This document shows, piece by piece, positions 1 through 64,000 of a DNA stretch of 64,000 nt. The notes under the pieces are model-generated. The model was given only the letters and a program-made list of their open reading frames with translations. It ran no database searches and was not told the origin of the DNA. Both the position numbers and the translations under genes were made by a program. The stretch spans positions 3,200 through 67,199 of the forward strand of contig CALESR010000270.1 of the NCBI GenBank assembly GCA_937907485.1. Direction: 5' to 3'. This DNA is from an uncultured Rhodobacteraceae bacterium. GTDB lineage: Bacteria > Pseudomonadota > Alphaproteobacteria > Rhodobacterales > Rhodobacteraceae. Each line of letters opens with the position of its first letter. Positions within the stretch are counted from its first letter, which is position 1.

Positions 1-2
1 CG

Positions 3-743
3 ATCCCCGGCTTTGCCATTCTGGCGGGCTATGAGGCGGTGCGCGTGCTGCGGCCGCTGTTCGTCACGCCCGAGAGGGTTCTGGCCTGCGAGTTCCAGCG
101 CCTTGATGCTGCGCTCTTTGGCTTTGGCAGCGGCCTGACCCCGGCGGATTTCTTTGCCCGCCATCACGGGCTGGTGGCGGATCTGGTCTTTGGCCTGCCC
201 TATACCGTGTTCTGGGCGATGGTGCTGCTGTGGTGCGTGCTGTTGTTCCTGATCTCGCGCGGGCGGTTTCGGCGCTATCTGTGGGTGCTGGCGCTGACGC
301 ATCTGGCGGCCTTTGTCGTCTGGATGCTGCTGCCCGCTGCGCCGCCGTGGTATGTGCGCGCGCATGCCTGCGTCATCGACCTGAGCGTCGCGCCGCAGGC
401 CGCTGCCCTCAGCCGCCTCGATGCGCTGTTCGGCATCCGCTATTTCGAGGCCTTCTATAGCCGCGCGCCCACGGTCTTTGGCGCCTTTCCCTCGCTGCAT
501 GTGGCCTTTCCGGCGGTGGCGATGGTGACGGGCTGGCGCTGGTTCGGTCCGGCGGGGCGGGCCGTCACCGCCGCACTGACCCTGTGGATGATCGCGGCGA
601 GCGTGTATCTCGATCACCATTGGCTGATCGACGGGCTGGCGACGCTGGGGCTGGTGCTGGCGCTGCACGCTGTGCTGGTGCGGCTTTGGCCGGCCTATGC
701 GGCGCCCGATCCGGGCGCGCGCTGGCGCGAGGGGCCGCGATGA
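3..743 (+). CDS. Aur1-like inositol phosphorylceramide synthase / PAP2-superfamily phosphotransferase (5'-truncated by window edge)
   Basis: Frame is open from base 3. Membrane protein with PAAPPWY, VFGAFPSLH and YLDHHWLID, which parallel the fungal Aur1 conserved blocks (PAxxPWY, FGAFPSLH, HHYFVD) including both catalytic His and the Asp. Confidence 0.78.
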   Translation: MPGFAILAGYEAVRVLRPLFVTPERVLACEFQRLDAALFGFGSGLTPADFFARHHGLVADLVFGLPYTVFWAMVLLWCVLLFLISRGRFRRYLWVLALTHLAAFVVWMLLPAAPPWYVRAHACVIDLSVAPQAAALSRLDALFGIRYFEAFYSRAPTVFGAFPSLHVAFPAVAMVTGWRWFGPAGRAVTAALTLWMIAASVYLDHHWLIDGLATLGLVLALHAVLVRLWPAYAAPDPGARWREGPR

Positions 744-1891
744 CCCTGGAAATTCTGCCCGTGCTGGACCGCCGGTTGCTGGCGCAGTTCATCGACCTGC
801 CGCCCGCCCTGTATCAGGGTCTTGCGGGCTTTGTGGCGCCGCTGCGGATGGAGCGGGCGATGATGCTGGACCCGCGCAAGGCGCCGTTCTTTCGGCGCGG
901 GACGGTGCGGTATTGGCTGGCCCGGCGCGACGGGGTGACCGTGGGGCGGATTTCGGCGCAAATCGCCGCGGATCGGCCGGTCGGCGTGCCCGAGGCGACG
1001 GGCATGTTCGGCTGTCTCGATGCGATTGATGATCGCGCGGTGATCGCTGGGCTGATCGCCAAGGCCGAGGGCTGGCTGGCGAGACAGGGTTGCCGCCACG
1101 CCTTTGGGCCCTTCATGCTGAACATGAACGGCGAGCCGGGACTGCTGATCGACGGTTTTGAACAGCCGCCGATGACCCAGACGCCTTGGCACCCGCCCTA
1201 TCTGCGCGGCCATCTCGAGGCTCTGGGCTATGCCAAGTGGAAGGATCTGAATTCGTGGCGGCTCGATCTGCGCGGGGTCGAGGCCGCCACATTGCGCCAG
1301 TCCCTGCGCCTGCCGCGGCGGCGCGGCGAGGTGACCGCGCGGCCGATCACCCGGCGGTCGTTGCGGGCCGACCTGCCGATCCTGCGCGACCTTTACAACG
1401 ACGGCTGGCGCGACAACTGGGGGCATGTGCCGCTGAGCCTCAATGACCTGCAGGGCCTGCGCCTGCTGGCGCCCTTCCTGCCGCGCGAAACCGGCCGGGT
1501 GATCGAAATTGACGGCGCACCCGTGGCGATCTTGCTGGGCATTCCGGACATTTTCGAACTGTCGCGCGGGTTGGGGCCGCGGCCCTCGCCGTTGGGTTGG
1601 CTGCGGCTGGCCTGGCGCTCGCTGCGCTTTCGGCCGCGCAGCGGGCGCATCATCGTGATGGGGATCGCCGCGAACCTTCGCTACAGCGCTGCCGGGGCGG
1701 CGATCCTGTTGACACTGCTCGACGAGATGATCGACCAGCAGCAAGCCCTCGGCCTCGAGGCAATCGAAGGGGGCTGGGTATTGGAAGATAACGTCGCATT
1801 GACACGGCTGCTGGTTCGTTACAACTTTGCCGCCACACGGACTTTTCGCATCTTCGGCAAGACCTTCTCCGACGATGCCAGCCAGGGATAA
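740..1891 (+). CDS. bcerS: GNAT-fold acyltransferase of the YghO/bacterial ceramide synthase (bCerS) family
   Basis: ATG at 740 overlaps the upstream stop (ATGA). Motifs GRISAQI, GMFGCLDAIDD, AEGWL, GPFMLNMNGEPGLLIDGF, PWHPPY, GYAKWKDL, YNDGWRDNWGHVP and GWVLEDN match my recollection of this family. It lies near an SPT-like gene. Confidence 0.68.
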   Translation: MTLEILPVLDRRLLAQFIDLPPALYQGLAGFVAPLRMERAMMLDPRKAPFFRRGTVRYWLARRDGVTVGRISAQIAADRPVGVPEATGMFGCLDAIDDRAVIAGLIAKAEGWLARQGCRHAFGPFMLNMNGEPGLLIDGFEQPPMTQTPWHPPYLRGHLEALGYAKWKDLNSWRLDLRGVEAATLRQSLRLPRRRGEVTARPITRRSLRADLPILRDLYNDGWRDNWGHVPLSLNDLQGLRLLAPFLPRETGRVIEIDGAPVAILLGIPDIFELSRGLGPRPSPLGWLRLAWRSLRFRPRSGRIIVMGIAANLRYSAAGAAILLTLLDEMIDQQQALGLEAIEGGWVLEDNVALTRLLVRYNFAATRTFRIFGKTFSDDASQG

Positions 1892-1898
1892 CAGCTCG

Positions 1899-2240
1899 AT
1901 GACCGACAGCGACGTCAACATGGCCCCACCCGCCGAGCCCGAACGCGGCCCGGCGCCAACCGAGTGGCCGGTCCTGCCCGAAGAGGGGATGCTGGACAAG
2001 ATCCTGAAGATCGTGGTCGACGAGGGCAAGGTCGAGGCCGACGCCGTGCAACCCGTGGCCACCTTGGAATCGCTGGGCCTGATCTCGATCGACGTCATCA
2101 GCATCCTGATGGGAATCGAGGAGGAATTCGACGTCTATCTGCCGATGAGCGAGGAACTCTCCTCGGCGCGCAATCTGGCCGAGTTGATCGCCGTCATGGT
2201 CGCGCAGATGCGGCCGGACGAACTCAAGTCCATCGGCTGA
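1899..2240 (+). CDS. Dedicated acyl carrier protein (start may be 1899, 1920 or 1989)
   Basis: Small acidic protein with ATLESLGLISIDVISILMGIEEEFDV. The 4'-phosphopantetheine Ser is retained, in an atypical ISI rather than DSL context. Confidence 0.8.
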   Translation: MTDSDVNMAPPAEPERGPAPTEWPVLPEEGMLDKILKIVVDEGKVEADAVQPVATLESLGLISIDVISILMGIEEEFDVYLPMSEELSSARNLAELIAVMVAQMRPDELKSIG

Positions 2241-2248
2241 CCGGGGTC

Positions 2249-3466
2249 ATGGTGCGGGTCGCAATCACCGGATTTGGCGCCGTCAGTGCGGCTGGCATCG
2301 GCGCCGAGGCCCTGTGGCAGGCCGCGCGTGACGGGGTGTCGGGGGTGCGGCCGCTGGACATGCCCCGCAGCGAAACGCTGCGCGTGCGCATTGCGGCCGG
2401 TGTGCCGGAGTTTGATGCGGCGGCGTTGCTGGGCGGGTCGGTTCCCCGCACCAGCGAGCGCTTCAGCCAGTTCGCGATGGTCGCCGCCGCCGAGGCCGTG
2501 GCGCAGTCGGGGATCACCGCCGAGCAACTGGCCGGGCGACGCAGCGCGACGATCATCGGCACCGGGGTCGGCGGTGTCGGTACGATCGACGACAATTGTT
2601 ATCTCTTTTACAGCGAACAGCACTCCGGCGTGCGCGGCGAGGCGATGTCGGTGCCGCGCGTGATGCCCAGCTCTGCCGTGTCGCATGTGTCGATTGCGCA
2701 TGGCATCACCGGGCCCAGTTTCGGCATCGTCAGCGCCTGCGCCTCGGGGGCACAATCCATCGGCGTGGCGATGCAGATGATTCGGTCGGGCATGGTGGAC
2801 CGCGCGCTGGCGGGTGGCACCGAGGCCTGCATCACCCCGGTGACGATGCGCGGTTGGGAGATGCTGCGCGTGCTGTCACCGCGCGCCTGCCAGCCGTTTT
2901 CGGCGGACCGCACCGGCATGGTGCTGGGCGAGGGCGCGGCGGTGTTCTTGCTGGAATCCGAGGAGTCGGCCCACGCACGCGGCGCGACAGTGCTGGCGTG
3001 GCTGGACGGCTATGGCACCAGCAGCGATGCGCGCGACATGATCCAGCCCGATGCCGAGGGCGCGGCCACCGCGATGCGCGAGGCACTGGCGGATGCGGGC
3101 GTCACGCCGGGGCAGATCGGCTATGTCAACGCGCATGGCACCGGCACCGTGCTCAATGACGTGAACGAGGCCGCCGCCCTGCGCGCCGTCTTCGGAGAGG
3201 CGATTCAATCGGTGCCGGTGTCGTCGTCAAAGCCGATTCTGGGCCATACGTTGGGGGCCGCCGGGGCGCTGGAACTGGTCGTCGCGGTGCAGGCCCTTCG
3301 GCATCAGATGGTGCCGCCGCAGGTAAACCTGACCCGGCCCGACCCGAAATGTGCGCTGAACCTGCCAACCGGCGCGGCGCAACCGGCCGACCTCGACGCC
3401 GTGCTGTCGAATTCCTTTGCCTTTGGCGGCATCAACGCCGTGTTGCTGGTGCGCCGCGCGCCATGA
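2249..3466 (+). CDS. Beta-ketoacyl-ACP synthase II family (FabF/NodE-like)
   Basis: Catalytic Cys-His-His triad in SACASG, NAHGTGT and GHTLGAAG; C-terminal SNSFAFGGINA. The segment WEMLRVLSPRACQPFSADRTGMVLGEG resembles NodE-type enzymes. Confidence 0.92.
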   Translation: MVRVAITGFGAVSAAGIGAEALWQAARDGVSGVRPLDMPRSETLRVRIAAGVPEFDAAALLGGSVPRTSERFSQFAMVAAAEAVAQSGITAEQLAGRRSATIIGTGVGGVGTIDDNCYLFYSEQHSGVRGEAMSVPRVMPSSAVSHVSIAHGITGPSFGIVSACASGAQSIGVAMQMIRSGMVDRALAGGTEACITPVTMRGWEMLRVLSPRACQPFSADRTGMVLGEGAAVFLLESEESAHARGATVLAWLDGYGTSSDARDMIQPDAEGAATAMREALADAGVTPGQIGYVNAHGTGTVLNDVNEAAALRAVFGEAIQSVPVSSSKPILGHTLGAAGALELVVAVQALRHQMVPPQVNLTRPDPKCALNLPTGAAQPADLDAVLSNSFAFGGINAVLLVRRAP

Positions 3467-3864
3467 GCGCCGCGCCGCGCGCCCTTGGCACCTATGAGGT
3501 CACCGTCGAGGCCGCAGCCGCAGCCGCCCTCGCCGCCGCCTTGGGGCGGAGGGGCCCCGAGGGCCCCGTGCCGCTGACCTATCCGCTGATCTGGCTGGCG
3601 GCGCCTGCCGTCCGTCTGGCCTTGCAGGCCGAACTGGCGGGTGAGGGGGCCCTGGCCCTGCCGGTCCACATTGAACAGCGCATTGCGCTGAGCGCGCCCT
3701 TGGTGATCGGTGCGGCCTATCGGCTGGTTCTGACCCTCGACGGTCCCGATGCGCGGCGCATTCTGCGGCTCGACGGCACGCTGCACGACAGCGCCGGGCA
3801 AGAGGTGGGCACCCTGCGCACCGGCCTTGCACTGGTGGCACTGCCGCAGGGCGCAGGCGCATGA
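3463..3864 (+). CDS. Hot-dog-fold protein, probable non-catalytic partner of the downstream MaoC dehydratase
   Basis: ATGA-coupled to the KS. P(L)TYP and PVHIEQRIALSAPLVIG pattern is typical of MaoC N-terminal/HadA-like subunits; no DxNPxH motif. Confidence 0.55.
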   Translation: MSAAPRALGTYEVTVEAAAAAALAAALGRRGPEGPVPLTYPLIWLAAPAVRLALQAELAGEGALALPVHIEQRIALSAPLVIGAAYRLVLTLDGPDARRILRLDGTLHDSAGQEVGTLRTGLALVALPQGAGA

Positions 3865-4259
3865 GCGGCGCGCTGCCTGTCGGTACGCGCCTGCCGGGTG
3901 TCGATCTGCCGCTGGCCGATGCCGAGGCGGTGCAGGCCTATCTGGCGGTGTCTGGCGATGACAACCCGCTGCACCGCGACCCCTCGATGGCGCGCGCGGC
4001 GGGCTTTGACGATAGTCTGGTGCCGGGGATGCTGGTGATGGGCCAGATGGCCGAGGTGCTGCACAATTGGCCCGCCTGCGCCGCGATCGACTGGATGCTG
4101 TGCCGCTTTGTCGATCCGGTGATCGTTGGCACTGCGCTGCGCTGCGAGGGGCGGGTTGTGGCGCAGGATCCTTCGGGAGGCGTGATCCTGCGGCTGACGG
4201 CAGGGGTCGGGCGGCGCCCTGCTGTGGTGGCCGAGGCGCTCATCCGCCCGTCGCCCTGA
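3861..4259 (+). CDS. MaoC-family (R)-hydroxyacyl dehydratase
   Basis: Hydratase motif SGDDNPLHRDPSMARAAGFDDSLVPGML and RFVDPV; ATGA-coupled to the upstream ORF. Confidence 0.82.
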   Translation: MSGALPVGTRLPGVDLPLADAEAVQAYLAVSGDDNPLHRDPSMARAAGFDDSLVPGMLVMGQMAEVLHNWPACAAIDWMLCRFVDPVIVGTALRCEGRVVAQDPSGGVILRLTAGVGRRPAVVAEALIRPSP

Positions 4260-5367
4260 GGCGTCGGCGCATCCGCCAGCCGCCGATCCCCAGCGCCAGC
4301 GCGCAGCCCCCCAACACTGCGACGGGCAGGCCCCAGGCGGCCCAGACCGGCGCGATGCGCCCGTATTCCCCCAGCGCGGAAAAGACGTTGCCGCCCAGAT
4401 TCAGCGCATAGGCCGCGCCGAGGATGACCAGCGGCGTCATCAGCCCGCGCCGCGCCGCCAGCCAGCGCAGGCTGAGGCTGGCGACCAGCAGCGCCATCGC
4501 CACCATGGCGGCCAAGGCCGCATGGCGCTCGTTCAGTGCGGCGCGATAGGCGTCGGCGGCCGGAACGCCGCCCGCGGCGTGCGCAATGCGCGTCAGTGCG
4601 TCCTGCGGCACCAGGCGGGGCTCGACCCCGGCATGGGCCAGCCAGTCGGTGTTGATGGCCAAGGGCACGCGGGCGTCGCTCGGGCCCCCGGCTGGCCAAG
4701 TGGCATGGGCGCCCGTCAACAGAACGGCGCCGTCAACCGGGCGCGCCTCGTCAGCCCAGATCACCCGCTCCAGCCGGTTTTCGCCGTCCAGAAGGAACAG
4801 CCGCAGATCGACCAGCACCGGCCCTGTGGCCTCGAACCGCAGACCGGCATGGACCAGCGCCGCCCCGAAATCATGCCATTCGGGCGGCGCGCTGCCGCCT
4901 GCGAAGCCTGCGCCGTAATAGCGAAACCCGGCCTCGCCCTGCGCCTTGACGGCATGGGGGCGCACATGGGCCAGCAGCGCGACTTGCGCCAGACCAAAGG
5001 CCACCCCGACCACCAGCGCGGGCATCAGCGACAACAGGGGCGCCCGCCCGGTGTTGGCGATCATCGCGCGCTCGTGCCCGCGTGTCAGGTCGAATTCCAC
5101 CCAAAGGATGCCGATCCCCATGCCGATCGGCAGGATTGCAGGCAAGTTGTAGAGCGCACGCAGCCACAGATACCAGGCCAGACGGGGGGCGCCCTCGGGC
5201 ATCGCGGCCACGCCCTGGGCCGTCAGCACCCGGTCGTAATGCCCGGCCAGATCCAGCGCCAACACCAGCGCCAACGCCAGCGCCACCACCAGCGCGGTGC
5301 GCAGTGCATAAAGCCGGGCGACATAGCGGGTTTCCAGCCCGAAGACGGCGAGCGGCGGGCGGGTCAC
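4240..5367 (-). CDS. LptF/LptG-family permease (LptG-like paralog)
   Basis: GTG at 5367 overlaps the stop of the upstream permease. RYV..Y N-terminus, three N-terminal TMs, LPAILPIG...E..M...G motif, periplasmic beta region, three C-terminal TMs with P..AAW.P. Confidence 0.7.
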   Translation of the reverse strand: MTRPPLAVFGLETRYVARLYALRTALVVALALALVLALDLAGHYDRVLTAQGVAAMPEGAPRLAWYLWLRALYNLPAILPIGMGIGILWVEFDLTRGHERAMIANTGRAPLLSLMPALVVGVAFGLAQVALLAHVRPHAVKAQGEAGFRYYGAGFAGGSAPPEWHDFGAALVHAGLRFEATGPVLVDLRLFLLDGENRLERVIWADEARPVDGAVLLTGAHATWPAGGPSDARVPLAINTDWLAHAGVEPRLVPQDALTRIAHAAGGVPAADAYRAALNERHAALAAMVAMALLVASLSLRWLAARRGLMTPLVILGAAYALNLGGNVFSALGEYGRIAPVWAAWGLPVAVLGGCALALGIGGWRMRRRLRATGG

Positions 5368-6524
5368 AATCGTATCCCCTGAGGCAGAACCGATCCCGGC
5401 AAAAGCCGGGCCATCAGCCACGACACCAGCGCGACCAGTGCCAGCGCCAACCCGGCCACCGAGGCCAGGGCCGCCCCAGGCGGCAGACCGCCCAGCAGCG
5501 CCGCGCCCGGCGACAGTGCCAGCCCACCGCCGAGCACCGCACCCAAGGCCACCGGCAGCGCCGCCAACCGCAGCGGTCCGCGAGTCGCCGCCAGCGCCAG
5601 CCCGGCGATCAGCGGCGCGGTCAGTGCCAGCGCCATGCCCAGCACCCGTTCCAGCGCGACCTGTCCGGCGCGCGCATTTCCGCCGAACCAGTCCTGCACC
5701 ACCTCGGGCAGGGTCGCCGTGCGCAGGGTTTCCCCCGGGCCCGGTGCGCCCGGCAGGTCGATGCGCACCGGACCCAGACGCATGCGCTCGACAGCGATCT
5801 GCAGCCCGGCGGTGCGCGTCTGCCCCTCGGTGCGGGAGAACTGGATGATCCGTGCGCCTTCGAGGTCGAGCGCGCCACTCGCCGCGCCGGTGTCGAGGAT
5901 CAGCCGGGTACGCGCGGCGGTGACCACTTGCTCTTCATCGGGATTCGGCCTGAGGAAAACGAAACTGCGTGCCCCGTCGCGGCCCTGCGGCTGCTGGTAA
6001 AAGGTCGTGCTGCCGATGCTCAGGAACCGCCCCTCGATCAGCTGCCCCTGTCGCACGGCCTCGAACTGCGCCTCGATCAGGCGCTGCGTCAGATGCCGGG
6101 CCGCCAGAGGTTCGACAAAACCGCGTAGGCCACCGGCGAGGGTCATCGCGACCAGACCCAGCAGCAGGCAAAAGCCGATCAAGGCGCGCGGTGGCACCCT
6201 GGCCGCGGCGAGAATCACCAGATCACCCGCCTCGCGCCGTCGCAGCAGCGCCAGATAGACCGCGATCACCACCGCCAGTGGCAGGCCGACCGACAGGATC
6301 TCGGGCGAGGCCAGAACCAGCGTCTGAGCAAGGAACCCCAGCCCCAACTGGTTGCGCAGCGTGTCGAACAGCAGATGCGTGACCATCTTGTCGGAAAGGT
6401 AAAGCGCCTCGACCGCCAGAAGCATCAGCGCCATCTGCCCGATGACCTCGCGGCCCAGCACACGCAGATAGCGGCGCGGCAGGCGGGCGGTTCGGGGCGT
6501 GGCGAGCTGGGGGGCGGTTTGCAT
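5364..6524 (-). CDS. LptF/LptG-family permease (LptF-like paralog)
   Basis: RRYLRVLGRE, PEILSVGLPLA..IAVYLALLRRREAGDLVILAAA, FVEPLA and IEGRF follow the YjgP/YjgQ pattern. Confidence 0.75.
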   Translation of the reverse strand: MQTAPQLATPRTARLPRRYLRVLGREVIGQMALMLLAVEALYLSDKMVTHLLFDTLRNQLGLGFLAQTLVLASPEILSVGLPLAVVIAVYLALLRRREAGDLVILAAARVPPRALIGFCLLLGLVAMTLAGGLRGFVEPLAARHLTQRLIEAQFEAVRQGQLIEGRFLSIGSTTFYQQPQGRDGARSFVFLRPNPDEEQVVTAARTRLILDTGAASGALDLEGARIIQFSRTEGQTRTAGLQIAVERMRLGPVRIDLPGAPGPGETLRTATLPEVVQDWFGGNARAGQVALERVLGMALALTAPLIAGLALAATRGPLRLAALPVALGAVLGGGLALSPGAALLGGLPPGAALASVAGLALALVALVSWLMARLLPGSVLPQGIRL

Positions 6525-6531
6525 GGGCGGG

Positions 6532-7272
6532 CTATCGCGCTGGGCCAAGCCAGAGCGCCCGCAGCGCCGGGTCGCCGGCGATCTCGTCAGGGGGCGCGTC
6601 ATGCAGCACGATGCCCTGCGCGATCACGACCACGCGGTCGCAGATCGACAATGTGTCGTGCACATTGTGGTCGGTGACCAGAATGCCGATGCCCCGCGCG
6701 GCCAGATCGCGGATCTGCGCCTTGACCTGTGCAATCGACAGCGGGTCGAGCCCGGAAAACGGCTCGTCCAGCAGCAGATACCGTGGCTGAACGGCAAGGA
6801 GCCGGGCGATTTCGCAGCGCCGCCGTTGCCCGCCCGATACCTGCCGCGGTTTGGCGTCCCGCACCTCGGTCAGGCCCATGTCGCTCAGCAGAGTCTCCAG
6901 TCGCGCCTCGCGGATGGAGCGGTCGGGTTCGTGGTTTTGCAGCGCCAGACGGATATTGTCGGCCAGGCTGAGGCCGCGAAAGGCCGAGGGTTCCTGCGGC
7001 AGATAGCCAAGGCCGCAGCGCGCGCGTGCGTAAGGTGCAAGGCCGGTCAGGTCGCGTCCGTCGAGCAGCACTCGGCCACGGTCGGGCGACTCGGCGCCGG
7101 TCAGCAGGCGGTAGATCGTGGTTTTCCCGGCGCCATTCGGCCCCAGCAGACCGACGATCTGGCCGGGTTGCACGGCAAAGCTGGCATCCGCAACCGCCTG
7201 CACGCCGCGATAGCGCTTTGACAGACCGACCGCAGCTAGCGAGGGCAGGGTGTCAGGGGGGCCGTCGGTCAT
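6532..7272 (-). CDS. LptB-like ABC ATPase
   Basis: Walker A GPNGAGKTT, LGYLPQEPSAFRGL, signature VSGGQRRRCEIAR, Walker B LLLDEPFSGLDP, and the LptB-typical GIGILVTDHNVHDTL. ATG at 7272 is coupled to the upstream stop. Confidence 0.9.
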   Translation of the reverse strand: MTDGPPDTLPSLAAVGLSKRYRGVQAVADASFAVQPGQIVGLLGPNGAGKTTIYRLLTGAESPDRGRVLLDGRDLTGLAPYARARCGLGYLPQEPSAFRGLSLADNIRLALQNHEPDRSIREARLETLLSDMGLTEVRDAKPRQVSGGQRRRCEIARLLAVQPRYLLLDEPFSGLDPLSIAQVKAQIRDLAARGIGILVTDHNVHDTLSICDRVVVIAQGIVLHDAPPDEIAGDPALRALWLGPAR

Positions 7273-8261
7273 GACGCCGATTTCGGCCCGGACGGCATCG
7301 CGCCCAGTCCCAGTGCCACCACGCCGACGATCAGCACCGTCACCAGCATGAGGCCTTGATGCAGCACGCCGATGGCGATGGCCTGCGCAGGGGGGGTGCC
7401 CAGCGCGGCATAGGTCGAGACCACCGCCAGGGCCTGTGGGCCCAGATGCACCGGCGCCAGCGGCAGCAGCGACACCAGACTGATCGAGGCCACCGCCAGC
7501 AGCGCCAGCGCGGGCGAGGCCTGAATACCCAGCGCGTGCTGCAGCGCCAGCGCGGCGGCGACCTCGAGCGCCTTCTTGGCCAGCGCCAGTATGGTTCCCG
7601 GCACCAGCACCCGGCGGCGCAGCAACTGCCCGACGTCCGACGCATAGCGGGCGATCACCCCGCCGATCCGCGCCGTCCAACGCTGCCCAAAGCGGCGCAA
7701 AGCGAAGAGCAGCAGGCCCAGTCCCAGCATCCCGGCGGTCAGCGCAAGGGTCGCGTGGCGCAGCGACTCTGGCAGCGGGGCGAGCGCAAGAGCCAGCGCC
7801 AGCAAGGCCAGTTTGGCCGCTCCGGCCAGCACCTGATCGAGGGTCATGACCCCCGTGGCCTCGGCCGGCGTCAATCCGGCATGGGCGTGCAGCGCCGCGG
7901 CCCCCGTGGCGACACCGCCGAGGCCGGACACCGCAAACCGCGCGCCGATCGACAGCGCGACAACCTGCGCCATCACCGGCCAGCGCACCCGGCGCAGCGG
8001 TGCGGCAAGGCACCGCCATTGCCAGACCCAGAGAGGATAGACCGCCAGACTGGCCGCCAGCGCCAGCGCCAGCAAGGCAGAATCTGTCGCGGCCAGTGCA
8101 AGGCCGACCTGCTGCCACGGCGTCAGAACGATCCCCAGAACCAGCAATCCGCCGATGACCAGCGCCGCACCCGCCACCACCAGCCGCCGACCTCGGCCCA
8201 AAGGGCCAGTCGAGCGCAGCGGCGCATGCAGCGAGGCTGCGTCGCGATGTCCTATGCGCAT
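7269..8261 (-). CDS. YbhN/UPF0104 (lysylphosphatidylglycerol synthase TM domain) flippase-like membrane protein
   Basis: Polytopic hydrophobic protein with W.W..L, LPLAPVHLGPQ..AV...Y..LG and A.AIGVLH.G, the typical LPG_synthase_TM layout. Start is uncertain. Confidence 0.68.
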   Translation of the reverse strand: MRIGHRDAASLHAPLRSTGPLGRGRRLVVAGAALVIGGLLVLGIVLTPWQQVGLALAATDSALLALALAASLAVYPLWVWQWRCLAAPLRRVRWPVMAQVVALSIGARFAVSGLGGVATGAAALHAHAGLTPAEATGVMTLDQVLAGAAKLALLALALALAPLPESLRHATLALTAGMLGLGLLLFALRRFGQRWTARIGGVIARYASDVGQLLRRRVLVPGTILALAKKALEVAAALALQHALGIQASPALALLAVASISLVSLLPLAPVHLGPQALAVVSTYAALGTPPAQAIAIGVLHQGLMLVTVLIVGVVALGLGAMPSGPKSAS

Positions 8262-8340
8262 GCCGGGGTTACCAACTGGCTGGTGAAGGGGACAGAAGCT
8301 TGATATCTGGAATTGTTAGTCAAATCAGGATGAGAAAGCA

Positions 8341-9423
<1,083 letters not shown>

Positions 9424-9444
9424 GGGCGGTGGCGACAGGGGCGG

Positions 9445-10677
9445 ATGATGGGCGAGGGCGCGGCAACCGGACGGTCGTTCAACGAGGTGATGGGCAAGCG
9501 CATTGCCCGCGCGTTTCAGCGCGTTGCCGAGGGGATGAGCGCCGACGAGTTCAACCGCTCTGGCGCGCGGGAGGCCTTTTTTGCCCCGATCGACGCATTG
9601 GAGTCCGCGACCACGGCGCAAGGTGGGCAGTTTCTCAGCTTTGGCCATTACGACTATCTCGGGTTGACGCGGCACCCTGCGGTGATCGAGGCGGGGGTGG
9701 CGGCGCTGCGCCAGCATGGCAGCGGTGCGGGCGCCTCGCGGCTGGTCGGCGGCGAAAGGCTGGCCCACCGCGCGCTTGAAACCGCGATGGCGCGGTTCCT
9801 CGGGGTGGATGCGACGCTGGCGGTCATCAGTGGGTATCTGACCAACCTGTCGCTGATCCCGCATCTGCTGACCGCAAAGGATCTGCTGATCCTCGACGAT
9901 CTGGCGCACAACTCGATCGCCAGCACGGCCCGCATTGGCGGTTATGCCTGCCGGACCTTTGCTCACAACGATTGCGACGCGCTCGAACGTATCCTGACCA
10001 CGGAACGTGCCCGCTATCGCCATGTGCTGATTGTCACCGAGGGGCTGTTCTCGATGGATGGCGACATCCCGGACCTGCCGCGGATTCTGGCGCTCAAGGA
10101 GGCCCACAACGCCTGGCTGATGCTGGACGAGGCGCATTCCTATGGCGTGCTGGGGGCGACAGGGCGCGGCATCACCGAACATTTCGGCGTCGATCCGCGA
10201 CGAGTCGATATCTCGGTCGGCACGTTGTCCAAGAGTTTCGGCGCCTCGGGCGGGTTGATCGTCGCCGCCGAGCACGTCATCGAATGGCTGCGTTATACAC
10301 TGCCGGGCTTTGTGTTCAGCGTCGGCCTGTCGCCGGTTGCCGTGGCGACGGTGCATGCGGCGCTGGATCTGCTGATCGCCGAGCCCGAGCGACTGGCCCG
10401 CATGAACGAGGCGTCGCGGTATTTCCTGGCGCAGGCGCGGGCGGCGGGGCTGAACACTGGCCCGGCGATCGGAACGGCGGTGGTGCCGGTGATCTTTGCC
10501 GATACCCAGCAAACCATGCTGGCGGCCCGGCGGCTGCGCGAGGCGGGCATTTATGCCCCGCCGGTGGCGACGGTCGGCGTGCCCTCGGACAGTCCGCGCA
10601 TTCGGTTTTTCCTGACGGCGAATCACACAACCGCCGATATCGACCGCGCGATAGCCGTGCTGGTCGGGTCAGCCTGA
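9445..10677 (+). CDS. PLP-dependent alpha-oxoamine synthase, serine-palmitoyltransferase-like (RkpG/WcbT-type)
   Basis: YDYLGL, SGYLTN, DLAHNSI, EGLFSMDGD, DEAHSYG, and PLP-lysine motif GTLSKS. The family is certain; serine/acyl substrate is inferred from context. Confidence 0.85.
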   Translation: MMGEGAATGRSFNEVMGKRIARAFQRVAEGMSADEFNRSGAREAFFAPIDALESATTAQGGQFLSFGHYDYLGLTRHPAVIEAGVAALRQHGSGAGASRLVGGERLAHRALETAMARFLGVDATLAVISGYLTNLSLIPHLLTAKDLLILDDLAHNSIASTARIGGYACRTFAHNDCDALERILTTERARYRHVLIVTEGLFSMDGDIPDLPRILALKEAHNAWLMLDEAHSYGVLGATGRGITEHFGVDPRRVDISVGTLSKSFGASGGLIVAAEHVIEWLRYTLPGFVFSVGLSPVAVATVHAALDLLIAEPERLARMNEASRYFLAQARAAGLNTGPAIGTAVVPVIFADTQQTMLAARRLREAGIYAPPVATVGVPSDSPRIRFFLTANHTTADIDRAIAVLVGSA

Positions 10678-11484
10678 CGGGCCTTCGCCCTCGCCCGGAT
10701 CGGGGGCACTGCCGGTGTGTTTCAGACTGTAGGTCAGGATGCGGTCGACCAGCGCGTCTGGCGCCAAGGCCCCCAGCGCCACCGCCAGCCGCAGGGGCCA
10801 GGGAAAGGCGCTGATTCGCGCGCCGCGCGCGACGTCGTGGGCGATGCGCTGCGCCGCGCGCTCGGCGCTCCACAGCCAGGGGCGCGGGGTGGTCAGCGAC
10901 TGGCTCATCGGGGTATCGACAAAGCCCGGCAGCACCAGCGTCACCGCAACACCCTGCGGGCGCAGCAACCGGCGCGTCCCCTCGGCATAGATCCTGAGGG
11001 CGGCCTTGGACGCGGAATAGACCGGCGCCTGCGGCAACCCGATGCCCCCCTGAACCGAGCCGATGATGACCACATGCCCGGCGCCGCGTTGCGCCATGCG
11101 GGGCTGCAAGGGAGTCAACGTGTTCAGCACGCCCATCATGTTCACCGCCATCAGGTCGCGGGCCTGCGCGCCCCGCTCGCCGCCCGGTGGCGCCAGTGCG
11201 CGCCCGCCGCCCAGGCCCGCCCCGGCGATCACCAGATCGACCGCTTGCCGCTGGTCGCACCCCTCGATCCAGGGTTCCAGGCGGTCGTGGTCGGTGACGT
11301 CGATGCGGGCGGCCTCGACCGTGGCGCCGCGCTGGCGGCAGGCCTCGGCAGTGGCGGCCAGCCGCTCGGCGTCGCGGCCATTGAGCGACAGCGCACGACC
11401 CGGCGCGGCGTAATGCAGCGCCAGCGCACGGCCGATGCCGCTGCTCGCGCCGGTAATCAGCACATGCTGGGGTTTGGTCCGCAT
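10669..11484 (-). CDS. Classical short-chain dehydrogenase/reductase (RkpH/WcbP-like; candidate 3-ketosphingoid reductase)
   Basis: ITGASSGIG, catalytic YSASK, PGFVDTPM; AAGGAG Shine-Dalgarno upstream of ATG 11484. Confidence 0.85.
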   Translation of the reverse strand: MRTKPQHVLITGASSGIGRALALHYAAPGRALSLNGRDAERLAATAEACRQRGATVEAARIDVTDHDRLEPWIEGCDQRQAVDLVIAGAGLGGGRALAPPGGERGAQARDLMAVNMMGVLNTLTPLQPRMAQRGAGHVVIIGSVQGGIGLPQAPVYSASKAALRIYAEGTRRLLRPQGVAVTLVLPGFVDTPMSQSLTTPRPWLWSAERAAQRIAHDVARGARISAFPWPLRLAVALGALAPDALVDRILTYSLKHTGSAPDPGEGEGPSG

Positions 11485-11604
11485 TGAGGGCTCCTTGCCC
11501 TGTGGTGGTATCACGCGCGCCGGGTTCCTCGCCAGTCGGAACGACGGGATGGCGGCTTTGTCGGCCTGTCGCTATGCTGGCCGCGCCGCCAGAAGGGGTC
11601 TGCC

Positions 11605-12207
11605 TTGCGCATCCATGAACCGTTCGTCGAACCCGTTGCCCGCCGTCTGGTGGGGTCCGGCATCAGCCCCGATGCGCTGACGCTGGCCTCGGTGCCACCG
11701 GCGGTGCTCGCCGGGGTCTGCGCGGCCGTCGGCTGGTTCGAGGCGGCGGCGCTGGCCTTCACACTTAGCGGTGTGCTCGACCTGCTCGATGGGGCGCTGG
11801 CGCGGGCGATGGATCGGCGCAGCCGGTTCGGCGCCTTGCTCGATTCGTCGCTTGACCGGGTCGCGGATGCCTGTGTGCCGATCGGGCTGGTGGTGTTTTA
11901 CAGTGCGCAGGGCGGGCTGGCCGCAATCCCGGCGCTGGCGCTGCTGGCGTCGCTGTGGGTCTCGTATATCCGCGCGCGGGCGCAGTCGCTGGCGCTGGAA
12001 CTGCCCCGGCTGTGGATGCGCCGCGAGGACCGCTTTGTCGCGCTGGTGCTGGCGCTGCTGGCGGCGCGCTGGGTGGCGCCCGAGTCTGACGTGCCCGCGG
12101 TGCTGCTGCTGTGGGTCTGCGCTGCCATCGCGGTTCTGGGGATGATTGCCGGTGGCATGGCGCTGGTGCAGGCGGCACGACTGGCCCGTCAACCGCCCGA
12201 GGCGTGA
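11605..12207 (+). CDS. CDP-alcohol phosphatidyltransferase, probable phosphatidylinositol-phosphate synthase
   Basis: Signature DLLDGALARAMDRRSRFGALLDSSLDRVAD, plus SYIRARAQSL and RREDR as in PIP/AIP synthases. Near ino1. TTG start is uncertain. Confidence 0.88.
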   Translation: MRIHEPFVEPVARRLVGSGISPDALTLASVPPAVLAGVCAAVGWFEAAALAFTLSGVLDLLDGALARAMDRRSRFGALLDSSLDRVADACVPIGLVVFYSAQGGLAAIPALALLASLWVSYIRARAQSLALELPRLWMRREDRFVALVLALLAARWVAPESDVPAVLLLWVCAAIAVLGMIAGGMALVQAARLARQPPEA

Positions 12208-13070
12208 TTGCCCCAGTCCGCCGCAAAGACCGCGATGGCCGTGGCGTCATTCTGGCCCGAGCGGTTTGGCCCGTCGGTCAGCGCCTGAATCGCCGAGGCG
12301 AGGGTCTCGACCGGAAAGCTGCGGGTCGGCACCACCAGCCGCGGCACGCCGCGCCGCGCCAGATGCCCCGAGACCCAGACATCATCGACCCAGCGCACGG
12401 CCTCGGGCATGCCCGAGAAATCGTGCACCGCCGCATCCAGCGCCCTCGGCGGCAGCAGATAGCCCCAGGTGCCAAACAGGATATCGACCGGGACCAGCCG
12501 GGTCTGCGCACTGCACAGAACGTGGTGCAGCGCGGGAAACTCTCGCCCCGGCGTCAGGCACACGCCACGCAGGCCCAGCGCGGCGGTGGGGTTCGCCCGG
12601 TGTGCAGTCAGCAGCGAGGCCAGAAAATCGCGCGGATAGACCACGTCATCATCGACAACCACGAGGCAGGCGTCGGGGTCAGCCGCCAGTGTTGGCAACA
12701 GCTTGGTCACCGGGCCTTCGTCGGTGCAGCGCAGCACCTCGACACCGGGCGGCAGACCCAGCGTCTGTGGGTCAGGATAGGCCGCGCCGTCGCGTCGGCG
12801 GGTCCGGGGCAGGCACAGCACGATGCGGTCGGCGGGCTGGGACTGGTCGATCAGACTGCGCAGGACGCGGTGCAGCCGATGCGCGCGGGCGGGAATCGTG
12901 GTCAGCGTCACCACCAGCCGTTCGGGCCGCGGTGTGGCGGGCACTGGAGCGGGCACCCGCCAGCCCAGCCGCAGCGCCCGCAGATACAGCCCGGCGATCT
13001 GCGCCAGACTGGGCTGGCGATAGCGCGCAAGACTGCGGGCGATGTTTTGCAACAGGGGCACTTTGGTCAT
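12189..13070 (-). CDS. GT-A fold glycosyltransferase (GT2-like)
   Basis: VVTLTTIPAR, LRSLIDQS, DEGPVTKLLP, acidic VVVDDDVVYP, late DDVWVSG. ATG at 13070 is coupled to the upstream stop. Confidence 0.7.
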   Translation of the reverse strand: MTKVPLLQNIARSLARYRQPSLAQIAGLYLRALRLGWRVPAPVPATPRPERLVVTLTTIPARAHRLHRVLRSLIDQSQPADRIVLCLPRTRRRDGAAYPDPQTLGLPPGVEVLRCTDEGPVTKLLPTLAADPDACLVVVDDDVVYPRDFLASLLTAHRANPTAALGLRGVCLTPGREFPALHHVLCSAQTRLVPVDILFGTWGYLLPPRALDAAVHDFSGMPEAVRWVDDVWVSGHLARRGVPRLVVPTRSFPVETLASAIQALTDGPNRSGQNDATAIAVFAADWGNHASGG

Positions 13071-13840
13071 GGCGCCCAGACCTCGGCCGCGGGGCGCCAG
13101 ACCGGCGCGGCAAAGGGATTGACCAGGCGATTGCGCTCGATCCAGCGGCGGGTCAGCGAGGGGCGGGGCAAGCCTGCGTCCTTCCAACTGCCCTGCGTCA
13201 GGTGGCGGGTGACGATGTGGCGGTTCACTGGCCAGATGTCGGGATAGTCCAGCGGCGCCATGAGTTGGATCTGCGCGCCGATCCAGACCTCGGGCCAAGG
13301 GCGTTCTTGCAACAGGCGGGTCAGCATCCGGGGCCCGGTGATGTCCTCGATCCGGTGCCGGGGGGGCTGGGGTTCGGCGGCGAACAGCGCAAAGGCCCGC
13401 TCGATCGCCGCGCGCAGGAGTGGATGGCCGGGCCGGGTTGCCAGAATGCAATTGGCGATCTGCAGCGGCTTGAGATAGCCCAACTCGCGCTGACGCCGGG
13501 CGCCCAGATGCGCCTCGATCGACAGCGAGCATGGGCGCGCGAACAGGTCAGGCGGCAAGGGGCGCAGGGGTTGCATGTCGATATCGGCATAGAGCCCGCC
13601 ATCGCGCCACAGCACGGCCAGCCGGAACACATCGGCGCGCATCACGCCAAAGGGCATCGCGTCAAAGGCGGCGAGGTGCTGGGGCGCGACCTCGGCCAAC
13701 ACCGCGCGGCTGGCGTCGTCGTCGTATAACCGCAGCTCCAGGCCCGGGTTGAGCCGTGCCCAATCCGCACGCAGGGCCTCGGCCTGGGGCGGCAGTCGGG
13801 CCGTTTTCCAGGTTTGCGACAGGATGCGGGGCAGGGGCAT
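13067..13840 (-). CDS. GT32 glycosyltransferase (Och1/Sur1 DXD sugar-binding family)
   Basis: LPRILSQTWKT, RADVFRLAVLWRDGGLYADID, ANCILATRPGHPLL, ITGPRMLT and HLTQGSW are GT32 hallmarks. Confidence 0.87.
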   Translation of the reverse strand: MPLPRILSQTWKTARLPPQAEALRADWARLNPGLELRLYDDDASRAVLAEVAPQHLAAFDAMPFGVMRADVFRLAVLWRDGGLYADIDMQPLRPLPPDLFARPCSLSIEAHLGARRQRELGYLKPLQIANCILATRPGHPLLRAAIERAFALFAAEPQPPRHRIEDITGPRMLTRLLQERPWPEVWIGAQIQLMAPLDYPDIWPVNRHIVTRHLTQGSWKDAGLPRPSLTRRWIERNRLVNPFAAPVWRPAAEVWAP

Positions 13841-13971
13841 GGGATATCCAGCAGGGATCAGCGCGCAGGATACGGTGACCGGCGCAGGGTTTCAACCGGC
13901 GCGGCATCGCGGCCAATTGCACAGGGTGCGCCTCGCGGTCTAGGGTCGGGTGCACGACAAAGGACCGCCCT

Positions 13972-14691
13972 GTGACCCACCGTCCCATCGCCTATATGAC
14001 CGTCGATGCCGAACCCGATTGCCCGCCCTTCCTGTGGACATGGCGCGGCATCGACGAGGGGCTGCCGCTGCTGCTGGACCTGCTGGCGGACGAAGGTGTG
14101 CCCGCGACCTTTTTCACCACGGGCGGCACCGCCGAGGCCCGGCCCGAGGCCGTCACTGCCATCGTCAAGGGCGGGCACGAACTGGCCTGCCACGGCTATT
14201 CGCACAGCAATTTTCGCACGCTTGACCGCGACGCCGCCCGCGACGAGATCACCCGCACCAACGCGATTCTGCGCGCGCATGCCCCGGTAACCTCGTTTCG
14301 CGCGCCGTATCTGTCCTTTCCCGAGGCCTATGTCCCGCTGCTGGCCGAGGCCGGGTTTGCCGTGGACAGCTCGCGCGGGATCTACAAGCGCAACGAGCCG
14401 CGCCATGACGGCGACGGGATGCCCTTTCGGCTGGATGCGTCGGTGACGTCGAGCGTGCTGCGCCTGCCGCGCGTGCTGCGCAGCCCGTATTTTCATGCGC
14501 TGCGCAGTCCGGTCACGCTGTTCGTGCATCCTTGGGAATTCGTCGATTTGTCGCGCACGGGTATCCGGCTGGACTGCCGGTTCCGCACCGGGCAACCCGC
14601 GCTGGACCGGCTGCGCACCACGCTGCGCTGGTTCAAGGCGCGCAATTTCCAGTTTCGGCTGGTGAACGAGGCACCGGCCCTAGCCGCCTGA
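13972..14691 (+). CDS. NodB-type polysaccharide/glycolipid deacetylase
   Basis: MTVDAE, VPATFF, GHELACHGYSH, SFRAPY, FVHPWEF. Confidence 0.85.
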   Translation: MTHRPIAYMTVDAEPDCPPFLWTWRGIDEGLPLLLDLLADEGVPATFFTTGGTAEARPEAVTAIVKGGHELACHGYSHSNFRTLDRDAARDEITRTNAILRAHAPVTSFRAPYLSFPEAYVPLLAEAGFAVDSSRGIYKRNEPRHDGDGMPFRLDASVTSSVLRLPRVLRSPYFHALRSPVTLFVHPWEFVDLSRTGIRLDCRFRTGQPALDRLRTTLRWFKARNFQFRLVNEAPALAA

Positions 14692-15777
14692 GGCCATCTG
14701 CCGATAGAGCGCCAGATGCTGCGCCGCAACTTTGGGCCAGTCAAAACGCCCAAGGGCGGGGCGCGGACCGGTCAGCCGCCGGGCCAGGTCGGAATCCATG
14801 GCCAGCGCCTGCAGCGCCTCGATCATGGCAGCGTCGCTGTCGCACAGAAAGCCGTCCTCGCCGTCGCGGATGAACTCGGCCAGACCGGTGCCCGCGCGGC
14901 CGATCACCGGCAGCCCGGCGGCGCGGGCCTCGAGCGCGGCGATGCCAAAGGATTCGTTGCGCGACGGCAGGACAAAGGCATGGGCGCTGCGATAGAGGGT
15001 GCGCAGATCCTCGCGGCCCAGCCAACCGGGGTTTTGCACGCCGGCGCCCAGCGTGGCGCGGTGACGTCCCTCACCGGCGACCACCATCTCGACGGGCCGG
15101 TCGATGCGCCGTTCCAGAGCCTCGCGCAGCCTTCCCAGCACCTGTGGCCGTTTCTTGCGCTCGAGTCGCATTGCCGAGACCAGCCGAAAAGCTCCCCCGG
15201 CAGGCGGTTGCGCGGGGTCGGCCATCCAGAACCCGGCGTCAAAGCCATTGGGCAGAACCTGTGGCGCGATGGTGGACAGTGGCGCCAGTTGTGCCGCGAT
15301 TCGGGAACTGACCGCTGTCAGTCGCACGTCCGGCCACCGCGGACCCAGCCAGCGCAGCAGGGGTGCCAGCGCCGCCAGATCGGAATGCGCGGTCAGCATC
15401 ACGGGCAGGCCCAGACTGCGCGCGGCGATCAGCCCGGCGAGGCAGGCGGGCGCGACGATGCTGGCATGAACATGCACCACATCGGGCGCGATCGCGGTCA
15501 GCGCTGTCGCCATCCGCCGCACCAGCCGGGGCGACACCGCAAGGTCAAACCCCGGCAACCGCAGCCCGCCCGGTGAAAAAACCGCAACCTCGTCGCTGCG
15601 CGCGCCAGGCTGCGGGGTCAGGACGCTGACCTGCGCCCCCGCAGCGGTCAGCGCCCGGCCGAGGCCGGACAGGTGGCTCTCGATGCCGCCACGGCGCGGG
15701 GCAAACCAGTCGCTGACAAAGGTGATCTTCAGACCTCGGGTCGGGGCAAAGGCCGCTTCGGCAGGCATTGTCGGCAA
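14680..15777 (-). CDS. GT4 glycosyltransferase, PIG-A/PimA-like
   Basis: N-terminal FVSDWFAPRRGGIESHL, DVVHVHAS...TAHS, and GT4 EX7E motif ESFGIAALE. Confidence 0.9.
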   Translation of the reverse strand: MPTMPAEAAFAPTRGLKITFVSDWFAPRRGGIESHLSGLGRALTAAGAQVSVLTPQPGARSDEVAVFSPGGLRLPGFDLAVSPRLVRRMATALTAIAPDVVHVHASIVAPACLAGLIAARSLGLPVMLTAHSDLAALAPLLRWLGPRWPDVRLTAVSSRIAAQLAPLSTIAPQVLPNGFDAGFWMADPAQPPAGGAFRLVSAMRLERKKRPQVLGRLREALERRIDRPVEMVVAGEGRHRATLGAGVQNPGWLGREDLRTLYRSAHAFVLPSRNESFGIAALEARAAGLPVIGRAGTGLAEFIRDGEDGFLCDSDAAMIEALQALAMDSDLARRLTGPRPALGRFDWPKVAAQHLALYRQMASGG

Positions 15778-15861
15778 CTCCGGGCGCGGGCGGCAAAGGG
15801 CGGGAAATCTTTACGCCCTAGGGCGACATGATATCAGCGCAGTGCAGCCCCGTCGCGCGTA

Positions 15862-15890
15862 TTGCACTGTCTGCGTAGGCGGGCAATAGT
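15862..15890 (+). promoter_or_regulatory. Possible sigma70-type promoter for the barrel gene
   Basis: TTGCAC-17 bp-AATAGT; a pattern match only. Confidence 0.22.
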
Positions 15891-16005
15891 CGCGCTGGCA
15901 ACCGTCCATTCGGGAGTGGAACAGATGGCGATGTGTGGCGGCAGGCACCTGGAGCACCGTGGATGCCTGCGCTCAAGATTCGGGCTTCGGGTCTTTGTGT
16001 CGCTG

Positions 16006-16569
16006 ATGATCGCCTTGCTGCTGGCCCAGATGCCCCCCGGCGCCGCGCGCGCGCAGGATCTGTCGTGGCAGGTCTGGGGCGCCGTGATGACCGACAATGA
16101 CGTCCGGCAACTGGTAACCTTTGACAGCATCCGGTTGCTGGAGTCTGGTCTGGTCGGTTTCGCGCTGAACACCCGCTTTGGCCGCCCGTACGACCTGCCC
16201 TTTGGCCAGCTTCGTTTCGAGGCCGAGGCGCAATTGGTTCGCCATTTCGGCCTGCAGGATCATTGGGAGGTCAACCTGCCGGTGGGCCTGCGCTTTGCCC
16301 CGCGCCGCCGGATTTTGGGGTTCGACAGTCTGGCGTTTCTGATAGGGCCGTCGATGGCCTCGCAGATCCCGGCGATCGAACTGCGCCGCGGAGGCGGGGT
16401 GGGGTCACGGGGAATGGTCTATTTCCATGTCGAACTGGAGCGTCAGCTGCGGTCCGACCCCGCCGCGCGGATCTTCCTGCGGTTGCACCACCGCTCGGGT
16501 GGCTATGGGCTGTTTGCCAATGCGGTGGGGACCAACGCATTCGCCATCGGCTATCGCCGGGCGTTCTGA
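16006..16569 (+). CDS. Putative outer-membrane beta-barrel (PagL-like topology); start uncertain (15925-16006)
   Basis: Signal-peptide-like MIALLLAQMPPGAARA|QD, alternating amphipathic strands, RLHHRSG, C-terminal AIGYRRAF ending in Phe (BAM signal). Confidence 0.5.
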   Translation: MIALLLAQMPPGAARAQDLSWQVWGAVMTDNDVRQLVTFDSIRLLESGLVGFALNTRFGRPYDLPFGQLRFEAEAQLVRHFGLQDHWEVNLPVGLRFAPRRRILGFDSLAFLIGPSMASQIPAIELRRGGGVGSRGMVYFHVELERQLRSDPAARIFLRLHHRSGGYGLFANAVGTNAFAIGYRRAF

Positions 16570-16657
16570 CAGCGGCCAACCCCGAAGGCACGTCGCGGTC
16601 GGGCGCCCTGCACCTCGATACGCCGGGGTGCCGGACATCCGAGGCCCCTGCGCCAAG

Positions 16658-18586
16658 TCAGGCAATCTGCTCGCGGTGCTGCTGGTCCCAGACCTGATCG
16701 GAGAGTGCCATCGCCGTTGGCCGATAGGCCAGCGGTGCCCCGACAAGGATCGTGCGGATGGCGGGAATGTCATAGTCGCGGCAGGCCTGCGCCAATTGGT
16801 CTAGCAGTTCCGACAGTGGCTCGGGGTCGAGGGCGACCTCGGTCGCGGTCAGGATGCGTGGATGTTCGGTGCCGGTGGGCGAATCGCCGATCAGTAGTTC
16901 TTCGAACAGTTTCTCGCCCTTGCGCAGACCGGTGACCTGAATCTGGATGTCGCCGCGCATCGCGGTGTCGGCATCGGGCGTGTCGACGATATAGGGCACC
17001 AGTCCGTTCATGCGCACCATCGACAGCGCCAGATCGAGGATCCGGACCGGGTCGCCCATGTCGAGCACAAATACATCACCGCCGCGCGCCATCGCGCCGG
17101 CCTGAATGACCAGTTGTGCCGCCTCGGGGATTGTCATGAAAAAACGGTTGATATCGCGGTGGGTCACCGTCACGGGCCCCCCGCGCTCGATCTGGGCCTG
17201 AAACAGCGGGATGACCGAGCCCGAGGACCCCAGCACATTGCCGAAGCGCACGATGGAGAAGGTGGTCGTGTGCGTTTCGCGCGCGAGCGCTTGACAGATC
17301 AGCTCGGCCAGCCGCTTGGACGCGCCCATGACATTGGTCGGCCGCACGGCCTTGTCGGTGGAAATCAGGATGAAGTTCTCGACCCCGGCCTCGGCGGCGG
17401 CACGGGCGATGGCCCTTGTGCCGAACACATTGTTGCGCAGGCCCTCGATGACGTTCTCTTCGACCAGTGGAACATGCTTGTAGGCGGCCGCGTGATAGAT
17501 CGTCTGCACCGCGAATTGCCCGATCACCTTGCGCAGCCGCTCGGGATCCTGCACCGACCCGAGGATCGGCACCAGCCGCACCGTCAGCCGCTCACGCAAG
17601 AGGGTTTCGCGCAGTTCCGCATCAATGGTGTAGAGGCTGTATTCCGAGACGTCGAACAGAATCAGGATCTTGGGGGCAAGACCGATCACCTGGCGGCACA
17701 ATTCGCTGCCGATCGAGCCGCCAGCGCCAGAGACCATCACCACCTTGCCAGTGATGTTGCGCCGCATCATGGCGGCGTTGGGTTCGACCGGGTCGCGGCC
17801 CAGCAGGTCTTCGGGCCGCACACTGCGCAACTCGCTGAACTTGGCCTTGCCGCTGACGATATCGGCCATGCCGGGGATCGTCTTGATCTCGAGGCCGTAA
17901 ACCTCGATCGCGGCGACGATCTCGCGGCGGCGCACCCGTGTTGCGCTGGGGATGGCCAGCAGCACGGTGCGCGCGCGCGTGTCGTTGATGAGCGACGGCA
18001 AGGCCAGGGGGTTAAAGACCCGCAGGCCACCGATTGTGCTGCCGACCAGCGCCGCGTCATCGTCGAGAAAGGCGACCGGTTGATACTCGCGACCGTGGCG
18101 CAGCGCGTTGACCAACTGGCGCCCCGCATCGCCTGCGCCATAGACCAGCACGGGCCTGCGGTGGTTCGATTGCGTCTGTCGAAACAGCGCCCAGATCACG
18201 AACCGCGACCCGCCCGCCAGACAGAAGACGAGCATCGCCTGAATATACGGCACCGAGCGCGGCACCGGCGTGCCGATCGCCAGATCCGACAGCGAGAGGG
18301 TAAAGGCCGAGATCAACCCCCCCAGCAACAGCACCTTCAGTGCGCCCGAGGAGATATAGCGCACCACCGTGCGATACAGCCCCATAGCCGCCCAAAACCC
18401 GACAGTCAGCGGAATCACCGGCGCAAAGGCCAGCCACGCCCGCGGATCCCCGAGGAACCGCCACGATTCCAGCCGCAGGAACATCCCCAGCGCAAAGGAC
18501 AGGGTAATCAGGGCGGAATCCGAAAAAACCTGTATCGCCTGCTTGGTGGTGCGCGGCAGCCTGCCAAGACGGAGAAAAACATTCAT
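16658..18586 (-). CDS. Membrane-anchored UDP-GlcNAc 4,6-dehydratase (PglF/WbpM/CapD family)
   Basis: N-terminal TMs, YGAGDAG, EDLLGRDPV, SGAGGSIGSELCRQ, HAAAYKHVP, ISTDKAVRPTNVMGASKR, VRFGNVLGSSGSV, GEKLFEEL. Confidence 0.95.
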   Translation of the reverse strand: MNVFLRLGRLPRTTKQAIQVFSDSALITLSFALGMFLRLESWRFLGDPRAWLAFAPVIPLTVGFWAAMGLYRTVVRYISSGALKVLLLGGLISAFTLSLSDLAIGTPVPRSVPYIQAMLVFCLAGGSRFVIWALFRQTQSNHRRPVLVYGAGDAGRQLVNALRHGREYQPVAFLDDDAALVGSTIGGLRVFNPLALPSLINDTRARTVLLAIPSATRVRRREIVAAIEVYGLEIKTIPGMADIVSGKAKFSELRSVRPEDLLGRDPVEPNAAMMRRNITGKVVMVSGAGGSIGSELCRQVIGLAPKILILFDVSEYSLYTIDAELRETLLRERLTVRLVPILGSVQDPERLRKVIGQFAVQTIYHAAAYKHVPLVEENVIEGLRNNVFGTRAIARAAAEAGVENFILISTDKAVRPTNVMGASKRLAELICQALARETHTTTFSIVRFGNVLGSSGSVIPLFQAQIERGGPVTVTHRDINRFFMTIPEAAQLVIQAGAMARGGDVFVLDMGDPVRILDLALSMVRMNGLVPYIVDTPDADTAMRGDIQIQVTGLRKGEKLFEELLIGDSPTGTEHPRILTATEVALDPEPLSELLDQLAQACRDYDIPAIRTILVGAPLAYRPTAMALSDQVWDQQHREQIA

Positions 18587-18735
18587 TATCAATCACCCAA
18601 AGTCGGCTTGCATCCAAAAAAAACTTTTCGGTTGTGCTCATCCCTAGCGCGCATTGGCGCGCGGCTCAACGCCCGGAAGAGCGCACAAGCCCGTGAACGG
18701 CGCCTCCGCGCCGAGGCATCGGCCTGCCAACAACG

Positions 18736-20913
18736 TCAATCCTTGCGTTGCTTGTACTCATAGCGATAGCCATAGCCGTAGCCATAACCGTAGCCACCCT
18801 TGGCCTTGCGCGGGTCAAATCCATTCAGGACCGCCCCGCTAAAGCGCAGCCCAGCCGAGTTCATCGTCTTGATTGACGCCTCGACCTCGCCCATCGGCGT
18901 CTGGTCATGGCGCGCGACAAAGATCGTCGCTCCGGTTGCCCGTCCCAGAACCACCGGGTCAGTCACCGCCAGGACGGGCGGCGAGTCAAAGATGGTCAGG
19001 TCGAAATTCTCGCTGCACCAAGCAACGAGACCGCTCAATTCGGCGCGCATCAGCAGTTCCGAGGGGTTCGGCGGATAGCGCCCGGTCGACAGGAAGAACA
19101 GGCTGGGCACCGGACCTTGAATCACTGCGGCCTCGGGGGTGATGTCATGCGCCAGAACCTCGGCCAGGCCGGGCTGGTGGCGCTCGACCCCGAAATACCG
19201 CCGCAGTTGTCCGCGCCGCATGTCGGCGTCGATCAACAGGACCCGCGTCCCCGCCTCGGCAGCGACCACGGCGAGGTTCGCCGCCAGAAAGCTCTTGCCC
19301 GCGCCGGGATGCGACGAGGTGATGGTCAGGGTCGGCGTTTGCGCATCCAGCATGCCGAAATGCAGGCTGGTGCGCAGCGAACGGATGGCCTCGACGGTCA
19401 GATCGCCCGCGCTGTTGAGCGCCAGCAAGGGCATGTGGCCCTGCCGCCGTCCCGAGGTATCGGAATCGCGCGAATAGTTGATGGTGGCAAAAACCGGCAA
19501 GCCCAGTTTTTCCAGCGCGCCAGCCTCTTGCACGCCCTTGCGCAGCCAACTGCGAAACAGCACCCAGGCCGCCCCGCCCACCGCGCCGACGACCAGCGCC
19601 AAGGCCAGGATCAGCGAGCTGCGCGGCGCAATGGGCGAGGGCGCAGCGGCGGCCGTGTCGATGATGCGCACATTGCCGATTGTGCTGGCACGCAGCACCT
19701 CAACCTCCTGCGCGCGGGTCAGCAACTCGGTATAGATGCCCTGCGCCAGTTCGACCGACCGCGTCAGGTTCAGCACCTGCCGCTGGGTCTCGGGCAATTC
19801 GCCGACCTGCGCACGCAGCGCGACCAATTGTGCCTCGAGTCGGGTCCTTTGGTCCAGCAACTGTCGATACGTCGGATGGGCTGGCGTATACCGTTGCGCG
19901 ATTTCGTCCTCCTGGCTTTGCAGGTCCGACAGTTCGCTTTCGATCCGCGTCACCTGTGACAGGATCGCCTGGGTTTCCAGCGTCAGGTCGATGGTGACCT
20001 CGCGCTGACGAAAATCGTTCAGCGCCGCCTCGGCCTCGCGCAGGCTCCGCTCGGCGAGGGGGAGTTGCTCGCGGATGAAGGCAAGGCTGCTTTCCGCTTC
20101 GGCAGCACTGCGCGAGATGTTCTGGCGCAAATAGGCCTGAATGACGGCATTCAGCGCCTGCGCGATGGTTCGGCGGTTCGCACCGGTCAGGCTGACCTCG
20201 AGGATCCCCGAGGCCCGACCACGCTCGGCGACGGCCAGCCGACCGCGCAGCCCGCCCATCGCGCTCAACTCGTCGATCTGGGTGATGAAGAACACCCGCC
20301 CCGGTGGCGCCGTCAGTGTGGCAACTGTCAGCAAAAACCCGGTATCGGGCAGGGACAGCGCCTGCCCCACCACGCCGTCGTGCTCGGCGCCGTCCGGAGT
20401 GGTCACCGTAAAGGCGCCATCCGCACCGGCAACCAGCGTGCTGCGCATGTTGACCCACCGGGGCGGCACCGTCAGGCTTTCGAGCGCCAGCAGATCGCCC
20501 CGTCGGGCAAACCGCACCGGAAGCAGCGAATCGACAAGCGGCAGTTGATAGCGCGCTACCATCGTGCCGATCAGCGGCGCGCGTTCCGTGCCGATCACCC
20601 AGTCGAGATTCTGGTCGGCAACCGCCTGACCCAGCACCATGCGCGAACGGATGATCTCGATCTCGGTAACGCTGCGCGGGTCGGATTCGGTCAGCGACGC
20701 CAGACTGCTGGGCAGCGCCATCGAGCCGCTGCGCTCTTCCAGTTGCAACAAGGCATCGGCGCGAAACGTCGGGTTGCTGTTGGCGACCATGAACGCGCCG
20801 ATAACCGCGCCCAGCACGGCGCCCGCGACAATCCAGAACTTGCCCTTCCAGAGCGTGCCCAAGAGGGCGCCGAGATCGATCTCGTCTTCGCGAACTGCTT
20901 CGGATTTGGTCAT
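18736..20913 (-). CDS. wzc: Wzc polysaccharide co-polymerase / tyrosine autokinase
   Basis: DEIDL N-terminus, EIEIIRSR, Walker A TSSHPGAGKS, LLIDADMRRG, FDSPPVLAVTD, C-terminal tyrosine cluster GYGYGYGYRYEY. Confidence 0.95.
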   Translation of the reverse strand: MTKSEAVREDEIDLGALLGTLWKGKFWIVAGAVLGAVIGAFMVANSNPTFRADALLQLEERSGSMALPSSLASLTESDPRSVTEIEIIRSRMVLGQAVADQNLDWVIGTERAPLIGTMVARYQLPLVDSLLPVRFARRGDLLALESLTVPPRWVNMRSTLVAGADGAFTVTTPDGAEHDGVVGQALSLPDTGFLLTVATLTAPPGRVFFITQIDELSAMGGLRGRLAVAERGRASGILEVSLTGANRRTIAQALNAVIQAYLRQNISRSAAEAESSLAFIREQLPLAERSLREAEAALNDFRQREVTIDLTLETQAILSQVTRIESELSDLQSQEDEIAQRYTPAHPTYRQLLDQRTRLEAQLVALRAQVGELPETQRQVLNLTRSVELAQGIYTELLTRAQEVEVLRASTIGNVRIIDTAAAAPSPIAPRSSLILALALVVGAVGGAAWVLFRSWLRKGVQEAGALEKLGLPVFATINYSRDSDTSGRRQGHMPLLALNSAGDLTVEAIRSLRTSLHFGMLDAQTPTLTITSSHPGAGKSFLAANLAVVAAEAGTRVLLIDADMRRGQLRRYFGVERHQPGLAEVLAHDITPEAAVIQGPVPSLFFLSTGRYPPNPSELLMRAELSGLVAWCSENFDLTIFDSPPVLAVTDPVVLGRATGATIFVARHDQTPMGEVEASIKTMNSAGLRFSGAVLNGFDPRKAKGGYGYGYGYGYRYEYKQRKD

Positions 20914-21434
20914 GGAATGCTCCGTGCAGCCAGCGGGTGTGTCGATCCGTGCCAACCTGTGCCAACAACAGGGCCAAAGATCAAGCGCGGGCGCAAGGCT
21001 CACGGGACTTTGCACGCATGCTCGCGCCCGACGACATGCGGAATTTGTCTGCGTTCGGTGGTTTTGGCGTCTTCGCCAGACCGCAGACCCGCCCGGCGCA
21101 GGGGCGGACCAGACCCGTGGAAATCCGCCCAAATTTTGCGGCTGCAGCAATTCGGGCTTGCGAGAAATATGGCCACGCCTTATCCAGCCGGGTACAACGC
21201 ATGCCCCGGTCGGGCTGCCGTCTTGGTCTTTGGCGCCATGTCGAATGGTCACGGCGCTGCATTCTGGCTCGTCTGGCAGTCTGAAAAAGGCATGTCTTTG
21301 ATCCGTATTGCTCAACATTGTGCAAGATCGAGGGGCTGGCCTTGTGACCCGGTCACCCGGTGTTCTGCGTCGCGCCCCGGTGGATCAGGGTGCCAATTGC
21401 CTGGGCATGCGACTTTCACGGGGACTTTCACGGC

Positions 21435-22739
21435 ATGAAGATTGCGATGATCGGCACTGGCTATGTCGGCCTTGTCTCGGGCGTGTGTTTTTCGGATTTC
21501 GGCCATCAGGTCGTCTGCGTCGACAAGATGCCCGAAAAGATCGCGATGCTGGAACGGGGCGAGATCCCCATTTATGAACCCGGCCTCGACACGGTGCTGC
21601 AGCGCAATGTCGCGGCAGGCCGGCTGAGCTTTACCACCGACCTCGCTGCGGCTGTGGACGGCGCCGACGCGGTGTTCATTGCCGTCGGCACCCCCACTCG
21701 ACGCGGGGATGGCCATGCCGATCTGACGTATGTCATGGCCGCCGCCGAGGATATCGCCTGCGCGCTGACTGGCTATGCCGTGGTGGTGACCAAATCGACC
21801 GTGCCGGTCGGCACCAACCGCAAAGTGGCCGCCGCCATCCGCGCCGCCAATCCAGAGGCCGAATTCGACGTTGCCTCGAACCCGGAATTCCTGCGCGAAG
21901 GGGCGGCGATCGACGATTTCATGAAGCCGGACCGCGTGGTTGTCGGGGTCGAAAGCGAGCGGGCCAAGGCGGTGATCGGCGAGGTCTATCGCCCGCTTTA
22001 TCTGCGCGATTTTCCGGTGGTCTATACCGATCTTGAATCGGCCGAGATGATCAAATACGCCGCCAACGCCTTTCTGGCGACCAAGATCAGTTTCATCAAC
22101 GAGATCGCTGCCCTATGCGAGCGGGTCGGCGCCGATGTCAAATCGGTGGCCAAGGGGATGGGACTGGACGGGCGCATCGGCAACAAGTTCCTGCACGCCG
22201 GGCCGGGATATGGCGGTAGTTGCTTTCCAAAGGATACCTCGGCCCTCACGCGCATCGGGCAGGAGCACGGCGCTCCGCAGCGCATCGTCGAGACGGTGAT
22301 CGCTGTCAACGAGGCCACCAAGCGGCGGATGATCGACAAGGTGGTCGATCTGTGCGGCGGCTCGGTGAATGGCAAGACGCTTGCCGTGCTGGGCGTCACC
22401 TTCAAGCCCGGGACCGATGACATGCGCGACGCGCCTTCGCTGACCATCGTGCCTGCGCTGGTGGGGGCGGGGGCGCGGATTCGGGTCGTTGATCCGCATG
22501 GCCGCAAGGAAGGCGAGGCGCTGTTGCCGGGCGTCGACTGGGTCGAAGACCCCTATACCGCCTGCGCCGGTGCCGACGCGGTGGTGATCCTGACCGAGTG
22601 GAACGCGTTTCGCGCTCTCGACCTCGGGCGGTTGGCGGCGGGAATGGCGCGCCCGGCCATGGCCGATTTGCGCAATATCTATAATCGCGAGACGGCGCAG
22701 CGGGCCGGATTCGCGGCCTATACGGGAGTGGGACGTTGA
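21435..22739 (+). CDS. ugd: UDP-glucose 6-dehydrogenase
   Basis: MKIAMIGTGYVGL, IAVGTP, KSTVPVGT, NPEFLREG, KYAANAFLA, catalytic GYGGSCFPKD, FKPGTDDMR. Confidence 0.97.
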   Translation: MKIAMIGTGYVGLVSGVCFSDFGHQVVCVDKMPEKIAMLERGEIPIYEPGLDTVLQRNVAAGRLSFTTDLAAAVDGADAVFIAVGTPTRRGDGHADLTYVMAAAEDIACALTGYAVVVTKSTVPVGTNRKVAAAIRAANPEAEFDVASNPEFLREGAAIDDFMKPDRVVVGVESERAKAVIGEVYRPLYLRDFPVVYTDLESAEMIKYAANAFLATKISFINEIAALCERVGADVKSVAKGMGLDGRIGNKFLHAGPGYGGSCFPKDTSALTRIGQEHGAPQRIVETVIAVNEATKRRMIDKVVDLCGGSVNGKTLAVLGVTFKPGTDDMRDAPSLTIVPALVGAGARIRVVDPHGRKEGEALLPGVDWVEDPYTACAGADAVVILTEWNAFRALDLGRLAAGMARPAMADLRNIYNRETAQRAGFAAYTGVGR

Positions 22740-23740
22740 GAACAGCCTTCATCACCGGCACAGGTGGATTCATCGGCTTTCATTTGGCCGAGCTTTTGCT
22801 GCAAGAAGGGTGGAAGGTCGCCAGCCTTGACGGCATGACCGACTATTACGATGTCCGACTCAAGGAACGTCGACTGGACATGCTGCGTCAGCATCCGAAT
22901 TTCTCGTTCACGCGCGCGATGCTCGAGGACAATCCGGCAGTGCAAGCCGCCATTGCCGAGGCCAGCCCGGATGTCATCGTGCATCTCGCAGCGCAGGCCG
23001 GGGTGCGTTATAGCCTTGAAAATCCGCGTGCCTATATTGACGCGAACATCGTCGGCACCTTCAACGTGATGGAGGCCGCGCGGGCCTTGAAGGTTGGTCA
23101 CCTGCTGATGGCCTCGACCAGTTCAGCCTATGGCGCCAATACCGAGATGCCCTTTGCCGAGACGCAAAAGGCTGACACCCCCCTGACCATCTATGCCGCG
23201 ACCAAGAAGGCCAACGAGGCGATGGGCCATTCCTATGCCCATATCTATGGCCTGCCGGTGACGATGTTCCGCTTCTTTACCGTCTATGGCCCTTGGGGGC
23301 GCCCCGACATGGCGCTGTTCAAGTTCACCAAGGGGATTCTGGAAGGCACGCCGATCGACATCTACAACAATGGCGACATGTGGCGCGACTTTACCTATGT
23401 CACCGATCTGGTCCGCGGCATCCGCCTGCTGATCGACGCGGTGCCGGGCGGCCCCGAGACCGCGGTCACAGGTGACAGCCTGTCGCCGGTGGCGCCCTTC
23501 CGGGTGGTGAATATCGGCAATTCGGACAAGGTGCGCCTGATGGATTTCATCGAGGCGATCGAGGACCATCTCGGCAAGACCGCGATCCGAAACTACATGC
23601 CAATGCAGACCGGCGACGTGCCCGCCACCTGGGCCGATGCCTCGATCCTGCAGCAACTGACTGGCTATCGCCCGGCAACCGATTTTCGCGACGGGGTGGC
23701 GCGGTTCGTCGAATGGTACCGTGAGTATCACGGCGTCTGA
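22736..23740 (+). CDS. UDP-glucuronate 4-epimerase (LpsL-like)
   Basis: TGTGGFIG, HLAAQAGVRYS, YAATKK, RFFTVYGPWGRPDMA, RDFTYV. TTG start overlaps the ugd stop. Confidence 0.92.
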   Translation: MRTAFITGTGGFIGFHLAELLLQEGWKVASLDGMTDYYDVRLKERRLDMLRQHPNFSFTRAMLEDNPAVQAAIAEASPDVIVHLAAQAGVRYSLENPRAYIDANIVGTFNVMEAARALKVGHLLMASTSSAYGANTEMPFAETQKADTPLTIYAATKKANEAMGHSYAHIYGLPVTMFRFFTVYGPWGRPDMALFKFTKGILEGTPIDIYNNGDMWRDFTYVTDLVRGIRLLIDAVPGGPETAVTGDSLSPVAPFRVVNIGNSDKVRLMDFIEAIEDHLGKTAIRNYMPMQTGDVPATWADASILQQLTGYRPATDFRDGVARFVEWYREYHGV

Positions 23741-23760
23741 ACCGGGGCAGGAGAACCGCC

Positions 23761-25671
23761 ATGTCGCAACCGACCACTGCCCATCGCCCGGATATCGACG
23801 GGCTGCGCGCCGTCGCCGTGCTGCCGGTGATCGGCCATCACGCCGGCCTGCCCGGCGTGCCCGGCGGGTTTTTGGGCGTGGACGTGTTTTTTGTGATCTC
23901 GGGCTTTCTGATTACGGGAATTCTGTTGGCCGATCTGCAGCGCGGGCAATTCTCGATTGCCCGGTTCTATGAACGGCGGGCGCGGCGCATCCTGCCGGCG
24001 CTGGTGCTGACGCTGCTCGCCTCGGTGCCGCTGGCGCTGGCCCTGATGCTGCCCGGCCAGTTGATCGGGTTTGGCGAGAGCCTGATTTCGGTCGTGCTGT
24101 TCCTGTCGAACCTGCATTTCTGGCGCTCGGTCAACTATTTTGCCGAAGCTGCCGAGTTGCAACCGCTGCTGCACACCTGGAGTCTGGCGGTCGAGGAGCA
24201 GTTCTATGTGCTCTTTCCGCTGCTGTTGCTGGCGCTGTGGCGGCTGGCGCGTGGTGGGTTGATCGGGGTGTTGGGCCTGCTGATGCTGGCCGGGTTCGGC
24301 GTGTCGGTCTGGGCCTCGCATGCGATGCCGGTGGCGAATTTCTATTGGCTGCCGACGCGGGCATGGGAGTTGCTGGCCGGGGCGTTGTGCGCCGTTCTGG
24401 CGCCAAGGGTGGCGGCACTTGGGGGGGGGGGGCTTCGGTCCGTCCTCGCGGCGCTGGGGCTGGCCATGGTCGTGGGGGCGATGATGGCGTTTGATCGCAC
24501 CATGGCCCTGCCGGGGGCACTGACGCTGGTGCCGGTCGCCGGAACGGCGCTGGTGATCCTGTTCAGCCGGGCAGGGCAGGGGCTGGCCGGTCGCTTGCTC
24601 GCTTGGCGGCTGATGGTGGGGATCGGGCTTGTCAGCTACAGCGCCTATCTGTTCCACCAACCGCTCTATGCGTTTGCGCGCCTTGGCTTAGGCGACGGGG
24701 CAACGCCCGCCATTCTGGCCTTGCTGGGATTGCTGGCGCTGGGGTTTGCGGCGCTGTCCTGGCGGTTTGTCGAGCAACCTTTCCGCCGTGCCGGGGGTGG
24801 CCCGCTGCCGACGCGCGCCAGTGTTTTTGCCGCCGGGTTGGTCGCCAGCCTCGCTGTGGCGATGATCGGCGCCGGGCTGATCGCCACGCGGGGATTGGCC
24901 CATCGGTATGAGCCAAGCGACCTCGAGTTGGCGTTGTTTGATCGTCAGGAGGCGGGGGCCTATGTACGGGGTCGGTTCAACGCCGCGCGCCTGCAGCCAT
25001 TTTCCGAGGATGGGCGTCTGCGGTTTCTGGTGATAGGTGATAGCTTTGCTCAGGATTTTGTCAATGTGCTGGCTGAAGGTGGGTTCAGCCAAGGGCTGAG
25101 CCTGTCCACGCATCACGTCAGCAAACAATGCGGCAACCTCTATCAGACGCCCGAGTTGGCGCAAAACGTGGCGGCCTCGGACGCGGCGCTGTGCGAGTCC
25201 GAGGGCGGACTGGAGCGAGCCGAGTTGCTACCCTTGATCCGCGATGCCGATATCATCGTGCTGGCGAGCGACTGGCAGCCGTGGCAACTGGCGCATGTCG
25301 CCGCCACGGCCGAGCGCCTGGCGGCACTGTCATCAGCCGAGGTCTTTGTCCTGGGCCGCAAGGATTTCGGCACCGTCAACCTGCGCGACCTGATCGCCAC
25401 CGATGCCGCCAGCCGCCCTGCACTGCGCAATCCGACGCGGCCAGAGCAGTTCGAGGCCGATGGAATCCTGCGCGCGACGCTGGGCGACCGGCTCATCGAC
25501 ATTCAGGCGGCGATCTGCGACGAGAGCCTGCGCTGCCCGTTGTTCACCCCCGAAGGCGCGCTGATTTCCTATGACGGTGGTCATCTGACGCGGGCCGGGG
25601 CCGCGTGGGTGGCAGGCCGTCTTGCCGACCACCTGCCCACCCGCCTGACCGCTTCGCCCAGCCCGCCCTGA
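23761..25671 (+). CDS. O-acyltransferase (Acyl_transf_3 + periplasmic SGNH domain, OafA-like)
   Basis: IDGLRAVAV, GGFLGVDVFFVISGFLI, RRARRILPA, HTWSLAVEEQFY, GLVSYSAYLFHQP, SGNH GDSFAQD and DGGHL. Confidence 0.93.
   Translation: MSQPTTAHRPDIDGLRAVAVLPVIGHHAGLPGVPGGFLGVDVFFVISGFLITGILLADLQRGQFSIARFYERRARRILPALVLTLLASVPLALALMLPGQLIGFGESLISVVLFLSNLHFWRSVNYFAEAAELQPLLHTWSLAVEEQFYVLFPLLLLALWRLARGGLIGVLGLLMLAGFGVSVWASHAMPVANFYWLPTRAWELLAGALCAVLAPRVAALGGGGLRSVLAALGLAMVVGAMMAFDRTMALPGALTLVPVAGTALVILFSRAGQGLAGRLLAWRLMVGIGLVSYSAYLFHQPLYAFARLGLGDGATPAILALLGLLALGFAALSWRFVEQPFRRAGGGPLPTRASVFAAGLVASLAVAMIGAGLIATRGLAHRYEPSDLELALFDRQEAGAYVRGRFNAARLQPFSEDGRLRFLVIGDSFAQDFVNVLAEGGFSQGLSLSTHHVSKQCGNLYQTPELAQNVAASDAALCESEGGLERAELLPLIRDADIIVLASDWQPWQLAHVAATAERLAALSSAEVFVLGRKDFGTVNLRDLIATDAASRPALRNPTRPEQFEADGILRATLGDRLIDIQAAICDESLRCPLFTPEGALISYDGGHLTRAGAAWVAGRLADHLPTRLTASPSPP
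24421..24432 (+). repeat. G12 homopolymer inside the acyltransferase CDS, currently in frame
   Basis: Twelve consecutive G at 24421-24432 encoding GGGG; the longest homopolymer I found in the window. Confidence 0.95.
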
Positions 25672-25712
25672 GCGGCTTGGTCCCTTTGCTGCGTTTTTAC
25701 CGAGGTATTGCC

Positions 25713-26405
25713 ATGAAATTCCTTCTGCGCACCGCATTTACCGCCTTTGCGCGGCTGTCCAAACGGTTCTCGCGCGAGAACCTCTATGAATGGCTGGCCG
25801 AGGATCTGGCCACTCTGCCGCCGGGCAGCAAGGTGCTCTGCATCGGCGGTGGCGGTGCTTTGGATGCGATGATCAAGGACCATCCGTCCACGGACGCCAT
25901 TTCGATCGACATCGACCCGGATCGCAAGCCCGATCTGGTGATGGATGCAACCGCCATGACATTTGCCGACGGCACCTTTGACGCGGTCTACATGATGGAA
26001 GTGCTGGAGCACGTCAAAGACCCGCAGGCCGCGTTGAGCGAGGTCCGGCGTGTGCTCAAGGACGGTGGGCGTTTCGTCCTCAGCACGCCCTTTGTCTTTG
26101 GCATCCACGAAGAGCCGTGGGATTTCTGGCGCTTTACCCGGCATGGGCTGGAACACCTGCTCGGGGCCTTTGAAAATCACGCGATTCGGGCGCGCAACCA
26201 CTATTACCGGTCGATCATCGTGCTGTTCATGCGCTCGATCTTTTCGCCGGGCAGAAAGCGTCAATTGGTCGGCGGACTGGCCATCGTGCTGGGGATGCCG
26301 TTCTTTCTGGTGTTGATGCTGCTCGATGTCATTTCGCCGGATGATCGCTCGACGTCAGGTTATTTCGTGACCTGCAGCAAGCCGCAAAACGGGGGGAACG
26401 CATGA
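25713..26405 (+). CDS. Class I SAM-dependent methyltransferase
   Basis: VLCIGGGG, SIDIDPDRKPDLVMDA, FDAVYMMEVLEHV, LKDGGRFVLSTPF, DFWRFT. Confidence 0.85.
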   Translation: MKFLLRTAFTAFARLSKRFSRENLYEWLAEDLATLPPGSKVLCIGGGGALDAMIKDHPSTDAISIDIDPDRKPDLVMDATAMTFADGTFDAVYMMEVLEHVKDPQAALSEVRRVLKDGGRFVLSTPFVFGIHEEPWDFWRFTRHGLEHLLGAFENHAIRARNHYYRSIIVLFMRSIFSPGRKRQLVGGLAIVLGMPFFLVLMLLDVISPDDRSTSGYFVTCSKPQNGGNA

Positions 26406-27679
26406 AAGACCACACGAACTCGACCCTCGCCGTGATCGGGCTGGGCTATGTCGGCCTGCCATTGGCGGTCGAATTCGGCCGCAAGCGGGCGGTCGTCGGA
26501 TTTGACATCAATGCTCGCCGGATCGCTGACCTCGCCGCGGGCCATGACGCGACGCTGGAGGTGAATGCCGAAGAACTGGCGGCATCGCGCCATCTGCGGT
26601 TTACCGCCGACTCTGCCGATCTGGCGGCCTGTTCGATCTTCATCGTCACCGTGCCGACACCGATTGACGCCTACAAGCGCCCGGACCTGACGCCGCTGCT
26701 GCGCGCCTCCGAGACCATCGGCAAGGTGCTCAAGCGCGGCGATATCGTGATCTATGAATCCACCGTCTATCCCGGCGCCACCGAGGAAGACTGCGTGCCG
26801 GTGCTGGAACGTGTATCGGGCCTGAGATTCAACGTCGATTTCTTTGCCGGTTACAGCCCCGAACGGATCAATCCGGGCGACAAATCTCACCGGCTGCCCG
26901 ATATCCGGAAGGTCACTTCGGGCTCGACCCCCGAAATTGCCGGGATCGTCGACGGCCTGTATGCCTCGATCATCACTGCCGGAACCTACCGCGCCGAATC
27001 GATCCGGGTGGCCGAGGCCGCCAAGGTGATCGAGAACACACAACGCGACCTGAACATCGCCCTGGTCAATGAACTGGCGATCATCTTCAACCGGATGGGT
27101 ATCGACACCGACGCCGTGCTCAAGGCCGCGGGCACCAAGTGGAACTTCTTGCCGTTTCGCCCCGGTCTGGTCGGCGGGCACTGTATTGGCGTCGACCCCT
27201 ATTATCTGACGCACAAGGCGGCCGAGATCGGCCTGCACCCTGAGGTGATCCTTGCCGGGCGCCGGGTGAACGATACGATGGGCGTCTATGTCGCGGGCCG
27301 GATGGTCAAGGCGATGCTGCATCGCTCGATCCAGATTCGCGGCTCGCGGGTGTTGGTGATGGGGCTCACCTTCAAGGAGGATTGCCCGGACCTGCGCAAT
27401 ACCCGCGTGATCGACACGATTCGTGAGCTCGAAAGCTTTGGCGTGAGCGTGGATGTGCATGATCCTTGGGCCGATGCCGCCGAGGCGTCGCACGAGTTCG
27501 GCCTGTCGTTGTGCGCGGCGCCGGAGCAGGGCGTCTATGACGGGGTGCTCGTCGCGGTGGCGCATCGGCAGTTTCGCGCAGCCGGTGTTGCTGCGATGCG
27601 CGGCCATTGCACCGCGGACGGGGTGTTGTTCGACCTCAAGAGCATCTTTGCGCCGACCGAGAGCGATCTGCGATTGTGA
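26402..27679 (+). CDS. UDP-N-acetylhexosamine 6-dehydrogenase (TviB/WbpO/WecC family)
   Basis: GLGYVGLP, IVTVPTP, ESTVYPG, YSPERINPGD, KVIENTQRD, GLVGGHCIGVDP, FKEDCPDLRN. Confidence 0.95.
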   Translation: MKDHTNSTLAVIGLGYVGLPLAVEFGRKRAVVGFDINARRIADLAAGHDATLEVNAEELAASRHLRFTADSADLAACSIFIVTVPTPIDAYKRPDLTPLLRASETIGKVLKRGDIVIYESTVYPGATEEDCVPVLERVSGLRFNVDFFAGYSPERINPGDKSHRLPDIRKVTSGSTPEIAGIVDGLYASIITAGTYRAESIRVAEAAKVIENTQRDLNIALVNELAIIFNRMGIDTDAVLKAAGTKWNFLPFRPGLVGGHCIGVDPYYLTHKAAEIGLHPEVILAGRRVNDTMGVYVAGRMVKAMLHRSIQIRGSRVLVMGLTFKEDCPDLRNTRVIDTIRELESFGVSVDVHDPWADAAEASHEFGLSLCAAPEQGVYDGVLVAVAHRQFRAAGVAAMRGHCTADGVLFDLKSIFAPTESDLRL

Positions 27680-27723
27680 CTTAGGGCGGTGGCGCGTTGC
27701 GGCACCGCGGGACGGAGTAGGGA

Positions 27724-29088
27724 ATGCTGCGACGGGTAGTCGCCGGAGTGTCCGGCGCGGGGATCAAGGGGCAGTTGCTGCGCGCCGGGGCCGGAGGGCT
27801 GGGTGTGCGGATTCTCTCGTTGTTCGCGACGCTGCTGTCGTCCGTGGTTCTGGCGCGGGTATTGGGCGATTCGGGCTATGGGCTTTATGCCTTTGCGCTG
27901 TCGGTCACCGCGCTGTTGGCGCTGCCCGTGCAGGTCGGCGTGCCGATTCTGGTGATCCGCGAGACCTCCAGCGCCGAGGCGGCGCGCGACTGGGCGGCCT
28001 TGCACAGTATCCGGACCTGGGCGCTGCGGGTGAACTGGCTGTTCGGGCTGCTGATCGTCGCGGCGGTCTTGCTGTTCGCCTGGGCCGCCGGCGAGCGCAT
28101 TTCGACCTCCACCCGTCACGTCCTGTTTCTGGCGGTGGCCCTGATCCTGCCTGTCGCTCTGAGCAGCACTCTGGGCGCGACGTTGCGCGGGCTGCGCCGG
28201 GTGATGGCGGGTCTCTATCCCGGCGAGGTCGTGCGCCCCGTGCTGATAAGCGCGCTGGTGGGGGCATCGGCGTTGGTGTGGGCGGACAGCATAGGCCCCG
28301 AAACGGCGTTGCTGCTGAACCTTGCCGCAACGTTGCTGGTGCTGGGGCTTTTGATCGTGCTGGTCCGGCGTGCGCTTCCGGCCGACAGCCGCGGTGAACT
28401 GGCGCTGGCCTTCAAGACCGGGCCTTGGCTGAAATCGCTGCTTCCGCTGGCGATGATGTCGAGTCTGCATCTGGTGAACCAGAACACGGATATGGTCATG
28501 CTCGGTCTGTTCCGCGACGCGGCCGAGGTCGGCTATTACAAGATCGCGGTGTCAGGCGCGGGGTTCGTGATCTTTGGCCTGTCGGCCATCCAGGTCGTCG
28601 CCATGCCCTATGTCAGCCGCTTTTTCTCGGGTCGCGAACATGATCGGCTGCAGCGCCTCGCGGCGGCCTGCGCTGGTGCATCGACATTGCTGGCGCTGCC
28701 GGTGATCGGTATCTATCTGCTTTGGGGCCGTGAGTTGCTCGCCTTTGTCTATGGCGAGACCTTCGTTGCCTCGTGGGGGCCCCTCTTGATCCTGTCGGGA
28801 GCGCAACTGGTGAACGGGTTCTTCGGCATCGTCTGGCCGCTGCTGGTCATGACCGGCCACGAACGCGCAGGCTTTCGCGGGCTGGCGATTGCCACGGTCG
28901 TCAACGTGGGTCTGAACGCGGCGCTGATCCCGGCTTGGGGGGCCGCTGGTGCCGCCCTGGCCACCGGAATCTCGATCTTGATCTGGAACCTGCTTTTCTG
29001 GCTGGCGGTCCGGCGATATCTGGATATCGACGGTTCAGTCCTGGGTCTGCTGCGGTGGGGCAGGGCAGGAAAGGCGCCCGGCGCATGA
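27724..29088 (+). CDS. wzx: Wzx flippase (Polysacc_synt / MATE-like)
   Basis: About 12 TMs, LARVLG...YG.YA, NTDMVMLG, AEVGYY, NAALIPAWGAAGAALAT. Confidence 0.88.
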   Translation: MLRRVVAGVSGAGIKGQLLRAGAGGLGVRILSLFATLLSSVVLARVLGDSGYGLYAFALSVTALLALPVQVGVPILVIRETSSAEAARDWAALHSIRTWALRVNWLFGLLIVAAVLLFAWAAGERISTSTRHVLFLAVALILPVALSSTLGATLRGLRRVMAGLYPGEVVRPVLISALVGASALVWADSIGPETALLLNLAATLLVLGLLIVLVRRALPADSRGELALAFKTGPWLKSLLPLAMMSSLHLVNQNTDMVMLGLFRDAAEVGYYKIAVSGAGFVIFGLSAIQVVAMPYVSRFFSGREHDRLQRLAAACAGASTLLALPVIGIYLLWGRELLAFVYGETFVASWGPLLILSGAQLVNGFFGIVWPLLVMTGHERAGFRGLAIATVVNVGLNAALIPAWGAAGAALATGISILIWNLLFWLAVRRYLDIDGSVLGLLRWGRAGKAPGA

Positions 29089-30113
29089 ACCTTGCAGATT
29101 TGAAAGAGACGCTCGTGCAACGACCCGCCATTTCAGTCACCATGGCCGCCTATAATGTCGCGCCCTATGTGGCGGCCTGTCTGGATAGTCTGCTCGCGCA
29201 GGACTGGCCGGATTTCGAGCTGATCATCGTCGACGACGCCTCTAGCGATGGGACACGAGAGATTCTCAGCGACTATGCGGCGCGCGATGGGCGCATCCGC
29301 CTGTTCCTGCAGACGAAAAACATGGGGCTAGCGGTCGCGCGCAATCTGGGCATCGCCGAGGCACGCGGTGACTGGGTGACCTTCCTTGACGCCGATGACC
29401 TATACAGCCCGCAGATGTTGCGGGTCGCGATCGAAACCGGGCGGGCGCGGGGCGCCGAGATGGTGCTGTGGGACTATGTGGTGTTCACGGACGAGGATGA
29501 GATTGCCCGAAAGCGAGCCGAGCCATCGCCGATGGCCTATCTCGACCCCAAAGACCGCAAGGCGCTGCTGGATCGCCCCGCCTTTGCCTGGACGCGGTTG
29601 GTGCGCCGCGATGCCCTGACGCGGCTGCAGATCGCGTTTGCGCGGGGTCTGACCTATCAGGACGTCCCTGTGCATTGGGCCTTGGTCACGCAACTCGACA
29701 CCATTGCGCTGGTGCCGCAGCGTCTCGCCTATTACCGCCAGCAACCGCAGGCAACCACGGCGGGCAAGGGTCTGAAGCGGGCTGATTATTTCACCGTCCT
29801 CGATCTGGTCGAGGCCTATCTGGTCGAAAACGGTCTCTTCGAGACCTTTGCCGATACCTTGACCGGGCGTCAGTTGAATGCCTGGCATGGCGTGCATGAC
29901 GTGATTGCGCCTGAGCATCGCGCGCAGGTCGAGGCGATGATCGAGCAGCGGTTCACCGACCGGCATCGCGCCTATCTGCGGGCGGGCAAACCCCTGCGTT
30001 GGCAGGCGCGGGCGTTTTACCGGGCCCTCGAGGGCAACCGGTTTGCCGGCTGGGCGCTGTCCGCGCGGTCGATGCTCCGGTCGCTGTACCGCCGATTTGC
30101 GAGACGAGGTTGA
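29085..30113 (+). CDS. GT2 glycosyltransferase
   Basis: ISVTMAAYN, IIVDDASSDG, GLAVARNLG, FLDADD. Confidence 0.92.
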   Translation: MNLADLKETLVQRPAISVTMAAYNVAPYVAACLDSLLAQDWPDFELIIVDDASSDGTREILSDYAARDGRIRLFLQTKNMGLAVARNLGIAEARGDWVTFLDADDLYSPQMLRVAIETGRARGAEMVLWDYVVFTDEDEIARKRAEPSPMAYLDPKDRKALLDRPAFAWTRLVRRDALTRLQIAFARGLTYQDVPVHWALVTQLDTIALVPQRLAYYRQQPQATTAGKGLKRADYFTVLDLVEAYLVENGLFETFADTLTGRQLNAWHGVHDVIAPEHRAQVEAMIEQRFTDRHRAYLRAGKPLRWQARAFYRALEGNRFAGWALSARSMLRSLYRRFARRG

Positions 30114-30114
30114 C

Positions 30115-31068
30115 ATGGAAATTCGCGACACCTCCCTGATTTCGCGGCTCAAGCGCGCTTTGGTGACCTGGAAGAACTCCAACGCCTTTGGCAAGCTGAT
30201 GTGGCTTGAAACGCTGCGGCTTCGCGCCGCGTGGAACCTCGCGCGGTATTCGGATCGCGATGCCATCATCAAGCTCTATCGCGATTACAGCGGGCGGGTG
30301 CCTGATCTGGAAAACCCGGTCCGGTTCAGCGAGAAACTGCAGTGGCTGAAACTGAACAACCGGGACCCGCTGCAGACGGTCCTGGCCGACAAGCATGCGG
30401 TCCGGGCCTATCTGATTGAGCGCGGCTTTGGCGATTTGCTCTGCCGCCAACTCGCCCGCATCGAGGATGCACGCGCCGTCGATTTCGAGGCACTGCCGGA
30501 GCGGTTTGTCATCAAGGCGGCCCATGCCAGCGGCTGGAATCTGATCGTGGCCGACAAGGCGCGACTGGACCGGAAACAAGCGCGCCGATTGATGGCTGCG
30601 TGGCTACGGCAGGGGATCTTCTGGAACGGGCGCGAATGGCCTTATCGCGACATGCCGCACCGGCTGGTGATTGAAGAGTACCTGTCTGACGCCAGCGGTG
30701 GGCTGCGCGACTACAAATTCTATTGCTTCAACGGTGAGCCGCGTTTTGTTCAAGCCAACTCCGGGCGGCTGTCGCAAGAGCATGCGCAGAACTTCTACAG
30801 CCTCGATTGGCAGATCCTGCCCTTTGGCAAGGACCTCGCGCCGCGTCCCGATATCGAGATCCCCCGACCGCCCGCGTTGCAGCGCATGATCGATATCGCC
30901 CGTGCGCTTTCGGTCGGCCACCCGTATATCAGGGTTGATCTCTATGATCTGGACGGCCGGGTGGTTTTTGGAGAACTGACCTTCTACCCGGCAAGCGGAC
31001 TGCCGGATTTCATCCCCGATGAACAGGATTTCGTCTGCGGCGAGATGCTTGTTCTACCCAATGCCTGA
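30115..31068 (+). CDS. TupA-like ATP-grasp protein
   Basis: PDLENPVRFSEKLQWLKL, ADKHAVR, FVIKAAHASG, IEEYL, DYKFYCFNG, RVDLY, FGELTFYPASG. Confidence 0.9.
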   Translation: MEIRDTSLISRLKRALVTWKNSNAFGKLMWLETLRLRAAWNLARYSDRDAIIKLYRDYSGRVPDLENPVRFSEKLQWLKLNNRDPLQTVLADKHAVRAYLIERGFGDLLCRQLARIEDARAVDFEALPERFVIKAAHASGWNLIVADKARLDRKQARRLMAAWLRQGIFWNGREWPYRDMPHRLVIEEYLSDASGGLRDYKFYCFNGEPRFVQANSGRLSQEHAQNFYSLDWQILPFGKDLAPRPDIEIPRPPALQRMIDIARALSVGHPYIRVDLYDLDGRVVFGELTFYPASGLPDFIPDEQDFVCGEMLVLPNA

Positions 31069-31078
31069 GGACTATTTC

Positions 31079-31843
31079 ATGACGCAAGACTTGCAAGCGG
31101 CCCAGCAGGTTCAGGAAAGCTGGTATTCCTTTCCCTATCACTATGTCACCGCCCTGCCGCCCCGGTTCGGCGTGGCGCGCGTTTATGACTGGCACCTGAA
31201 CTATGCCTCTGCGGTGACATTTCTGCTGGACCAGATCGCCGCCGATGCCTCGCACGACAAGATCATCGACATCGGCTGCGGCGACGGGCGCCTGACCCAT
31301 GAACTGGCCAAGCGTTTTCCCGCTGCGCGCCTGACCGGCATCGATTATTCGCAACAGGCGATCCGGCTGGCCTCGGCGCTGAACGCCGGCGGGGCGATGA
31401 GGTTCGAGGCGCGCGATCTGATCGAAGCCCCCTTTGACGGTGACAACGATGTTGCCGTCCTGATGGAGGTCTATGAGCATATCGAGCCCGCCAAGGCCGA
31501 TACCTTTCTACGTGGGGTGCGCGACACCCTGCGGCCCGGTGGTGTGCTGCATCTGACGGTGCCCCATCGCAACCTGCCACTGGCGCCGCACCATTTCCGC
31601 CATTTCGACTCGAACGTGCTGGGCAGCGAAGTCTCGCGCTATTTCGACGTCGAGGTCATCAAGCCCTTCGAGCGCCTGTCGGCCAAGCGCAAATGGCTGA
31701 ACCGGCTGCTGATCAACCGGTTCTTCGTGCTGAATCACCAAGGGGCGCTGAATGCCGTTTTCCGCAACTACATGAACACAATGTTCCACTGCGAGCGCGA
31801 GGACCAATGCCAACGTCTCTATCTCAAGGCCATCCGCCGCTGA
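31079..31843 (+). CDS. Class I SAM-dependent methyltransferase
   Basis: IDIGCGDG, GIDYS, LMEVYEHI, LRPGGVLHLTVP. Confidence 0.87.
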   Translation: MTQDLQAAQQVQESWYSFPYHYVTALPPRFGVARVYDWHLNYASAVTFLLDQIAADASHDKIIDIGCGDGRLTHELAKRFPAARLTGIDYSQQAIRLASALNAGGAMRFEARDLIEAPFDGDNDVAVLMEVYEHIEPAKADTFLRGVRDTLRPGGVLHLTVPHRNLPLAPHHFRHFDSNVLGSEVSRYFDVEVIKPFERLSAKRKWLNRLLINRFFVLNHQGALNAVFRNYMNTMFHCEREDQCQRLYLKAIRR

Positions 31844-31851
31844 GCGCGCCG

Positions 31852-33024
31852 TTGAAGGTCTGGCATGTCGTCGGGCCGATGAACCACGGCGGCGCCGAAG
31901 TGATGGTGATGGAGCTGTTGCGCCACAAGGATCCGGGCACGCAGGTTGATTTCCTCGTGCACCAGACGCGCGACCATGTCGGCGGCAGCGCCGATTTCGA
32001 CGCCGAGATCTTGGCCAGTGGCGCGCGTCTGTTCCCGATCGTCACACCGGTGCAGAGTGGGCTGCGCGCCTATTTTCGCGCGTTTCGCGCGCTGGTTCAG
32101 GCGCAGGGACGGCCGGATGTGGTGCATACCCATCTCAACGCTCGCAGCGGGATTGTGGCGCTGGCGGCTCGGCGCAATGGGGTCCGGCGCATCATCGTCC
32201 ATGCCCATGCGGCGCTGACCTTTCGGGGGTCGCTGGCGTATCGGGTCTTTGCGACGGTAGAACTGGCCGTCGCAAAGGTGATCTTTGGGCTGCTAGCCAC
32301 CGATTTCTGGGGCTGCTCGGCCGACGCGGTCGCCAGCCAGTTTCCGCGTTGGCTTCACCGCGGTCAACCGCGGGTGGTCATCAACAACGCGATCAATGTT
32401 TCTCAGTATGTATCGGTCTCGCCCGAGGCGGTGGCCCGGGCGCGCGCCGACCTGTCGGGCGGGCGCCAAGGCCTGTTGATCGGCACTGTCGGACGACTCG
32501 TGCGGCACAAGAACGCGGCGATGCTGGTCGATATTCTCGACGCAATGCGCCGCCGCGGTGTGAATGCCACGCTTGCGCTGATCGGACGCGAGGCGGACGC
32601 CGCCTATTGCGAGGACATCCGCGCGCGGGCCTTGGATCTGGGGCTGTCCGAGGCGGTGCGCTTCATCGGCCCGCGCAACGACATTCCGGCGGTGATGGCG
32701 GCGCTCGACGTCTTTGTGTCGCCGGCCCTGCGCGAAGGGTTTGGCCTTGTCGGACTCGAGGCGCAGGCCGCCGCCACCCCGGCAGTGCTGTCAACCGGAT
32801 TCCCTGCGATGATCGACATGGATCTTGGCGCAGTGCTGGTGCCAAAGGGGTTCGACGCCGACCTTTGGGCGGAGGCGGTGATCGAGGCGTCGGGCCGCGC
32901 GCGCCCGGCGCTCGATCTCGTCGCGCGCCGCATTGGCGAGCGCGGTTTTTCGTCCGTCGAGAATACGCAGCGCATCGAACGCGCCTGGCGCGACCCGTCG
33001 TTTCTGCCCGGAGACCCCGTATGA
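31852..33024 (+). CDS. GT4 glycosyltransferase (EpsF-like); start may be 31807
   Basis: HVVGPMNHGGAE, DVVHTH, GTVGRL..HKN, FVSPALREGFGLVGLEAQAA. Confidence 0.88.
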   Translation: MKVWHVVGPMNHGGAEVMVMELLRHKDPGTQVDFLVHQTRDHVGGSADFDAEILASGARLFPIVTPVQSGLRAYFRAFRALVQAQGRPDVVHTHLNARSGIVALAARRNGVRRIIVHAHAALTFRGSLAYRVFATVELAVAKVIFGLLATDFWGCSADAVASQFPRWLHRGQPRVVINNAINVSQYVSVSPEAVARARADLSGGRQGLLIGTVGRLVRHKNAAMLVDILDAMRRRGVNATLALIGREADAAYCEDIRARALDLGLSEAVRFIGPRNDIPAVMAALDVFVSPALREGFGLVGLEAQAAATPAVLSTGFPAMIDMDLGAVLVPKGFDADLWAEAVIEASGRARPALDLVARRIGERGFSSVENTQRIERAWRDPSFLPGDPV

Positions 33025-34196
33025 CCGGTTCCGCATCGCTCTCGCTCTTGATCTGTGGTGACATCTGCCCGACGGCGGACACCCGTGCGCTGTTCGACGA
33101 TGGGGTGCCCGGTGCCTTGCTGGGCACGTTGGTCGACAGGATCCGGGCCGCCGATCTTTCGCTCGCCAATCTCGAATGCGTCTTGTCCGAAACGGCGCCC
33201 CCAGCGGACAAGATCGGACCAGTGTTGACCGGCAAGGCCGCCGACGCCCGACTGCTGGCCGACGCTGGATTCGACCTGCTGGGTGTGGCGAACAACCACA
33301 TCAAGGACTGCGGCGAGGCCGGAGTGCTGGATACGCTTGCCGCCTGTGCGGCCGCCGGGATTCGCACGACGGGCAGCGGACCGAATGCCGCCGCTGCAGC
33401 CGAACCCGCGTGCCTTGAGGTCAAGGGCTGGACCATCGGCGTGATGGCCGTGGCCGAGCACGAATTCAACGCCGCTTCGGCAACTGGCGCCGGCGCGCAT
33501 GTTTTTGATCCCTTGACCGATCTCGAACGCCTGCGCGCCCTGAAAGCACGGTGTGATTGGGTTGTCGTGCTCTATCACGGGGGTATCGAGTATCACCCCT
33601 TTCCCAGCCCATTGTTGCAGCGTACCTGCCGTTCGCTGGTGCGCAACGGCGCCGACCTGGTCCTGTGTCAGCACAGCCATGTGATCGGCACGCTCGAGGC
33701 CTATGAGGGCGGGCATATCCTGTATGGGCAGGGCAATTCGGTCTTTGGCCACCGTCCCGGCAAATCGGGGTGGAATCAGGGGCTGGCGGTCTCGGTATTT
33801 CTTGATCGAGCGGACGGAATACAGGCCCGATTGGACATGTTGCCGATTGGCTGTGACGCCTCGGGGAGGGTCGATCTCCTCCCCGAAGACAGTGCAAAGG
33901 CCTGTCTGATGGCACTGGACGAACGGTCGCGCCGCGCCGAAGATCCCGCGTGGATCGAGACCGCCTGGTCAGGGTTCTGCGCCAATCTGGGCAAGAACCA
34001 GTTGCCGCATGTGCTGGGGCTGGGCCTCTGGCCGACACGCCTCAACCGGTTGCTCAAGGGCGGGTTGGTGCGGACCCTGTTCAGCAAGAAGCAACGCATG
34101 ACCGCCCTGAACGTCGTGCGCTGCGATGCGCATCGCGAGGTGGTGTTGACCGCGTTCGGGCAGACCTTGGATATCGCGCGGTTTGATCGCCCATGA
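33021..34196 (+). CDS. CapA/PGA_cap-family metallophosphoesterase-like protein
   Basis: CGDICP, ANLEC, ANNHIKDCG, YHGGIE, CQHSHV, YGQGN. Confidence 0.85.
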   Translation: MTGSASLSLLICGDICPTADTRALFDDGVPGALLGTLVDRIRAADLSLANLECVLSETAPPADKIGPVLTGKAADARLLADAGFDLLGVANNHIKDCGEAGVLDTLAACAAAGIRTTGSGPNAAAAAEPACLEVKGWTIGVMAVAEHEFNAASATGAGAHVFDPLTDLERLRALKARCDWVVVLYHGGIEYHPFPSPLLQRTCRSLVRNGADLVLCQHSHVIGTLEAYEGGHILYGQGNSVFGHRPGKSGWNQGLAVSVFLDRADGIQARLDMLPIGCDASGRVDLLPEDSAKACLMALDERSRRAEDPAWIETAWSGFCANLGKNQLPHVLGLGLWPTRLNRLLKGGLVRTLFSKKQRMTALNVVRCDAHREVVLTAFGQTLDIARFDRP

Positions 34197-35248
34197 TGCC
34201 GCATTTCGCCCTTCTGTTCGGGGTTTCGACGGTGGCGCTGATCGCGCAATACCGCCGGTTCTCGGGCGGAATCCGTTATGTGCTGGGCTTTGTGATCGTT
34301 CTCATGCTGACCCTTTTCGCCGGGCTTCGCGGGAATTTTGTCGGCGCCGATACGATCGGCTATATCGAGCGTTTCCTGTATCTGGTCAGCGTAGACGCCG
34401 ACTGGGATGGGACCAGTTCTGCCGAGCCGGGCTACAAGACGCTGGTTCTGATCGCGCGGCTGATATCGGACGATCCGACCGTGTTCTTGATCGTGACCTC
34501 GGGTGTGGTGTCTGGGCTCTTGGTGGCCGGGGCCTATCGAATGGCGCTGATCCCGCCTCTGGCGCTGTTCGTGATGATCGCCTTTGGCTTTTATGCCTTT
34601 CACATGAACGGTTTGCGGCAGGGTCTGGCCTTGGCCGTGTATGTCCACGCGCTGCCATCGCTGCTGCAGGGCCGACCTGCGCGCTATGGGCTGTGGGTGC
34701 TGGCCGCGTCGCTGTTCCATACGACCGCGATCTTCACATTGCCGCTTTATCCGCTGTTTCGCATCGGGTTTTCGATCTGGACCTTCGGCTTTCTCATGGT
34801 CATGGCAGGCCTGACGACCGTGGGTCTGGACTTTGTTTTCCAGTTCGCCGGCCTCGCCAACGAACGCTATGCGCTCTACGGTCAGAGCACGGCCACCGGC
34901 GGCGCGATGCTGACACTGTTTCACGTCATGCTCGCTGCGATGTTCATGCTGGGGCGCCCAATGGTGCGTCGCGAATGGCGAGCGGATTACGATAAATTGT
35001 TGATGATGCTGCTGTTCGGGGCGATGATCTTCGTGATTGTCCAGTTGACGGGCAGCTACGTCGAAATGACCCGGATGGCGCTCTATTTCACCATTTCGAT
35101 GGCGTTTCTTTGGCCGATCCTCTTGCGGTCGGTTCGCTCGCCGAATGTCCGGTTTTCGGTCATTGTCGCCGTCATGGGGATGGGCTGCGTCTATTTTTTT
35201 GTTTTTCTCAATCAGATAGGCGGGTACATCCCGTTCACGTTCCGATGA
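34193..35248 (+). CDS. wzy: EpsG-family O-antigen/capsule polymerase (Wzy)
   Basis: About 10 TMs, AGLRGNFVGADTIGY, EPGY, NGLRQGLA, LFHTTA, RMALYF. Confidence 0.83.
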   Translation: MMPHFALLFGVSTVALIAQYRRFSGGIRYVLGFVIVLMLTLFAGLRGNFVGADTIGYIERFLYLVSVDADWDGTSSAEPGYKTLVLIARLISDDPTVFLIVTSGVVSGLLVAGAYRMALIPPLALFVMIAFGFYAFHMNGLRQGLALAVYVHALPSLLQGRPARYGLWVLAASLFHTTAIFTLPLYPLFRIGFSIWTFGFLMVMAGLTTVGLDFVFQFAGLANERYALYGQSTATGGAMLTLFHVMLAAMFMLGRPMVRREWRADYDKLLMMLLFGAMIFVIVQLTGSYVEMTRMALYFTISMAFLWPILLRSVRSPNVRFSVIVAVMGMGCVYFFVFLNQIGGYIPFTFR

Positions 35249-36198
35249 ACCGGCCAACCGGTTTGGCGCAAGTTGCAATGAAGGCCACGATGAGTTCCGA
35301 CAAACCGCGCCTGTACCTGAGCGTCGACTTCGAGGATTTTTCGCATGACAATCTGCGAAGCCTCGGTGCGCCGTATGAGCCAACGATGCGGCGCGAGGCC
35401 TTGCTGCGGTCGTTGGACGTCATTCAGGACTACGCCACGCGGCATTTTCAAGACCCGCGAATGACCTTTTTCTGCACCGGGATCGTGGCGCGCAAGTGCC
35501 CGGATGTCGTGCGGCGGATCGCCGACTTGGGGCATGAGGTCGCGTGCCACTATCATTTTCACGACGATGTTCGCGCCGACAATCTGCACGTGTTGTCGCA
35601 GCGCCTCAGCGATGCCAAAGCTGCCCTCGAGGATGCCGGTGGCCAGGTGGTTCGCGGCTTTCGCGCGCCCCGGTTTTCGATCGATGCCGATGACCGCCAC
35701 CGCTATGGCCTGATCGAAGAGCATTTCGACTACGATTCGTCGATGCGGGTGGATTCGGTCGAGGAATGTATCGCGGTGCGCAAGGCTTTGGGCCTGACGC
35801 GGTTGCGGGTCTTTCCCGTCGGGTGCCACCGGGTGCGGCGCTATCTCAAACCGATCAAGACCGGCGGCACCTATCTCAAGTTGTTCCCGGTCTCGATCGG
35901 GATTGATCTGTTGCGACGCTCGACGGCGAACGGGTTGCTCCCGATGCTCTATCTGCACCCCTATGAATTCGTGGCCGACCGCTCGTTCATGATCGGTTGG
36001 AAGGAGTTGGCGTTTTTGCCCCCCATGAAACGGGCGCTGGTCTATGCGCGTCAGATACAATGGCATGTTGTTGGAAATGCAGGAATGAACACCAAGCTCG
36101 ACCGGGTCTTTGCCGAGTTCCAGCAGGGCGGACGGATGTGTGATCTGCTGGCGACAGATTATGCGCTTTCGTCGGACAAGACTCAGGGTCGGCCATGA
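35245..36198 (+). CDS. Polysaccharide deacetylase family protein
   Basis: LSVDFED, TFFCTG, GHEVACH, GFRAPRFS, YDSS, YLHPYE. Start at 35245, 35278 or later. Confidence 0.85.
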   Translation: MNRPTGLAQVAMKATMSSDKPRLYLSVDFEDFSHDNLRSLGAPYEPTMRREALLRSLDVIQDYATRHFQDPRMTFFCTGIVARKCPDVVRRIADLGHEVACHYHFHDDVRADNLHVLSQRLSDAKAALEDAGGQVVRGFRAPRFSIDADDRHRYGLIEEHFDYDSSMRVDSVEECIAVRKALGLTRLRVFPVGCHRVRRYLKPIKTGGTYLKLFPVSIGIDLLRRSTANGLLPMLYLHPYEFVADRSFMIGWKELAFLPPMKRALVYARQIQWHVVGNAGMNTKLDRVFAEFQQGGRMCDLLATDYALSSDKTQGRP

Positions 36199-37067
36199 AA
36201 ATCACCATTGGTTTGCCATTCTTCAACGCCGAAGACGATCTGCCCGATGCGATCCGCTCGATCTTCGCCCAAACCCATCAGGATTGGGAACTGATCCTGA
36301 TCGACGACGGTTCGACCGACCGCTCGTTGGACATCGCGCGCTCGGTTCAGGATCCGCGCGTGCGGGTTGTTTCGGATGGGCGAAATCTGCGACTGGCGGC
36401 GCGGCTGAATCAGATCGTCGATCTGGCGCAGACCGAGATCATCGTGCGCATGGATGCCGATGACCTGATTGCGCCCGAGCGGATCGAACGCGAACTCGCG
36501 GTTTTGCAGGCCGAGCCGGGCATCGATCTTGTATCGACCGGGCTGGTGTCGATTGACCGCAAGGGCGAACCCTTTGGCGCACGTTCGCATTTTGCCGACA
36601 CTGTCACGCGCGAGAACCTGCTGCGCAAACAGGGCGCCGGGATTGTCCATGCCGCCGTGGTCGGGCGCAGGGCGTGGTTTTTGCGCAACCGTTATGACCC
36701 GTCGGTGCCAATTGCGCAGGATTACGACCTTTGGCTGCGCTCCAGTGCGAAGGGGGATCTGGCGGTGCGAATCCTGCAAGAACCACTGTATTATGTGCGC
36801 GAGGTCGGCAGTGTCACTCCGTCCAAGATGTTCCGCTCGTACCGGATGGATCGCCGGGCCCTCTGGCGCAACCGGCGTAACCTGTGGGAGGCGCGCTTTA
36901 TCCTGAAATCGCTGCTGAAAACCGCGGCCCTATGGCTGATCGTCACCGCCGGACGGCTGGACTGGCTGGTGCGCCGCCGCTCGACGCCGCTGACGGATCA
37001 GGCGCTGATCGCCAAAGTCCATTCCGATATCGCCACGATCCGAAGCACCCATGTCCCCGGCCTTTGA
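36195..37067 (+). CDS. GT2 glycosyltransferase
   Basis: ITIGLPFFN, IDDGSTD, RMDADD, AQDYDLWLR. Confidence 0.92.
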   Translation: MKITIGLPFFNAEDDLPDAIRSIFAQTHQDWELILIDDGSTDRSLDIARSVQDPRVRVVSDGRNLRLAARLNQIVDLAQTEIIVRMDADDLIAPERIERELAVLQAEPGIDLVSTGLVSIDRKGEPFGARSHFADTVTRENLLRKQGAGIVHAAVVGRRAWFLRNRYDPSVPIAQDYDLWLRSSAKGDLAVRILQEPLYYVREVGSVTPSKMFRSYRMDRRALWRNRRNLWEARFILKSLLKTAALWLIVTAGRLDWLVRRRSTPLTDQALIAKVHSDIATIRSTHVPGL

Positions 37068-38256
37068 TCCCCTTGCGCCCGCTTCGCGACGCCCGCGCGT
37101 TGCATGGGTGATGCATAGCGTCTTCAACGCAAAGTTCTTTCTGGTTCCGCATCTGCGCATGCTGGGCGAGGAGCACGAGGTCTTGCTCTATCTGCGCAAC
37201 GACGCACCCGAAATTCTGGCCAATCTGGATATTCCCGCACGGGTCGTCGAAATCCCGATTGTCAGGCATGTCGATCCCTTGGCCGATCTCAAGGCGTTGT
37301 GGGTGCTGTATCGGGCGCTGCGGCGTGATCGGCCGGACCTTGTGCACAGCACGACGGCCAAAGGCGGGCTGATCGGCATGCTGGCGGCGTTCTTCGCCCG
37401 GGTGCCGCGGCGGGTTCATACCTTTCAGGGCGAAGCCTGGCCGCATTTCACCGGGGTCAAGCGTTGGCTGTTCAAGGCGCTTGACCGATTGGTCGCATGG
37501 CTTGCGACCGAGGTGACCGTGGTTTCGGCCTCGGAACGCGATTTCCTGCGCGACCAAGGTGTGTTGCCACCGAATCGGGGTCTGGTTCTGGGCTCAGGCT
37601 CGATCTGCGGGGTGGATCTGGAGCGTTTTTATCCAGACGCCGAGAGGCGCGCTGCGAAACGCGCGGAGCTGGGCTATGTCGAGGGCGATTTCGTCATCCT
37701 GTATTTGGGGCGGCTGCAGCGCGACAAGGGGTTGCACATCCTCGATGCGGCCCTGCAAAAGCTCACGGCACGCAGCGACCAGCCGATTCACGTGCTGGCC
37801 GTCGGCCCGGACGAAGACGGGCTTGGCGAGGGGCTGGTGCGCACCTTTGGCGCCGGGGTGCAGGTGCTGCCCTATACCGACACCCCTGAGGATTTCATCG
37901 CTGCGGCGGACATTCTGGTGCTGCCGAGTTTCCGCGAAGGCTTTGGCATGGTGCTGATCGAGGCCGCGGCAATGGGTGTGCCGTCGGTGGCATCGCGCAT
38001 CTATGGCATCACCTGCGCGGTCGCCGAGAATCAAACCGGCCTGCTGTTCGATGTTGGCGACCCGCAGGCGATGGCCGACGCGATGGAGCGCTTGTTGACC
38101 GATGGCGGTTTGCGGCGCAGACTCGGGGAAAACGGCATCAACCGGACGCGCGCCGAGTTCGACCAGAAAGTTGTGATCGAGCATTTCCGCCAGTTCTATC
38201 GGGCGCAACTGGCCGAATGGGTGCCCAGGGCAAGCGACAAGGGAGAGCGTCGGTGA
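37051..38256 (+). CDS. GT4 glycosyltransferase (CapM-like)
   Basis: VHSTTAKGG, HTFQG, GSICGVD, GRLQRDKG, PSFREGFGMVLIEAAA. Confidence 0.92.
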   Translation: MSPAFDPLAPASRRPRVAWVMHSVFNAKFFLVPHLRMLGEEHEVLLYLRNDAPEILANLDIPARVVEIPIVRHVDPLADLKALWVLYRALRRDRPDLVHSTTAKGGLIGMLAAFFARVPRRVHTFQGEAWPHFTGVKRWLFKALDRLVAWLATEVTVVSASERDFLRDQGVLPPNRGLVLGSGSICGVDLERFYPDAERRAAKRAELGYVEGDFVILYLGRLQRDKGLHILDAALQKLTARSDQPIHVLAVGPDEDGLGEGLVRTFGAGVQVLPYTDTPEDFIAAADILVLPSFREGFGMVLIEAAAMGVPSVASRIYGITCAVAENQTGLLFDVGDPQAMADAMERLLTDGGLRRRLGENGINRTRAEFDQKVVIEHFRQFYRAQLAEWVPRASDKGERR

Positions 38257-39083
38257 TCGACTACAGTTTGCACCCCGCGCTCGAACGCGCCAGCATCGAC
38301 GATTACATCGCGCTGTTTGATCTGGCCTTTCCCGGCAATGACAAACTGGGGCGCGCGTATCTCGAATGGCTCTATCGGCAGAACCCGGACGGTCCGGCTG
38401 TCGGGATGGACGCCTACCTGGGTGATGAACTGGCCGCCCATTATGTCACTATTCCGCGCACTTATCGGCAGGGCGGGGCGACGTATCGCGCACTGTTGTC
38501 GGTCAACACGGCGACCCATCCCCGCCACCAGCAGCGCGGGCTGTTCAAGCGTCTGGCCAATGCGACCTATGAAGCGGGGCAGGCGCAGGGGTTTCAGTTC
38601 GTGCTCGGCGCCGCCAATGCGAATTCGACCCATGGGTTTATCCGCAGTCTGGGCTTTGAGCATCTGGGCCAAATCCGCATGGTCGCCTGGTGCGGTCCGG
38701 ATGAGGTCGTCGAGCGGCTGCGCCTCGATACTCGGCCCGATTGGCTGGCCTGGCGGCTGGCGCGACCACAGGCCAGCTATCGTCTGTCACGGTTGGCCGG
38801 GGGCAGGGTGCGCATCCAGACCCGCCAGCGCGGCCTTGGCGTGACATTGGGTTTTGTGCCCGCCGAATCCCTCGCGCCCGTTCTCACCGATCATAGGGTG
38901 CACAGCCTGCCCTGGTTGCCGAACCTCACGCCGATCTTTCCGGTGCCGGGTGCAAGTCTGCGGTTGCCCGACCGCCTGCACCCGTCGCCCTGGAACGTGA
39001 TCTTCCGCCCGCTCGGTGCCGCGGGTCACGAGATCGACACCCGCCTGTTGCAGTATGACGGGCTGGCGATGGATACGTTCTGA
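38253..39083 (+). CDS. GNAT-family acyltransferase
   Basis: WLYRQNPDG, SVNTATHPRHQQRGLF, GAANANS. GTG overlaps the upstream stop. Confidence 0.8.
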   Translation: MIDYSLHPALERASIDDYIALFDLAFPGNDKLGRAYLEWLYRQNPDGPAVGMDAYLGDELAAHYVTIPRTYRQGGATYRALLSVNTATHPRHQQRGLFKRLANATYEAGQAQGFQFVLGAANANSTHGFIRSLGFEHLGQIRMVAWCGPDEVVERLRLDTRPDWLAWRLARPQASYRLSRLAGGRVRIQTRQRGLGVTLGFVPAESLAPVLTDHRVHSLPWLPNLTPIFPVPGASLRLPDRLHPSPWNVIFRPLGAAGHEIDTRLLQYDGLAMDTF

Positions 39084-39091
39084 ACCACGCC

Positions 39092-39466
39092 TCAGGCGCC
39101 CAGTTCCGTGATAAGGTGGCGCGCCAGTGCCAACGAGTCGACCTGCGTCACCAACAGGATTGCGTCCTCGGTCGAGGGCAGCGGACCCGTGCCGGACCAG
39201 TCTTGCAGGCACTGGCGCGCAGCCTCTGCCGCCGACATGTCGATCGCACCGCTGACATCCCAATCCGGACGATCCGGCAACGCCGCCATTGCCGCCAGCC
39301 AGGTTGCACCGTCGCTGATCGAGGCCAGCGCCAGCGTGCCCCCGCCGATGCCGGACCCACCGGCCAGATCGAAGGTCTGGGCGTCGGCTGTGCTTTGCCC
39401 CAGAACCAGCGCCAGTTGATTGGCGCTGTCGCAAAGAGCGGCGGGGCAGATGATTGTCAGTCTCAT
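39092..39466 (-). CDS. Small phage-type hypothetical protein co-transcribed with the spike/fibre genes
   Basis: ATGA-coupled to the fibre gene. MRLTIICPAAL..ANQLALVLG pattern recalled from proteins that follow phage fibres in Rhodobacterales. Confidence 0.55.
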   Translation of the reverse strand: MRLTIICPAALCDSANQLALVLGQSTADAQTFDLAGGSGIGGGTLALASISDGATWLAAMAALPDRPDWDVSGAIDMSAAEAARQCLQDWSGTGPLPSTEDAILLVTQVDSLALARHLITELGA

Positions 39467-40656
39467 GTCGGCGCTCCGGTTTTCTGGGCCATGTAGTGAC
39501 TCAGCAGGGTGTTGTCGGGCTCGGACAGGGCCGTGTCGAACAGCACCAGCCCGTGAATCCGCCCGGCAAAGCGCAATCCGCCGTCCGTGCGTTGCCCCAG
39601 ATGCAACTCGCGGGCGTTTCTCCAATGTGCCGCCACGGTGCCGCTGCTCGCGCTTGAAGCAAGGTCCGCGCCGCCTGACACCTGCAACGCCGCCAGATGG
39701 GGCGCGGCGACCGAAGCCCGCAGCAGCGCGGCGGCGGCAACCGGCGCGGCGGTGGCACTGTTTGTCACAGAGACCGGCGTCCCGTTGTTTACCGTTAGGG
39801 CGATCTGCGGCAACCCGGCCGTCGCCGGAGCATCCAGCGCCATCGTTGGTTCGGCGCCGCCAAGGTCCAGAACTCGCGCTGCCACGCCATCGTCGGGCTT
39901 GTAAAGACCCGCGGCGCCGGTCAGGGCCGCGCCCGATGACAGGTCCAAACGTCGCACGATCAGCCGGTCATCTATCCCGTCAAAGGACAACGAAGGCAGG
40001 CCGCCCGCGAGGCTGTAAACCGGACGCGCGGCCAGCACGGGTTGCGTGGCATGGGCGCCGGGCAACTCGCGCACCGAGAGCCCGGCCTTCAGCGAGGTGA
40101 CCCCGCCACTCGACGGGGTATAGCAACGCAACGACAGGTCTGCCGGGAAGACCGCCAGAAACCGGTGTGTGCCGTTGCCGCTGAACACCGGGCTATAGCC
40201 GCTGCCATGCCATAACCGGATACCGCCCGAGACATAGTCGCTGATGGTGATCGTCACCTCGACGCTCGCACTGGTCTGATAGGGCGACCCATTGGCGGCC
40301 GTCAGCAACAGCCCGTTGCTGCCTGCGGGCACTGCATCGAAGGTTACGATGCCCCCGGCGACCGACACGCCACTGGCAAAGCTGCTCCAGGTTCCGGAGC
40401 CAAAACCCGAGGGCATCAACTCGGCACCCCGAGCCAGCGCATGCGACTTGTCGAGCGCCAGTGCTACGAGATCACCGGGCGTGGTGGCTGGCGTCGTGCC
40501 TGCAAGATCGGTGAACAGCGTCGCTGCATCCGAGGGGTCAATCCAGACCCCGCGGATGCCGGTGGCAAACACCATCGCCGGATCGAGCACTGGCACCGCG
40601 CCGACCCGCCGTCGAAACGGTGCCGAGCAGACCGAAAGGTCGACCACTGTCTTCAT
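39463..40656 (-). CDS. Putative GTA head fibre / phage receptor-binding protein (LamG-like beta-sandwich with inserted module)
   Basis: VWIDPSDAATLFTDLAGTTP...LDKS and ATQ...RPVY...LSFDGIDD motifs of phage-fibre LamG-like domains; Gly/Ser/Thr-rich. ATGA-coupled to the spike base gene. Confidence 0.62.
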   Translation of the reverse strand: MKTVVDLSVCSAPFRRRVGAVPVLDPAMVFATGIRGVWIDPSDAATLFTDLAGTTPATTPGDLVALALDKSHALARGAELMPSGFGSGTWSSFASGVSVAGGIVTFDAVPAGSNGLLLTAANGSPYQTSASVEVTITISDYVSGGIRLWHGSGYSPVFSGNGTHRFLAVFPADLSLRCYTPSSGGVTSLKAGLSVRELPGAHATQPVLAARPVYSLAGGLPSLSFDGIDDRLIVRRLDLSSGAALTGAAGLYKPDDGVAARVLDLGGAEPTMALDAPATAGLPQIALTVNNGTPVSVTNSATAAPVAAAALLRASVAAPHLAALQVSGGADLASSASSGTVAAHWRNARELHLGQRTDGGLRFAGRIHGLVLFDTALSEPDNTLLSHYMAQKTGAPT

Positions 40657-40916
40657 GCCAGCACCAGCGCGTGGATGCCGCTGGCCGTGGTGCCGGTCGC
40701 GTTCACCCGGCGCACGCCGAGCGGCAGGATCGAATGGTCGAGAACCGACAGGCTGCGGGTATTCCCGGCCACCGTAACGATATCCAGCGTGCCGCCGGTT
40801 TCGACATAAAGCGCGATGGCAACATGCGCCAGATCGACCGAGTCGCTGGGCGTGACGGGCAGCGCGTCGGTCGCGGGGCCGGACAGGGCAGCGGAACGAT
40901 GCGAAAAGGGGTTCAT
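40653..40916 (-). CDS. ghsA: GTA head-spike base protein, Rcc01079 family
   Basis: 87 aa: MNPFSHRSAALSGPA...VTPSDSVDL...ALYVETGG.L...ILPLGVRRVNATGTTA.GI.ALV fits the family pattern MxPF...L.xPA...(V/I)TPSD...ATGTTA..I.AL. Confidence 0.8.
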   Translation of the reverse strand: MNPFSHRSAALSGPATDALPVTPSDSVDLAHVAIALYVETGGTLDIVTVAGNTRSLSVLDHSILPLGVRRVNATGTTASGIHALVLA

Positions 40917-41015
40917 GGCAAGTCCTTGTGCTGGGGTGCGCGGCAGCAAGTCGCTGGCCGCATCCGGCACTGTCCGCCAACGGCCTTGCTCTTGCGTGAT
41001 GTGCGCGGACCCGCC

Positions 41016-41031
41016 GTTAAGACTTGGTGAA
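41016..41031 (-). promoter_or_regulatory. CtrA-like box upstream of the spike operon
   Basis: Minus strand reads TTCA-N7-TTAAC, one mismatch to TTAA-N7-TTAAC, about 100 bp upstream of ATG 40916. Confidence 0.42.
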
Positions 41032-41152
41032 CCAGCTTGGCTGCGAAGCTGGCAGGCCGCGCAACGCACCGTCAATTTCCACAGAAGCAGCCCGGCGCAT
41101 CAGGTCGCGGAACAACAAGGCGCGCCTCAATTGCCCCTCGGACGCCACGACA

Positions 41153-41758
41153 TCACCGCAGCCGACGGAAAACCGTCGCCAGGATAAGCCTGAAATCCCA
41201 GCACAAAGTTCGGTTGCGGGCATAGAGGAGGTCGAGATGTGCTTTTCGTGGAATGCAACGCGTCTGATAGACCCGCTCGTTTTCTTCCGGTGTCGTGCAA
41301 TGGCGCAGCAGGAAATCCTCATGCGCATGGAAATAGATCGAAGCCACGCCGGTCACGCCTGGGCGCGATTGCAGGACCTTGCCATAGATCTCGGGGAATC
41401 GCTCGACATAGACCGGCAGCGGCGGGCGAGGGCCGACGAAACTCATGTCCCCCTTGAGTATGTTCCATAGCTGCGGGATTTCGTCGATTCGGGTGCGGCG
41501 CAGAAACGCCCCGGTCCGGGTGATCCGATGCGCCTTGTGGCCACCCGAGGCGGTCGTATCGTTGACCGCCGGGCGCATCGTGCGGAATTTCACCAAGCGA
41601 AAAGTCTTGCGAGGCGCCTTGGCGCGGTCAGAGATGTAAAAAACCGGACGGCCATCAAGCAGGAGGATCGCCACAGCGGTCACGATCATGATCGGCGAGA
41701 AGACGGCGATGGCGATCAGGGCGAAAAGGATGTCGAAAAATCGTTTTGCAGGCGTCAT
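41153..41758 (-). CDS. Priming phosphoglycosyl transferase (bacterial sugar transferase, PglC/WcaJ C-terminal type)
   Basis: KRFFDI, KFRTM, FLRRTRIDEIPQLWNILKGDMSFVGPRP, RPGVTG. Confidence 0.93.
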   Translation of the reverse strand: MTPAKRFFDILFALIAIAVFSPIMIVTAVAILLLDGRPVFYISDRAKAPRKTFRLVKFRTMRPAVNDTTASGGHKAHRITRTGAFLRRTRIDEIPQLWNILKGDMSFVGPRPPLPVYVERFPEIYGKVLQSRPGVTGVASIYFHAHEDFLLRHCTTPEENERVYQTRCIPRKAHLDLLYARNRTLCWDFRLILATVFRRLR

Positions 41759-42010
41759 AATCCCATTCCTTTCGTAACCACCTGTCCTGTTTCTGGTGGC
41801 GACGGAAAACTTCGTCCTTCATCACCTCGCGGCGGAAGGTTCGCGCTCAAGCCTCGCTTATCCCTGATCCAACCCGGCAAGCCAAGAGCACGGTGAGCCC
41901 CCAAGCGCGGCGCACCCAAGCCTGATCCGTTCCGGGGTCTGGGCGAGGTGAAAGCCGAACAGTCTCGCTCCGCCAAACGAGGCAAACCCGTTGAGGGAAG
42001 ACCAATGCTC

Positions 42011-42028
42011 ATATGGCGGATGGGGTGG
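42011..42028. repeat. att core copy (duplicated tRNA-Ser 3' end)
   Basis: Identical to 48711-48728. Confidence 0.93.
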
Positions 42029-42153
42029 CCGCCATGAAAGCGATTTATCCGTTAGCAATCAATAGCATAATGGCGAAACTCGCCTAGTTTCCTTGGCCAT
42101 ACCACACAAGCCGGTATGCAGCCTTGCGCGATTCGGTGCATCTGGTTACTCTA

Positions 42154-42166
42154 TCTTTGTGGGGTA
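42154..42166. repeat. Probable integrase arm-type site
   Basis: TCTTTGTGGGGTA also occurs at 48658-48670, near the other att; related TGTGGGGTT at 48650-48658. Confidence 0.55.
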
Positions 42167-42184
42167 GTAAGAAGGGCACCAGAC

Positions 42185-43474
42185 ATGCCGAGGATTGCCG
42201 AAGAATTGACCGCGCTGGACGTCAAGCGGCTGGCGCATCCCGGCGGAGCCAACAATGCCCTGTTTGCGGTGGGGGGCGTGCCGGGGCTTCACATGCAGAT
42301 TACCCCAATGGGCGGGCGCACCTGGATATTGCGCGTCAAGGTGGGGATAAAGCGGCGCGATATCGGGCTGGGCGGCTTTCCCGCTGTGACCCTATCGCAG
42401 GCCCGCGACAAGGCCCGCGACGCCCGCGCCAAGATCGAGCAAGGCATTGACCCGGTCGAGGTGCGCAAAGCCGCCAAAGCCGCGCTGATTGCCTCACAGC
42501 GCCGGGGCCTGACCTTTGCGCAGGCGGTCGAGCGCTACCTTGCCGCCAAGATGGAGGCGCACAAGAACGCCAAGCACCGCCAGCAATGGGCCAACACGCT
42601 GGCCACCTATGCCACCCCGGAACTGGGCGCGCTTCTGGTGCAGGATATCCAAACGCAGGACATTCTGCGCGCGTTGCAGCCGATCTGGGTCGACAAGACC
42701 GAAACCGCCAGCCGGGTTCGCGGGCGCATCGAGGCGGTCCTGTCATGGGCAACCGTGGCCGGGCACCGGACGGGCGACAACCCAGCGCGCTGGTCTGGCA
42801 ACCTGAAAGAACTGTTGCCCGTGCCGTCCAAGGTCGCCAAGGAAGGCCACCATCCCGCCGTCACGATTGACGAAGCGCCGCGCTGGTTTGCCGCCTTGCA
42901 GGGCCGCGACGGGTTCGGGGCGCGGGCGCTGGAGTTTGCCGCGTTGACCGCGACTCGGTCCAAGGAAGTGCGCGGCGCGCCTTGGGATGAGATCGATCTG
43001 GACAAGGGGCTGTGGATAGTCCCCGCTGTGCGGATGAAAGGGGGCAAGGAACACCGCGTCCCCCTGTCCCCGCGCGCGCTGTCGTTGCTGCGCGCGCTGC
43101 CCCGGATCGAGGGCAACCCGCTGGTGTTTCCGGCGGCGCGCGGCGGGCAACTGTCCGACATGACCCTGTCGGCCACCATGAAGCGGATGCACGAGGCCGA
43201 GGTGGCCGAGGGCGGCGCGGGTTACCTTGACCGCACGTCCAAGCGCCCCGCCGTGCCGCATGGCCTGCGCAGCACCTTCCGCGACTGGGTGGCCGAGCGG
43301 ACGCAATACCCCGGCGACATGGCCGAGGTCGCGCTGGCGCACAAAATCAGCAACGCCGTTGAGGCCAGCTATCGGCGCGGCGACATGATCGAAAAGCGCC
43401 GCCGGATGATGGCGGATTGGGCGGATTATCTGGGCGGCACGGCGAAGGCCGGGCAGGTTGTGAGGATCGGGTGA
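42185..43474 (+). CDS. P4-type tyrosine integrase with arm-binding domain
   Basis: N-terminal arm-binding domain (GLHMQITPMGGRTW, LGGFPAVTLSQAR); catalytic R (TRSKEVRG), K (MKGGKEH), HGLR, LAH and Y (ASYRRG). Confidence 0.96.
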   Translation: MPRIAEELTALDVKRLAHPGGANNALFAVGGVPGLHMQITPMGGRTWILRVKVGIKRRDIGLGGFPAVTLSQARDKARDARAKIEQGIDPVEVRKAAKAALIASQRRGLTFAQAVERYLAAKMEAHKNAKHRQQWANTLATYATPELGALLVQDIQTQDILRALQPIWVDKTETASRVRGRIEAVLSWATVAGHRTGDNPARWSGNLKELLPVPSKVAKEGHHPAVTIDEAPRWFAALQGRDGFGARALEFAALTATRSKEVRGAPWDEIDLDKGLWIVPAVRMKGGKEHRVPLSPRALSLLRALPRIEGNPLVFPAARGGQLSDMTLSATMKRMHEAEVAEGGAGYLDRTSKRPAVPHGLRSTFRDWVAERTQYPGDMAEVALAHKISNAVEASYRRGDMIEKRRRMMADWADYLGGTAKAGQVVRIG

Positions 43475-44376
43475 TGTGGTGTCCAGAAGGCTACGTTTCT
43501 TGGAATGATGTGGTGAATGAAGTCTTCGAGTTGGCCGAGAAGATTTTGTGCGAAGTCAGTGCCTCGAAATCGCTTGTAGCTTATGAAGACGGACCGACAA
43601 CTCCCCGTCATATTCACTCAGCAAGTTACTATCTTATTCGTGGCGGGTTTGCTGAAGACTATGCAGAGGCGGATTTCATTGTAGGGCTAACGGCAACATA
43701 CCTCTTGAGTCATTTTCTTGAGCACTTTCCGCCACTACTAGCCAATATCGCTGGTCCAATCATTCAAGCAAGTCCAGAAGTCTTTCTTCACAAGGATCGC
43801 CTCGACCTCTGCACATATTCTTGGCCAATAAGAAGTGACCCACAATTTCAGGCGCTGTTCACTTATGCAAAGGAAGGGCGAATCTCAACGAAGACACTTC
43901 TTGATCGATTCGCGTTCATCGATCCGATTTCAGGGCAAATTTGTCGCAAGAATGGTGACATAAACTTTCTCGCTAACTTCACCTCAATGGATGAAATGGA
44001 TGCTTACAGACTTGCTGAGTTTGTCCGCAATGTGTCCGAATCCGTCGTCTGCTGGCCTGCATTTCCCGATTCAAATGATATACGAGACTTTCTAGACGGT
44101 CTTGGCTGGGACGAAAAAATCTCGGCGAAGCTAAATGACGTTCTTGGAGGCGAAACCGATTCCCCTACGACAGGCGAAAAACTGATGAGAGGAAGGCCTG
44201 ACAAGAAGGCCGCTGCTGCTAAGGTCTACTTTGATATCTTTCCAGATGGGCATGAAGCCTGCGGCAAGACATGGAAGCAAGCCCTTCAAGAAGTTGAAAG
44301 TCGCCTAGGAAGGTCAGTATCGGAAGTCACCCTCAAAAGGGGCGTTGGTCAATTACGGGGACGAGCACCTCAATAA
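43474..44376 (+). CDS. Hypothetical protein, AT-rich, with C-terminal GRP-led HTH-like segment
   Basis: Long ORF with visibly lower GC than its flanks; overlaps the integrase stop; C-terminal RGRPDKK...TWKQALQEV...SVSEVTLKR. Confidence 0.7.
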   Translation: MWCPEGYVSWNDVVNEVFELAEKILCEVSASKSLVAYEDGPTTPRHIHSASYYLIRGGFAEDYAEADFIVGLTATYLLSHFLEHFPPLLANIAGPIIQASPEVFLHKDRLDLCTYSWPIRSDPQFQALFTYAKEGRISTKTLLDRFAFIDPISGQICRKNGDINFLANFTSMDEMDAYRLAEFVRNVSESVVCWPAFPDSNDIRDFLDGLGWDEKISAKLNDVLGGETDSPTTGEKLMRGRPDKKAAAAKVYFDIFPDGHEACGKTWKQALQEVESRLGRSVSEVTLKRGVGQLRGRAPQ

Positions 44377-44476
44377 TCGCAAAAACCATTTTGAACTTTG
44401 CGAGATTTCTGAGTAGCTGCCGCTACGTGTCGGATTGGGCCACGATGCGATCCATGGCAACCGCATGGAGTAGCAA

Positions 44477-44665
44477 ATGCCTGCAACCTATCTCACTGAC
44501 CGCCAGCTTGGCGCCCGCTGGGGCGTTCACCATCTGACCATCCGTCGCTGGCAACGCACCGATCCCGAATTTCCCCGCCCGGTGAAACTGACACCCGGCT
44601 GCACCCGCTGGAAACTGTCGGAAATCGAGGCTTGGGAAGCGTCCAAAGCCCAAACCGCCGCATAA
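44477..44665 (+). CDS. alpA: AlpA-family excisionase/regulator
   Basis: 62 aa: YLTDRQLGARWGVH..TIRRW...FPRPVKL..GCTRWKLSEIEAW. Confidence 0.88.
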   Translation: MPATYLTDRQLGARWGVHHLTIRRWQRTDPEFPRPVKLTPGCTRWKLSEIEAWEASKAQTAA

Positions 44666-44771
44666 ACGAAACCGCCACCCGGCGGGGCGGCGGCGCATTC
44701 GTTTTGGGGCATTTGGACTGCCTGAACAATAGCACCACCCTGCCTTGGCATCAATGCTCAAGGTATTGAAC

Positions 44772-45062
44772 ATGACCAAACAAGACCACTGGTTTTCCAA
44801 CCCCACTCAGGTGTTCTGGTGTTGCAAAGCCCTGATCGATGGCCGCTGGATTTCCCACAAGACGGAAATTCGCGAGGTGAACGGATGGCGCCTTGGCGCA
44901 ATCATCCACAATCTGAAATCCAGATACCGCTGGCCGATTGAGGTCGAGTATCGCGGCCCCGAGTGCATCGCCTATTACCGGCTGCGCCCCGGCACCGAGA
45001 TTGCCCGCCTCAAATTCCCGCCCAGCGCCGCCGGGCTTGCGGGCGAGGTATCGGGATGCTGA
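44772..45062 (+). CDS. Small winged-helix-like hypothetical protein
   Basis: ALIDGRWIS..E.....WRLGAIIHNLK..Y.WPI pattern (HTH-like); ATG at 44772. Confidence 0.55.
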   Translation: MTKQDHWFSNPTQVFWCCKALIDGRWISHKTEIREVNGWRLGAIIHNLKSRYRWPIEVEYRGPECIAYYRLRPGTEIARLKFPPSAAGLAGEVSGC

Positions 45063-45163
45063 CCCTGTTGCTCAAGCTGGGGTTTCGCCCCGTTGTCGCG
45101 TCATTGTTGGCCCTTGCCTTCTATACGGTGCTACTCTTGCTCATCTGGTGGGTGATGCCATGA
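45056..45163 (+). CDS. Small single-TM protein
   Basis: 35 aa hydrophobic ORF overlapping both neighbours (ATGA-coupled to Prim-Pol). Confidence 0.45.
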   Translation: MLTLLLKLGFRPVVASLLALAFYTVLLLLIWWVMP

Positions 45164-46272
45164 GCACTCGCGCCCGGCGCCATGATGACGTGCTTCCCGA
45201 TGATTTCCGCAATCAGCTTGCCCGCCTTGCGCGGGCGGGCTTCCCCCTCTTGCCGCTTGGCGGTGGCACCGATGGCAAGGCCCCGCTGGTGAGGGCATGG
45301 GCTGGCCCTGTGTTGCCTTTGGCGCACGTTCTGGCCCCGCTGCACCGATCTGGGGCGCAGGTCTATGGCATCCGGCTGGACGGGCTGGCGGTGATCGATT
45401 GCGACGACGACGACCCCGCGCTTGTTGATGCGATGGAGGCACGTTTCGGCCCGTCCCCGGTGCATGTGAAAACCCCACGCGGGCGCCACCTGTATTATCG
45501 GGCTAGTCGCGCCGAGACGGCGCCAAACCTGCGCGCCGAGGGATTGCCGGTCGATATCAAGACCGGGGCGCGGTCCTATGTCGTGGGGCCGCTGTCTCTC
45601 AGGCCCGATGGAGGCGCCTATGTGGCCGCCAAGGGCGTGCTGGGCATCGATGCCTTGCCAACCCTGCGCGCGCCTCTCAGGCCCGCCCCAGAGGCGCCGG
45701 GCAGGGCACTGTTAATCGGTGAACGCCATGTGAGGCTGGTCAAGGAGGCGGTCGCAATGGTCGAGTTTGTGGACAGCGCCGAGGAACTGGCCGCCAACCT
45801 TGCGGCGGTTCGGGATGACCTTTGCCAAGATGCCGAGAACTTCCCGGATAGTGAGGTGGTCGCCATATCGGGCTGGGCTTGGACGGTGAGACTTGAAAAC
45901 CGGGTTTACCGGGGTCGCCAGAGCGCCTTTTCGGTTCAACGGCTGGCCTTGGACGCGCTGCGCCGATGGGAGAACGGCACCGACGCGCTAGCGATGTATG
46001 TGATGCTGGTCGACCTGCATGGGCATATCCCCGGCAAGCGGTTCGCGCTGGACTTCAAGGCCATGCGGGCGTCCGACCTGACCCGGCTTTCCGTTCCCCG
46101 CCTGCGCGCGGGGCGGCGCACCTTGCAAGCTGTGGGGCTGCTGAGGCTGATGGGCAACCATCGCGCGGGCGCGGTTCACCAGACCTTTGCCTTGGGCAGG
46201 CCTTGCGCCCCTGACGCCGACCCGGACCGCATCGTTCATATTGGCAAACCCGCCCACAAAGGGCAAAGTTGA
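45160..46272 (+). CDS. Bifunctional DNA primase/polymerase (Prim-Pol) replication protein
   Basis: GFPLLPL...KAPLVRAW, YGIRLDGLAVIDCD, VKTPRGRHLYYR, VDIKTGARSYVVGPLS; no Walker A helicase motif seen in the C-terminal part. Confidence 0.85.
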   Translation: MSTRARRHDDVLPDDFRNQLARLARAGFPLLPLGGGTDGKAPLVRAWAGPVLPLAHVLAPLHRSGAQVYGIRLDGLAVIDCDDDDPALVDAMEARFGPSPVHVKTPRGRHLYYRASRAETAPNLRAEGLPVDIKTGARSYVVGPLSLRPDGGAYVAAKGVLGIDALPTLRAPLRPAPEAPGRALLIGERHVRLVKEAVAMVEFVDSAEELAANLAAVRDDLCQDAENFPDSEVVAISGWAWTVRLENRVYRGRQSAFSVQRLALDALRRWENGTDALAMYVMLVDLHGHIPGKRFALDFKAMRASDLTRLSVPRLRAGRRTLQAVGLLRLMGNHRAGAVHQTFALGRPCAPDADPDRIVHIGKPAHKGQS

Positions 46273-46307
46273 CAGGTCACCCGCGAACCGATGCCAAGCC
46301 GCGCCGC

Positions 46308-46336
46308 TGGTGGCCGGGGTGGATTTGAACCCAAGG
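46308..46336 (-). pseudogene. Degenerate tRNA 3'-end-like fragment (possible relic att site)
   Basis: Minus strand reads CCTTGGGTTCAAATCCACCCCGGCCACCA: T-loop GTTCAAATC plus acceptor-like arm ending in CCA; no 5' half visible. Confidence 0.4.
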
Positions 46337-46345
46337 ACGCAGTCC

Positions 46346-47149
46346 ATGAGAGCATTTGTTGTCGCGCTAGCCCTCGCCCTCGCCCCGGTGCCCGGCGTGG
46401 CGCAGGATTTTGAGGCCGGCTTGGCCGCCTTTGTGAATAGCGACTATGCGACAGCCCTGAATGAATGGAGGCCTTTGGCCGAGCAGGGCAACGCTCTGGC
46501 GCAATTCTCCCTTGGCTTCATGTATCACCAAGGCCAAGGCGTGCTGCAGGACCCTGCAGAAGCCGTGCGCTGGACTCGCGCCGCTGCAGAGCAGGGGCAT
46601 GCAGGAGCGCAAGCCAATCTCGGCCTCATGTATCGCCTAGGCCAAGGCGTGCCGCAGGACTTTACAGAGGCCGCGCGCTGGTATCGCGCTGCCGCAGAGC
46701 AAGGCCACGCTGTGGCACAATTAGACCTTGGAGACATCTATCACTATGGCAACGGCGTGCCGCAGGACCATGTCGAGGCCGTGCGCTGGTATCGGCTGGC
46801 CGCCGAGCAGGGCAACGCCGGGGCGCAAGCCAACCTCGGCGAGATGTATAGCATGGGCGTCGGCGTACTGCGGGACTATGCCGAGGCCGCACGCTGGAAT
46901 CGTGCCGCCGCCGAGCAGGGAAATTCCTTCGCGCAAATGAATCTGGGCGCCATGTATGCCGAAGGCTACGGTATGCCACAGGACTATGTTACGGCACATA
47001 TGTGGCTAAACATCGTCGCTAGCACAGGATATCGACCTGCCGTCGCGGCCCGCGAAACTGTTGCCCGCAGAATGACCCTCACTGACATATCCGAGGCGCA
47101 GCGCCGGGCGCGGGTTTGTATGGCGTCCAATTATCAAGATTGCGACTGA
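46346..47149 (+). CDS. Exported Sel1-like repeat protein
   Basis: Signal peptide MRAFVVALALALAPVPGVA|QD; about five 36-aa repeats A(A)EQG.A.AQ..LG.MY..G.GV.QD..EA.RW. Confidence 0.93.
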   Translation: MRAFVVALALALAPVPGVAQDFEAGLAAFVNSDYATALNEWRPLAEQGNALAQFSLGFMYHQGQGVLQDPAEAVRWTRAAAEQGHAGAQANLGLMYRLGQGVPQDFTEAARWYRAAAEQGHAVAQLDLGDIYHYGNGVPQDHVEAVRWYRLAAEQGNAGAQANLGEMYSMGVGVLRDYAEAARWNRAAAEQGNSFAQMNLGAMYAEGYGMPQDYVTAHMWLNIVASTGYRPAVAARETVARRMTLTDISEAQRRARVCMASNYQDCD

Positions 47150-47207
47150 ATGCCGAATGAAGGGCGCAGGGGCGTGGGGAAAGCAGGGGGGAGGGCTAAG
47201 ATTACAT

Positions 47208-47840
47208 ATGACGCCTGAAATCACACCTACAAACCCGCAAGAGGCCTGCCCGATGCCCGATAGCCCCGCACCCGCCAAGGCCCCGCCTGACCGCATAGAC
47301 CGCACCCTCAAGGCCATACGCGACCATGAAACAGCGCCGAGCATGCAACTGTCCATGAGGGACGGCGCGTTGAACATCGGCTATGAATGCGACGACCTGC
47401 AAACCGCGATGCTCTTGCAGATGGCCGACTTGGGCACCGCTGACCGCGACGTTTACGCGGGCCTGACCGGGCAGATAGCCTGCTTGGGCGCGCATGGGCG
47501 CAGTGTGGACAATACCGCGTCCAATTTCGTCATGGGCGTTGTTCGATGCGTGAAGCCGCGCGACGAACTGGAGGCCCTGCTGGCGACGCAGATGGGCGCT
47601 ATTCACGCCGCCAGCATGATGATGGCGCGCAAACTCAATCTGGTGACGACCATCCCGCAACAGGACAGCGCCGAGCGCGCCCTGAACAAGCTGACCCGGA
47701 CCTTTGCCATGCAGATGGAGGCCCTGAAACGCTATCGCACTGGCGGGCACCAGAAGGTCACGGTCGAGCATGTAACGGTGCAAGCTGGCGGGCAGGCCAT
47801 TGTGGGCGCCGTCCAGACGGGGGGCGGGGAGCGCCCATGA
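47208..47840 (+). CDS. Conserved hypothetical protein of alphaproteobacterial integrative elements
   Basis: PRDELEALLATQM...H, KL.RTF..QMEALKRYR.GG.QKVTVEHVTV.AGGQAIVG.V, a pattern recalled from genes preceding HGGxSTG proteins. Confidence 0.65.
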   Translation: MTPEITPTNPQEACPMPDSPAPAKAPPDRIDRTLKAIRDHETAPSMQLSMRDGALNIGYECDDLQTAMLLQMADLGTADRDVYAGLTGQIACLGAHGRSVDNTASNFVMGVVRCVKPRDELEALLATQMGAIHAASMMMARKLNLVTTIPQQDSAERALNKLTRTFAMQMEALKRYRTGGHQKVTVEHVTVQAGGQAIVGAVQTGGGERP

Positions 47841-48130
47841 AATCCGACGACAACCCCATGCGCCCCGTTAAAGACCCCGCCCAGCGCCTCGCCAAAGCCC
47901 CCCGTTGCCGCGCCATGGCCAAGACAACCCGGCACCGCTGCCAAGGCCCCGCTGTGACGGGCTGGCAAGTCTGCCGGATGCACGGCGCAGGCGGCGGCGC
48001 CCCCTCTGGCCCGGCGAATGGCCGCTGGCGTCATGGGGAAAGGTCTAGGTCCGTTGAGGCCATGCGCCGCGAGATTGCCGATCTGGTGGTCGAGGCGCGC
48101 AAGGCCGCGCTGGCGTTGGGGGCGTGTTGA
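47837..48130 (+). CDS. HGGxSTG-domain-like protein (Cys/His-rich, small-terminase-associated family)
   Basis: RCRAMAKTTRHRCQGPAVTGWQVCRMHGAGGGAPSG...NGRWRHG; ATGA-coupled. Confidence 0.72.
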   Translation: MKSDDNPMRPVKDPAQRLAKAPRCRAMAKTTRHRCQGPAVTGWQVCRMHGAGGGAPSGPANGRWRHGERSRSVEAMRREIADLVVEARKAALALGAC

Positions 48131-48187
48131 AAGCTAGTCTGCGCTGGCGTTGATGCTGGTGGCACTCAAGTGGCCTCGAATTGAGGA

Positions 48188-48520
48188 CTACTCCAAGCGC
48201 ATTCCACACCGATCTCGGATGAGCGCGGCGAAAAGCTCAGTCGTTTCGTTTGGCCACTCATGGCCAGTGCGTTCGCTTGTCTGGTTCATGTTGAGAACGG
48301 CTTCAAGATCGGTAGAGGGTAGCCGTGACAGCGCTTCGTCTAGCATGGCCTCCAGCGCAAGCATGCGTCGCAGGTCTGGCATTCGCTCATTGGACGTTGC
48401 CTCTCTCGCGAAGCGTTCGACAATGAGGCAATCGGTTCGCTGCCATGTTTGAGCGAGTGCTGGCAAAGCCAAGCAGGCAAGTGAAGCGACGAAGGGAACG
48501 GCAAAGGTCAGTCTGCGCAA
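48188..48520 (-). CDS. Exported hypothetical protein (element cargo)
   Basis: TTG start and signal peptide RRLTFAVPFVASLACLALPALA|QT; two Cys. Confidence 0.55.
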   Translation of the reverse strand: MRRLTFAVPFVASLACLALPALAQTWQRTDCLIVERFAREATSNERMPDLRRMLALEAMLDEALSRLPSTDLEAVLNMNQTSERTGHEWPNETTELFAALIRDRCGMRLE

Positions 48521-48710
48521 AGTTGCCCCCTAATTCTGGCGTTGCGGCCTATGGCTGCACTCGCGTGCCCGCCCACGATGCCTCTGACTTGCTAACGCAA
48601 ACTCTCTAGTGGCGCCTAGACGCAACTTTCCCGCCAAGCGTTTTTCCAATGTGGGGTTCTTTGTGGGGTATTCTTACATAAATCTATAATTAGTCAACGA
48701 AATCAACGAT

Positions 48711-48728
48711 ATATGGCGGATGGGGTGG
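48711..48728. repeat. att core overlapping the tRNA-Ser 3' end
   Basis: Identical to 42011-42028. Confidence 0.93.
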
Positions 48729-48803
48729 GATTCGAACCCACGGTGGGGTTTCCCCCACGCTGGTTTTCAAGACCAGAGCCTTAAGCCACTCGGCCACCCA
48801 TCC
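48714..48803 (-). tRNA. tRNA-Ser(TGA), 90 nt with long variable arm
   Basis: GGATGGGTGGCCGAGTGGCTTAAGG...CTTGAAAA...GTGGGGGAAACCCCAC..GGGTTCGAATCCC...CCGCCA; anticodon TGA; encoded CCA. Confidence 0.98.
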
Positions 48804-48846
48804 GGCCCTGTGGTCATAGCCGCGCGCGCGAGGGGCTGCAAGGCGG

Positions 48847-50856
48847 TCAACCCGTGGCGATGCGCGGCCGACCCGAGGCTGTGGCGCGCAGGCGGATCTC
48901 GATGAGCAGGCGTTGGCCTTCGACCTCGGCGCCGACGTCCTCGCGGACCAGTTCGAGGCGTGGTGCGGTGACTCCGGCGGCGCGGGCGCGGGACTCGGCG
49001 CGCGTTGTGAGGTCGGCACGCAGGGCGGCAACTGCGGCTTCGGCCTCGATGAAGCGTTGGGGACCGGCCTCGAGATGGGCGACGAAAAGGCCTGGCGTCG
49101 GGCTGGTGACCTGACCTTCGGCGCGCATCGACACCTGGCCCACCACCGCGCCAACCGCATTGGCGACACCGGCGAAGTCGGGCACGACCACGTCGCAGCC
49201 CAGCCGTTCGCCGACCGCGCCATACCAGCACCCGGCCGAAGCCCCCAGCGCGATCACCGGCACTCCCAACCGAGCCTGCAACTGCACGAGCGCGGGCGCC
49301 CGGTCCAGCGCGGCCCGCGTCAATGGGTGACGGGCGAGGATTTCCGAGGGCAGCGGCCAATCGCGTCCGTCCTCGGCAAAGGCGGCCTCGAGCAAGCAGG
49401 TGACGCTTTGGCGCGTGACCTGATCGGCGATGCGGCGCGCCATGCCCTCGGCGTCGGCGGCCAGCCTTTCGCCATTGCCACCGCGCTGCCGGGCCAGCAA
49501 GGTCAGGCCCTTGTGCGCCGCTGCACCGTCCCAGCCCGACTGACGCCCCAGCACATGCGCCGCATCCGAGGGGGTCGGCCCTGCCAGCAGCACCAGCCCA
49601 CGCTGCACCAGCCTTGTCAACGCCGGGCCCTCGATGCGGGCCCGGATCAGCGCGCTCAGCCGCGCGGGACCGGCCAGCAGTCGCTCGGCCAACGCGGCCT
49701 CGCGCGGCTCCAGCCCCCCGGGCAGGGTGGTGAACAGCGGCAAGGCAAAGCGCCAGCCCTCATCAGGCGCGGGGTCACGCCCCAACGCCTCGTCTAGCGC
49801 GCGGTGCACAAGGTCCGGGTGTTGCACTGCCAGCAGCGCCAGCGGCATTACTCGGCGCGGACCCAGTTGCAGATCGCCCTCCAATCCACCCAGCACCTGC
49901 ACCTCGCTGTCGCCTCCCAGACCCGAGGTGCGCATCGCCACCGCCTCGACCATCGTGCGCCATCCGCCAACCCGGGCCCCCTCGGGGTCGATGGCGGGTT
50001 TGCCGCCGCGCAGCAGGCAGACGTCGGTGGTGGTGCCGCCAATGTCCGACACCAGTGCATCCTGCAACCCGGTCAGCCAGGCGGCCCCGGCGATCGAGGC
50101 GGCGGGGCCGGACAGGATCGTTTCGATCGGCCGCTCGCGCACCAGGGCGGCGGAAACCAGCGCGCCGTCGCCTCGTACCACCATGAGCGGCGCTGATATC
50201 CCCAGAACCCGCATATGGCCCTCGCACGAGGTCACCAGCCGGTCGATCATTGACACCAGACGAGCGTTCAGCAACGCGGTCAACGCGCGTTTCGGCCCGT
50301 TCAACGCCGCCGACAGCTCATGCGAGCAGGTCACTGGCAGGCCGGTGCGCGCGCGGATCAGCGCGCGGGCGGCGATTTCATGGGCGGGGTTGCGGGTGGC
50401 GAATTGCCCGGCGACCGCGATGGCGGCGATGCCTTGGGGCAGGGCGGCGATCCCGGCCTCGAGCGCTGCAAGGTCAAGCGGCATCGCCTCGGTTCCGGCA
50501 TGGCCATGGCCACCGGCAACGTCGATCAAGGGGTCGCTGCCCAGCGCCTCGGCGAGGCCCGCCCGGCTGCGCTCACCCCGATCAAAGCCGATCAACACCA
50601 GCGCTGCGCGGGTGCCCTGACCCTCGACCAGCGCGTTGGTGGCCAACGTCGTCGACAATGAGACCAGCGCCACATCGCCCGGCGCCACCCAAGGCGCGCG
50701 CGCCAGCACCGCGTCGATTGCGCCGCCGATCCCCACGGACAAATCCGGGCGCGAAGTCAGCGCCTTGGCTTGGGCCAGCACCTTTTGCGACGCATCGTCC
50801 AGCAAGACCGCGTCGGTAAATGTTCCGCCGGTGTCGATGCCCAGAAAAATCGCCAT
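48847..50856 (-). CDS. Hydantoinase/oxoprolinase N-terminal family protein
   Basis: GIDTGGTFTDA, STTLATNALVEG, LMVVRGDG, ETILSGPAAS, DIGGTTTD, GLGGDS, ANAVGA. Confidence 0.92.
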   Translation of the reverse strand: MAIFLGIDTGGTFTDAVLLDDASQKVLAQAKALTSRPDLSVGIGGAIDAVLARAPWVAPGDVALVSLSTTLATNALVEGQGTRAALVLIGFDRGERSRAGLAEALGSDPLIDVAGGHGHAGTEAMPLDLAALEAGIAALPQGIAAIAVAGQFATRNPAHEIAARALIRARTGLPVTCSHELSAALNGPKRALTALLNARLVSMIDRLVTSCEGHMRVLGISAPLMVVRGDGALVSAALVRERPIETILSGPAASIAGAAWLTGLQDALVSDIGGTTTDVCLLRGGKPAIDPEGARVGGWRTMVEAVAMRTSGLGGDSEVQVLGGLEGDLQLGPRRVMPLALLAVQHPDLVHRALDEALGRDPAPDEGWRFALPLFTTLPGGLEPREAALAERLLAGPARLSALIRARIEGPALTRLVQRGLVLLAGPTPSDAAHVLGRQSGWDGAAAHKGLTLLARQRGGNGERLAADAEGMARRIADQVTRQSVTCLLEAAFAEDGRDWPLPSEILARHPLTRAALDRAPALVQLQARLGVPVIALGASAGCWYGAVGERLGCDVVVPDFAGVANAVGAVVGQVSMRAEGQVTSPTPGLFVAHLEAGPQRFIEAEAAVAALRADLTTRAESRARAAGVTAPRLELVREDVGAEVEGQRLLIEIRLRATASGRPRIATG

Positions 50857-51121
50857 GCTTGCCCCCTGTTTCGCCCGGCAGAGCTAGGCCGTGGCCGGGA
50901 TAAAGGAAAGGGGGGAAGGCCGGATTGTCGGCAGGCGACGAGCGGATACAACCGCTGATATGACGCGGGTCACAAGAGCTGCCTCGGGCCGCTGCGCGAG
51001 GTACCGCTTTGCCGGGCGGTCAAGCGCCGAGGCGCGAACCATTTGGGCCGGACATCGCCGAATTCTCTGGCCAATCGCGATGGGGCCGCCCTTCAGCGCC
51101 TGTGCTCACTGGACTTTGGCG

Positions 51122-54100
51122 TCAGCCCGTCTCCGGTTTGCCGCACCGGGCGGCGATAACGCGCAATGCGCCTAACAAGGCCTCCTTGCGAAAGGGTTTG
51201 GCGACATGGCCGTCAAAACCCGCAGCCGTATAGGTTTCCACCTGATGCTGCATCGCGTTCGCGGTCACCGCCAGTGCCGGTGTCCGCGGCGCTCCGGCGG
51301 CCAACTCGGCTGTGCGAATCCGGGTCAGGGCCTCGAGCCCGTCGAGGCCTGGCATCGAGATGTCGAGCAGCAAACCGTCAAATCCGCCGGGTGTGAAGAG
51401 GTCACAGGCGGCGTGCCCGTCTTCGGCCAGCGTGACAAGGGCGCCAACGCTGCTCAGCATCGTTTGCAGGATGCGCCGGTTGGTCAGGTTGTCGTCAGCC
51501 ACCAAGAGCCGCAACCCGGCGATCCGGTCCGATGTGATACCCTCGACCACCTGCGATGGCGGCGCCTCCTTGCCTCCGACCGGTGGCGCGGGCAACTGCA
51601 GGATAACGCGGGTTCCTTGACCTTCGAGGCTTTCGATCGAGATCGTGCCGCCCATCAGCGAGACCAGCTTGCGGGTGATCGATAGGCCAAGACCGGTGCC
51701 GCCAAAGCGCCGGGCCGTTGAACTTTCGGCCTGTTCGAATTCGTCAAAGACGCGGGCCAGTTGCTCGGGGCTCATGCCGATGCCAGTGTCGGCGATCTCG
51801 ATACGCAACAGGCTGTCGCCGGGTTCGGCGGCCAGCGTCATCGTCACCGATCCGCTTGCCGTGAACTTGATGGCATTGCCGACCAGGTTGGTCAGGATCT
51901 GCAATAAGCGGTTGGCGTCGCCGCGTCGCGGCAGTTCGAGAGCGGGCGGGATCGGCACGGTGAGGGTCAGGCCCGCTGCCGTGGCGCGAGGCTGGAACAG
52001 CGCCCTGACCCTGCGGAGAACCTCGGCTGGCACGAAAGGCTGTGACTCGACGATCATCTTTCCGGCCTCGATCTTGGCCAGGTCGAGAATGTCGTTGAGG
52101 ATGGTCAGCAACCCTTCGCCTGAGACGCGGATCGTGTCGATCATGTCGCGCTGGCGCGGTGAGACTGGGGTTTCTCCCAGCAATTCGGCCATGCCCAGAA
52201 CCCCTGTGAGCGGTGTACGCAGTTCGTGGCTCATATTGGCGAGGAAACGCGATTTTGCTTCGCTGGCGGCCTCGGCGCGTTCGGTCGCGGCGATCAGCGC
52301 GCTGACATTCGACCCGGTTCCGCGATAGCCGCAAAAGGTGCCGGCGTCATCAAAGAAGGGGGCGCCGCTGACGCGCAGCCAGACTGGTGACCGCTGGTCG
52401 GTGGGCGGCAGTTTCAGCAGCAGGCCCGTCAGGGTCGCGCGGTTTTCAACCAGCACGCCCAGTGCCCGCCAATCGATCCCGAGACCGGCGATGCCGGAGG
52501 CGGGATCCAGCCGGTCCAGCCGTTGACCGATCAGCGGGGCAACGGCGATGCCGGTCGTGCGTTCGAACCCTGAGGTCAAGTGGCGCAGCAGGTTGCCGGG
52601 CGAGACCTCCCAGAACCACTCGTCGCTGACCGCGGCGATATCGGCATAGCGTTGCTCGGACGCGCGCTGCGCGGAGAGAGCCTCTTCGAGCGCCTGTTTC
52701 GCCGCCTCCAGGGCGAATTCGCGTTCCTTGCGTTCGGTGATGTCGATGTGCAGGCCACTTTCCTCGGCAGCGACGCCGGGGGCGGCCCAACGCTGGACGC
52801 GCGACTGCGACATGATCCAGATGTAGTGGCCGTCGCGATGGCGCATGCGAAACTCGTTCGCGATGACGTCGCGGTCGGTGCCGAACAATTCCGAGACGCC
52901 GTTGCGCAGGGCGTCGATATCGTCCGGATGGACCAACGCGTCGAATTTTTCATGCGTCCACGGGTGCAGTTCGGCCAGCCGGTAGCCCAGCATCGCGGCA
53001 TATTGCTCGTCGATGACGACCTTGCCCAATACTGAATCCAGTTGCCAGGTGCCGACCGAGGACGCCTCGAGGATGGCGCGCATCCGGCCTTCGGTCTCGC
53101 GCCGGTCGGTGACGTCGATGCCGATGCCGCTGATCGTCAGCGGGGTGCCGGCCGCATCCGTCGCGCTGACCTTGCCCCGTGCGAGGATATGCACCCAGTG
53201 TCCCAGCGCGTGGCGCAGGCGGAATTCGACCTCTATGCTGGCCTTGGTGCCGTGACGCAAAGCCCGCATCTGGATCACCAGTGCAAGATGGTCGGCCGGG
53301 TGAATCAGGTCCTCCCACATCTCGCGCGTGAGGTTGCCGCCGTCGTCCGAAGGCAGGCCCAGCATGTCAAGCCAGGCACCGTTGTAAACCGTGGTGCCGC
53401 TCTGGCTGTCGAATTCCCAGATTCCCAGCCGAGCCGCCGCGATGACGTCGTTCAGCCGCGCCTCGGCCGAGCGGATTTCGGTGATGTCGATGCGCAGTCC
53501 AACATGGCCCCCTTCGGGGGTCTTGCTGGTCAACGAACGGATCACCCGGCCGTCGGCAAGGCGCAATTCGGTGCTGTGAACCGTCTGGCGGTGCTGGGCG
53601 AGGCGGTCGGCCAGCCAAGCCTCTTCCTGGCCGATGGCGTCGAGGAATTGCCCGCGGTTGAGTTGGCTGCGCAGGATTTCCTCGAACCGCACTCCGGGCA
53701 CGATAAGATCGCTCGAAGCCGGGAAATAGGCGCGGTAATGCTCGTTGCAGAGCACCAGACGGTCTTCGGCATCGAAGTAGACAAAGCCGTCGGGCAGCGC
53801 CTCGATGGCGGCATAGAGCCGGGCATGGGCGCGTTCGGCAGCGCGCGCCATGTCTTCAAGCGCGGCCTCATGACGCTTGAGCGCGGTGATGTCGGATTCA
53901 AGGATGGTGAAGCCGCCTGGCCCGTTGTCGGTCGTTGACATCGGCTGGATGCTGACATCGACCCAGATCTGCTGCCCGTGGCGGTCTGTCTTGGCAACGT
54001 CTATGCGCAGGGGGCGGCGTTCGGCAAAGGCGCTGCCAATGGCAGTCAGAACCTCGGGCGCAATGCCGGGATCGTGCAATTCCCAGATGGGGCGGCCGCG

Positions 54101-55126
54101 CAGCGCCTCGAGCGGTTGGCCGGCGTTGTCTTCGACCACCTTGTTCGCCCAGACAACGCGGCAGTCGGCGTCGAGCACCAACGCCTGACTGGTCATGCCA
54201 CGCGTGACCGCGTCCAACATGGCAATTTCGGCGGCGCGCTGATGATCCTCGGTTATGTCGCGGATGCGAAAGACAAAACCGGTGCAGCCCTGCCGACCCA
54301 TGCGGCGCGCAATTGTGGTTTGATACCAGGTGTCGCCGCGTTCATGGGCGATCTTGTAGGGCTGCAGTTCAACGGTGCCCTCCCGCAGCGCCTGCGCCAT
54401 TCCTTCGCGTTGCAGGCGGGCGATATCGGCTGGGAGCGTGTCTTCGAGCGTGCCGCCGAGGATCTGGTCGGTTGGCCCGGCGAGCAGATGCGGTGCCGAG
54501 CAATGCAGGTCGATGCAGCGCCCCTCGAGGTCAATTTCCAGCACCAGTTCTGGCATCGCAGACAGCGTGGCGCGCAGCCGTTCCTCGACGTCGCTGGCGC
54601 CGGAATGGTCGCCCAGAAGCGGAGCGATCGCCCCGGCCAATCCGTCGATCAGGTGGCGCAATATGCCAAGGATGCGCGGCGTGTGCCGGGGATGGCCGTG
54701 CGCCGCGGCAAAGCCCAGCACACCAATGCGCTGGCCCTCACGCCCAAGAGGCAGGGCGAATCCGCCGTTCATGCCGAGGGACTCGAGCATTTCGCGAGTC
54801 ACAGGGCATGGGCCTGCGGCGTCGAACACCAGCGGGTCGGTGCCGGGATTGGCCGCAGCCAGCCGTGCCAGCACCGCAGGCGCGCGGGGCGCCAGCCCGA
54901 CGCGGCACCACTGGCGGTGCAACCGGTCATGCGTTTCGCTGTTCACCAAAAGCCAGGCGCAATCGGCTTCGAGGATCAGACCCAGACGTTCGAGCAGTTG
55001 ATCGACCAGCGCACCCAGTCGATGCGCCGGGGTCTGCGGCAGCCGTGCAAGGCCGCCGAGAACGACCTCGGTCACCGCCTCGGCGGTGTGATGGGGGCTG
55101 GGTTCGTGACGGCTGCCGTCGTCCAT
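51122..55126 (-). CDS. Cytoplasmic multi-PAS hybrid histidine kinase with C-terminal receiver
   Basis: Several PAS/PAC units (HPADH, HPDD), H-box FLANMSHELRTPL, N-box NLVGNAIKFT, DTGIGM, GTGLGL, REC LVADDN/LLDISMPGLDG/KP; no clear TM. Confidence 0.95.
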   Translation of the reverse strand: MDDGSRHEPSPHHTAEAVTEVVLGGLARLPQTPAHRLGALVDQLLERLGLILEADCAWLLVNSETHDRLHRQWCRVGLAPRAPAVLARLAAANPGTDPLVFDAAGPCPVTREMLESLGMNGGFALPLGREGQRIGVLGFAAAHGHPRHTPRILGILRHLIDGLAGAIAPLLGDHSGASDVEERLRATLSAMPELVLEIDLEGRCIDLHCSAPHLLAGPTDQILGGTLEDTLPADIARLQREGMAQALREGTVELQPYKIAHERGDTWYQTTIARRMGRQGCTGFVFRIRDITEDHQRAAEIAMLDAVTRGMTSQALVLDADCRVVWANKVVEDNAGQPLEALRGRPIWELHDPGIAPEVLTAIGSAFAERRPLRIDVAKTDRHGQQIWVDVSIQPMSTTDNGPGGFTILESDITALKRHEAALEDMARAAERAHARLYAAIEALPDGFVYFDAEDRLVLCNEHYRAYFPASSDLIVPGVRFEEILRSQLNRGQFLDAIGQEEAWLADRLAQHRQTVHSTELRLADGRVIRSLTSKTPEGGHVGLRIDITEIRSAEARLNDVIAAARLGIWEFDSQSGTTVYNGAWLDMLGLPSDDGGNLTREMWEDLIHPADHLALVIQMRALRHGTKASIEVEFRLRHALGHWVHILARGKVSATDAAGTPLTISGIGIDVTDRRETEGRMRAILEASSVGTWQLDSVLGKVVIDEQYAAMLGYRLAELHPWTHEKFDALVHPDDIDALRNGVSELFGTDRDVIANEFRMRHRDGHYIWIMSQSRVQRWAAPGVAAEESGLHIDITERKEREFALEAAKQALEEALSAQRASEQRYADIAAVSDEWFWEVSPGNLLRHLTSGFERTTGIAVAPLIGQRLDRLDPASGIAGLGIDWRALGVLVENRATLTGLLLKLPPTDQRSPVWLRVSGAPFFDDAGTFCGYRGTGSNVSALIAATERAEAASEAKSRFLANMSHELRTPLTGVLGMAELLGETPVSPRQRDMIDTIRVSGEGLLTILNDILDLAKIEAGKMIVESQPFVPAEVLRRVRALFQPRATAAGLTLTVPIPPALELPRRGDANRLLQILTNLVGNAIKFTASGSVTMTLAAEPGDSLLRIEIADTGIGMSPEQLARVFDEFEQAESSTARRFGGTGLGLSITRKLVSLMGGTISIESLEGQGTRVILQLPAPPVGGKEAPPSQVVEGITSDRIAGLRLLVADDNLTNRRILQTMLSSVGALVTLAEDGHAACDLFTPGGFDGLLLDISMPGLDGLEALTRIRTAELAAGAPRTPALAVTANAMQHQVETYTAAGFDGHVAKPFRKEALLGALRVIAARCGKPETG

Positions 55127-55187
55127 CCGGGGGCTTTCGCAGAATGCGTCAGGGTCGAGCATAGCAGTCAGCGCAACCGCAAACAGC

Positions 55188-55203
55188 TTGAAAAACGGTT
55201 AAC
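55188..55203 (+). promoter_or_regulatory. CtrA-like box between the hybrid kinase and DUF1989 genes
   Basis: TTGA-AAAACGG-TTAAC, one mismatch to TTAA-N7-TTAAC, about 60 bp upstream of the kinase ATG. Confidence 0.42.
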
Positions 55204-55277
55204 AGTCGCTCAAAGACACCCACTTGTCGGTCGATTGCTGCCGGGCCATGCTGGGGCACCCTGGTTTCGAGGTTCCG

Positions 55278-56141
55278 ATGCCGCATTCTGCCAACACCCC
55301 AACCGATGCCCCTGTCGACGCCCGGGCTCGTCGCGCGATTGCACCGGTGATCTGCTATCCGGTCGGCTCGCTGCCGCAGCCTGACATGGCGCGGATCAGC
55401 GCCGCCCGCGCGCGGACCCGACCGGGTGCGCGCACCCTCGTCCCGCCGCGTGAAGGCGCGGCCTTCCGCGTGTCTGCCGGGTCGTTCTTTCGCATCACCT
55501 GCCCGGAGGGTGCTCAAGTCGGCGATCTCAATCTTTTCAATGCGGCCAATCCGGACGAGCGCTTCTTTTCCGGCAAGACCCGCGCACTGCATGGCACACA
55601 TCTGAAGGTTGGCCAGCGGATGTGGTCAGGGTTTCCCTATCTGCGGCCGATGGCGACGATGGTCGCCGACACGCTGGCCTGGTATGGCACCGATCCCCAC
55701 GGCGGCCGGGTCCATGACGTGATCGGCACGCGTTGCGATCCCTATACGCATTGGCTGCTGTCGGGCGGTCAGATGTATCACCATTGCTGCCACTCCAACC
55801 TGACCCGTGCTTTGGCCGCGGAAGGGGTCGAGGGTGCCGAGAGGCTGGTGCATGACGTGCTCAATGTCTTCATGTGCACCGGCTTCACTGCCGATACCGG
55901 GCAGTATTTCATGAAGGCCAGTCCGGTGCGCTCCGGGGATTATCTGGAGTTTTTCGCCGAGATCGACCTGTTGGGCGTGCTGTCAGCCTGTCCGGGGGGC
56001 GATTGCGGGTCCGAGCATTCCTCGGACGCGGCGCCGTGCCACCCATTGTTGGTCGAGGTGTTCGAAACCGATACGGCCGCGCTGGAAGGCTGGTGGCAAG
56101 CGCCGACTGTGAACGGGTATGACCGCAGCCACGGGGCCTGA
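55278..56141 (+). CDS. DUF1989 / urea-carboxylase-associated family protein
   Basis: GAQVGDLNLFN, SGKTRALHG, HDVIGTRCDPY, CCHSNL, HDVLNVFMCTG, LSACPGGDC. Confidence 0.88.
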   Translation: MPHSANTPTDAPVDARARRAIAPVICYPVGSLPQPDMARISAARARTRPGARTLVPPREGAAFRVSAGSFFRITCPEGAQVGDLNLFNAANPDERFFSGKTRALHGTHLKVGQRMWSGFPYLRPMATMVADTLAWYGTDPHGGRVHDVIGTRCDPYTHWLLSGGQMYHHCCHSNLTRALAAEGVEGAERLVHDVLNVFMCTGFTADTGQYFMKASPVRSGDYLEFFAEIDLLGVLSACPGGDCGSEHSSDAAPCHPLLVEVFETDTAALEGWWQAPTVNGYDRSHGA

Positions 56142-56254
56142 TCGCCTGGGGCCTGAGGCCGCAAGCCGTGTGTTTCGGCATGACAAAGGGGTGCGGGGGA
56201 CTTGGCTTTCCCGATGGGTCGGAATATGATCAAATTATGTGACCAGGAGCCCCC

Positions 56255-57640
56255 ATGCCCGTTGATGCCCCCGAACCCGATCACCGGATTGCAGGCGTAA
56301 GCGCCGCGCGACTGGCGGCGTTTTCCACCCGCGAGGCGGCGCGTTTCACGCAGACAAGGGTCAAGACCCGCGCCTTGCTGGATCAGGGCGAGGCCGCTTG
56401 GCTGTCGGGCGTGCCAATGCACTGGATGCGCGACTGGCCCTCACCTTGGCCTCTGGTGATGGCTTCGGCGCGCGGTGCGCGACTGACGGATGCCGATGGC
56501 TATGAGATCGACGATTTCTGTCTGGGCGATACCGGTTCGATGTTCGGCCATTCGCCGGCCCCGGTGGCGCGTGCAATCAAGGCGCAGGCCGGGCGCGGAC
56601 TGACGGGCATGTTGCCCTCGAAAGCAGCGCTGCGGGTCGGGCCCTTGCTGCGGGCGACCTTTGGGCCGCTGGTCTGGCAGGTCGCCACCACCGCAACCGA
56701 CGCCAACCGCTTTGCCCTACGGGTAGCGCGGGCGGTGACCGGGCGGCCGAAGGTGTTGGTGTTCAACGGCTGCTACCACGGCACGGTCGATGAGACGATG
56801 GTGACGCTGGAAGGTGGGCGAACGGTCAACCGGCCCGGCCTGTTGGGGCAATTCGCCGACCTGAGCCTTGGCGCGGTCTGTGTCGAGTTCAACGATCTGG
56901 CCGGGGTTGAGGCGGCTTTGGCGCAAGGCGATGTCGCCGCCGTGCTGACCGAGCCGGTGATGACCAATTCCTGCATGGTCCTGCCCGATCCGGGGTTTCA
57001 CGCGGGGCTGCGCAGCCTGACCCGGGCACATGGTGCGCTGCTCATCATCGATGAGACGCATACGATTTCGTCAGGGCTGGGTGGCTATACGCGGGTGCAT
57101 GGTCTGGACCCCGACATGTTCGTTGTCGGCAAATGTGTCGCGGGCGGGGTGGCGACAGCGCTCTGGGGGATGACCGAGGCGGTTGCCGAGCGGTATACCG
57201 TGGTCAATGCCGGGCGCGCCTCGGGGCATTCGGGGATGGGGACGACGCTGTCGGCCAATCCTCTGCAGTTTGCCGCGCTCGAGGCGACCTTGGCCGAAGT
57301 GATGACGCCCGGCCATTACGCCCACATGGAACGGGGCGCCGCGCGGTTGGAGGCCGGTCTTGCACAGGTGATCGCCGCTCATGGCCTGCCGTGGCATGTG
57401 GTGCGCGTGGGTGCGCGGGTCGAATTCATCTGTGCGCCGGGGCCCTTGAAAAACGGCGCCGAAGCGGCGCGGGCGCATCAGCCGCAGGTCGAGGCGGCGC
57501 TGCATCTGGGACTGCTCAATCGCGGCTGCCTGATCGCGCCTTTTCACAATATGATTCTGGTCAGCCCAAAGACGCGAAAGCGCCAGATCGACCGGCTGAT
57601 CGCGGCCTTTGACGAAATCCTCACCGAGTTGATGCGATGA
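56255..57640 (+). CDS. Class III aminotransferase (GSA-aminomutase-like)
   Basis: DDFCLGDTGSMFGH, TTATDANRF, GCYHG, TEPVMTN, IDETHT, PLP-Lys VGKCVAGG, GTTLSAN. Confidence 0.9.
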   Translation: MPVDAPEPDHRIAGVSAARLAAFSTREAARFTQTRVKTRALLDQGEAAWLSGVPMHWMRDWPSPWPLVMASARGARLTDADGYEIDDFCLGDTGSMFGHSPAPVARAIKAQAGRGLTGMLPSKAALRVGPLLRATFGPLVWQVATTATDANRFALRVARAVTGRPKVLVFNGCYHGTVDETMVTLEGGRTVNRPGLLGQFADLSLGAVCVEFNDLAGVEAALAQGDVAAVLTEPVMTNSCMVLPDPGFHAGLRSLTRAHGALLIIDETHTISSGLGGYTRVHGLDPDMFVVGKCVAGGVATALWGMTEAVAERYTVVNAGRASGHSGMGTTLSANPLQFAALEATLAEVMTPGHYAHMERGAARLEAGLAQVIAAHGLPWHVVRVGARVEFICAPGPLKNGAEAARAHQPQVEAALHLGLLNRGCLIAPFHNMILVSPKTRKRQIDRLIAAFDEILTELMR

Positions 57641-59025
57641 CCGACACCTGCCCCTCAGGCGCCACCAAGGCCGAGGCCGAGGCCTTTCTGGCCGCACATC
57701 CCGATATTCAGGCGATCGATATCTTGCTGCACGATTCCAACGGGATCGGGCGCGGCAAGATCATCCGGCGCCACGAATTGTTGAGCATTTTCGAGGGCGG
57801 ACGGCATCTGCCGATCTCGATCCTTGGTCTCGATATTCTGGGTGAGGATGTGCACGAGACCGGCCTGATCTGGGACGCGGGCGACGGCGACCTACGGGCT
57901 TGGCCGGTGCCTGGCACGCTGAAGGCGCAGCACGGCACCGACCCCGCGCGGGCCGAGATGTTTCTCGGGCAATACCATCTGGACGGCACGCCGATGCTTT
58001 CCGACCCGCGCCACGCGCTGGCCCGGCAAAAGGACGCTCTGGCGGCGATGGGGCTTTTTCCGTCAGCGGCGTTCGAACTGGAGTTTTTCCTCCTTGATCC
58101 CGAGCGCGACGCCCTAGGCCGGGTGCAGCCCGCCCGAGACGTGCTGGACGGACGGTTTTCCAACAAGACCGAAGTTTATTCCGTCGATCAGTTGATCGGC
58201 ATGCAGCCCTTGTTCGACGATATCTATGCGGGCGCGGCCAAGGCCGACATCACGGCGGAAACGCTGATTTCGGAATATGCGCCGGGGCAGTATGAATTGA
58301 CCCTGCGCTACCGCGCCGATGTGTTGACGGCGGCCGATGATCTGGTGCGCCTGAAGCGCATTGTGCGGGCGCAGGCGCGCAGGCATGGCGTGGTGGCCTG
58401 TTTCATGGCCAAGCCGATCGCGGATTACGCGGGTTCTGGGATGCATCTGCATGTGTCCTTGCAGGATGCCGAGGGGCGCAACGTGTTCTCCGAAGCGCCG
58501 GGGGCTGGCTGGACCGACACCCTGCGGCATGCCATCGGTGGGATGATCCAGACGATGGGCGAGTCGATGTTGGTTTTCGCCCCCCACGCCAATTCCTGGC
58601 GGCGGTTCGCCAATCAGTCCTATGCGCCGGTTTCGCCCACCTGGGGCGTGAACAACCGCTCGGTCGCGCTGCGCATTCCCGCCGGCGATGTTCGGGCGCG
58701 GCGGATCGAGCACCGCCCGGCGGGGGTGGATGCCAACCCTTATCTGGTGGCGGCGACCGTCCTCGCGGCGCTGCGTAAGGGCATTGTCGAACACATCGAC
58801 CCCGGCCCTGAAACGACCGGCAACGGCTATGACGCCGGGGCTGGGGCAGGGATCCCGCGCGACTGGCGCTCGGCCATCGAGGCTGCAACGGGCTCGGCGT
58901 TCCTCAAGGACGCCCTTGGCGACGAGATGCACCGGACGTTTTGCGCGGTCAAGGCGGCGGAATATGCCCGCGTGGCGCGCACGATTCCGGATGTGGACTT
59001 CGATCTCTATCTGCATAGGGTGTGA
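57637..59025 (+). CDS. Glutamine-synthetase-family ligase (PuuA-like gamma-glutamyl-amine ligase)
   Basis: RGK, ELEFFL, SEYAPGQYE, FMAKP...GSGMHLHVSL, NSWRRF, WGVNNRSVALRIP, RIEHR..GVDANPYL. Confidence 0.92.
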   Translation: MTDTCPSGATKAEAEAFLAAHPDIQAIDILLHDSNGIGRGKIIRRHELLSIFEGGRHLPISILGLDILGEDVHETGLIWDAGDGDLRAWPVPGTLKAQHGTDPARAEMFLGQYHLDGTPMLSDPRHALARQKDALAAMGLFPSAAFELEFFLLDPERDALGRVQPARDVLDGRFSNKTEVYSVDQLIGMQPLFDDIYAGAAKADITAETLISEYAPGQYELTLRYRADVLTAADDLVRLKRIVRAQARRHGVVACFMAKPIADYAGSGMHLHVSLQDAEGRNVFSEAPGAGWTDTLRHAIGGMIQTMGESMLVFAPHANSWRRFANQSYAPVSPTWGVNNRSVALRIPAGDVRARRIEHRPAGVDANPYLVAATVLAALRKGIVEHIDPGPETTGNGYDAGAGAGIPRDWRSAIEAATGSAFLKDALGDEMHRTFCAVKAAEYARVARTIPDVDFDLYLHRV

Positions 59026-59078
59026 GGCTTGGGGAGGCTGCCAGTCCCCTACCGGGGCGCGGCCGGATTGGGAAACCC

Positions 59079-60248
59079 ATGCAGATCAGGGTGGCAAAGA
59101 TGCACGGTAAGTTCCTGGTCTTTGCATTGATCGCAGGCGCGGCCGAGGCGCAGGTCTGCGCGCCCGTGGCGGCGCCGCTGGTCAATGCCTGTGACGGGCC
59201 GCGCGTGACGCTGGCGATCGGCGGCGACGTGCTGGTGCATCGGGCGCTGGCGTGGCGTGGGTACGAGCGTGGGTTCTCCAGCCTGTGGGGCGCCGTCGAG
59301 CCGATCTTACAGGCGGCGGATCTGGCGGTGCTGAACCTCGAAGGGCCGGTGGCGGCGGGATTTGCACGCGGCGGGCGGCGGGTGGCCGATCCGGGGCCGG
59401 TGTTCGATGACGTCGTTTATACCGAGTATCCGGCCTTCAATTATCACCCGGTGCTGATCGAGGCGCTGCTCGGGTCAGGCGTCGATGTGGTGACGACGGC
59501 CAACAACCACGCGCTGGACCGCGGACCGACGGGGTTGGACGCGACGCTGGGCGCGCTGGAACGTGCCGGAATGCGCCATGTGGGCGCAGTTCGGGGCGGC
59601 GAGGCGGTTTGGCGGCCGTTGCGGCTGCGGACGGCGGCGGGGCAACTCAGCCTGATCGCGTGCACGTTTTCCACCAATGGCATAGCGGATGCACGGGGTC
59701 AGGTGCCGCACTGCTATGAGGATCGCGCGGGTCTTCTGGCATTGGTGCGAGCCGAGGCCGCAGGCGGCGCCGGTGTGCTGGTGCTGCCGCATTGGGGTCA
59801 GGAGTATGAGCTGGAACCAGATCGCGCGCAGCGGGGGCTGGCGCGCGATCTGGTGGCAGCCGGGGCGATGGCGGTGGTCGGCACGCATCCGCATGTGCCG
59901 CAGCCTTGGGAAATGCTGGTGGGGCCTTCCGGCGTGGTGCCGGTGGTCTATTCGACCGGCAATTTCATCGCCGCGCAGCCGCCTTTGGCACGGGCGACAG
60001 GGATGATCGCCTGGATGGACCTGTGCGCCGGGCCGCGCGGGCCGATGGTGGGCGGGGCGGGTTATGTGCCGATCCAGATGGAGTTCGAGGGCGCCGATCC
60101 TTCGTTGACGCTGGCCGATCAGGGGGCAGCTGGGGTGGCCGGGCGCGCGCTGCTGGCGCGGCAAAGCCCGGGGCGCGAGGTCGCGTTGAGCTGCAATTCG
60201 CCGCGGCGCGCACAGGTCAGGGCGCCCGAGGTGGTGATCGACCGCTGA
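59079..60248 (+). CDS. Exported CapA/PGA_cap-family protein
   Basis: GGDVLVH, NLEGP, ANNHALD, HWGQEY, GTHPHV, YSTGNF; signal-like N-terminus. Start at 59079 or 59100. Confidence 0.88.
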   Translation: MQIRVAKMHGKFLVFALIAGAAEAQVCAPVAAPLVNACDGPRVTLAIGGDVLVHRALAWRGYERGFSSLWGAVEPILQAADLAVLNLEGPVAAGFARGGRRVADPGPVFDDVVYTEYPAFNYHPVLIEALLGSGVDVVTTANNHALDRGPTGLDATLGALERAGMRHVGAVRGGEAVWRPLRLRTAAGQLSLIACTFSTNGIADARGQVPHCYEDRAGLLALVRAEAAGGAGVLVLPHWGQEYELEPDRAQRGLARDLVAAGAMAVVGTHPHVPQPWEMLVGPSGVVPVVYSTGNFIAAQPPLARATGMIAWMDLCAGPRGPMVGGAGYVPIQMEFEGADPSLTLADQGAAGVAGRALLARQSPGREVALSCNSPRRAQVRAPEVVIDR

Positions 60249-60379
60249 GCCGCGCCAACCGGTCGCAGGGGGCCCATCTTGACGCGTGGCGGTTCCGGGA
60301 TGCAGCCTGAGGGCGCCGCCGTCGCGTTGTGCCGGGCGGCGAACGGTCAGCGGTTTCAACCGGCATCGGAGGTCATGGA

Positions 60380-60898
60380 ATGAGCCTGATGCGACACTCC
60401 CTTGTTTTGTCAGCCGTTTGCGCGTTGATGACGGTGACGGGTCTGCCCGGTCGGGTTGCGGCGGATCAACCCTCGATCCTGATGGTGGCGATCGATCCGG
60501 GGGCGTTGAACCGCGTCGTGCGGCAAGAACTCGGTCGCCCGGCGGCGCGGTCCCTTCGCGCGGCATTGGTCGGCGCCACCTATCGGGTGCCCGAGATCTC
60601 GGACCTGTATGGGCCGGATTGGGTGGTTGTCGATTCGCTGTTTCCCATCCTTAGGGCGTTGCGCGACGCCGCTGTAACCGACCAGCGCCTAAACGAGGTT
60701 CTGGCGGAGGTGAACGAGGCCGCACCCGTGCGCGGTCTGGCGATCACGCCGGCTTTCGGCGGCTGCCTGACAGTGACCTTGTCGGTCGAGGTGCATGACG
60801 GCATCACCGGCGTGCAGGCGCAGGGAGTCGAGTCCGACATCGAAGGCTGCGGCTCGGGCGACCTGACGCAGGTCGGGCCGGGTTTTTATGAGTTCTGA
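60380..60898 (+). CDS. Exported hypothetical protein
   Basis: GGAGG upstream; signal-peptide-like N-terminus ending VAA|DQ. Confidence 0.55.
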   Translation: MSLMRHSLVLSAVCALMTVTGLPGRVAADQPSILMVAIDPGALNRVVRQELGRPAARSLRAALVGATYRVPEISDLYGPDWVVVDSLFPILRALRDAAVTDQRLNEVLAEVNEAAPVRGLAITPAFGGCLTVTLSVEVHDGITGVQAQGVESDIEGCGSGDLTQVGPGFYEF

Positions 60899-61080
60899 GG
60901 CGGCTCGGGCGCGCGCTGGTGGGCGTCGAGATCACGTTCAGCCTTGTCCGCGCGGGCACGGGTCAGATCGCGCTCGACCTTGCTGACGCCATATTTCGCG
61001 GCTTGCACGGCGCCCGCGTCCCGCTCGGCCGCGCGGGCGTTCTGTTTGCGCCTTATGCGCAGATTGATGATCTGCGCCAC
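60886..61080 (-). CDS. DUF4169-family small protein
   Basis: MAQIINLR..RK..AR......A....AKYG.SK.ER pattern. Confidence 0.85.
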   Translation of the reverse strand: MAQIINLRIRRKQNARAAERDAGAVQAAKYGVSKVERDLTRARADKAERDLDAHQRAPEPPQNS

Positions 61081-61083
61081 GGG

Positions 61084-61341
61084 TTACCCCCTCAACGCGC
61101 GCCAAAGACCCAGCCCGGCGCCCAGCGCAAAACCCGGAAGGATGGCATAGATCCCCAGCGCCGCAGCGCCCATCTCGCAGCCGCCTGAACTGCCGGGGCC
61201 GCAGCCCCCGGCCAGATGGCTGATCCCCAGCGCGCCAAAAGCCGCGACGATCGGCACCAACAGCGCCCCCATCAGCCCCCAGCCCAGCGCGCGGGGCAGG
61301 GCGCGCAGCAGGCGCGAGAGGGGGCTTGGATTGGCGTTCAT
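61084..61341 (-). CDS. Small membrane protein
   Basis: Two TMs around GGCGPGSSGGCEMG; ATG at 61341 coupled to the upstream stop. Confidence 0.6.
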   Translation of the reverse strand: MNANPSPLSRLLRALPRALGWGLMGALLVPIVAAFGALGISHLAGGCGPGSSGGCEMGAAALGIYAILPGFALGAGLGLWRALRG

Positions 61342-61937
61342 CCGGCCAGTCTGGCAGGTTTGCGCGGGCCATACCAGTACCAAAGCCGGTAAACCTCCAA
61401 CACCGCGAGCGGGCCGAAATGCACCAACGCTGCCCAGGGGCTGGCCCAGTCATGCAGCGCTGCCCAATGCACCAGCGTCAGCACCGCGGCCGGGTATGTC
61501 CAGCGTTGCAGGCTCTTCCAGCGCGGCCCCATGGCGCGCAGCGCCCAGTCCGCCGAAGTCACGGCCAGCGGCACGAAAATGGCCATCGCCAGCCAGCCGG
61601 TCCAGATGTCGAAACGCGCGACCTGCTCCAGCACCCGCTCCAGCGTGCCGCGGTCGATCACATAGAGCACCGTATGCGCGGCGGCATAGGCAAAGCTGGC
61701 GACGCCGAAGTATCGCCGGTTCTGGCGCAGCCAGCGGGGGAATCGTGCCTGACGAAAGATCAGGATCAGCGGCGAGGCCAGCAGGGTGATGATGAGAAAC
61801 CGCGCCGAGAACTCGCCGGTTGGGTGCAAGAGGATATGGGCAATGCGCGGGTTGTCCGAGGTGGCGAGTTGCCAAGCCATCCCTGCGCCGGGAAGCGACA
61901 GGATCAGCCAGAGAATATAGGGGGAAAAGCGCGACAT
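61338..61937 (-). CDS. Ferric-reductase-like TM protein (MsrQ-like)
   Basis: HPTGE, RRYFGVASFAYAAAH, PLAVTS.D, WKSLQRWTY...LVHW. Confidence 0.85.
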   Translation of the reverse strand: MSRFSPYILWLILSLPGAGMAWQLATSDNPRIAHILLHPTGEFSARFLIITLLASPLILIFRQARFPRWLRQNRRYFGVASFAYAAAHTVLYVIDRGTLERVLEQVARFDIWTGWLAMAIFVPLAVTSADWALRAMGPRWKSLQRWTYPAAVLTLVHWAALHDWASPWAALVHFGPLAVLEVYRLWYWYGPRKPARLAG

Positions 61938-61992
61938 ATCAGGCTCCAGAGGGTGCGCACCTGTCACGCGCGGCGCCATGGTTTCCGTCGGT

Positions 61993-62847
61993 CTAGAGGC
62001 TGCGCGCGGCAAAGGTGTCGCAGGCCGCCAGATCGCCGCCACGATAGCCAGTGAAGAACCAGCGCTGCCTTTGGTCACTGGTGCCGTGAGTGAAGCTGTC
62101 GGGCACCACGGCGCCGCCGGCGGCGCGTTGCAACGCGTCGTCCCCAATGCGCGCCGCCGTCGCCAGCGCCTGCCGGATGTCGGCTTCGGTCAGTGCCAGC
62201 CGCTGCGCTGCCGAACGCGCCCAAAGCCCGGCATAACAATCGGCCTGCAACTCGATGCGCACGCTCAGCGCGTTAGCCTCACGCTCGGCCACTCGCTGCC
62301 GCTGTGCGTTGACCTGTCCCAATGTGCCGGTCAGGTTCTGTACATGATGCGCAACCTCATGCGCGATGACGTAGGCATTGGCGAATTCTCCGCCGGCGTT
62401 CAACTGCTGCTCCATCACCCGAAAGAACCCGGTGTCCAGATAGACGCGCTGGTCGCCGGGACAATAAAACGGCCCCATCGCCGCCTGCGCCGAACCACAG
62501 GCCGACGCGGTGCCGCCGCGATAGAGCACCAGCGTGGTCGGCTGATACCGCTGGCCGGCGGCGCGGAACAGTGTGGTCCAGACCTCCTCGGTCTCGGCAA
62601 GAACGGTTGCGACAAAGGCCTCTTCGTCATCGTCGATCGCATTGGGTCCGCTGGGCGCCGGGGCGCTGGCCACAGTGCCGGTGCCGCCCGAGAGGAAGGG
62701 CGTCACATCGACGCCGAAATAGGCGCCAATCAGCAAGACGATTATCGTGGCGCCGATGCCCAACCCACCGCCGGGGCCACGACCGCCGCCTCCGCCTGTC
62801 CGCCGGTCCTCGATGTTACGACTGGTCCGCCGCCCACGCCACTGCAT
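61993..62847 (-). CDS. YpfJ-like neutral zinc metallopeptidase
   Basis: MQWRGRRTSRNIEDRR, GPFYCP.D, HEVAHHVQ, ELQADC, DSFTHGTS.QR. Confidence 0.93.
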   Translation of the reverse strand: MQWRGRRTSRNIEDRRTGGGGGRGPGGGLGIGATIIVLLIGAYFGVDVTPFLSGGTGTVASAPAPSGPNAIDDDEEAFVATVLAETEEVWTTLFRAAGQRYQPTTLVLYRGGTASACGSAQAAMGPFYCPGDQRVYLDTGFFRVMEQQLNAGGEFANAYVIAHEVAHHVQNLTGTLGQVNAQRQRVAEREANALSVRIELQADCYAGLWARSAAQRLALTEADIRQALATAARIGDDALQRAAGGAVVPDSFTHGTSDQRQRWFFTGYRGGDLAACDTFAARSL

Positions 62848-62922
62848 GACACTACCCCGTTGTGCACTGACGCCATCTTGCGGCCCGCGCGGCAAATGTC
62901 AAACCGCGCGGGCAAAGCTCGG

Positions 62923-63861
62923 TCAGGGGCGGCTTTTGCGGAACGATGAATCCGGCGTTCCGGTGAAGCACCCCATCACGTGCGGATAAGCCTCGGTAAC
63001 GACATAGCCATAGACCCCGTCCTGAACCATGCCGTTGCACTGATCCAGATCACCCGATCCCGGCACATAAACCCAGTCGTCGATAAATGTTCCGTCATGC
63101 GTGCGGCCCGGTCCACCAGCGCGCAACCCGGCGCGCAACTGATAGCTGGTGCGCACTCGGCGGATCGTTGAACCGTCGCGGATAAAGCTGCCGAAGATTG
63201 GAAAGCCATCCGCAGCAAAGCCGATCACCGGTGAGGGGCGACTGGCATCGTCCTGATCGAAGAGGGCCATCGGGTTGCCGTGGTAATGATAGGTGCCGTC
63301 GGGTTGGGTGTGAGCGTTGTGTTCGTCCGCGCCAAATTGGCCACCCGGTCCCAGAGGATCATACCGATACGGCGCCGACATGTCGTTGCAGCCGATACGG
63401 CCATCGCCAACGCCAAAACAACCGGCGGCCATCATGTCCAGCTTGACGCCATTCAGAAAGATCGCGTTGTCGTATTCCAGGCTCAAGGGTGTGGGTTGTG
63501 CGGCGGCGCGGGGGCTGGCGGTGATGGAATAGGATTGCGCGCTTTCTTGCGTCGGGGTGTGAAAGCGGCCCGTGGCGTTGAAATCATGGTTGGGGATCGC
63601 GTTTGATTCGATCCGGCAGGTGCCACCGCTGCTGGTCACGGTAACCTCGGCCTCGAAGGTGCGCTGGTTTTGTACGTCGCTGACCGTCGCCGTATTTGCG
63701 GCGACGTAATCGGCGCAATTGGCCGAGCGCGCGGTCAGCACCGCATCGGTGATGTCATGCGCAAGGGCCGGACGGGTCGTGTATCCGGTGGCCAGTGCCA
63801 AGGTCAGAACCGCCGCGCCAGCGCCGCGGTTCAGGGGGGTATAGGGGTTCGAAAGGGTCAT
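62923..63861 (-). CDS. Exported YHYH protein
   Basis: Signal peptide ending ALA|HD; NAIPNH, HNAHTQPDGTYHYH, GFAADGFPIFG, DLDQCNG. Confidence 0.9.
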   Translation of the reverse strand: MTLSNPYTPLNRGAGAAVLTLALATGYTTRPALAHDITDAVLTARSANCADYVAANTATVSDVQNQRTFEAEVTVTSSGGTCRIESNAIPNHDFNATGRFHTPTQESAQSYSITASPRAAAQPTPLSLEYDNAIFLNGVKLDMMAAGCFGVGDGRIGCNDMSAPYRYDPLGPGGQFGADEHNAHTQPDGTYHYHGNPMALFDQDDASRPSPVIGFAADGFPIFGSFIRDGSTIRRVRTSYQLRAGLRAGGPGRTHDGTFIDDWVYVPGSGDLDQCNGMVQDGVYGYVVTEAYPHVMGCFTGTPDSSFRKSRP

Positions 63862-63931
63862 TCAGACATTCTCCGGCGTTGATACCGGTAACAGAACGCT
63901 TGAGATGCCCTTTTCCGTCGCGATTTCGTGA

Positions 63932-64000
63932 TTATCCCTTGGGCGAGATCATGTCCTCAGGGCGAACGACGCGGTCGAAGGTCTCGCCATCGACATAGCC
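63932..64000 (-). CDS. fumC: 3' end of class II fumarate hydratase (partial)
   Basis: Last 22 residues GYVDGETFDRVVRPEDMISPKG* match the FumC C-terminus. Confidence 0.7.
   Translation of the reverse strand, partial: GYVDGETFDRVVRPEDMISPKG

What the first reader, a model, noticed from the sequence alone, without database searches (positions are those of the whole stretch)
1899..4259. Private type II chain-building module (ACP + NodE-like KS + HadAB-like dehydratase pair) with no enoyl reductase
Seen: ACP, KS, a hot-dog subunit without the catalytic motif and a MaoC subunit with it, the last three ATGA-coupled, and no ER nearby. Established: NodE/NodF build alpha,beta-unsaturated acyl chains, and mycobacterial HadAB is a catalytic + non-catalytic hot-dog heterodimer. 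Inference: the module gives the SPT-like enzyme (or bCerS) a special acyl-ACP. A trans-2-enoyl-ACP condensed with serine would yield a 4E-unsaturated, sphingosine-type base without a desaturase. It may also be a discrete type II counterpart of the RkpA/WcbR type I PKS that usually accompanies RkpG/H-like genes.
Basis: inference. Interest (0 to 1): 0.62.

Follow-up and report, generated by a model that had tools for sequence, protein, structure and literature searches.

The report
Private acyl-chain line for bacterial ceramide
Four tightly packed genes (a private acyl carrier protein, a chain-extending enzyme and a two-part dehydratase) are real, are conserved as a unit in about 75 alphaproteobacterial genomes, and most likely build the fatty chain that a ceramide-synthase-like enzyme attaches to a sphingolipid, rather than making a sphingosine-type double bond as first proposed.

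Summary
ACP (1899-2240), a FabF-type ketosynthase (2249-3466), a hot-dog protein without the catalytic motif (3463-3864) and a MaoC/HadB-like subunit with it (3861-4259) end a six-gene operon: PAP2, bCerS-like GNAT, ACP, KS, HadA-like, HadB-like. No enoyl reductase lies nearby.

ACP-KS-HadA'-HadB' recurs in about 75 genomes in four cluster layouts. All but one carry a bCerS-like gene.

The evidence ties the module to the bCerS-like N-acyltransferase rather than to the SPT-like enzyme:
- In Reyranellaceae the operon is bCerS-like-ACP-KS-HadA'-HadB', while SPT sits elsewhere with its own AasR-CerR-AcpR set.
- In L011 a type I PKS precedes the oxoamine synthase, yet the module is kept.
- bCerS-likes of module genomes lie on one side of a 99/98 branch, whereas their oxoamine synthases are polyphyletic.
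- Four cultured homologues of the GNAT have ACP-KS nearby, directly downstream in three.

The single SDR travels with the oxoamine synthase, so KR and ER are probably borrowed from FAS-II.

The 4E-sphingosine idea is disfavoured: a DEGS-like desaturase co-occurs with the module in at least 19 of the mapped loci.

The chain's chemistry is unresolved. This genome lacks AcpR and AasR, so the ACP may also feed the synthase.

The parts
3..743 (+). PAP2_3 / phosphoinositol-ceramide-synthase-like gene, 5' end cut by the window. First gene of the operon; ATGA-coupled to the next gene.
   Evidence: PF14378 6.6e-15; NF052609 1.5e-27, below cutoff; ATGA at 740-743
740..1891 (+). bCerS-like GNAT N-acyltransferase (383 aa), the proposed acceptor enzyme for the module's acyl-ACP.
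   Evidence: 34% identical over its full length to p379 of L013. Homologues sit in or beside canonical SPT clusters (AasR-CerR-AcpR in L149 and L150; AcpR and CerR hits in L151), or downstream of ACP-KS-HadA'-HadB' operons. The type D member hits PF00583. Tree.
1899..2240 (+). Private acyl carrier protein (113 aa).
   Evidence: PF00550 5.9e-6. The Ser in LGLISID aligns with AcpP Ser36. The family motif ...VY[LI]PM is shared by all module ACPs and is distinct from AcpR.
2249..3466 (+). FabF-type (KAS II) elongating ketosynthase with a complete Cys-His-His set.
   Evidence: Only 42% identical to the genome's housekeeping FabF-like gene on C50.
3463..3864 (+). HadA-like non-catalytic hot-dog subunit (133 aa).
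   Evidence: No hydratase motif. The family conserves VPxTFPxxWL and PVHxxQ. AF2 pLDDT 93.4, hot-dog fold, with HadA/HadC chains among the top PDB matches. The type D member passes PF13452 (34 bits against a cutoff of 22). Fusions exist with the catalytic half.
3861..4259 (+). HadB-like catalytic MaoC dehydratase subunit (132 aa).
   Evidence: PF01575 6.5e-15. D33 and H38 are invariant in 26 relatives. PDB matches: HadB 5zy8_B at 5.6e-10 and 4v12 at 1.5e-10.
9445..10677 (+). SPT-like alpha-oxoamine synthase of the cluster (context; a possible second client of the ACP).
   Evidence: 49% identical to the type B AOS. It lies in a clade that is sister to the PKS-adjacent (RkpG-like) AOS clade.
10669..11514 (-). 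Classical SDR, orthologous to the SDR that follows HadB' in type B operons. Probably the 3-keto reductase partner of the AOS rather than the module's KR.
   Evidence: 47% identical to SDR13. SDRs of 42-46% identity sit next to PKS-AOS pairs in genome neighbourhoods without a module. No equivalent SDR adjoins the module in type D, where CerR is present instead.

Best explanation
The four genes form a private type II chain-building line whose main partner is the bCerS-like N-acyltransferase encoded just upstream in the same operon.

Proposed mechanism (all steps are inferred; none is shown biochemically):
1. The private ACP is loaded with malonate by the general FabD.
2. The FabF-type KS takes an acyl primer from the bulk pool and condenses it onto malonyl-ACP*. 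This moves a chain onto the private carrier with a two-carbon extension, once or repeatedly.
3. The general FabG reduces the 3-keto group.
4. The HadA'/HadB' heterodimer dehydrates the 3-hydroxyacyl-ACP*.
5. Either FabI completes the cycle, or the chain stays 2-enoyl. The first outcome gives a longer-than-bulk saturated chain and is my leaning, at about 0.35 absolute. The second I put at about 0.2.
6. The cytoplasmic bCerS-like GNAT transfers the chain from ACP* to the amino group of the long-chain base, giving the amide chain of an inositol-phosphoceramide-type lipid.

This genome has no AcpR, AasR or PKS next to its oxoamine synthase. The same ACP* may therefore also feed that enzyme.
For: 1. 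The unit ACP-KS-HadA'-HadB' is conserved in about 75 genomes in four cluster layouts.
2. Of 17 module genomes with no bCerS-like gene in the flank, 16 carry one elsewhere.
3. Type D genomes, three independent Reyranellaceae-type MAGs:
   - The operon is bCerS-like-ACP-KS-HadA'-HadB'.
   - SPT lies on another contig, in a canonical AMP-ligase(AasR)-epimerase(CerR)-ACP(AcpR)-SPT cluster.
   - There the module cannot be the usual SPT loader.
   - The bCerS-like gene in the operon is the only one in those genomes.
4. L011 keeps the module although a fully reducing type I PKS directly precedes its AOS. L018 keeps GNAT-ACP-KS-HadA'-HadB' and shows the start of such a PKS.
5. Trees:
   - The 33 bCerS-likes from module genomes lie on one side of a 99/98 branch, against 7 from genome neighbourhoods without a module.
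   - The AOS of module genomes fall into at least three separate lineages.
6. Starting instead from the GNAT:
   - Labrys neptuniae, Aestuariivirga litoralis and Novosphingobium album have ACP-KS directly downstream.
   - Pararhodospirillum oryzae has ACP-KS about 5 kb away on the other strand.
7. The SDR tracks the AOS rather than the module. The module therefore has neither a KR nor an ER of its own, as in the rhizobial AcpXL/FabZXL/FabFXL set (own knowledge).
8. FabD, FabG, FabZ and FabI homologues exist in this genome.
9. bCerS is cytoplasmic in Caulobacter (PMC11087976), which is compatible with an ACP-bound donor.
Against: - No biochemical datum exists for any member.
- Caulobacter bCerS works with acyl-CoA in vitro (own recollection of Stankeviciute et al. 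2022).
- No GNAT-ACP fusion was found among the 120 listed homologues.
- In type B and type C loci the GNAT is not adjacent to the ACP. In type C the AOS is the immediate convergent neighbour of HadB'.
- This genome, and five of the eight other type A-C genomes searched, lack any AasR match (E <= 1e-40); the three methanotroph genomes that match do so at only about 37% identity. Their AOS clade is sister to a clade fed by PKS-ACP. An ACP-bound donor for the AOS is therefore plausible here.
- One module genome (Boseaceae, L050) has no bCerS-like gene.
- The set of no-module bCerS-likes in the tree is small (7), and the tree is unrooted.
Confidence: 0.52

Rival explanations
1. The module is the acyl-ACP supplier of the SPT-like oxoamine synthase, giving an ordinary saturated chain. 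It would replace the AcpR/AasR pair of Caulobacter-type pathways, or the RkpA-like PKS of the sister clade.
For: - This genome has no AcpR, CerR or AasR orthologue; the best AMP-ligase hit is 27% identical.
- Type A and C genomes and most type B genomes lack AasR.
- There is only one private ACP in the cluster.
- The window's AOS clade (A+B, 100/98) is sister to AOS that sit behind a PKS ACP domain.
- In type C the AOS is the direct neighbour of HadB'.
- PMC9386255 reports that SPT in these bacteria goes with a specialised ACP.
Against: - Type D genomes have both the canonical AasR-CerR-AcpR-SPT cluster and the module, and the module is in an operon with the bCerS-like gene.
- L011 has the module and also a PKS directly feeding its AOS; L018 shows the start of such a PKS.
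- The module tracks the bCerS-like lineage and not the AOS lineage.
- G380, of the same family, has the closest AOS (59% identical) with MIPS and an SDR, but neither the module nor a bCerS-like gene.
Confidence: 0.25
2. With no ER, the module releases trans-2-enoyl-ACP to the SPT-like enzyme. Condensation with serine then yields a 4E-unsaturated (sphingosine-type) base without a desaturase.
For: - No ER lies in or near any module locus except inside the L011 PKS.
- This genome has no DES homologue.
- The dehydratase pair is private.
Against: - A Lipid_DES/FA_desaturase gene lies in the same cluster as the module in at least 19 type B loci, so module and desaturase are not alternatives.
- The module also lacks its own KR, so borrowing from FAS-II is already required, and FabI is present.
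- The type D SPT has its own AcpR/AasR.
- ACP-KS occurs without the dehydratase pair in N. album and P. oryzae.
Confidence: 0.06
3. The module makes the starter unit for a downstream synthase, or a lipid unrelated to ceramide. The link to sphingolipid genes would then be only co-regulation of outer-membrane lipid genes.
For: - In L011 the order ACP-KS-HadA'-HadB'-PKS-AOS on one strand would fit a starter supply. The PKS begins directly with a KS domain.
- The Boseaceae locus L050 has the module with MsbA-like and MacAB/HlyD exporters and no bCerS-like gene.
Against: - A PKS is present in only 2 of about 75 module loci, and none lies near the module in this genome.
- The bCerS-like gene is present in all but one module genome tested.
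Confidence: 0.08

Closest known systems
AcpXL / FabZXL / FabF1XL-FabF2XL / LpxXL cluster of rhizobia (very-long-chain fatty acid of lipid A; own knowledge)
   Same: It combines a private ACP, private KS and private dehydratase with a dedicated acyltransferase for an outer-membrane lipid. It has no private KR or ER, and those steps are borrowed from FAS-II.
   Different: The dehydratase there is FabZ-type, whereas here it is a MaoC-type heterodimer. There are two KS there and one here. The acceptor there is lipid A via LpxXL, whereas here it is presumably a sphingoid base via a GNAT. No sequence comparison was run here.
AcpR / AasR specialised ACP system of SPT (Caulobacter crescentus; PMC9386255)
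   Same: It is a dedicated ACP inside a bacterial sphingolipid cluster that delivers an acyl chain to a ceramide-pathway enzyme.
   Different: The loader there is an AMP-forming ligase, whereas here it is a condensing enzyme plus a dehydratase. The ACP families are distinct. In type D genomes both systems coexist, with AcpR beside SPT and this ACP beside the bCerS-like gene.
Mycobacterial HadAB / HadBC (3R)-hydroxyacyl-ACP dehydratases of FAS-II
   Same: Two adjacent small hot-dog genes are involved. Only the second carries the hydratase-2 Asp/His motif, and they act with a KAS on ACP-bound chains. HadB is the best solved stand-alone match to the catalytic subunit. HadA and HadC chains are among the top fold matches to the other subunit.
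   Different: Sequence similarity is far below family cutoffs: HadB 44 bits against 203, and HadA-type 22.5 bits against 200. The host is an alphaproteobacterium and the pathway is not mycolate synthesis. Heterodimer formation was not shown.
NodF / NodE (rhizobial Nod-factor polyunsaturated acyl chain)
   Same: It pairs a private ACP with a private FabF-like KS whose product goes to an N-acyltransferase, while the remaining steps are borrowed.
   Different: There are no nod genes nearby. The KS matches plain FabF best. NodFE has no private dehydratase pair. No NodE reference was compared.
RkpA/RkpG/RkpH (WcbR/WcbT/WcbP) PKS-oxoamine synthase-SDR sets
   Same: The window's AOS and SDR are nearest to AOS and SDR genes that sit beside such type I PKS genes.
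   Different: There is no such PKS next to the window's AOS. The module is not its substitute, because L011 carries both, and L018 shows the start of such a PKS. The names rest on my recollection of those loci; no named Rkp or Wcb sequence was compared.

Membership tests
KAS II / FabF ketosynthases | Cys-His-His catalytic triad, conserved Lys and the C-terminal GFGG-type Phe gate over a full-length thiolase fold | tested here: met
   Full-length alignment to 1j3n (E 9e-94) with ACASG, NAHGTGT, SSSKPILGHTLGAAG and NSFAFGG.
KAS II / FabF ketosynthases | Score above the curated equivalog cutoff (housekeeping FabF) | tested here: not met
   TIGR03150 scores 401 bits against a cutoff of 494. PRK07314 scores 386.3 against 387. 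The genome has a separate FabF-like gene on C50, 42% identical.
NodE | Encoded with nodF among nod genes | tested here: not met
   The neighbours are PAP2, GNAT, LptBFG, MIPS, AOS, SDR and glycosyltransferases. There are no nod genes.
HadAB-type heterodimeric (3R)-hydroxyacyl-ACP dehydratase | Catalytic subunit with the hydratase-2 motif (Asp and His) | tested here: met
   The motif is Y27-x2-V-S-G-D33-D-N-P-L-H38-x5-A. D33, N35, P36 and H38 are invariant in 26 relatives.
HadAB-type heterodimeric (3R)-hydroxyacyl-ACP dehydratase | Adjacent non-catalytic hot-dog partner lacking the motif | tested here: met
   The 3463-3864 product is a single hot-dog (pLDDT 93.4). It has no conserved Asp/His motif and no invariant acidic residue. 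It overlaps its partner gene by ATGA.
HadAB-type heterodimeric (3R)-hydroxyacyl-ACP dehydratase | The two subunits form one double hot-dog enzyme | tested here: inconclusive
   Natural fusions of about 285 aa join a PLTFP/HxxQ half to a YxAASLDxNPLH half. No multimer prediction or pull-down was possible.
HadAB-type heterodimeric (3R)-hydroxyacyl-ACP dehydratase | Sequence membership (NCBIfam HadA / HadB equivalogs) | tested here: not met
   HadB NF010246 scores 44 bits against a cutoff of 203. Dietz_HadA NF040621 scores 22.5 bits against 200.
AcpR (specialised ACP of SPT) | Sequence kinship with AcpR, and adjacency to AasR and SPT | tested here: not met
   An AcpR-like query from L153 finds nothing in the window or its genome. 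The ACP here adjoins the GNAT and the KS, not an AMP-ligase.
Acyl carrier proteins | Four-helix PP-binding domain with the phosphopantetheine Ser | tested here: met
   PF00550 scores 26.9 bits against a cutoff of 20.8. The Ser is present in every aligned sequence that covers the site and aligns with AcpP Ser36. Modification by a PPTase was not testable.
bCerS (bacterial ceramide synthase), for the proposed partner at 740-1891 | Homology to the GNAT found in canonical spt-acpR-cerR-aasR clusters | tested here: met
   Relatives 32-38% identical to the two bCerS-like queries sit beside canonical-type clusters in L149-L151: AasR-CerR-AcpR-AOS in L149 and L150, and CerR-AcpR-AOS in L151. No named Caulobacter sequence was compared, and activity is not testable here.

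The most novel reading that the evidence does not exclude
A distinct subfamily of bacterial ceramide synthases is acyl-ACP-dependent. It receives a purpose-built amide chain (very long, or 2-enoyl or 3-oxygenated) from its own carrier system, which is loaded by a ketosynthase and not by a ligase. This would be a second dedicated ACP system in bacterial sphingolipid synthesis, the N-acyl counterpart of AcpR/AasR. GNAT-ACP-KS would be its core and the HadAB-like pair a frequent add-on.
Probability: 0.45. Interest if true: 0.65.

Novelty: new variant of a known kind. Interest (0 to 1): 0.55.

Why it matters
Bacterial ceramide synthesis is currently described with three enzymes (Spt, bCerS, CerR) plus the AcpR/AasR loader for Spt. 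The donor of the second acyl chain has not been given a dedicated supply.

This module would be such a supply. It is an exception to the published statement that SPT in these proteobacteria always comes with an ACP and an acyl-CoA-synthetase-like gene (PMC9386255).

The question is directly testable, because cultured carriers exist: Labrys neptuniae, Aestuariivirga litoralis, Methylocystis parvus, Methylosinus sp. Sm6, Beijerinckia sp. L45 and Novosphingobium album.

It also predicts unusual amide chains in inositol- or hexosyl-ceramides of methanotrophs and wastewater Rhodobacteraceae. That bears on outer-membrane biology and on lipid biomarkers.

Tried and rejected
- Word-based homologue search for the HadA-like protein found only 2 relatives. 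The exhaustive profile search was needed and gave 183 representatives.
- The search for related loci with the HadA-like alignment failed because no stretch was conserved enough. The HadB-like alignment worked.
- The HadA-like profile in a 400-genome class sample hit only the window's own genome. No module-versus-bCerS contingency table could be made from that sample.
- Thioesterase reading of the HadA-like protein. Fold search mixes 4HBT thioesterases with HadA chains, and 6 of 35 members weakly hit 4HBT_2. I rejected this reading for three reasons: no acidic residue is conserved; 10 of 35 members, and the type D member, hit the MaoC N-terminal family; and fusions to the catalytic half exist.
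- SDR as the module's own ketoreductase. I rejected this because the same SDR lineage accompanies PKS-AOS pairs without the module, and no equivalent SDR adjoins the module in type D.
- HadB-like hits in G380, G224, G244 and G370 proved to be lone MaoC genes without ACP, KS or HadA'.
- A search for a GNAT-ACP fusion as a Rosetta stone found none among the 120 listed homologues.
- Five literature searches found no description of this module.
Full report
**1. The observation**

The window is high in G+C, about 69%. It is positions 3200-67199 of contig C270 of a 3.6-Mb, 394-contig assembly. Earlier notes call the organism a wastewater Rhodobacteraceae bacterium.

Six genes on the + strand form one tight string:

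| Gene | Coordinates |
|---|---|
| PAP2_3 / phosphoinositol-ceramide-synthase-like | 3-743 |
| 383-aa GNAT-like protein | 740-1891 |
| ACP | 1899-2240 |
| ketosynthase (KS) | 2249-3466 |
| 133-aa hot-dog protein | 3463-3864 |
| 132-aa MaoC protein | 3861-4259 |

- ATGA overlaps join PAP2 to the GNAT, the KS to the hot-dog gene, and the hot-dog gene to the MaoC gene.
- The other two junctions have spacers of 7 and 8 nt.

Evidence for each gene:
- The ACP passes PF00550.
- The KS has both ketoacyl-synthase domains. It aligns end to end with Thermus FabF 1j3n (E 9e-94), with Cys, His, His, Lys and the Phe gate in place. It scores below the FabF equivalog cutoff, 401 against 494 bits. It is only 42% identical to the genome's own FabF-like gene.
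- The MaoC protein carries the full hydratase-2 motif with D33 and H38.
- The 133-aa protein has no Pfam hit and no such motif.
- No enoyl reductase lies within 10 kb in the near-identical locus L003.

**2. The two hot-dog proteins**

- The catalytic subunit's best solved stand-alone relative is mycobacterial HadB (5zy8_B and 4rlj_B, E about 6e-10). A fused double hot-dog, 4v12, scores slightly better.
- The other subunit is rare.
  - A word-based search found 2 relatives.
  - An exhaustive profile search found 183 representatives among 1.84 billion.
- The family conserves VPxTFPxxWL and PVHxxQ and has no invariant acidic residue.
- With 35 sequences, AlphaFold2 gives a confident single hot-dog (pLDDT 93.4).
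- Foldseek places HadA and HadC chains of HadAB and HadBC among the top matches (TM about 0.6), mixed with 4HBT thioesterases.
- Ten of 35 members weakly hit the MaoC N-terminal family PF13452. A Reyranellaceae member passes its cutoff.
- Several relatives of about 285 aa are natural fusions of this half to a half with the hydratase-2 motif.

I therefore read the pair as a HadAB-like heterodimer. This is similarity of design, not membership: the NCBIfam HadA and HadB scores are far below cutoff.

**3. The module is a conserved unit**

A scan of 185,579 species genomes with the HadB-like alignment returned 80 loci. tblastn mapping shows ACP-KS-HadA'-HadB' in about 75 of them. All are Alphaproteobacteria by record title, except one MAG labelled Archangium that is nearly identical to the Phreatobacter loci. 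Metagenome contigs add more.

| Layout | Taxa | Gene arrangement |
|---|---|---|
| A | Rhodobacteraceae, Rhodobiaceae; includes the window | PAP2-GNAT-ACP-KS-HadA'-HadB', with LptBFG-like genes, inositol-phosphate synthase and a CDP-alcohol transferase |
| B | Beijerinckiaceae, Methylocystaceae and others; cultured carriers include Methylocystis parvus, Methylosinus Sm6 and Beijerinckia L45 | ACP-KS-HadA'-HadB'-SDR-GT2-GT21, often followed by a convergent AOS-GNAT-desaturase operon |
| C | Phreatobacter | Inositol and Lpt genes, GT32, then the module, with the AOS convergent on HadB' |
| D | Reyranellaceae-type MAGs | GNAT-ACP-KS-HadA'-HadB' |

I clustered all unassigned ORFs of 86 loci. The 30 most recurrent clusters showed glycosyltransferases, DUF4833-like and PgpA-like genes and syntenic housekeeping genes, and no enoyl reductase. 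This rests on reading 20 representative translations by eye, not on a Pfam scan.

**4. Which SDR?**

- The window's only cluster SDR (10669-11514, minus strand) is 47% identical to the SDR that follows HadB' in layout B. It is that SDR's best hit in this genome.
- SDRs of the same identity level (42-46%) sit beside AOS genes that follow a type I PKS, in genome neighbourhoods with no module.
- In layout D the module has no comparable SDR next to it. An epimerase-type reductase sits by the SPT instead.

The SDR thus travels with the oxoamine synthase and is probably the 3-keto reductase of its product. The module proper has neither a KR nor an ER. This weakens 'no ER' as evidence for an enoyl product, because borrowing from FAS-II is needed anyway.

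**5. Which enzyme does the module serve?**

Five lines point to the bCerS-like GNAT.

- (a) Three independent layout D genomes keep SPT on another contig, in a canonical AMP-ligase, epimerase, ACP, SPT cluster (Pfam; orthologues). This is the Caulobacter AasR-CerR-AcpR-Spt arrangement (PMC9386255). Their only bCerS-like gene is the one heading the module operon.
- (b) In L011 a 2501-aa fully reducing type I PKS directly precedes the AOS. The module is retained upstream in the same string. L018 keeps GNAT-ACP-KS-HadA'-HadB' and shows the start of such a PKS.
- (c) In a tree of 40 bCerS-like proteins, the 33 from module genomes lie on one side of a 99/98 branch. The 7 from genome neighbourhoods without a module lie on the other. 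The AOS of module genomes fall into separate lineages:
  - an A+B clade (100/98) that is sister to the PKS-adjacent clade;
  - the PKS-adjacent clade itself (L011);
  - a long-branched Phreatobacter group;
  - canonical SPT (layout D).
- (d) Of 17 module genomes with no bCerS-like gene in the flank, 16 have one elsewhere.
- (e) Starting from the GNAT instead:
  - Labrys neptuniae has GNAT-ACP-KS-HadA'-HadB'-SDR-GT21x3 plus an AOS.
  - Aestuariivirga litoralis has GNAT-ACP-KS-HadA'-HadB'.
  - Novosphingobium album has GNAT-ACP-KS only. Its ACP is 43% identical to the window's.
  - Pararhodospirillum oryzae has SDR-ACP-KS about 5 kb from the GNAT on the other strand, followed by an HlyD-like gene and no dehydratase pair.

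GNAT-ACP-KS therefore looks like the core, and the dehydratase pair a frequent addition. bCerS is cytoplasmic in Caulobacter (PMC11087976), so an ACP-bound donor is feasible.

**6. What speaks the other way**

- This genome has no AcpR, CerR or AasR orthologue.
- AasR orthologues were found only in layout D genomes among 15 tested.
- The window's AOS clade is sister to AOS that are fed by a PKS ACP domain.
- The cluster holds only one private ACP.

It therefore remains quite possible that ACP* also feeds the AOS here. In addition:
- No GNAT-ACP fusion was found.
- One Boseaceae genome has the module with exporters and no bCerS-like gene.
- G380, of the same family, has the closest AOS (59% identical) with MIPS and an SDR but neither the module nor a bCerS-like gene. 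This fits the GNAT link, but it is a single case.

**7.

- 4E-sphingosine through an enoyl-ACP is disfavoured.
  - A Lipid_DES/FA_desaturase gene lies in the same cluster as the module in at least 19 layout B loci.
  - The module is not the SPT's supplier in layout D.
  - The dehydratase pair is dispensable in two lineages.
- The 'type II counterpart of RkpA' idea fails on L011, and on L018 as far as that locus reaches.
- 'NodE-like' has no specific support.
- The general idea of a special acyl-ACP for a ceramide enzyme, with bCerS named as an option, stands.

**8. Mechanism and its limits**

I propose that the KS acts as a gateway. It moves a bulk acyl primer onto malonyl-ACP* with extension. 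FabG, HadA'/HadB' and perhaps FabI then process the chain, and the GNAT unloads it onto the sphingoid amine.

The closest design precedent is the rhizobial AcpXL set: a private ACP, KS and dehydratase plus a dedicated acyltransferase, with KR and ER borrowed, making a very long chain (own knowledge). On that basis I lean to full cycles and a longer-than-bulk chain. A 2-enoyl or 3-oxygenated chain cannot be excluded. Every catalytic step is inferred.

**9. Novelty**

- Five literature searches found no description of this module.
- PMC9386255 states that SPT in these bacteria always co-occurs with an ACP and an ACS-like gene. This cluster has the ACP but a KS and dehydratase instead.
- Earlier notes of this scan saw the layout B operon in methanotrophs and read it as a replacement for AcpR/AasR. 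The layout D and tree results here shift the likely client to the bCerS-like enzyme.

I rate it a new variant of a known kind.

Noticed in passing
L156 (Novosphingobium album, GCA_022832385.1) 9001-11743; L158 (Pararhodospirillum oryzae) 2144-4718: The private ACP-KS pair occurs without the HadA'/HadB' dehydratase pair. N. album has GNAT-ACP-KS followed by a convergent GT4. P. oryzae has SDR-ACP-KS followed by HlyD- and FtsX-type exporter genes.
   Followed up: partly
L124 (G380:C2:485501-505500), same family as the window's genome: The closest AOS (59% identical) sits with inositol-phosphate synthase, an SDR and Lpt-like genes. The genome has neither the module nor a bCerS-like gene. This may be an inositol lipid built on a free or otherwise acylated amino-alcohol.
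   Followed up: partly
L050 (Boseaceae bacterium BT-24-1) 8061-15778: ACP-KS-hot-dog-MaoC lies next to an MsbA-like ABC exporter and a HlyD/MacB set. The genome has no bCerS-like gene. It is the one exception to the module-bCerS link.
   Followed up: partly
Own genome contig C376: 2222-3439 and 9172-9495: A third KS paralogue (31% identical) and a weak MaoC paralogue (30% identical) lie about 6 kb apart. This could be another private chain-building cluster.
   Followed up: no
Own genome contig C89: 4852-9765: A type I PKS-like gene with a KS-AT region 36% identical to the L011 PKS. It has no oxoamine synthase beside it.
   Followed up: no
L060 (record labelled Archangium gephyra MAG): This locus is nearly identical to the Phreatobacter loci in both the AOS and GNAT trees. 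The Myxococcota label is probably a binning error.
   Followed up: no
G344:C6:11640-12770, G034:C14:274468-275568, G409:C3:1559869-1560999, G411:C8:578512-579645: These bCerS-like reading frames contain one in-frame TAG each. They may be pseudogenes or sequencing errors. In G344 and G034 the interrupted copy is the one beside a PKS-AOS pair.
   Followed up: no
L052 7284-8351 (-), L010 11133-11699 (-), L090 4094-4732 (-): DUF4833-like genes recur in 15 module loci and PgpA-like genes in 9, mostly in the inositol-type clusters. They are candidates for inositol-lipid steps such as PIP dephosphorylation.
   Followed up: no
The housekeeping acpP is probably lost in an assembly gap.
   Followed up: no
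L159 (Labrys neptuniae) 2362-2913: A FA_hydroxylase (PF04116) gene lies 6 kb upstream of the GNAT-ACP-KS-HadA'-HadB'-SDR-GT21x3 operon. It may hydroxylate the ceramide.
   Followed up: no

What the first reader, a model, noticed from the sequence alone, without database searches (positions are those of the whole stretch)
4240..7272. Second LptB-F-G set dedicated to a non-LPS lipid
A full lptB/lptF/lptG-like trio sits inside the lipid cluster without lptA, lptC, lptD or KDO genes, and the permeases are unusually Ala/Leu-rich and divergent. lptFG paralogs next to sphingolipid genes are known in Caulobacter; here the ATPase is duplicated as well. This suggests a self-contained extractor for the inositol sphingolipid.
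Basis: partly seen in the sequence, partly recalled or inferred. Interest (0 to 1): 0.62.

Follow-up and report, generated by a model that had tools for sequence, protein, structure and literature searches.

The report
Private LptB-LptF-LptG lipid extractor operon
A Rhodobacteraceae bacterium carries a second, very divergent copy of the machine that pulls lipopolysaccharide out of the inner membrane, here with its own ATPase and a flippase-like partner, inside a gene cluster for an inositol-containing sphingolipid-like lipid; it most likely exports that lipid, a variant of a system shown so far only in Caulobacter, where the ATPase is borrowed.

Summary
On the minus strand, lptB2 (7272-6532), lptF2 (6524-5364) and lptG2 (5367-4240) follow a flippase-like PF03706 gene (8261-7269), with overlapping or near-abutting stop and start codons. 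The genome also has a complete housekeeping Lpt set and LpxC, so this is a true second set.

- **ATPase:** LptB2 passes the LptB equivalog cut-off and keeps all catalytic motifs.
- **Permeases:** F2 and G2 are extremely divergent in sequence. They fold as LptF and LptG, with six TM helices, a coupling helix and a beta-jellyroll.
- **Lineages:** F2/G2 form a third LptFG lineage, separate from housekeeping and from Caulobacter-type sphingolipid LptF2/G2. LptB2 branches outside the canonical proteobacterial LptB clade.
- **Conservation:** The four-gene module is present in every related locus whose contig covers it. It always sits beside inositol, Spt or Aur1-like genes.
- **Rarity:** It occurs in 1 of 401 sampled Rhodobacteraceae and 3 of about 185,000 species genomes, counting this one.

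Best reading: a flip-and-extract module for the cluster's lipid. It has no LptC, LptA or LptD of its own and so probably uses the housekeeping bridge. LptF2/G2 sphingolipid export is already published (Caulobacter, 2024 and 2026). The private LptB2, the PF03706 partner and the separate lineage are new. No function was tested.

The parts
7269..8261 (-). Flippase-like membrane protein (PF03706, LPG_synthase_TM / MprF-flippase-type), first gene of the operon, 330 aa
   Evidence: PF03706 scores 66.2 bits (cut-off 33.4). TIGR00374 scores 27.4 bits, below its 43.2 cut-off. Its stop overlaps the lptB2 start as ATGA. It precedes the ATPase in every related locus that reaches that far. It has no sequence match in the PDB.
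6532..7272 (-). lptB2: LptB-type ABC ATPase, 246 aa
   Evidence: TIGR04406 scores 266.8 bits (cut-off 240). The top PDB hits are all LptB at 215-232 bits, and the next ABC ATPase scores 157. Walker A, Q-loop, LSGGQ, Walker B, D-loop, H-loop, the groove Phe and the C-terminal motif are all conserved. It is 46% identical to the housekeeping LptB. It forms a separate clade outside canonical LptB.
5364..6524 (-). lptF2: divergent LptF-type permease, 386 aa
   Evidence: PF03739 scores 61 bits. TIGR04407 scores 64 bits against a 230 cut-off. The AF2 model (pLDDT 69.9) shows 3 TM, a coupling helix, a beta domain at 167-254 and 3 more TM. The best Foldseek hits are LptF chains (6mit_F E 1e-9). It falls in the LptF half of the tree at 100/99 support.
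4240..5367 (-). lptG2: divergent LptG-type permease, 375 aa
   Evidence: PF03739 scores 61.7 bits. TIGR04408 scores 67.5 bits against a 240 cut-off. Its GTG start overlaps the lptF2 stop. The AF2 model has pLDDT 83.3 and pTM 0.78. The top seven Foldseek hits are LptG chains (6mit_G TM 0.72). Its beta domain also matches LptC. The coupling-helix Glu is invariant.
8262..8340 (.). 79-bp divergent intergenic region between the operon and the inositol-1-phosphate synthase gene (8341-9423, +); presumed shared promoter region
   Evidence: The same divergent MIPS/module arrangement is seen in L011-L014 and L025-L027. No promoter consensus was found there, so the regulatory role is inferred.

Best explanation
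The four genes form one operon for an inner-membrane flip-and-extract machine serving the lipid made by the surrounding cluster. That lipid is probably an inositol-phosphate-bearing, sphingolipid-like lipid decorated by the neighbouring GT4/deacetylase and other glycosyltransferases.

**Proposed steps, all inferred**
1. The lipid or its precursors are made on the cytoplasmic face of the inner membrane.
2. The PF03706 protein helps an inositol lipid or precursor across the inner membrane. This is the role MsbA plays for LPS and the flippase domain plays in MprF.
3. An LptB2(2)-F2-G2 ABC complex uses ATP hydrolysis to pull the finished lipid out of the outer leaflet. It pushes the lipid up the beta-jellyroll domains of F2/G2.
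4. The genome encodes only one LptC, one LptA and one LptD, so the lipid is probably handed to the housekeeping periplasmic bridge and LptDE.

**Why a private ATPase**
F2 and G2 have diverged very far, including around the F2 coupling helix. A co-evolving LptB2 would insulate this extractor from the LPS extractor instead of competing for LptB as in Caulobacter.

**Shown here:** gene anatomy, family and fold assignments, intact catalytic motifs, conservation of the module, its genomic associations, its rarity and its phylogenetic separateness.

**Inferred:** the substrate, the direction of transport, the flippase role, the use of LptC/A/DE and the LptB2-F2G2 pairing.
For: **Second set.** Housekeeping lptFG-lptD, lptC-lptA-lptB and LpxC lie elsewhere in the genome.

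**Active ATPase of LptB type.** TIGR04406 scores 266.8 bits against a 240 cut-off. All catalytic motifs are kept in seven orthologues. PDB hits are LptB only.

**F2/G2 keep the full LptF/LptG architecture**, including the beta-jellyroll and coupling helices. In the tree each falls in the right half at 100/99 support.

**Operon structure.** ATGA and GTGA overlaps and a 7-nt gap join the genes.

**Module conservation.**
- Complete in the window and in L009, L011/12, L013, L018 and L025-27.
- On the short contigs L010, L014, L015 and L019 the parts present keep the same order.
- F2 identity ranges from 47% to 97%. LptB2 identity goes down to 54%.

**Module neighbours.** It always sits beside MIPS and an Spt-like gene (with or without a PKS), or beside Aur1-like PAP2_3 plus GT4 and a deacetylase.

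**Selection.** dN/dS is 0.2-0.6.

**Precedent.** Caulobacter LptF2/G2 in the sphingolipid locus are needed when anionic sphingolipid is made, and they bind LptB. An LPG-synthase-annotated gene (BT_1521) also accompanies Bacteroides inositol-lipid clusters.
Against: - No lipid, transport or interaction data exist for this organism, which is known only as a draft assembly of 394 contigs.
- Substrate assignment rests on gene neighbourhood alone.
- Compact loci (L009, L010, L015) keep the module with only the Aur1-like, GT4 and deacetylase genes within 10 kb. A ceramide backbone is therefore not proven for all members.
- The LptB2 groove residues are similar to those of LptB, so exclusive pairing is not shown.
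- The F2 coupling-helix acid is absent in 2 of 7 orthologues.
- A Wzm/Wzt polysaccharide exporter is syntenic with the cluster, so the true cargo could be a larger glycoconjugate.
- The F2 model has only moderate confidence (pLDDT 69.9).
- Long branches make the grouping with the G380-type pair uncertain.
Confidence: 0.68

Rival explanations
1. The cargo is not a small inositol sphingolipid but a lipid-anchored polysaccharide, in effect a second LPS-like lipoglycan. Its anchor would be the cluster's inositol-phospho-lipid. Its glycan would be supplied through the syntenic Wzm/Wzt exporter and glycosyltransferases. LptB2F2G2 would extract this lipoglycan just as LptB2FG extracts LPS.
For: - Wzt, Wzt, Wzm and a 456-aa GT4 flank the lipid cluster in the window's own contig (C270:1-2878) and in L009, L011/12, L025 and L027.
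- The cluster holds four glycosyltransferase-type genes and a deacetylase.
- Lpt-type extractors are built for glycolipids with large head groups.
Against: - No ligase (WaaL-like) or other enzyme joining a polymer to the lipid was seen in the cluster.
- Wzm/Wzt systems normally act on undecaprenyl-linked glycans destined for lipid A-core.
- Adjacency may simply reflect a cell-surface island.
- L026 and L028 lack Wzm/Wzt within the stretch read.
Confidence: 0.15
2. The trio is an alternative LPS extractor, for example for a modified lipid A or for particular growth conditions. Its place in the lipid cluster would be incidental.
For: - LptB2 passes the LptB equivalog cut-off.
- F2 and G2 have the LptF/G fold.
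- The organism makes lipid A, since LpxC is present.
Against: - The module is syntenic with inositol, Spt and Aur1-like genes in every locus across 47-97% identity, and never with lpx or kds genes.
- The permeases score 61-67 bits where true LptF/G score 186-254.
- It is absent from 400 of 401 sampled Rhodobacteraceae, including a congener. All of these keep ordinary LptFG-type hits.
Confidence: 0.05
3. The module acts only within the inner membrane or toward the periplasm and does not feed the Lpt bridge. It might flip or extract the lipid for a periplasmic-face enzyme such as the Aur1-like PAP2_3, or release it to another carrier. Delivery to the outer membrane would use another route or not occur.
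For: - There is no private LptC, LptA or LptD.
- The Aur1-like PAP2_3 is the most constant neighbour.
- In Caulobacter no LptC2-F2G2 contact could be shown, and the downstream route is unknown.
Against: - Both permeases keep a beta-jellyroll domain. The G2 domain matches LptC structurally. In the Lpt system this fold exists to pass lipid along a bridge.
- An ATP-driven extractor is not needed for in-membrane reactions.
Confidence: 0.1

Closest known systems
Caulobacter crescentus LptF2/LptG2 (CCNA_01214/01213) with LptC2, the sphingolipid-locus paralogs (Olea-Ozuna et al. 2024, PMC11324152; Uchendu, Isom and Klein 2026, bioRxiv 10.64898/2026.04.12.717747)
   Same: - It is a second LptF/LptG pair inside a sphingolipid-type biosynthetic locus in an alphaproteobacterium that also makes LPS.
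- The proposed job is to extract the locus lipid from the inner membrane.
- There is no private LptA, LptD or LptE.
   Different: - Caulobacter has no second LptB, and F2/G2 bind the sole LptB. Here a private LptB2 is translationally coupled to F2/G2.
- The Caulobacter-type pair is nearly canonical. In L022 it scores 225.6 and 254.3 bits on TIGR04407/8, against 64 and 67.5 here.
- The two form separate lineages.
- The flippase candidate there is Wzx/MOP-type (CC_1166, IPR002797). Here it is PF03706.
- The head group there is phosphoglycerate. Here the neighbouring genes point to inositol phosphate.
- There is no LptC2 here.
Canonical LptB2FGC lipopolysaccharide extractor (e.g. PDB 6MIT, 6MJP, 5X5Y, 8FRL)
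   Same: - The subunit set is the same: an LptB-type ATPase plus one LptF-type and one LptG-type permease.
- The predicted fold is the same, with six TM helices, a coupling helix and a beta-jellyroll.
- The ATPase motifs and the groove Phe are kept.
   Different: - The permease sequences are almost unrecognisable. The G2 profile hits PDB LptG at only E 9e-5.
- There is no adjacent lptC or lptA.
- The gene order is flippase-B-F-G in one operon, whereas canonical lptB sits with lptC/lptA and lptFG sits elsewhere.
- The neighbours are inositol and sphingolipid genes, not LPS genes.
G380-type and cluster-II LptF2/G2 pairs found here (e.g. L020, L028, L032)
   Same: - They are divergent F2/G2 pairs beside Spt-like genes, with MIPS, Aur1-like PAP2_3 or bCerS-like genes in some loci.
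- They are the nearest relatives of the window's pair by reciprocal BLAST, profile score and tree.
   Different: - Identity is only 27-29%.
- L020 and L028 have no LptB2 or PF03706 gene nearby. G380 has a single LptB.
- L032 has an LptB-type gene next to the cluster.
MprF flippase domain and the Bacteroides BT_1521 homologues beside inositol-lipid clusters (Heaver et al. 2022, PMC9246714)
   Same: - The first gene of the operon belongs to the same Pfam family (PF03706) as the MprF membrane region.
- In Bacteroidetes, a gene annotated as lysylphosphatidylglycerol synthase is shared next to both types of inositol-lipid cluster.
   Different: - There is no synthase domain here.
- The TIGR00374 score is below its cut-off.
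- There is no PDB sequence match.
- That BT_1521 carries PF03706 was taken from its annotation and not checked.
- No flipping activity is known for either protein.

Membership tests
LptB (LPS export ABC ATPase, TIGR04406) | Score above the curated equivalog cut-off | tested here: met
   The window protein scores 266.8 bits against the 240 cut-off. Orthologues score 256.7-322.9 bits.
LptB (LPS export ABC ATPase, TIGR04406) | Intact Walker A, Q-loop, signature, Walker B, D-loop and H-loop, plus the groove Phe and the C-terminal motif | tested here: met
   All are conserved in seven LptB2 sequences and aligned with the housekeeping LptB. The residue roles come from established LptB work, recalled and not re-read.
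LptB (LPS export ABC ATPase, TIGR04406) | Belongs to the clade of canonical LptB | tested here: not met
   24 canonical alpha- and gammaproteobacterial LptB sequences form a clade (100/99) that excludes the LptB2 clade (99/97). The outgroup branches are long.
LptB (LPS export ABC ATPase, TIGR04406) | Powers LPS extraction with LptFG | not testable with these tools
   This needs biochemistry or genetics.
LptF/LptG permeases (PF03739; TIGR04407/TIGR04408) | Pfam gathering score | tested here: met
   The scores are 61.0 and 61.7 bits against a cut-off of 27.9, over the full model length.
LptF/LptG permeases (PF03739; TIGR04407/TIGR04408) | NCBIfam equivalog cut-offs for LptF and LptG | tested here: not met
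   The scores are 64.1 against 230 and 67.5 against 240.
LptF/LptG permeases (PF03739; TIGR04407/TIGR04408) | Six TM helices, a cytoplasmic coupling helix and a periplasmic beta-jellyroll | tested here: met
   This rests on the AF2 models and on Foldseek full-length matches to LptF and LptG chains only, at probability 1.00.
LptF/LptG permeases (PF03739; TIGR04407/TIGR04408) | Conserved Glu in the coupling helix | tested here: met
   In G2 it is invariant at the canonical spacing. In F2, Asp or Glu is present in 5 of 7 sequences, and an upstream Glu in the RRRE motif is invariant.
Caulobacter-type sphingolipid LptF2/LptG2 | Second LptFG pair inside a locus with spt | tested here: met
   An Spt-like gene lies at 9445-10677. 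The housekeeping pair is on C39.
Caulobacter-type sphingolipid LptF2/LptG2 | No ATPase of its own; uses housekeeping LptB | tested here: not met
   A private lptB2 is coupled to lptF2. Caulobacter has none.
Caulobacter-type sphingolipid LptF2/LptG2 | Falls in the same clade as CerS-linked F2/G2 | tested here: not met
   It is a separate lineage in the tree. Caulobacter-type proteins rank with canonical LptF at the bottom of the profile search. Caulobacter-type loci were recognised by gene context (L022), not by name.
Caulobacter-type sphingolipid LptF2/LptG2 | Essential only when the sphingolipid is made | not testable with these tools
   This needs genetics.
MprF-type flippase region (PF03706 / TIGR00374) | Family score cut-offs | tested here: inconclusive
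   PF03706 scores 66.2 bits against 33.4, which is met. TIGR00374 scores 27.4 bits against 43.2, which is not met.
MprF-type flippase region (PF03706 / TIGR00374) | Lipid flipping activity | not testable with these tools
   No structure or assay is available, and there is no PDB sequence match.

The most novel reading that the evidence does not exclude
The cluster may build a second, lipid-A-independent, LPS-like surface molecule. This would be a glucosamine-inositol-phospho-sphingolipid (GPI/GIPC-like) anchor, possibly carrying a polymer supplied through the syntenic Wzm/Wzt exporter. The operon flippase-LptB2-F2-G2 would then be a fully insulated second entry port into the Lpt bridge. Its own ATPase would have co-evolved with its permeases so that the two extractors do not cross-assemble.
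Probability: 0.15. Interest if true: 0.85.

Novelty: new variant of a known kind. Interest (0 to 1): 0.55.

Why it matters
How bacterial sphingolipids reach the outer membrane is only now being worked out. The one experimental system, Caulobacter, shares its ATPase with LPS transport, which makes the two pathways hard to separate.

- **A cleaner test system.** This module carries its own LptB-type motor and a candidate flippase in one small operon. It is a natural candidate for reconstitution: express four genes plus the lipid genes in a laboratory strain.
- **A route to specificity.** It could show what makes an LptB pair with a given LptFG.
- **Repeated recruitment.** The Lpt extractor appears to have been recruited to non-LPS lipids at least twice, in the Caulobacter type and in this inositol-cluster type.
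- **Inositol lipids in Alphaproteobacteria.** The finding links Lpt-like transport to inositol lipids, which Heaver et al. 2022 describe as relatively rare in bacteria.

If the pairing is exclusive, the LptB2-specific residues and the altered F2 coupling helix mark the determinants of motor-permease recognition.

Tried and rejected
**Readings rejected**
- Recent duplication of the housekeeping genes. LptB2 is only 46% identical to LptB. F2 has no BLASTP match to LptF. LptB2 branches outside canonical LptB.
- Orthology with Caulobacter-type LptF2/G2. They are separate lineages with very different family scores.
- Decaying pseudogenes. The frames are intact in all loci, the motifs are conserved and dN/dS is below 1. 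dS is about 1 and near saturation, so the ratios are rough.

**Searches that gave nothing**
- Private LptC or LptA: one weak LptC hit and one LptA hit in the whole genome, both at the housekeeping locus.
- Promoter and terminator scan of 3800-8500: nothing informative.
- PDB sequence search with the flippase-like protein: no hit.
- Pfam on the barrel-like ORF 15862-16569: no hit even at E 5.

- A metagenome scan with a 35-sequence alignment of distant F2 relatives failed for lack of a conserved stretch. A tighter alignment then gave 6 loci.
- I could not obtain named Caulobacter sequences. Caulobacter-type loci were identified by context instead: bCerS-like, LptG2, LptF2, CDP-alcohol transferase, DAG-kinase-like and Wzx genes in L022.
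- Whether compact (type B) genomes have spt elsewhere could not be settled. The Roseovarius MAG carrying the module does have an Spt orthologue at 72% identity on another contig.

Full report
**1. What is there**

The finding's coordinates coincide with three minus-strand genes.
- lptG2, 5367-4240, 375 aa.
- lptF2, 6524-5364, 386 aa.
- lptB2, 7272-6532, 246 aa.

Family scores:
- Pfam PF03739 matches both permeases over its full length, at 61.0 and 61.7 bits against a cut-off of 27.9.
- The NCBIfam equivalog models for LptF and LptG give only 64 and 67.5 bits against cut-offs of 230 and 240.
- The ATPase passes the LptB equivalog model, at 266.8 bits against 240.

Reading the junctions:
- The ATG of lptB2 overlaps the TGA of an upstream gene (ATGA).
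- lptF2 starts 7 nt after the lptB2 stop.
- The GTG of lptG2 overlaps the lptF2 stop (GTGA).
- The upstream gene (8261-7269, 330 aa) is a PF03706 (LPG_synthase_TM, "flippase-like") membrane protein at 66.2 bits.

The unit is therefore a four-gene, translationally coupled operon. It is divergent from the inositol-1-phosphate synthase gene across a 79-bp spacer.

**2. Is it a second set?**

Yes.
- Contig C39 carries lptF-lptG-lptD-surA-pdxA, with PF03739 at 186 and 203 bits.
- Contig C179 carries lptC-lptA-lptB-rpoN, with LptB at 361 bits.
- LpxC is present at 327 bits.
- Only one LptC-like and one LptA-like sequence exist in the genome, both at the housekeeping locus.

The new set is not a recent copy. 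LptB2 is 46% identical to LptB. F2 has no significant BLASTP similarity to LptF. G2 aligns with LptG over only 84 residues.

Ala+Leu is 34-35% against 27-31% in the housekeeping pair, partly because the operon is 70.8% GC in a 66.9% GC genome.

**3. Are the proteins what they seem?**

*LptB2*
- It keeps Walker A, Q-loop, LSGGQ, Walker B, D-loop and H-loop.
- It keeps the Phe of the groove that receives the coupling helices and the C-terminal motif. All these features hold in seven orthologues.
- Its PDB matches are LptB chains at 215-232 bits. The next ABC ATPases score 157.
- Against 96 canonical LptB sequences it carries a small family signature: Y54/R55, A60, A110, L158, L237 and W241.

*F2 and G2*
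- The AlphaFold2 models have pLDDT 69.9 for F2 and 83.3 for G2.
- Both show three TM helices, a short coupling helix, a beta domain and three more TM helices.
- Foldseek against the PDB returns only LptF and LptG chains with confidence.
- F2 matches LptF best. G2's top seven hits are LptG (6mit_G, TM 0.72, rmsd 4.6 A over 365 columns).
- The G2 beta domain also matches LptC. The beta-jellyroll that passes lipid to a periplasmic bridge is therefore retained.
- The coupling-helix Glu is invariant in G2. In F2 an acid sits at the canonical position in 5 of 7 sequences, preceded by a family-specific RRRE motif.

**4. Relatives and context**

*Size of the family*
- A word-indexed search found only 13 clusters related to F2, at 47-97% identity.
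- About 24 clusters belong to LptB2, at 54-97% identity. Below these, canonical LptB sequences follow at 48-54% identity.

*Module conservation.* In every locus whose contig reaches far enough, the order PF03706-LptB2-F2-G2 is kept.

*Three surroundings occur*
- **Type A** (the window, L011/12, L013, L018, L025, L027; L014 as far as its contig reaches): the full cluster. Its genes are GT4, deacetylase, GT32, a GT2-like gene, CDP-alcohol transferase, SDR, Spt-like, MIPS, the module, MaoC, hot-dog, KS, ACP, a bCerS-like gene and an Aur1-like PAP2_3.
- **Type B** (L009; L010 and L015 on short contigs): in L009 the order is GT4, deacetylase, the module, PAP2_3. No spt or MIPS lies within the stretch read (10 kb either side in L009).
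- **Type C** (L026): a giant PKS, an aminotransferase, MIPS, then the module.

*Wzm/Wzt synteny.* A Wzm/Wzt exporter and a further GT4 flank types A and B. They also flank the window's own contig just upstream of the window.

*Rarity*
- Among 185,579 species genomes, a pattern scan found the F2 family in only two MAGs besides this one: Rhodobacteraceae HKST-UBA89 and a Roseovarius sp..
- In 401 evenly drawn Alphaproteobacteria and in 401 Rhodobacteraceae (about one per genus), only the window's genome has it. It scores 596 bits. The next best scores were 63.5 bits in the class sample and 72 bits in the family sample. A genome of the same genus lacks it.
- With its raised GC content, this points to horizontal acquisition.

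**5. Relation to the known sphingolipid LptF2/G2**

*Published work*
- Olea-Ozuna et al. (2024) named LptC2, LptF2 and LptG2 in the Caulobacter sphingolipid locus.
- Uchendu, Isom and Klein (2026 preprint) showed three things. The genes can be deleted only when anionic sphingolipid is not made. F2 and G2 form a complex. Both bind the sole LptB.
- The preprint states that no lptB duplicate exists in the locus or elsewhere.

*LptB duplication is rare.* Only 3 of 401 Alphaproteobacteria have two LptB-grade genes. The two others (G052, G259) have no second LptFG pair.

*Tree of 22 LptF/LptG sequences*
- It splits F from G at 100/99 support.
- Each half has three lineages: housekeeping, CerS-linked and inositol-cluster.
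- The CerS-linked lineage is the Caulobacter type. I recognised it in L022 by its bCerS-like, fatty-acid hydroxylase, LptG2, LptF2, CDP-alcohol transferase, DAG-kinase-like and Wzx context.
- The inositol-cluster lineage contains the window's family plus a pair from another Rhodobacteraceae genome, G380.
- The order of the three lineages is unresolved, and the branches are long.

*Independent support*
- An exhaustive profile search of 1.84 billion representatives ranks the window family first (3 representatives above 550 bits).
- A group of about 90 full-length relatives, including the L026 and G380 types, mostly ranks next. A smaller 12-member group follows.
- Caulobacter-type and canonical LptF come last, at about 57-59 bits.
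- Caulobacter-type F2/G2 are almost canonical, at 225.6 and 254.3 bits on the equivalog models.

*The ATPase.* In its tree, canonical alpha- and gammaproteobacterial LptB form a clade (100/99). That clade excludes the LptB2 clade (99/97) and an LptB-type gene next to a cluster-II locus, L032.

*Distribution of the private ATPase*
- It is old and has travelled with these permeases, but it is patchy in the wider superfamily.
- G380 has a single LptB. Its locus reads Spt, DUF4833, MIPS, SDR, CTP transferase, F2, G2, GT4.
- L028 has none nearby.

**6. How it most likely works**

*Best reading (confidence about 0.68)*
- The operon is a flip-and-extract module for the cluster's inositol-phosphate-bearing, sphingolipid-like lipid.
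- The PF03706 protein would do for this lipid or a precursor what MsbA does for LPS.
- LptB2(2)F2G2 would extract the lipid from the outer leaflet of the inner membrane and load it onto the F2/G2 jellyrolls.
- With no LptC, LptA, LptD or LptE of its own, it would then use the housekeeping bridge.

*The PF03706 link.* The link between PF03706-type genes and inositol lipids is not unique to this locus. Heaver et al. (2022) note a "lysylphosphatidylglycerol synthase" BT_1521 homologue beside both types of Bacteroidetes inositol-lipid cluster. The Caulobacter candidate flippase belongs to a different family, Wzx/MOP.

*Why a private motor.* A reasonable explanation is insulation. The permeases, and the region around the F2 coupling helix, have changed so much that a co-evolving ATPase avoids mixed or competing complexes. 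This is inference. The groove of LptB2 is not radically different from that of LptB.

*Rivals*
- A larger lipoglycan cargo, suggested by the syntenic Wzm/Wzt (0.15).
- A role that does not feed the Lpt bridge (0.10).
- An alternative LPS extractor (0.05).

**7. Verdict**
The set is second and dedicated. It is not fully self-contained, not of the Caulobacter lineage, and includes a fourth gene.
- The principle, LptFG paralogs for sphingolipids, is published.
- The new points are the private LptB2, the coupled PF03706 partner, the deep separate lineage and the link to inositol-lipid clusters.
- Nothing functional was tested.

Noticed in passing
window 15862-16569 (+): This is a 235-aa ORF with a likely signal peptide and a C-terminal Phe, so it looks like a small outer-membrane barrel. 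It has no Pfam hit and is single-copy in the genome. It is conserved at the same position, divergent from the GT4 gene, in L011, L012, L014 and L018 at 59-64% identity. It could be an outer-membrane partner or a lipid-modifying enzyme of the cluster.
   Followed up: partly
own contig C270:1-2878, just upstream of the window start: The lipid cluster continues beyond the window. A partial Wzt, a second Wzt (227-1498) and a 456-aa GT4 (2878-1511) precede the Aur1-like gene, which starts 185 bases before the window. The same Wzm/Wzt/GT4 flank is present in L009, L011/12, L025 and L027.
   Followed up: partly
L026:1-12073: In one metagenomic locus the same flippase-LptB2-F2-G2 module and MIPS sit behind a giant polyketide synthase (over 2,500 aa; KS, AT and DH domains and more) and a 452-aa aminotransferase. 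This suggests a PKS-made long-chain amino-alcohol backbone in place of the Spt/KS/ACP set. L028 shows a similar giant ORF before an Spt-like gene.
   Followed up: no
L020 (G380:C2:490000-509999), genes 4997-13112: A different Rhodobacteraceae genome has a second type of cluster: Spt-like, DUF4833, MIPS, SDR, CTP_transf_1, divergent LptF2, LptG2 and GT4. It has no LptB2 and no PF03706 gene. About 10 of 401 sampled Rhodobacteraceae have an F2-like hit scoring like G380's (56-72 bits). Their contexts were not examined, and some could be housekeeping LptF.
   Followed up: partly
genomes G052 and G259: These are the only other Alphaproteobacteria of 401 with two LptB-grade genes. They have just one LptF/LptG pair, so their extra LptB has some other context.
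   Followed up: no
window 1-16600 versus the rest of contig C270: The lipid cluster is 68.8% GC and the operon 70.8%. The rest of the contig is 64.2% and the genome 66.9%. A genome of the same genus lacks the module. This is consistent with a horizontally acquired island.
   Followed up: partly
LptF2 residues 37-46 (window about 6416-6387, minus strand): A glutamate in the middle of TM1, in the motif VEA(L/I)(Y/F)L(S/A)D, is invariant in the window family. It is also invariant in the eight aligned cluster-II relatives and present in the G380 pair, but absent from L026 and from housekeeping LptF. It could face the lipid cavity, but this was not examined structurally.
   Followed up: no
L027:9796-12079: The called F2 (424 aa) and G2 (348 aa) genes overlap. 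The F2 C-terminus reads as low-complexity Cys/Gly/Ala sequence, which suggests a frameshift or assembly error in that contig.
   Followed up: no

What the first reader, a model, noticed from the sequence alone, without database searches (positions are those of the whole stretch)
12189..13840. Coupled GT32 (Sur1/Csh1-like) + GT-A pair as IPC glycan-extending enzymes
GT32 is the family of the yeast IPC mannosyltransferases that make MIPC. Finding one in the same cluster as an Aur1-like enzyme and Ino1 recapitulates the fungal step order. The ATGA-coupled GT-A enzyme (DDD motif) could add the next sugar, as in plant GIPCs.
Basis: partly seen in the sequence, partly recalled or inferred. Interest (0 to 1): 0.7.

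Follow-up and report, generated by a model that had tools for sequence, protein, structure and literature searches.

The report
Sugar-adding gene pair for inositol lipids
Two overlapping sugar-transferase genes sit inside a rare bacterial gene cluster for inositol-containing membrane lipids and most likely decorate that lipid's head group, but the yeast-style "mannose on inositol-phosphoceramide" reading is only partly supported, and no function has been tested in the laboratory.

Summary
A 257-aa GT32 gene (13067-13840, minus strand) and a 293-aa GT-A gene (12189-13070, minus strand) overlap by ATGA. Both are real, conserved genes. The GT32 matches Pfam PF04488, and its closest solved structure is yeast Och1. 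The GT-A enzyme has no significant Pfam family. By profile and by fold it is nearest the alpha-GlcNAc transferases KfiA and PmHS2 (GT45), and it shares their DDD(I/V)(I/V)YP motif.

Synteny places the pair with the inositol-lipid genes on its left and with the GT4 and deacetylase genes immediately to its right, not with the Wzc/Wzx polysaccharide cluster further right. Among 31 non-actinobacterial loci holding a GT-A ortholog, 28 have MIPS, 28 have GT4, 25 have the deacetylase, and none has Wzc or CapD.

GT-A is a core member of this module, together with GT4 and a deacetylase. GT32 is accessory. It occurs both in clusters with ceramide genes and in eight genomes that lack any Aur1-like or bCerS-like gene. 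The acceptor is therefore probably the inositol(-glycan) head group, not IPC as such.

Both enzymes lack membrane-spanning segments, unlike Sur1/Csh1. Donor sugars, reaction order and product are inferred, not shown. The cluster is rare: 0 of 200 other genomes in the same family carry GT-A. Cultured carriers exist, so the prediction can be tested.

The parts
13067..13840 (-). GT32 glycosyltransferase gene (257 aa, soluble or membrane-peripheral, retaining GT-A fold)
   Evidence: PF04488 at E 9.4e-12. Profile hit to Och1 9n3s at E 4.9e-20. AF2 model pLDDT 95.5. Best Foldseek hit is Och1 at E 1.9e-13. No TM segment.
13577..13585 (-). GT32 catalytic DXD (D86-I87-D88) within GGLYADIDMQ
   Evidence: D86 and D88 are invariant in 46 homologues. 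Codons read.
12189..13070 (-). GT-A glycosyltransferase gene (293 aa), KfiA/GT45-like, with no significant Pfam family
   Evidence: Pfam GT2 hits below cut-off. AF2 model pLDDT 93.6. Foldseek best hit KfiA 5z8b at E 8.5e-11, TM 0.75, followed by PmHS2. Profile hits to PmHS2 at E 4.5e-6 and KfiA at E 3e-4, with shared motifs.
13067..13070 (-). ATGA overlap of the GT32 stop and the GT-A start (translational coupling)
   Evidence: Sequence. Overlap or near-abutment is conserved in L001, L003 and L005.
12645..12653 (-). GT-A DDD motif (D140-D142) within VVVDDDVVYPRDF
   Evidence: Invariant in 50 homologues. Aligns to DDDIIYP of PmHS2 and KfiA.
12381..12386 (-). Second invariant acidic pair of GT-A (D229-D230 in WVDDVWVSGHLAR)
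   Evidence: Invariant columns.
12921..13070 (-). GT-A N-terminal extension of about 50 aa: two basic amphipathic helices plus a Pro-rich linker, absent from KfiA; inferred membrane-interface anchor
   Evidence: Helices 6-15 and 22-34 in the model. R16 and R31 invariant. Hydrophobic moment computed. The KfiA alignment starts at GT-A residue 52.
13867..13895 (-). Promoter-like TTGAAA-17-TATCCT, 27 nt upstream of the GT32 start, in the 131-bp divergent region shared with the deacetylase gene
   Evidence: Consensus scan. The block is conserved in the Rhodobacteraceae relative L006 but not in Roseovarius. Weak evidence.
13972..14691 (+). Functional partner: CE4 polysaccharide-deacetylase-family gene
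   Evidence: PF01522. Present in 25 of 31 GT-A loci. Directly downstream of GT-A on the same strand in 9 loci.
14680..15777 (-). Functional partner: GT4 glycosyltransferase
   Evidence: Pfam GT4/GT1. Present in 28 of 31 proteobacterial and 13 of 13 Nocardia-type GT-A loci.
11605..12207 (+). Context: CDP-alcohol phosphatidyltransferase, PIP-synthase-like; its 3' end overlaps the GT-A 3' end by 19 bp (convergent)
   Evidence: PF01066. Best NCBIfam matches are archaetidylinositol-phosphate and PIP synthases, below their cut-offs.
8341..9423 (+). Context: myo-inositol-1-phosphate synthase
   Evidence: PF01658 at E 2.4e-36. Present in 28 of 31 GT-A loci.

Best explanation
The two genes form a translationally coupled operon. 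They encode two cytoplasmic, membrane-peripheral, metal-dependent (DXD) GT-A-fold glycosyltransferases. I infer that they add sugars to the head group of the inositol phospholipid made by the surrounding genes.

The inferred supply route is as follows. MIPS makes inositol phosphate, and a PIP-synthase-like CDP-alcohol transferase makes PI(P). In this bacterium an Aur1/PI-DHC-synthase-like PAP2_3 enzyme, together with Spt-like and bCerS-like genes, probably moves the head group onto a ceramide.

GT-A (KfiA/GT45-like, so probably a retaining alpha-HexNAc transferase using a UDP-sugar) belongs to a conserved three-enzyme core with the adjacent GT4 and CE4 deacetylase. That core would give a glucosamine-containing glycosyl-inositol lipid. 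GT32 (Och1-like, so probably a retaining alpha-hexosyl transferase with unknown donor) is an accessory enzyme adding a further sugar. Because GT32 occurs with both PI-only and ceramide-type clusters, both enzymes probably recognise the inositol-glycan rather than the lipid tail. The finished glycolipid is presumably flipped and carried outward by the LptBFG-like and Wzt-type transporters of the cluster.

Shown here: gene structure, folds, motifs, family relationships and conserved neighbourhood. Inferred: acceptor, donors, linkage, order of action and export.
For: Neighbourhood anchored on GT-A. Of 31 non-actinobacterial loci with a GT-A ortholog (at least 45% identity, at least 7 kb of flank on each side), 28 have MIPS, 28 GT4, 27 an LptB-like ATPase, 25 the deacetylase, 23 the CDP-alcohol transferase and 23 PgpA. 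None has Wzc or CapD. The immediate neighbours of GT-A are the CDP-alcohol transferase (17 loci), GT32 (15), GT4 (13 upstream, 4 downstream) and the deacetylase (9).

Neighbourhood anchored on GT32. Six of seven contexts at 40-70% identity lie inside such clusters.

The Roseovarius relative keeps the same cluster but has unrelated genes where this window has the polysaccharide cluster.

Non-orthologous replacement. Nocardia, which makes PI natively (established knowledge), keeps an overlapping GT4-GT-A pair with a PIG-L-family deacetylase and a PlsC acyltransferase nearby.

Legionella has GT4, GT-A, CE4 deacetylase, a bCerS-like gene and a fused Spt in order on one strand.

Folds and motifs. 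GT-A is nearest KfiA and the KfiA-like C-terminal domain of PmHS2 (residues 301-450) and shares S-x-P-x-R and DDD(I/V)(I/V)YPxD(Y/F). GT32 is nearest Och1.

Both proteins lack TM segments and are net basic. GT-A has a conserved basic amphipathic N-terminal extension.

The neighbouring enzymes match PIP synthase and phosphoinositol-dihydroceramide synthase models best, as in the characterised Bacteroides cluster (PMC9246714).
Against: There are no biochemical or lipidomic data for any member, and no paper found describes such lipids in these taxa.

The GT32 to GT-A cassette also occurs in Spirochaetota beside only a sugar kinase/nucleotidyltransferase fusion, with no lipid genes found (likewise L071 and L077).

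One 48%-identical GT32 lies outside any such cluster.

Wzt-type ABC ATPases and further large GT1/GT4 enzymes in or next to the clusters leave open that the pair works on a polymer built on another carrier.

Similarity to KfiA is remote (15-19% identity), so donor and anomeric outcome are weak inferences.

No PIP phosphatase (PgpA-like) gene lies in this genome's cluster. The only PgpA match is on another contig.
Confidence: 0.6

Rival explanations
1. One reading: the GT32 is a Sur1/Csh1-type enzyme that puts the first mannose (from GDP-mannose) directly on the inositol of inositol-phosphoceramide, and GT-A adds the second sugar, repeating the fungal or plant order.
For: GT32 family membership is solid. 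In this genome and its two closest relatives the pair lies in one cluster with MIPS, Spt-like, bCerS-like and an Aur1-like PAP2_3 gene. A second ceramide-type cluster (L099) also carries a GT32, directly after Spt and SDR on the same strand. Some automatic annotations call homologues 'IPC mannosyltransferase catalytic subunit'.
Against: Eight of eight genomes with the orthologous GT32-GT-A pair have no Aur1-like or bCerS-like gene anywhere, so IPC cannot be the family's general acceptor (controls). Nineteen ceramide-type clusters lack GT32. All GT-A proteins with an adjacent GT32 form one clade, within which the Rhodobacteraceae group (four rows, three of them with ceramide genes seen in the locus) is the only one with ceramide genes. 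There is no TM segment, so the topology differs from Sur1/Csh1. GT4 and the deacetylase are more constant candidates for the first step. Most automatic names say 'OCH1-like'.
Confidence: 0.12
2. The pair builds a polysaccharide on another carrier (for example undecaprenyl phosphate) that is exported by the Wzm/Wzt-type ABC transporter next to the cluster, or it makes a soluble glycosyl-inositol compound (mycothiol-like or a compatible solute). Under this model the inositol lipid is a separate product, or only the final attachment site.
For: Wzt ATPases with the Wzt_C carbohydrate-binding domain flank many clusters, including this genome's (3.2 kb upstream of the window). Extra large GT1/GT4 enzymes are present. 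The GT32-GT-A cassette stands alone with a sugar-activating enzyme in Spirochaetota. MIPS, a GT4 and a deacetylase are also the first steps of mycothiol synthesis (established knowledge).
Against: No polyprenyl-phosphate priming transferase was seen among the annotated genes of the clusters inspected. The clusters consistently include lipid-building genes (CDP-alcohol transferase, PgpA, PlsC or Spt/bCerS-like, ACP-KAS-dehydratase) and LptBFG paralogs, which in Caulobacter transport sphingolipids (bioRxiv 10.64898/2026.04.12.717747). GT-A carries a conserved amphipathic N-terminal extension.
Confidence: 0.18
3. The pair belongs to the adjacent capsule/EPS (Wzc, Wzx, CapD, UDP-sugar dehydrogenase) cluster that starts about 3 kb to its right, and it adds sugars to that polysaccharide.
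For: Physical proximity only: a CapD-like gene, Wzc, UGDH, an epimerase and Wzx occupy roughly 16.6-29 kb of the window.
Against: None of 31 related loci has Wzc or CapD within 10 kb. UGDH is not recurrent near the pair. In Roseovarius the same lipid cluster ends at the GT4 gene and is followed by unrelated genes.
Confidence: 0.03

Closest known systems
Saccharomyces cerevisiae Sur1/Csh1 (GT32 mannosyl-IPC synthases)
   Same: Same CAZy/Pfam family (PF04488, DXD, GT-A fold). The gene lies in a cluster that can probably make an inositol-phospho-sphingolipid.
   Different: The bacterial protein is 257 aa with no TM segment and must act on the cytoplasmic face. Its orthologs also occur in genomes with no ceramide or IPC-synthase-like genes. 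Donor and acceptor are untested. No Sur1 or Csh1 sequence or structure was available here for direct comparison (their topology is from general knowledge).
Fungal Och1 alpha-1,6-mannosyltransferase (PDB 9n3s), the only solved GT32 matched
   Same: Best sequence-profile hit (E 4.9e-20) and best fold hit (E 1.9e-13), with the same DXD region.
   Different: Och1 acts on N-glycans in the Golgi, is larger (the solved chain is 431 residues) and shares only 17-20% identity over the structural alignment.
E. coli K5 KfiA and the KfiA-like C-terminal domain of Pasteurella PmHS2 (GT45; alpha-GlcNAc transfer to heparosan)
   Same: Best fold matches of GT-A (E 8.5e-11, TM 0.75). Shared S-x-P-x-R and DDD(I/V)(I/V)YPxD(Y/F) motifs.
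   Different: Identity is only 15-19% and profile E-values are 1e-4 to 1e-6. GT-A has an extra N-terminal extension of about 50 aa and lies in lipid clusters, not capsule clusters. No GlcA supply gene is conserved nearby.
Caulobacter crescentus Sgt1/Sgt2 (PMC6445935)
   Same: An adjacent pair of bacterial glycosyltransferases that glycosylate a sphingolipid head group in sequence.
   Different: Sgt1 and Sgt2 glycosylate ceramide directly (HexA, then Hex), with no inositol phosphate involved. Family relationship to the present pair was not tested.
Bacteroides thetaiotaomicron inositol-lipid cluster BT_1522-BT_1526 (PMC9246714)
   Same: MIPS, a PIP synthase, a PgpA-like PIP phosphatase and a PAP2-type PI-dihydroceramide synthase. 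The window's neighbours match the curated models built on these proteins best.
   Different: The genes listed for that cluster in the passages read (BT_1522-BT_1526) include no head-group glycosyltransferase. The present clusters add GT4, a deacetylase, GT-A and sometimes GT32, together with LptBFG-like transporters.
Eukaryotic GPI steps (PIG-A GT4, PIG-L deacetylase), mycobacterial PIM synthesis (PimA/PimB', GT4) and plant GIPC enzymes (IPUT1 GT8; GINT1/GMT1 GT64); all from general knowledge
   Same: Stepwise glycosylation of the inositol of PI or IPC, including a GlcNAc-to-GlcN deacetylation in GPI synthesis. EXTL2 (GT64) appears among the weaker fold matches of GT-A.
   Different: None of these pathways uses a GT32 together with a GT45-like enzyme. 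GPI and GIPC extension takes place in the ER or Golgi lumen with different enzyme families.

Membership tests
GT32 (Pfam PF04488, Gly_transf_sug) | Match to the family model above its curated cut-off | tested here: met
   45.9 bits against a cut-off of 23, E 9.4e-12. Confirmed on the genome.
GT32 (Pfam PF04488, Gly_transf_sug) | Conserved DXD in the GG-x-Y-x-D-x-D context | tested here: met
   G81, G82, Y84, D86 and D88 are invariant in 46 homologues.
GT32 (Pfam PF04488, Gly_transf_sug) | GT-A fold closest to a solved GT32 | tested here: met
   Och1 9n3s is the best hit by profile and by Foldseek. Model pLDDT is 95.5.
Sur1/Csh1 MIPC-synthase subfamily | Integral membrane protein with a lumen-facing catalytic domain (general knowledge) | tested here: not met
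   Maximum 19-residue Kyte-Doolittle hydropathy is 1.04, so no TM segment.
Sur1/Csh1 MIPC-synthase subfamily | Acts on IPC: expected to co-occur with an IPC-synthase-like gene | tested here: inconclusive
   Co-located with the Aur1-like PAP2_3 gene here, in L006 and in L099. However, 8 of 8 other genomes with the orthologous pair lack it genome-wide.
Sur1/Csh1 MIPC-synthase subfamily | Closer in sequence to Sur1/Csh1 than to Och1 or other GT32 clades | not tested
   No Sur1 or Csh1 sequence or structure was retrievable with these tools. Automatic names of homologues are mixed, mostly 'OCH1-like'.
Sur1/Csh1 MIPC-synthase subfamily | GDP-mannose donor; mannose alpha-linked to inositol | not testable with these tools
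   Needs an enzyme assay.
GT45 (KfiA / PmHS GlcNAc-transferase domain) | Significant sequence similarity and the signature motifs | tested here: inconclusive
   Profile E-values are 4.5e-6 (PmHS2) and 3e-4 (KfiA). The DDD(I/V)(I/V)YP and S-x-P-x-R motifs are shared, but identity is 15-19%.
GT45 (KfiA / PmHS GlcNAc-transferase domain) | Fold nearest to KfiA | tested here: met
   KfiA 5z8b at E 8.5e-11 with TM 0.75-0.77 normalised to KfiA, then PmHS2, ahead of GT27, GT13 and GT64 structures.
GT45 (KfiA / PmHS GlcNAc-transferase domain) | Alpha-GlcNAc transfer from UDP-GlcNAc to a GlcA acceptor | not testable with these tools
   Indirect test only: a UDP-glucose dehydrogenase is not conserved near the clusters.
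GT2 (Pfam PF00535 / PF13641) | Match above the curated cut-off | tested here: not met
   22.9 bits against 27, and 19.4 against 23.3. NCBIfam gives only EpsD at 19 bits against 370.
Bacterial inositol-lipid cluster (Bacteroides BT_1522-1526 type) | MIPS, PIP synthase and a PAP2-type PI-ceramide synthase in one locus | tested here: met
   PF01658. Best NCBIfam hits are PIP synthase models and NF052609, all below their equivalog cut-offs.
Bacterial inositol-lipid cluster (Bacteroides BT_1522-1526 type) | PgpA-like PIP phosphatase in the cluster | tested here: not met
   The only PgpA match in this genome is on another contig. It is present in 23 of 31 related loci.

The most novel reading that the evidence does not exclude
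The pair is part of an undescribed bacterial pathway that builds a glucosamine-containing glycosyl-inositol-phospholipid or -phosphoceramide, a GPI/GIPC-like lipoglycan, and sends it to the cell surface through LptBFG-like and Wzt-type transporters. Under this reading GT-A would define a new GT45-related family of lipid-head-group glycosyltransferases, shared by scattered Alphaproteobacteria, Legionella, Nocardia, Rokubacteria and some Bacteroidota. GT32 would be the first bacterial GT32 known to act on an inositol lipid.
Probability: 0.4. Interest if true: 0.8.

Novelty: new variant of a known kind. Interest (0 to 1): 0.6.

Why it matters
Glycosylated inositol lipids (GPI anchors, fungal and plant GIPCs, mycobacterial PIMs and lipoarabinomannan) are central to eukaryotic and actinobacterial cell surfaces. 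I found no report of them in Proteobacteria. If this pair does extend an inositol-lipid head group, several things follow:
- Gram-negative bacteria would have independently assembled a GPI/GIPC-like surface glycolipid from cytoplasmic GT-A and GT-B enzymes.
- Functions would be assigned to a GT-A family that lacks a Pfam model. Its wider family numbers about 6,000 cluster representatives at E <= 1e-10.
- Candidate cargo would be identified for the newly described sphingolipid-type LptFG paralogs.
- A marker gene set would be available for finding such lipids in Legionella and Nocardia.

Cultured carriers exist, so the prediction can be tested directly.

Tried and rejected
1. Wzc/Wzx membership. 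I tested whether the pair belongs to the neighbouring Wzc/Wzx polysaccharide cluster. Rejected: 0 of 31 related loci have Wzc or CapD.
2. GT32 tracking ceramide genes. Rejected as a rule. My opposite first impression, that GT32 is anti-correlated with ceramide genes, also had to be softened after GT32-anchored look-ups found the ceramide-type cluster L099 with a GT32.
3. Exclusive GT32-Wzt link. The apparent exclusive link between GT32 and Wzt ATPases within 10 kb did not hold. A GT32-less Rhodobiaceae cluster has two Wzt genes just outside the fetched locus.
4. Plant-like GlcN-GlcA-inositol core. KfiA-type enzymes use GlcA acceptors, so I asked whether UDP-glucose dehydrogenase is conserved near the clusters. 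It is not.
5. Pfam and NCBIfam gave no significant family for GT-A.
7. Literature searches for glycosylated inositol lipids in Alphaproteobacteria found nothing relevant.
8. Not possible with these tools: co-folding the two proteins to test for a complex, and comparing with Sur1/Csh1 sequences.
Full report
**What is in the sequence.**
The minus strand of 12189-13840 holds two genes.
- The upstream gene (13840 to 13067, 257 aa) matches Pfam PF04488, the GT32 'sugar-binding region containing DXD', at E 9.4e-12.
- The downstream gene starts at the ATG of an ATGA overlap (13070-13067) and ends at 12189 (293 aa).
- The list of open reading frames shows a longer 447-aa frame. Homologues are about 290 aa and align from the first residues of the 293-aa version, so the short version is the gene.
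- The downstream protein carries VVVDDDVVYP. Its hits to GT2-type Pfam families are all below the gathering scores.
- The genome is GC-rich (about 70% here) and full of spurious frames. These two frames nevertheless have high third-position GC and more than 140 and more than 200 homologues at 40-98% identity.

One nuance: the catalytic DXD of the GT32 is D86-I-D88 (D86 and D88 invariant), not the YDDD near the N-terminus.

**The surroundings.**
- Left of the pair, Pfam and NCBIfam scans give this order: an Aur1-like PAP2_3 protein (best curated match phosphoinositol-dihydroceramide synthase, E 1.5e-27), a protein with no family (the bCerS-like candidate of earlier notes), ACP, a ketoacyl synthase, two hot-dog dehydratase subunits, two LptF/G-like permeases and an LptB-like ATPase, an LPG-synthase-TM/flippase-like protein, myo-inositol-1-phosphate synthase, an Spt-like oxoamine synthase, an SDR, and a CDP-alcohol transferase whose best matches are PIP synthases.
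- Immediately right of the pair are a CE4 deacetylase and a GT4 enzyme.
- From about 16.6 kb onward there is a typical capsule/EPS cluster with a CapD-like gene, Wzc, UDP-sugar dehydrogenases and Wzx.
- The window starts 3.2 kb into its contig. That upstream stretch holds a Wzt-type ABC ATPase with a Wzt_C domain and another GT4-like gene.

The key question was therefore which neighbour set the pair belongs to.

**Comparative neighbourhoods.**
Look-ups of GT32 homologues gave these contexts.
- A Roseovarius relative (70% identity) has the same lipid cluster in the same order, but unrelated genes where the window has its polysaccharide cluster.
- A Hoeflea genome (59%) and a metagenomic contig (50%) keep GT32-GT-A next to the CDP-alcohol transferase, GT4, the deacetylase, PgpA, MIPS, LptBFG-like genes and Wzt ATPases. 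They have PlsC acyltransferases there, and no Spt-like or PAP2_3 gene within the 10-kb flanks.

I then fetched 80 genomic loci with a profile of GT-A homologues and scored them by tblastn with the window's proteins.

| Gene within 10 kb of GT-A | Loci (of 31 non-actinobacterial loci, GT-A >= 45% identity, full flanks) |
|---|---|
| MIPS | 28 |
| GT4 | 28 |
| LptB-like ATPase | 27 |
| Deacetylase | 25 |
| CDP-alcohol transferase | 23 |
| PgpA | 23 |
| PAP2_3 | 17 |
| Adjacent GT32 | 10 |
| Wzc or CapD | 0 |

The genes directly beside GT-A are the CDP-alcohol transferase, GT32, GT4 or the deacetylase in most loci. The pair therefore belongs with the inositol-lipid genes. The rival that it serves the neighbouring capsule cluster is effectively excluded.

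**GT-A is core, GT32 is accessory.**
- In a maximum-likelihood tree of GT-A, all proteins with an adjacent GT32 form one supported clade (99/93). Within it, the Rhodobacteraceae group (four rows, including the window; three show ceramide genes in the locus) is the only one with ceramide genes.
- Eight genomes of the other members of that clade have no homologue of the Aur1-like protein or of the bCerS-like protein anywhere. The same searches found both in four of four control genomes. In those eight bacteria the pair cannot act on IPC.
- Conversely, 19 ceramide-type clusters (Phreatobacter, Rhodobiaceae and other Hyphomicrobiales) have GT-A but no GT32.
- I first read this as anti-correlation. 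Look-ups anchored on more distant GT32 homologues corrected me. One contig (49% identity) is a ceramide-type cluster with PAP2_3, Spt, SDR and a sphingolipid desaturase, and GT32 sits at its end, away from GT-A. Two others (40-42%) are PI-type clusters with GT32 beside the LptFG genes. One (48%) lies outside any such cluster.
- GT32 is thus a recurrent but dispensable member of both cluster types (six of seven contexts). This fits an enzyme that recognises the inositol-glycan head group rather than the lipid tail.

**Distant relatives.**
- In about 13 Nocardia-type loci, GT-A (about 50% identity) follows a GT4 gene. In the one locus inspected gene by gene, the two overlap by 4 bp, and a PIG-L-family deacetylase and a PlsC acyltransferase lie nearby. 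A different deacetylase family fills the same slot in an organism that makes PI natively.
- In three Legionella species, GT4, GT-A (28-30% identity), a CE4 deacetylase, a bCerS-like gene and a fused Spt follow each other on one strand.
- Rokubacteria, Chthoniobacterales, Cyclobacteriaceae, Marinoscillum and a cyanobacterium have GT-A relatives near Spt-like or bCerS-like genes.
- The GT32 to GT-A order also recurs in a Gemmatimonadaceae genome and in three Spirochaetota genomes. In the one spirochaete locus that I annotated, the only related neighbour is a sugar kinase/nucleotidyltransferase fusion, with no lipid genes. This is the main caveat against a strictly inositol-lipid role for the cassette.

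**The proteins.**
- AlphaFold models are confident (pLDDT 93.6 and 95.5).
- The best structural match of GT32 is Och1 (E 1.9e-13), followed by GT44-type toxin glucosyltransferase domains. A sequence profile also finds Och1 (E 4.9e-20).
- The best structural matches of GT-A are E. coli KfiA (E 8.5e-11, TM 0.75 on KfiA) and Pasteurella PmHS2, ahead of GT27, GT13 and GT64 enzymes.
- A profile search finds the same two proteins and aligns the S-x-P-x-R strand motif and DDD(I/V)(I/V)YPxD(Y/F). In PmHS2 the aligned stretch is residues 301-450 of the C-terminal domain, which I take to be its GlcNAc-transferase domain because it is the part that resembles KfiA. KfiA is the N-acetylglucosaminyltransferase of heparosan synthesis (PMC2811250).
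- I therefore regard GT-A as a distant GT45-like enzyme and infer, weakly, a UDP-HexNAc donor and a retaining mechanism.
- Neither protein has a membrane-spanning segment, and both are net basic.
- GT-A has a conserved extension of about 50 residues, with two basic amphipathic helices, that KfiA lacks. This would suit docking on an anionic membrane surface.
- The wider GT-A family is large: 6,174 cluster representatives at E <= 1e-10. The orthologous group is rare: 0 of 200 other genomes of the same family and 1 weak hit in 400 of the class.

**Most likely mechanism.**
1. MIPS and the PIP-synthase-like enzyme make PI(P).
2. In this bacterium the Aur1-like enzyme probably transfers inositol phosphate to a ceramide-like lipid.
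3. GT4, GT-A and the deacetylase build a glucosamine-containing core on the inositol.
4. GT32 adds a further alpha-linked sugar.
5. The product is exported.

Which of GT4 or GT-A installs the GlcNAc that is later deacetylated cannot be decided. GT-A lies directly upstream of the deacetylase in nine loci and in Legionella. GT4 overlaps the deacetylase tail-to-tail in the window and in the clade that has GT32. I put 0.6 on the pair glycosylating an inositol-lipid head group, 0.12 on the specific Sur1-like 'first mannose on IPC' model, about 0.18 on a role in a polymer or soluble product not built on the inositol lipid, and 0.03 on the neighbouring capsule.

**Comparison with what is known, and novelty.**
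- The characterised Bacteroides inositol-lipid cluster, as listed in the passages I read (BT_1522-BT_1526), includes no head-group glycosyltransferase (PMC9246714).
- Caulobacter Sgt1 and Sgt2 glycosylate ceramide directly (PMC6445935).
- LptFG paralogs were recently tied to sphingolipid transport (bioRxiv 10.64898/2026.04.12.717747).
- I found no paper on glycosylated inositol lipids in Proteobacteria.

The enzymes belong to known fold families, so this is a new variant of known kinds in a new pathway context. It is not categorically new, and everything beyond sequence, fold and synteny remains inference. A weak promoter-like element upstream of GT32 is conserved in the closest relative only.

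Noticed in passing
L089:164-1501 (+) and L089:1508-2893 (-), i.e. G000 contig C270, 3.2 kb upstream of the window: A Wzt-type ABC ATPase with a Wzt_C carbohydrate-binding domain and a 461-aa GT4-like gene lie just before the Aur1-like gene. Orthologous Wzt genes (76% identity) precede PAP2_3 in the sister genome G001, and two lie next to the GT32-less Rhodobiaceae cluster. This suggests that an ABC-transporter-dependent glycan is part of these lipid clusters.
   Followed up: partly
L090:8883-13859 (Nocardia sp. NPDC051570): GT4 and GT-A overlap by 4 bp, with a PIG-L-family (PF02585) deacetylase and a PlsC acyltransferase nearby. This looks like a compact actinobacterial version of the GT4/GT-A/deacetylase module, possibly a new PI-glycolipid distinct from the PIMs.
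   Followed up: partly
L074:6549-16243 (Legionella santicrucis); also L075 and L081: One strand carries GT4, a GT-A relative, a CE4 deacetylase, a bCerS-like gene and an 1101-aa AMP-ligase/ACP/Spt fusion, preceded by a 683-aa multi-pass membrane protein on the opposite strand that I did not run through a family search. This is an apparent glycosphingolipid operon in Legionella, which I did not find described.
   Followed up: partly
L078:9079-12689 (Spirochaetota); also L071, L077 and L067 (Gemmatimonadaceae): The GT32 to GT-A gene order recurs at 23-39% identity far outside the Alphaproteobacteria. In the spirochaete it sits beside only a GHMP-kinase/nucleotidyltransferase fusion, so the cassette is older than its link to inositol lipids.
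   Followed up: partly
L099:5330-6295: A ceramide-type cluster in a 505-kb metagenomic contig also carries a Lipid_DES/FA_desaturase (sphingolipid delta-4-desaturase-like) gene between GT4 and MIPS.
   Followed up: no
L043, L046, L029: MAGs labelled Archangium gephyra, Flavobacteriaceae and Bordetella carry GT-A sequences identical or nearly identical to those of Phreatobacter or Rhodobiaceae clusters (zero or short branches in the tree). These are probably binning or labelling errors rather than transfers.
   Followed up: no
window 7269-8261 (-): The LPG_synthase_TM/flippase-like gene of the cluster is the same kind of protein that Heaver et al. noted (as a BT_1521 homologue) in the alternative Bacteroidetes inositol-lipid cluster. 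It is present in 20 of 31 GT-A loci, mainly the ceramide-type ones.
   Followed up: no
G000 contig C139:10456-10908: The genome's only PgpA-family gene lies on another contig. The Rhodobacteraceae clusters lack the cluster-borne PgpA (the putative PIP phosphatase) that 23 of 31 related loci have.
   Followed up: partly
window 15862-16569 (+): A 235-aa protein with no Pfam or NCBIfam match follows the GT4 gene and is conserved (64% identity) at the same place in the sister Rhodobacteraceae genome L006.
   Followed up: no
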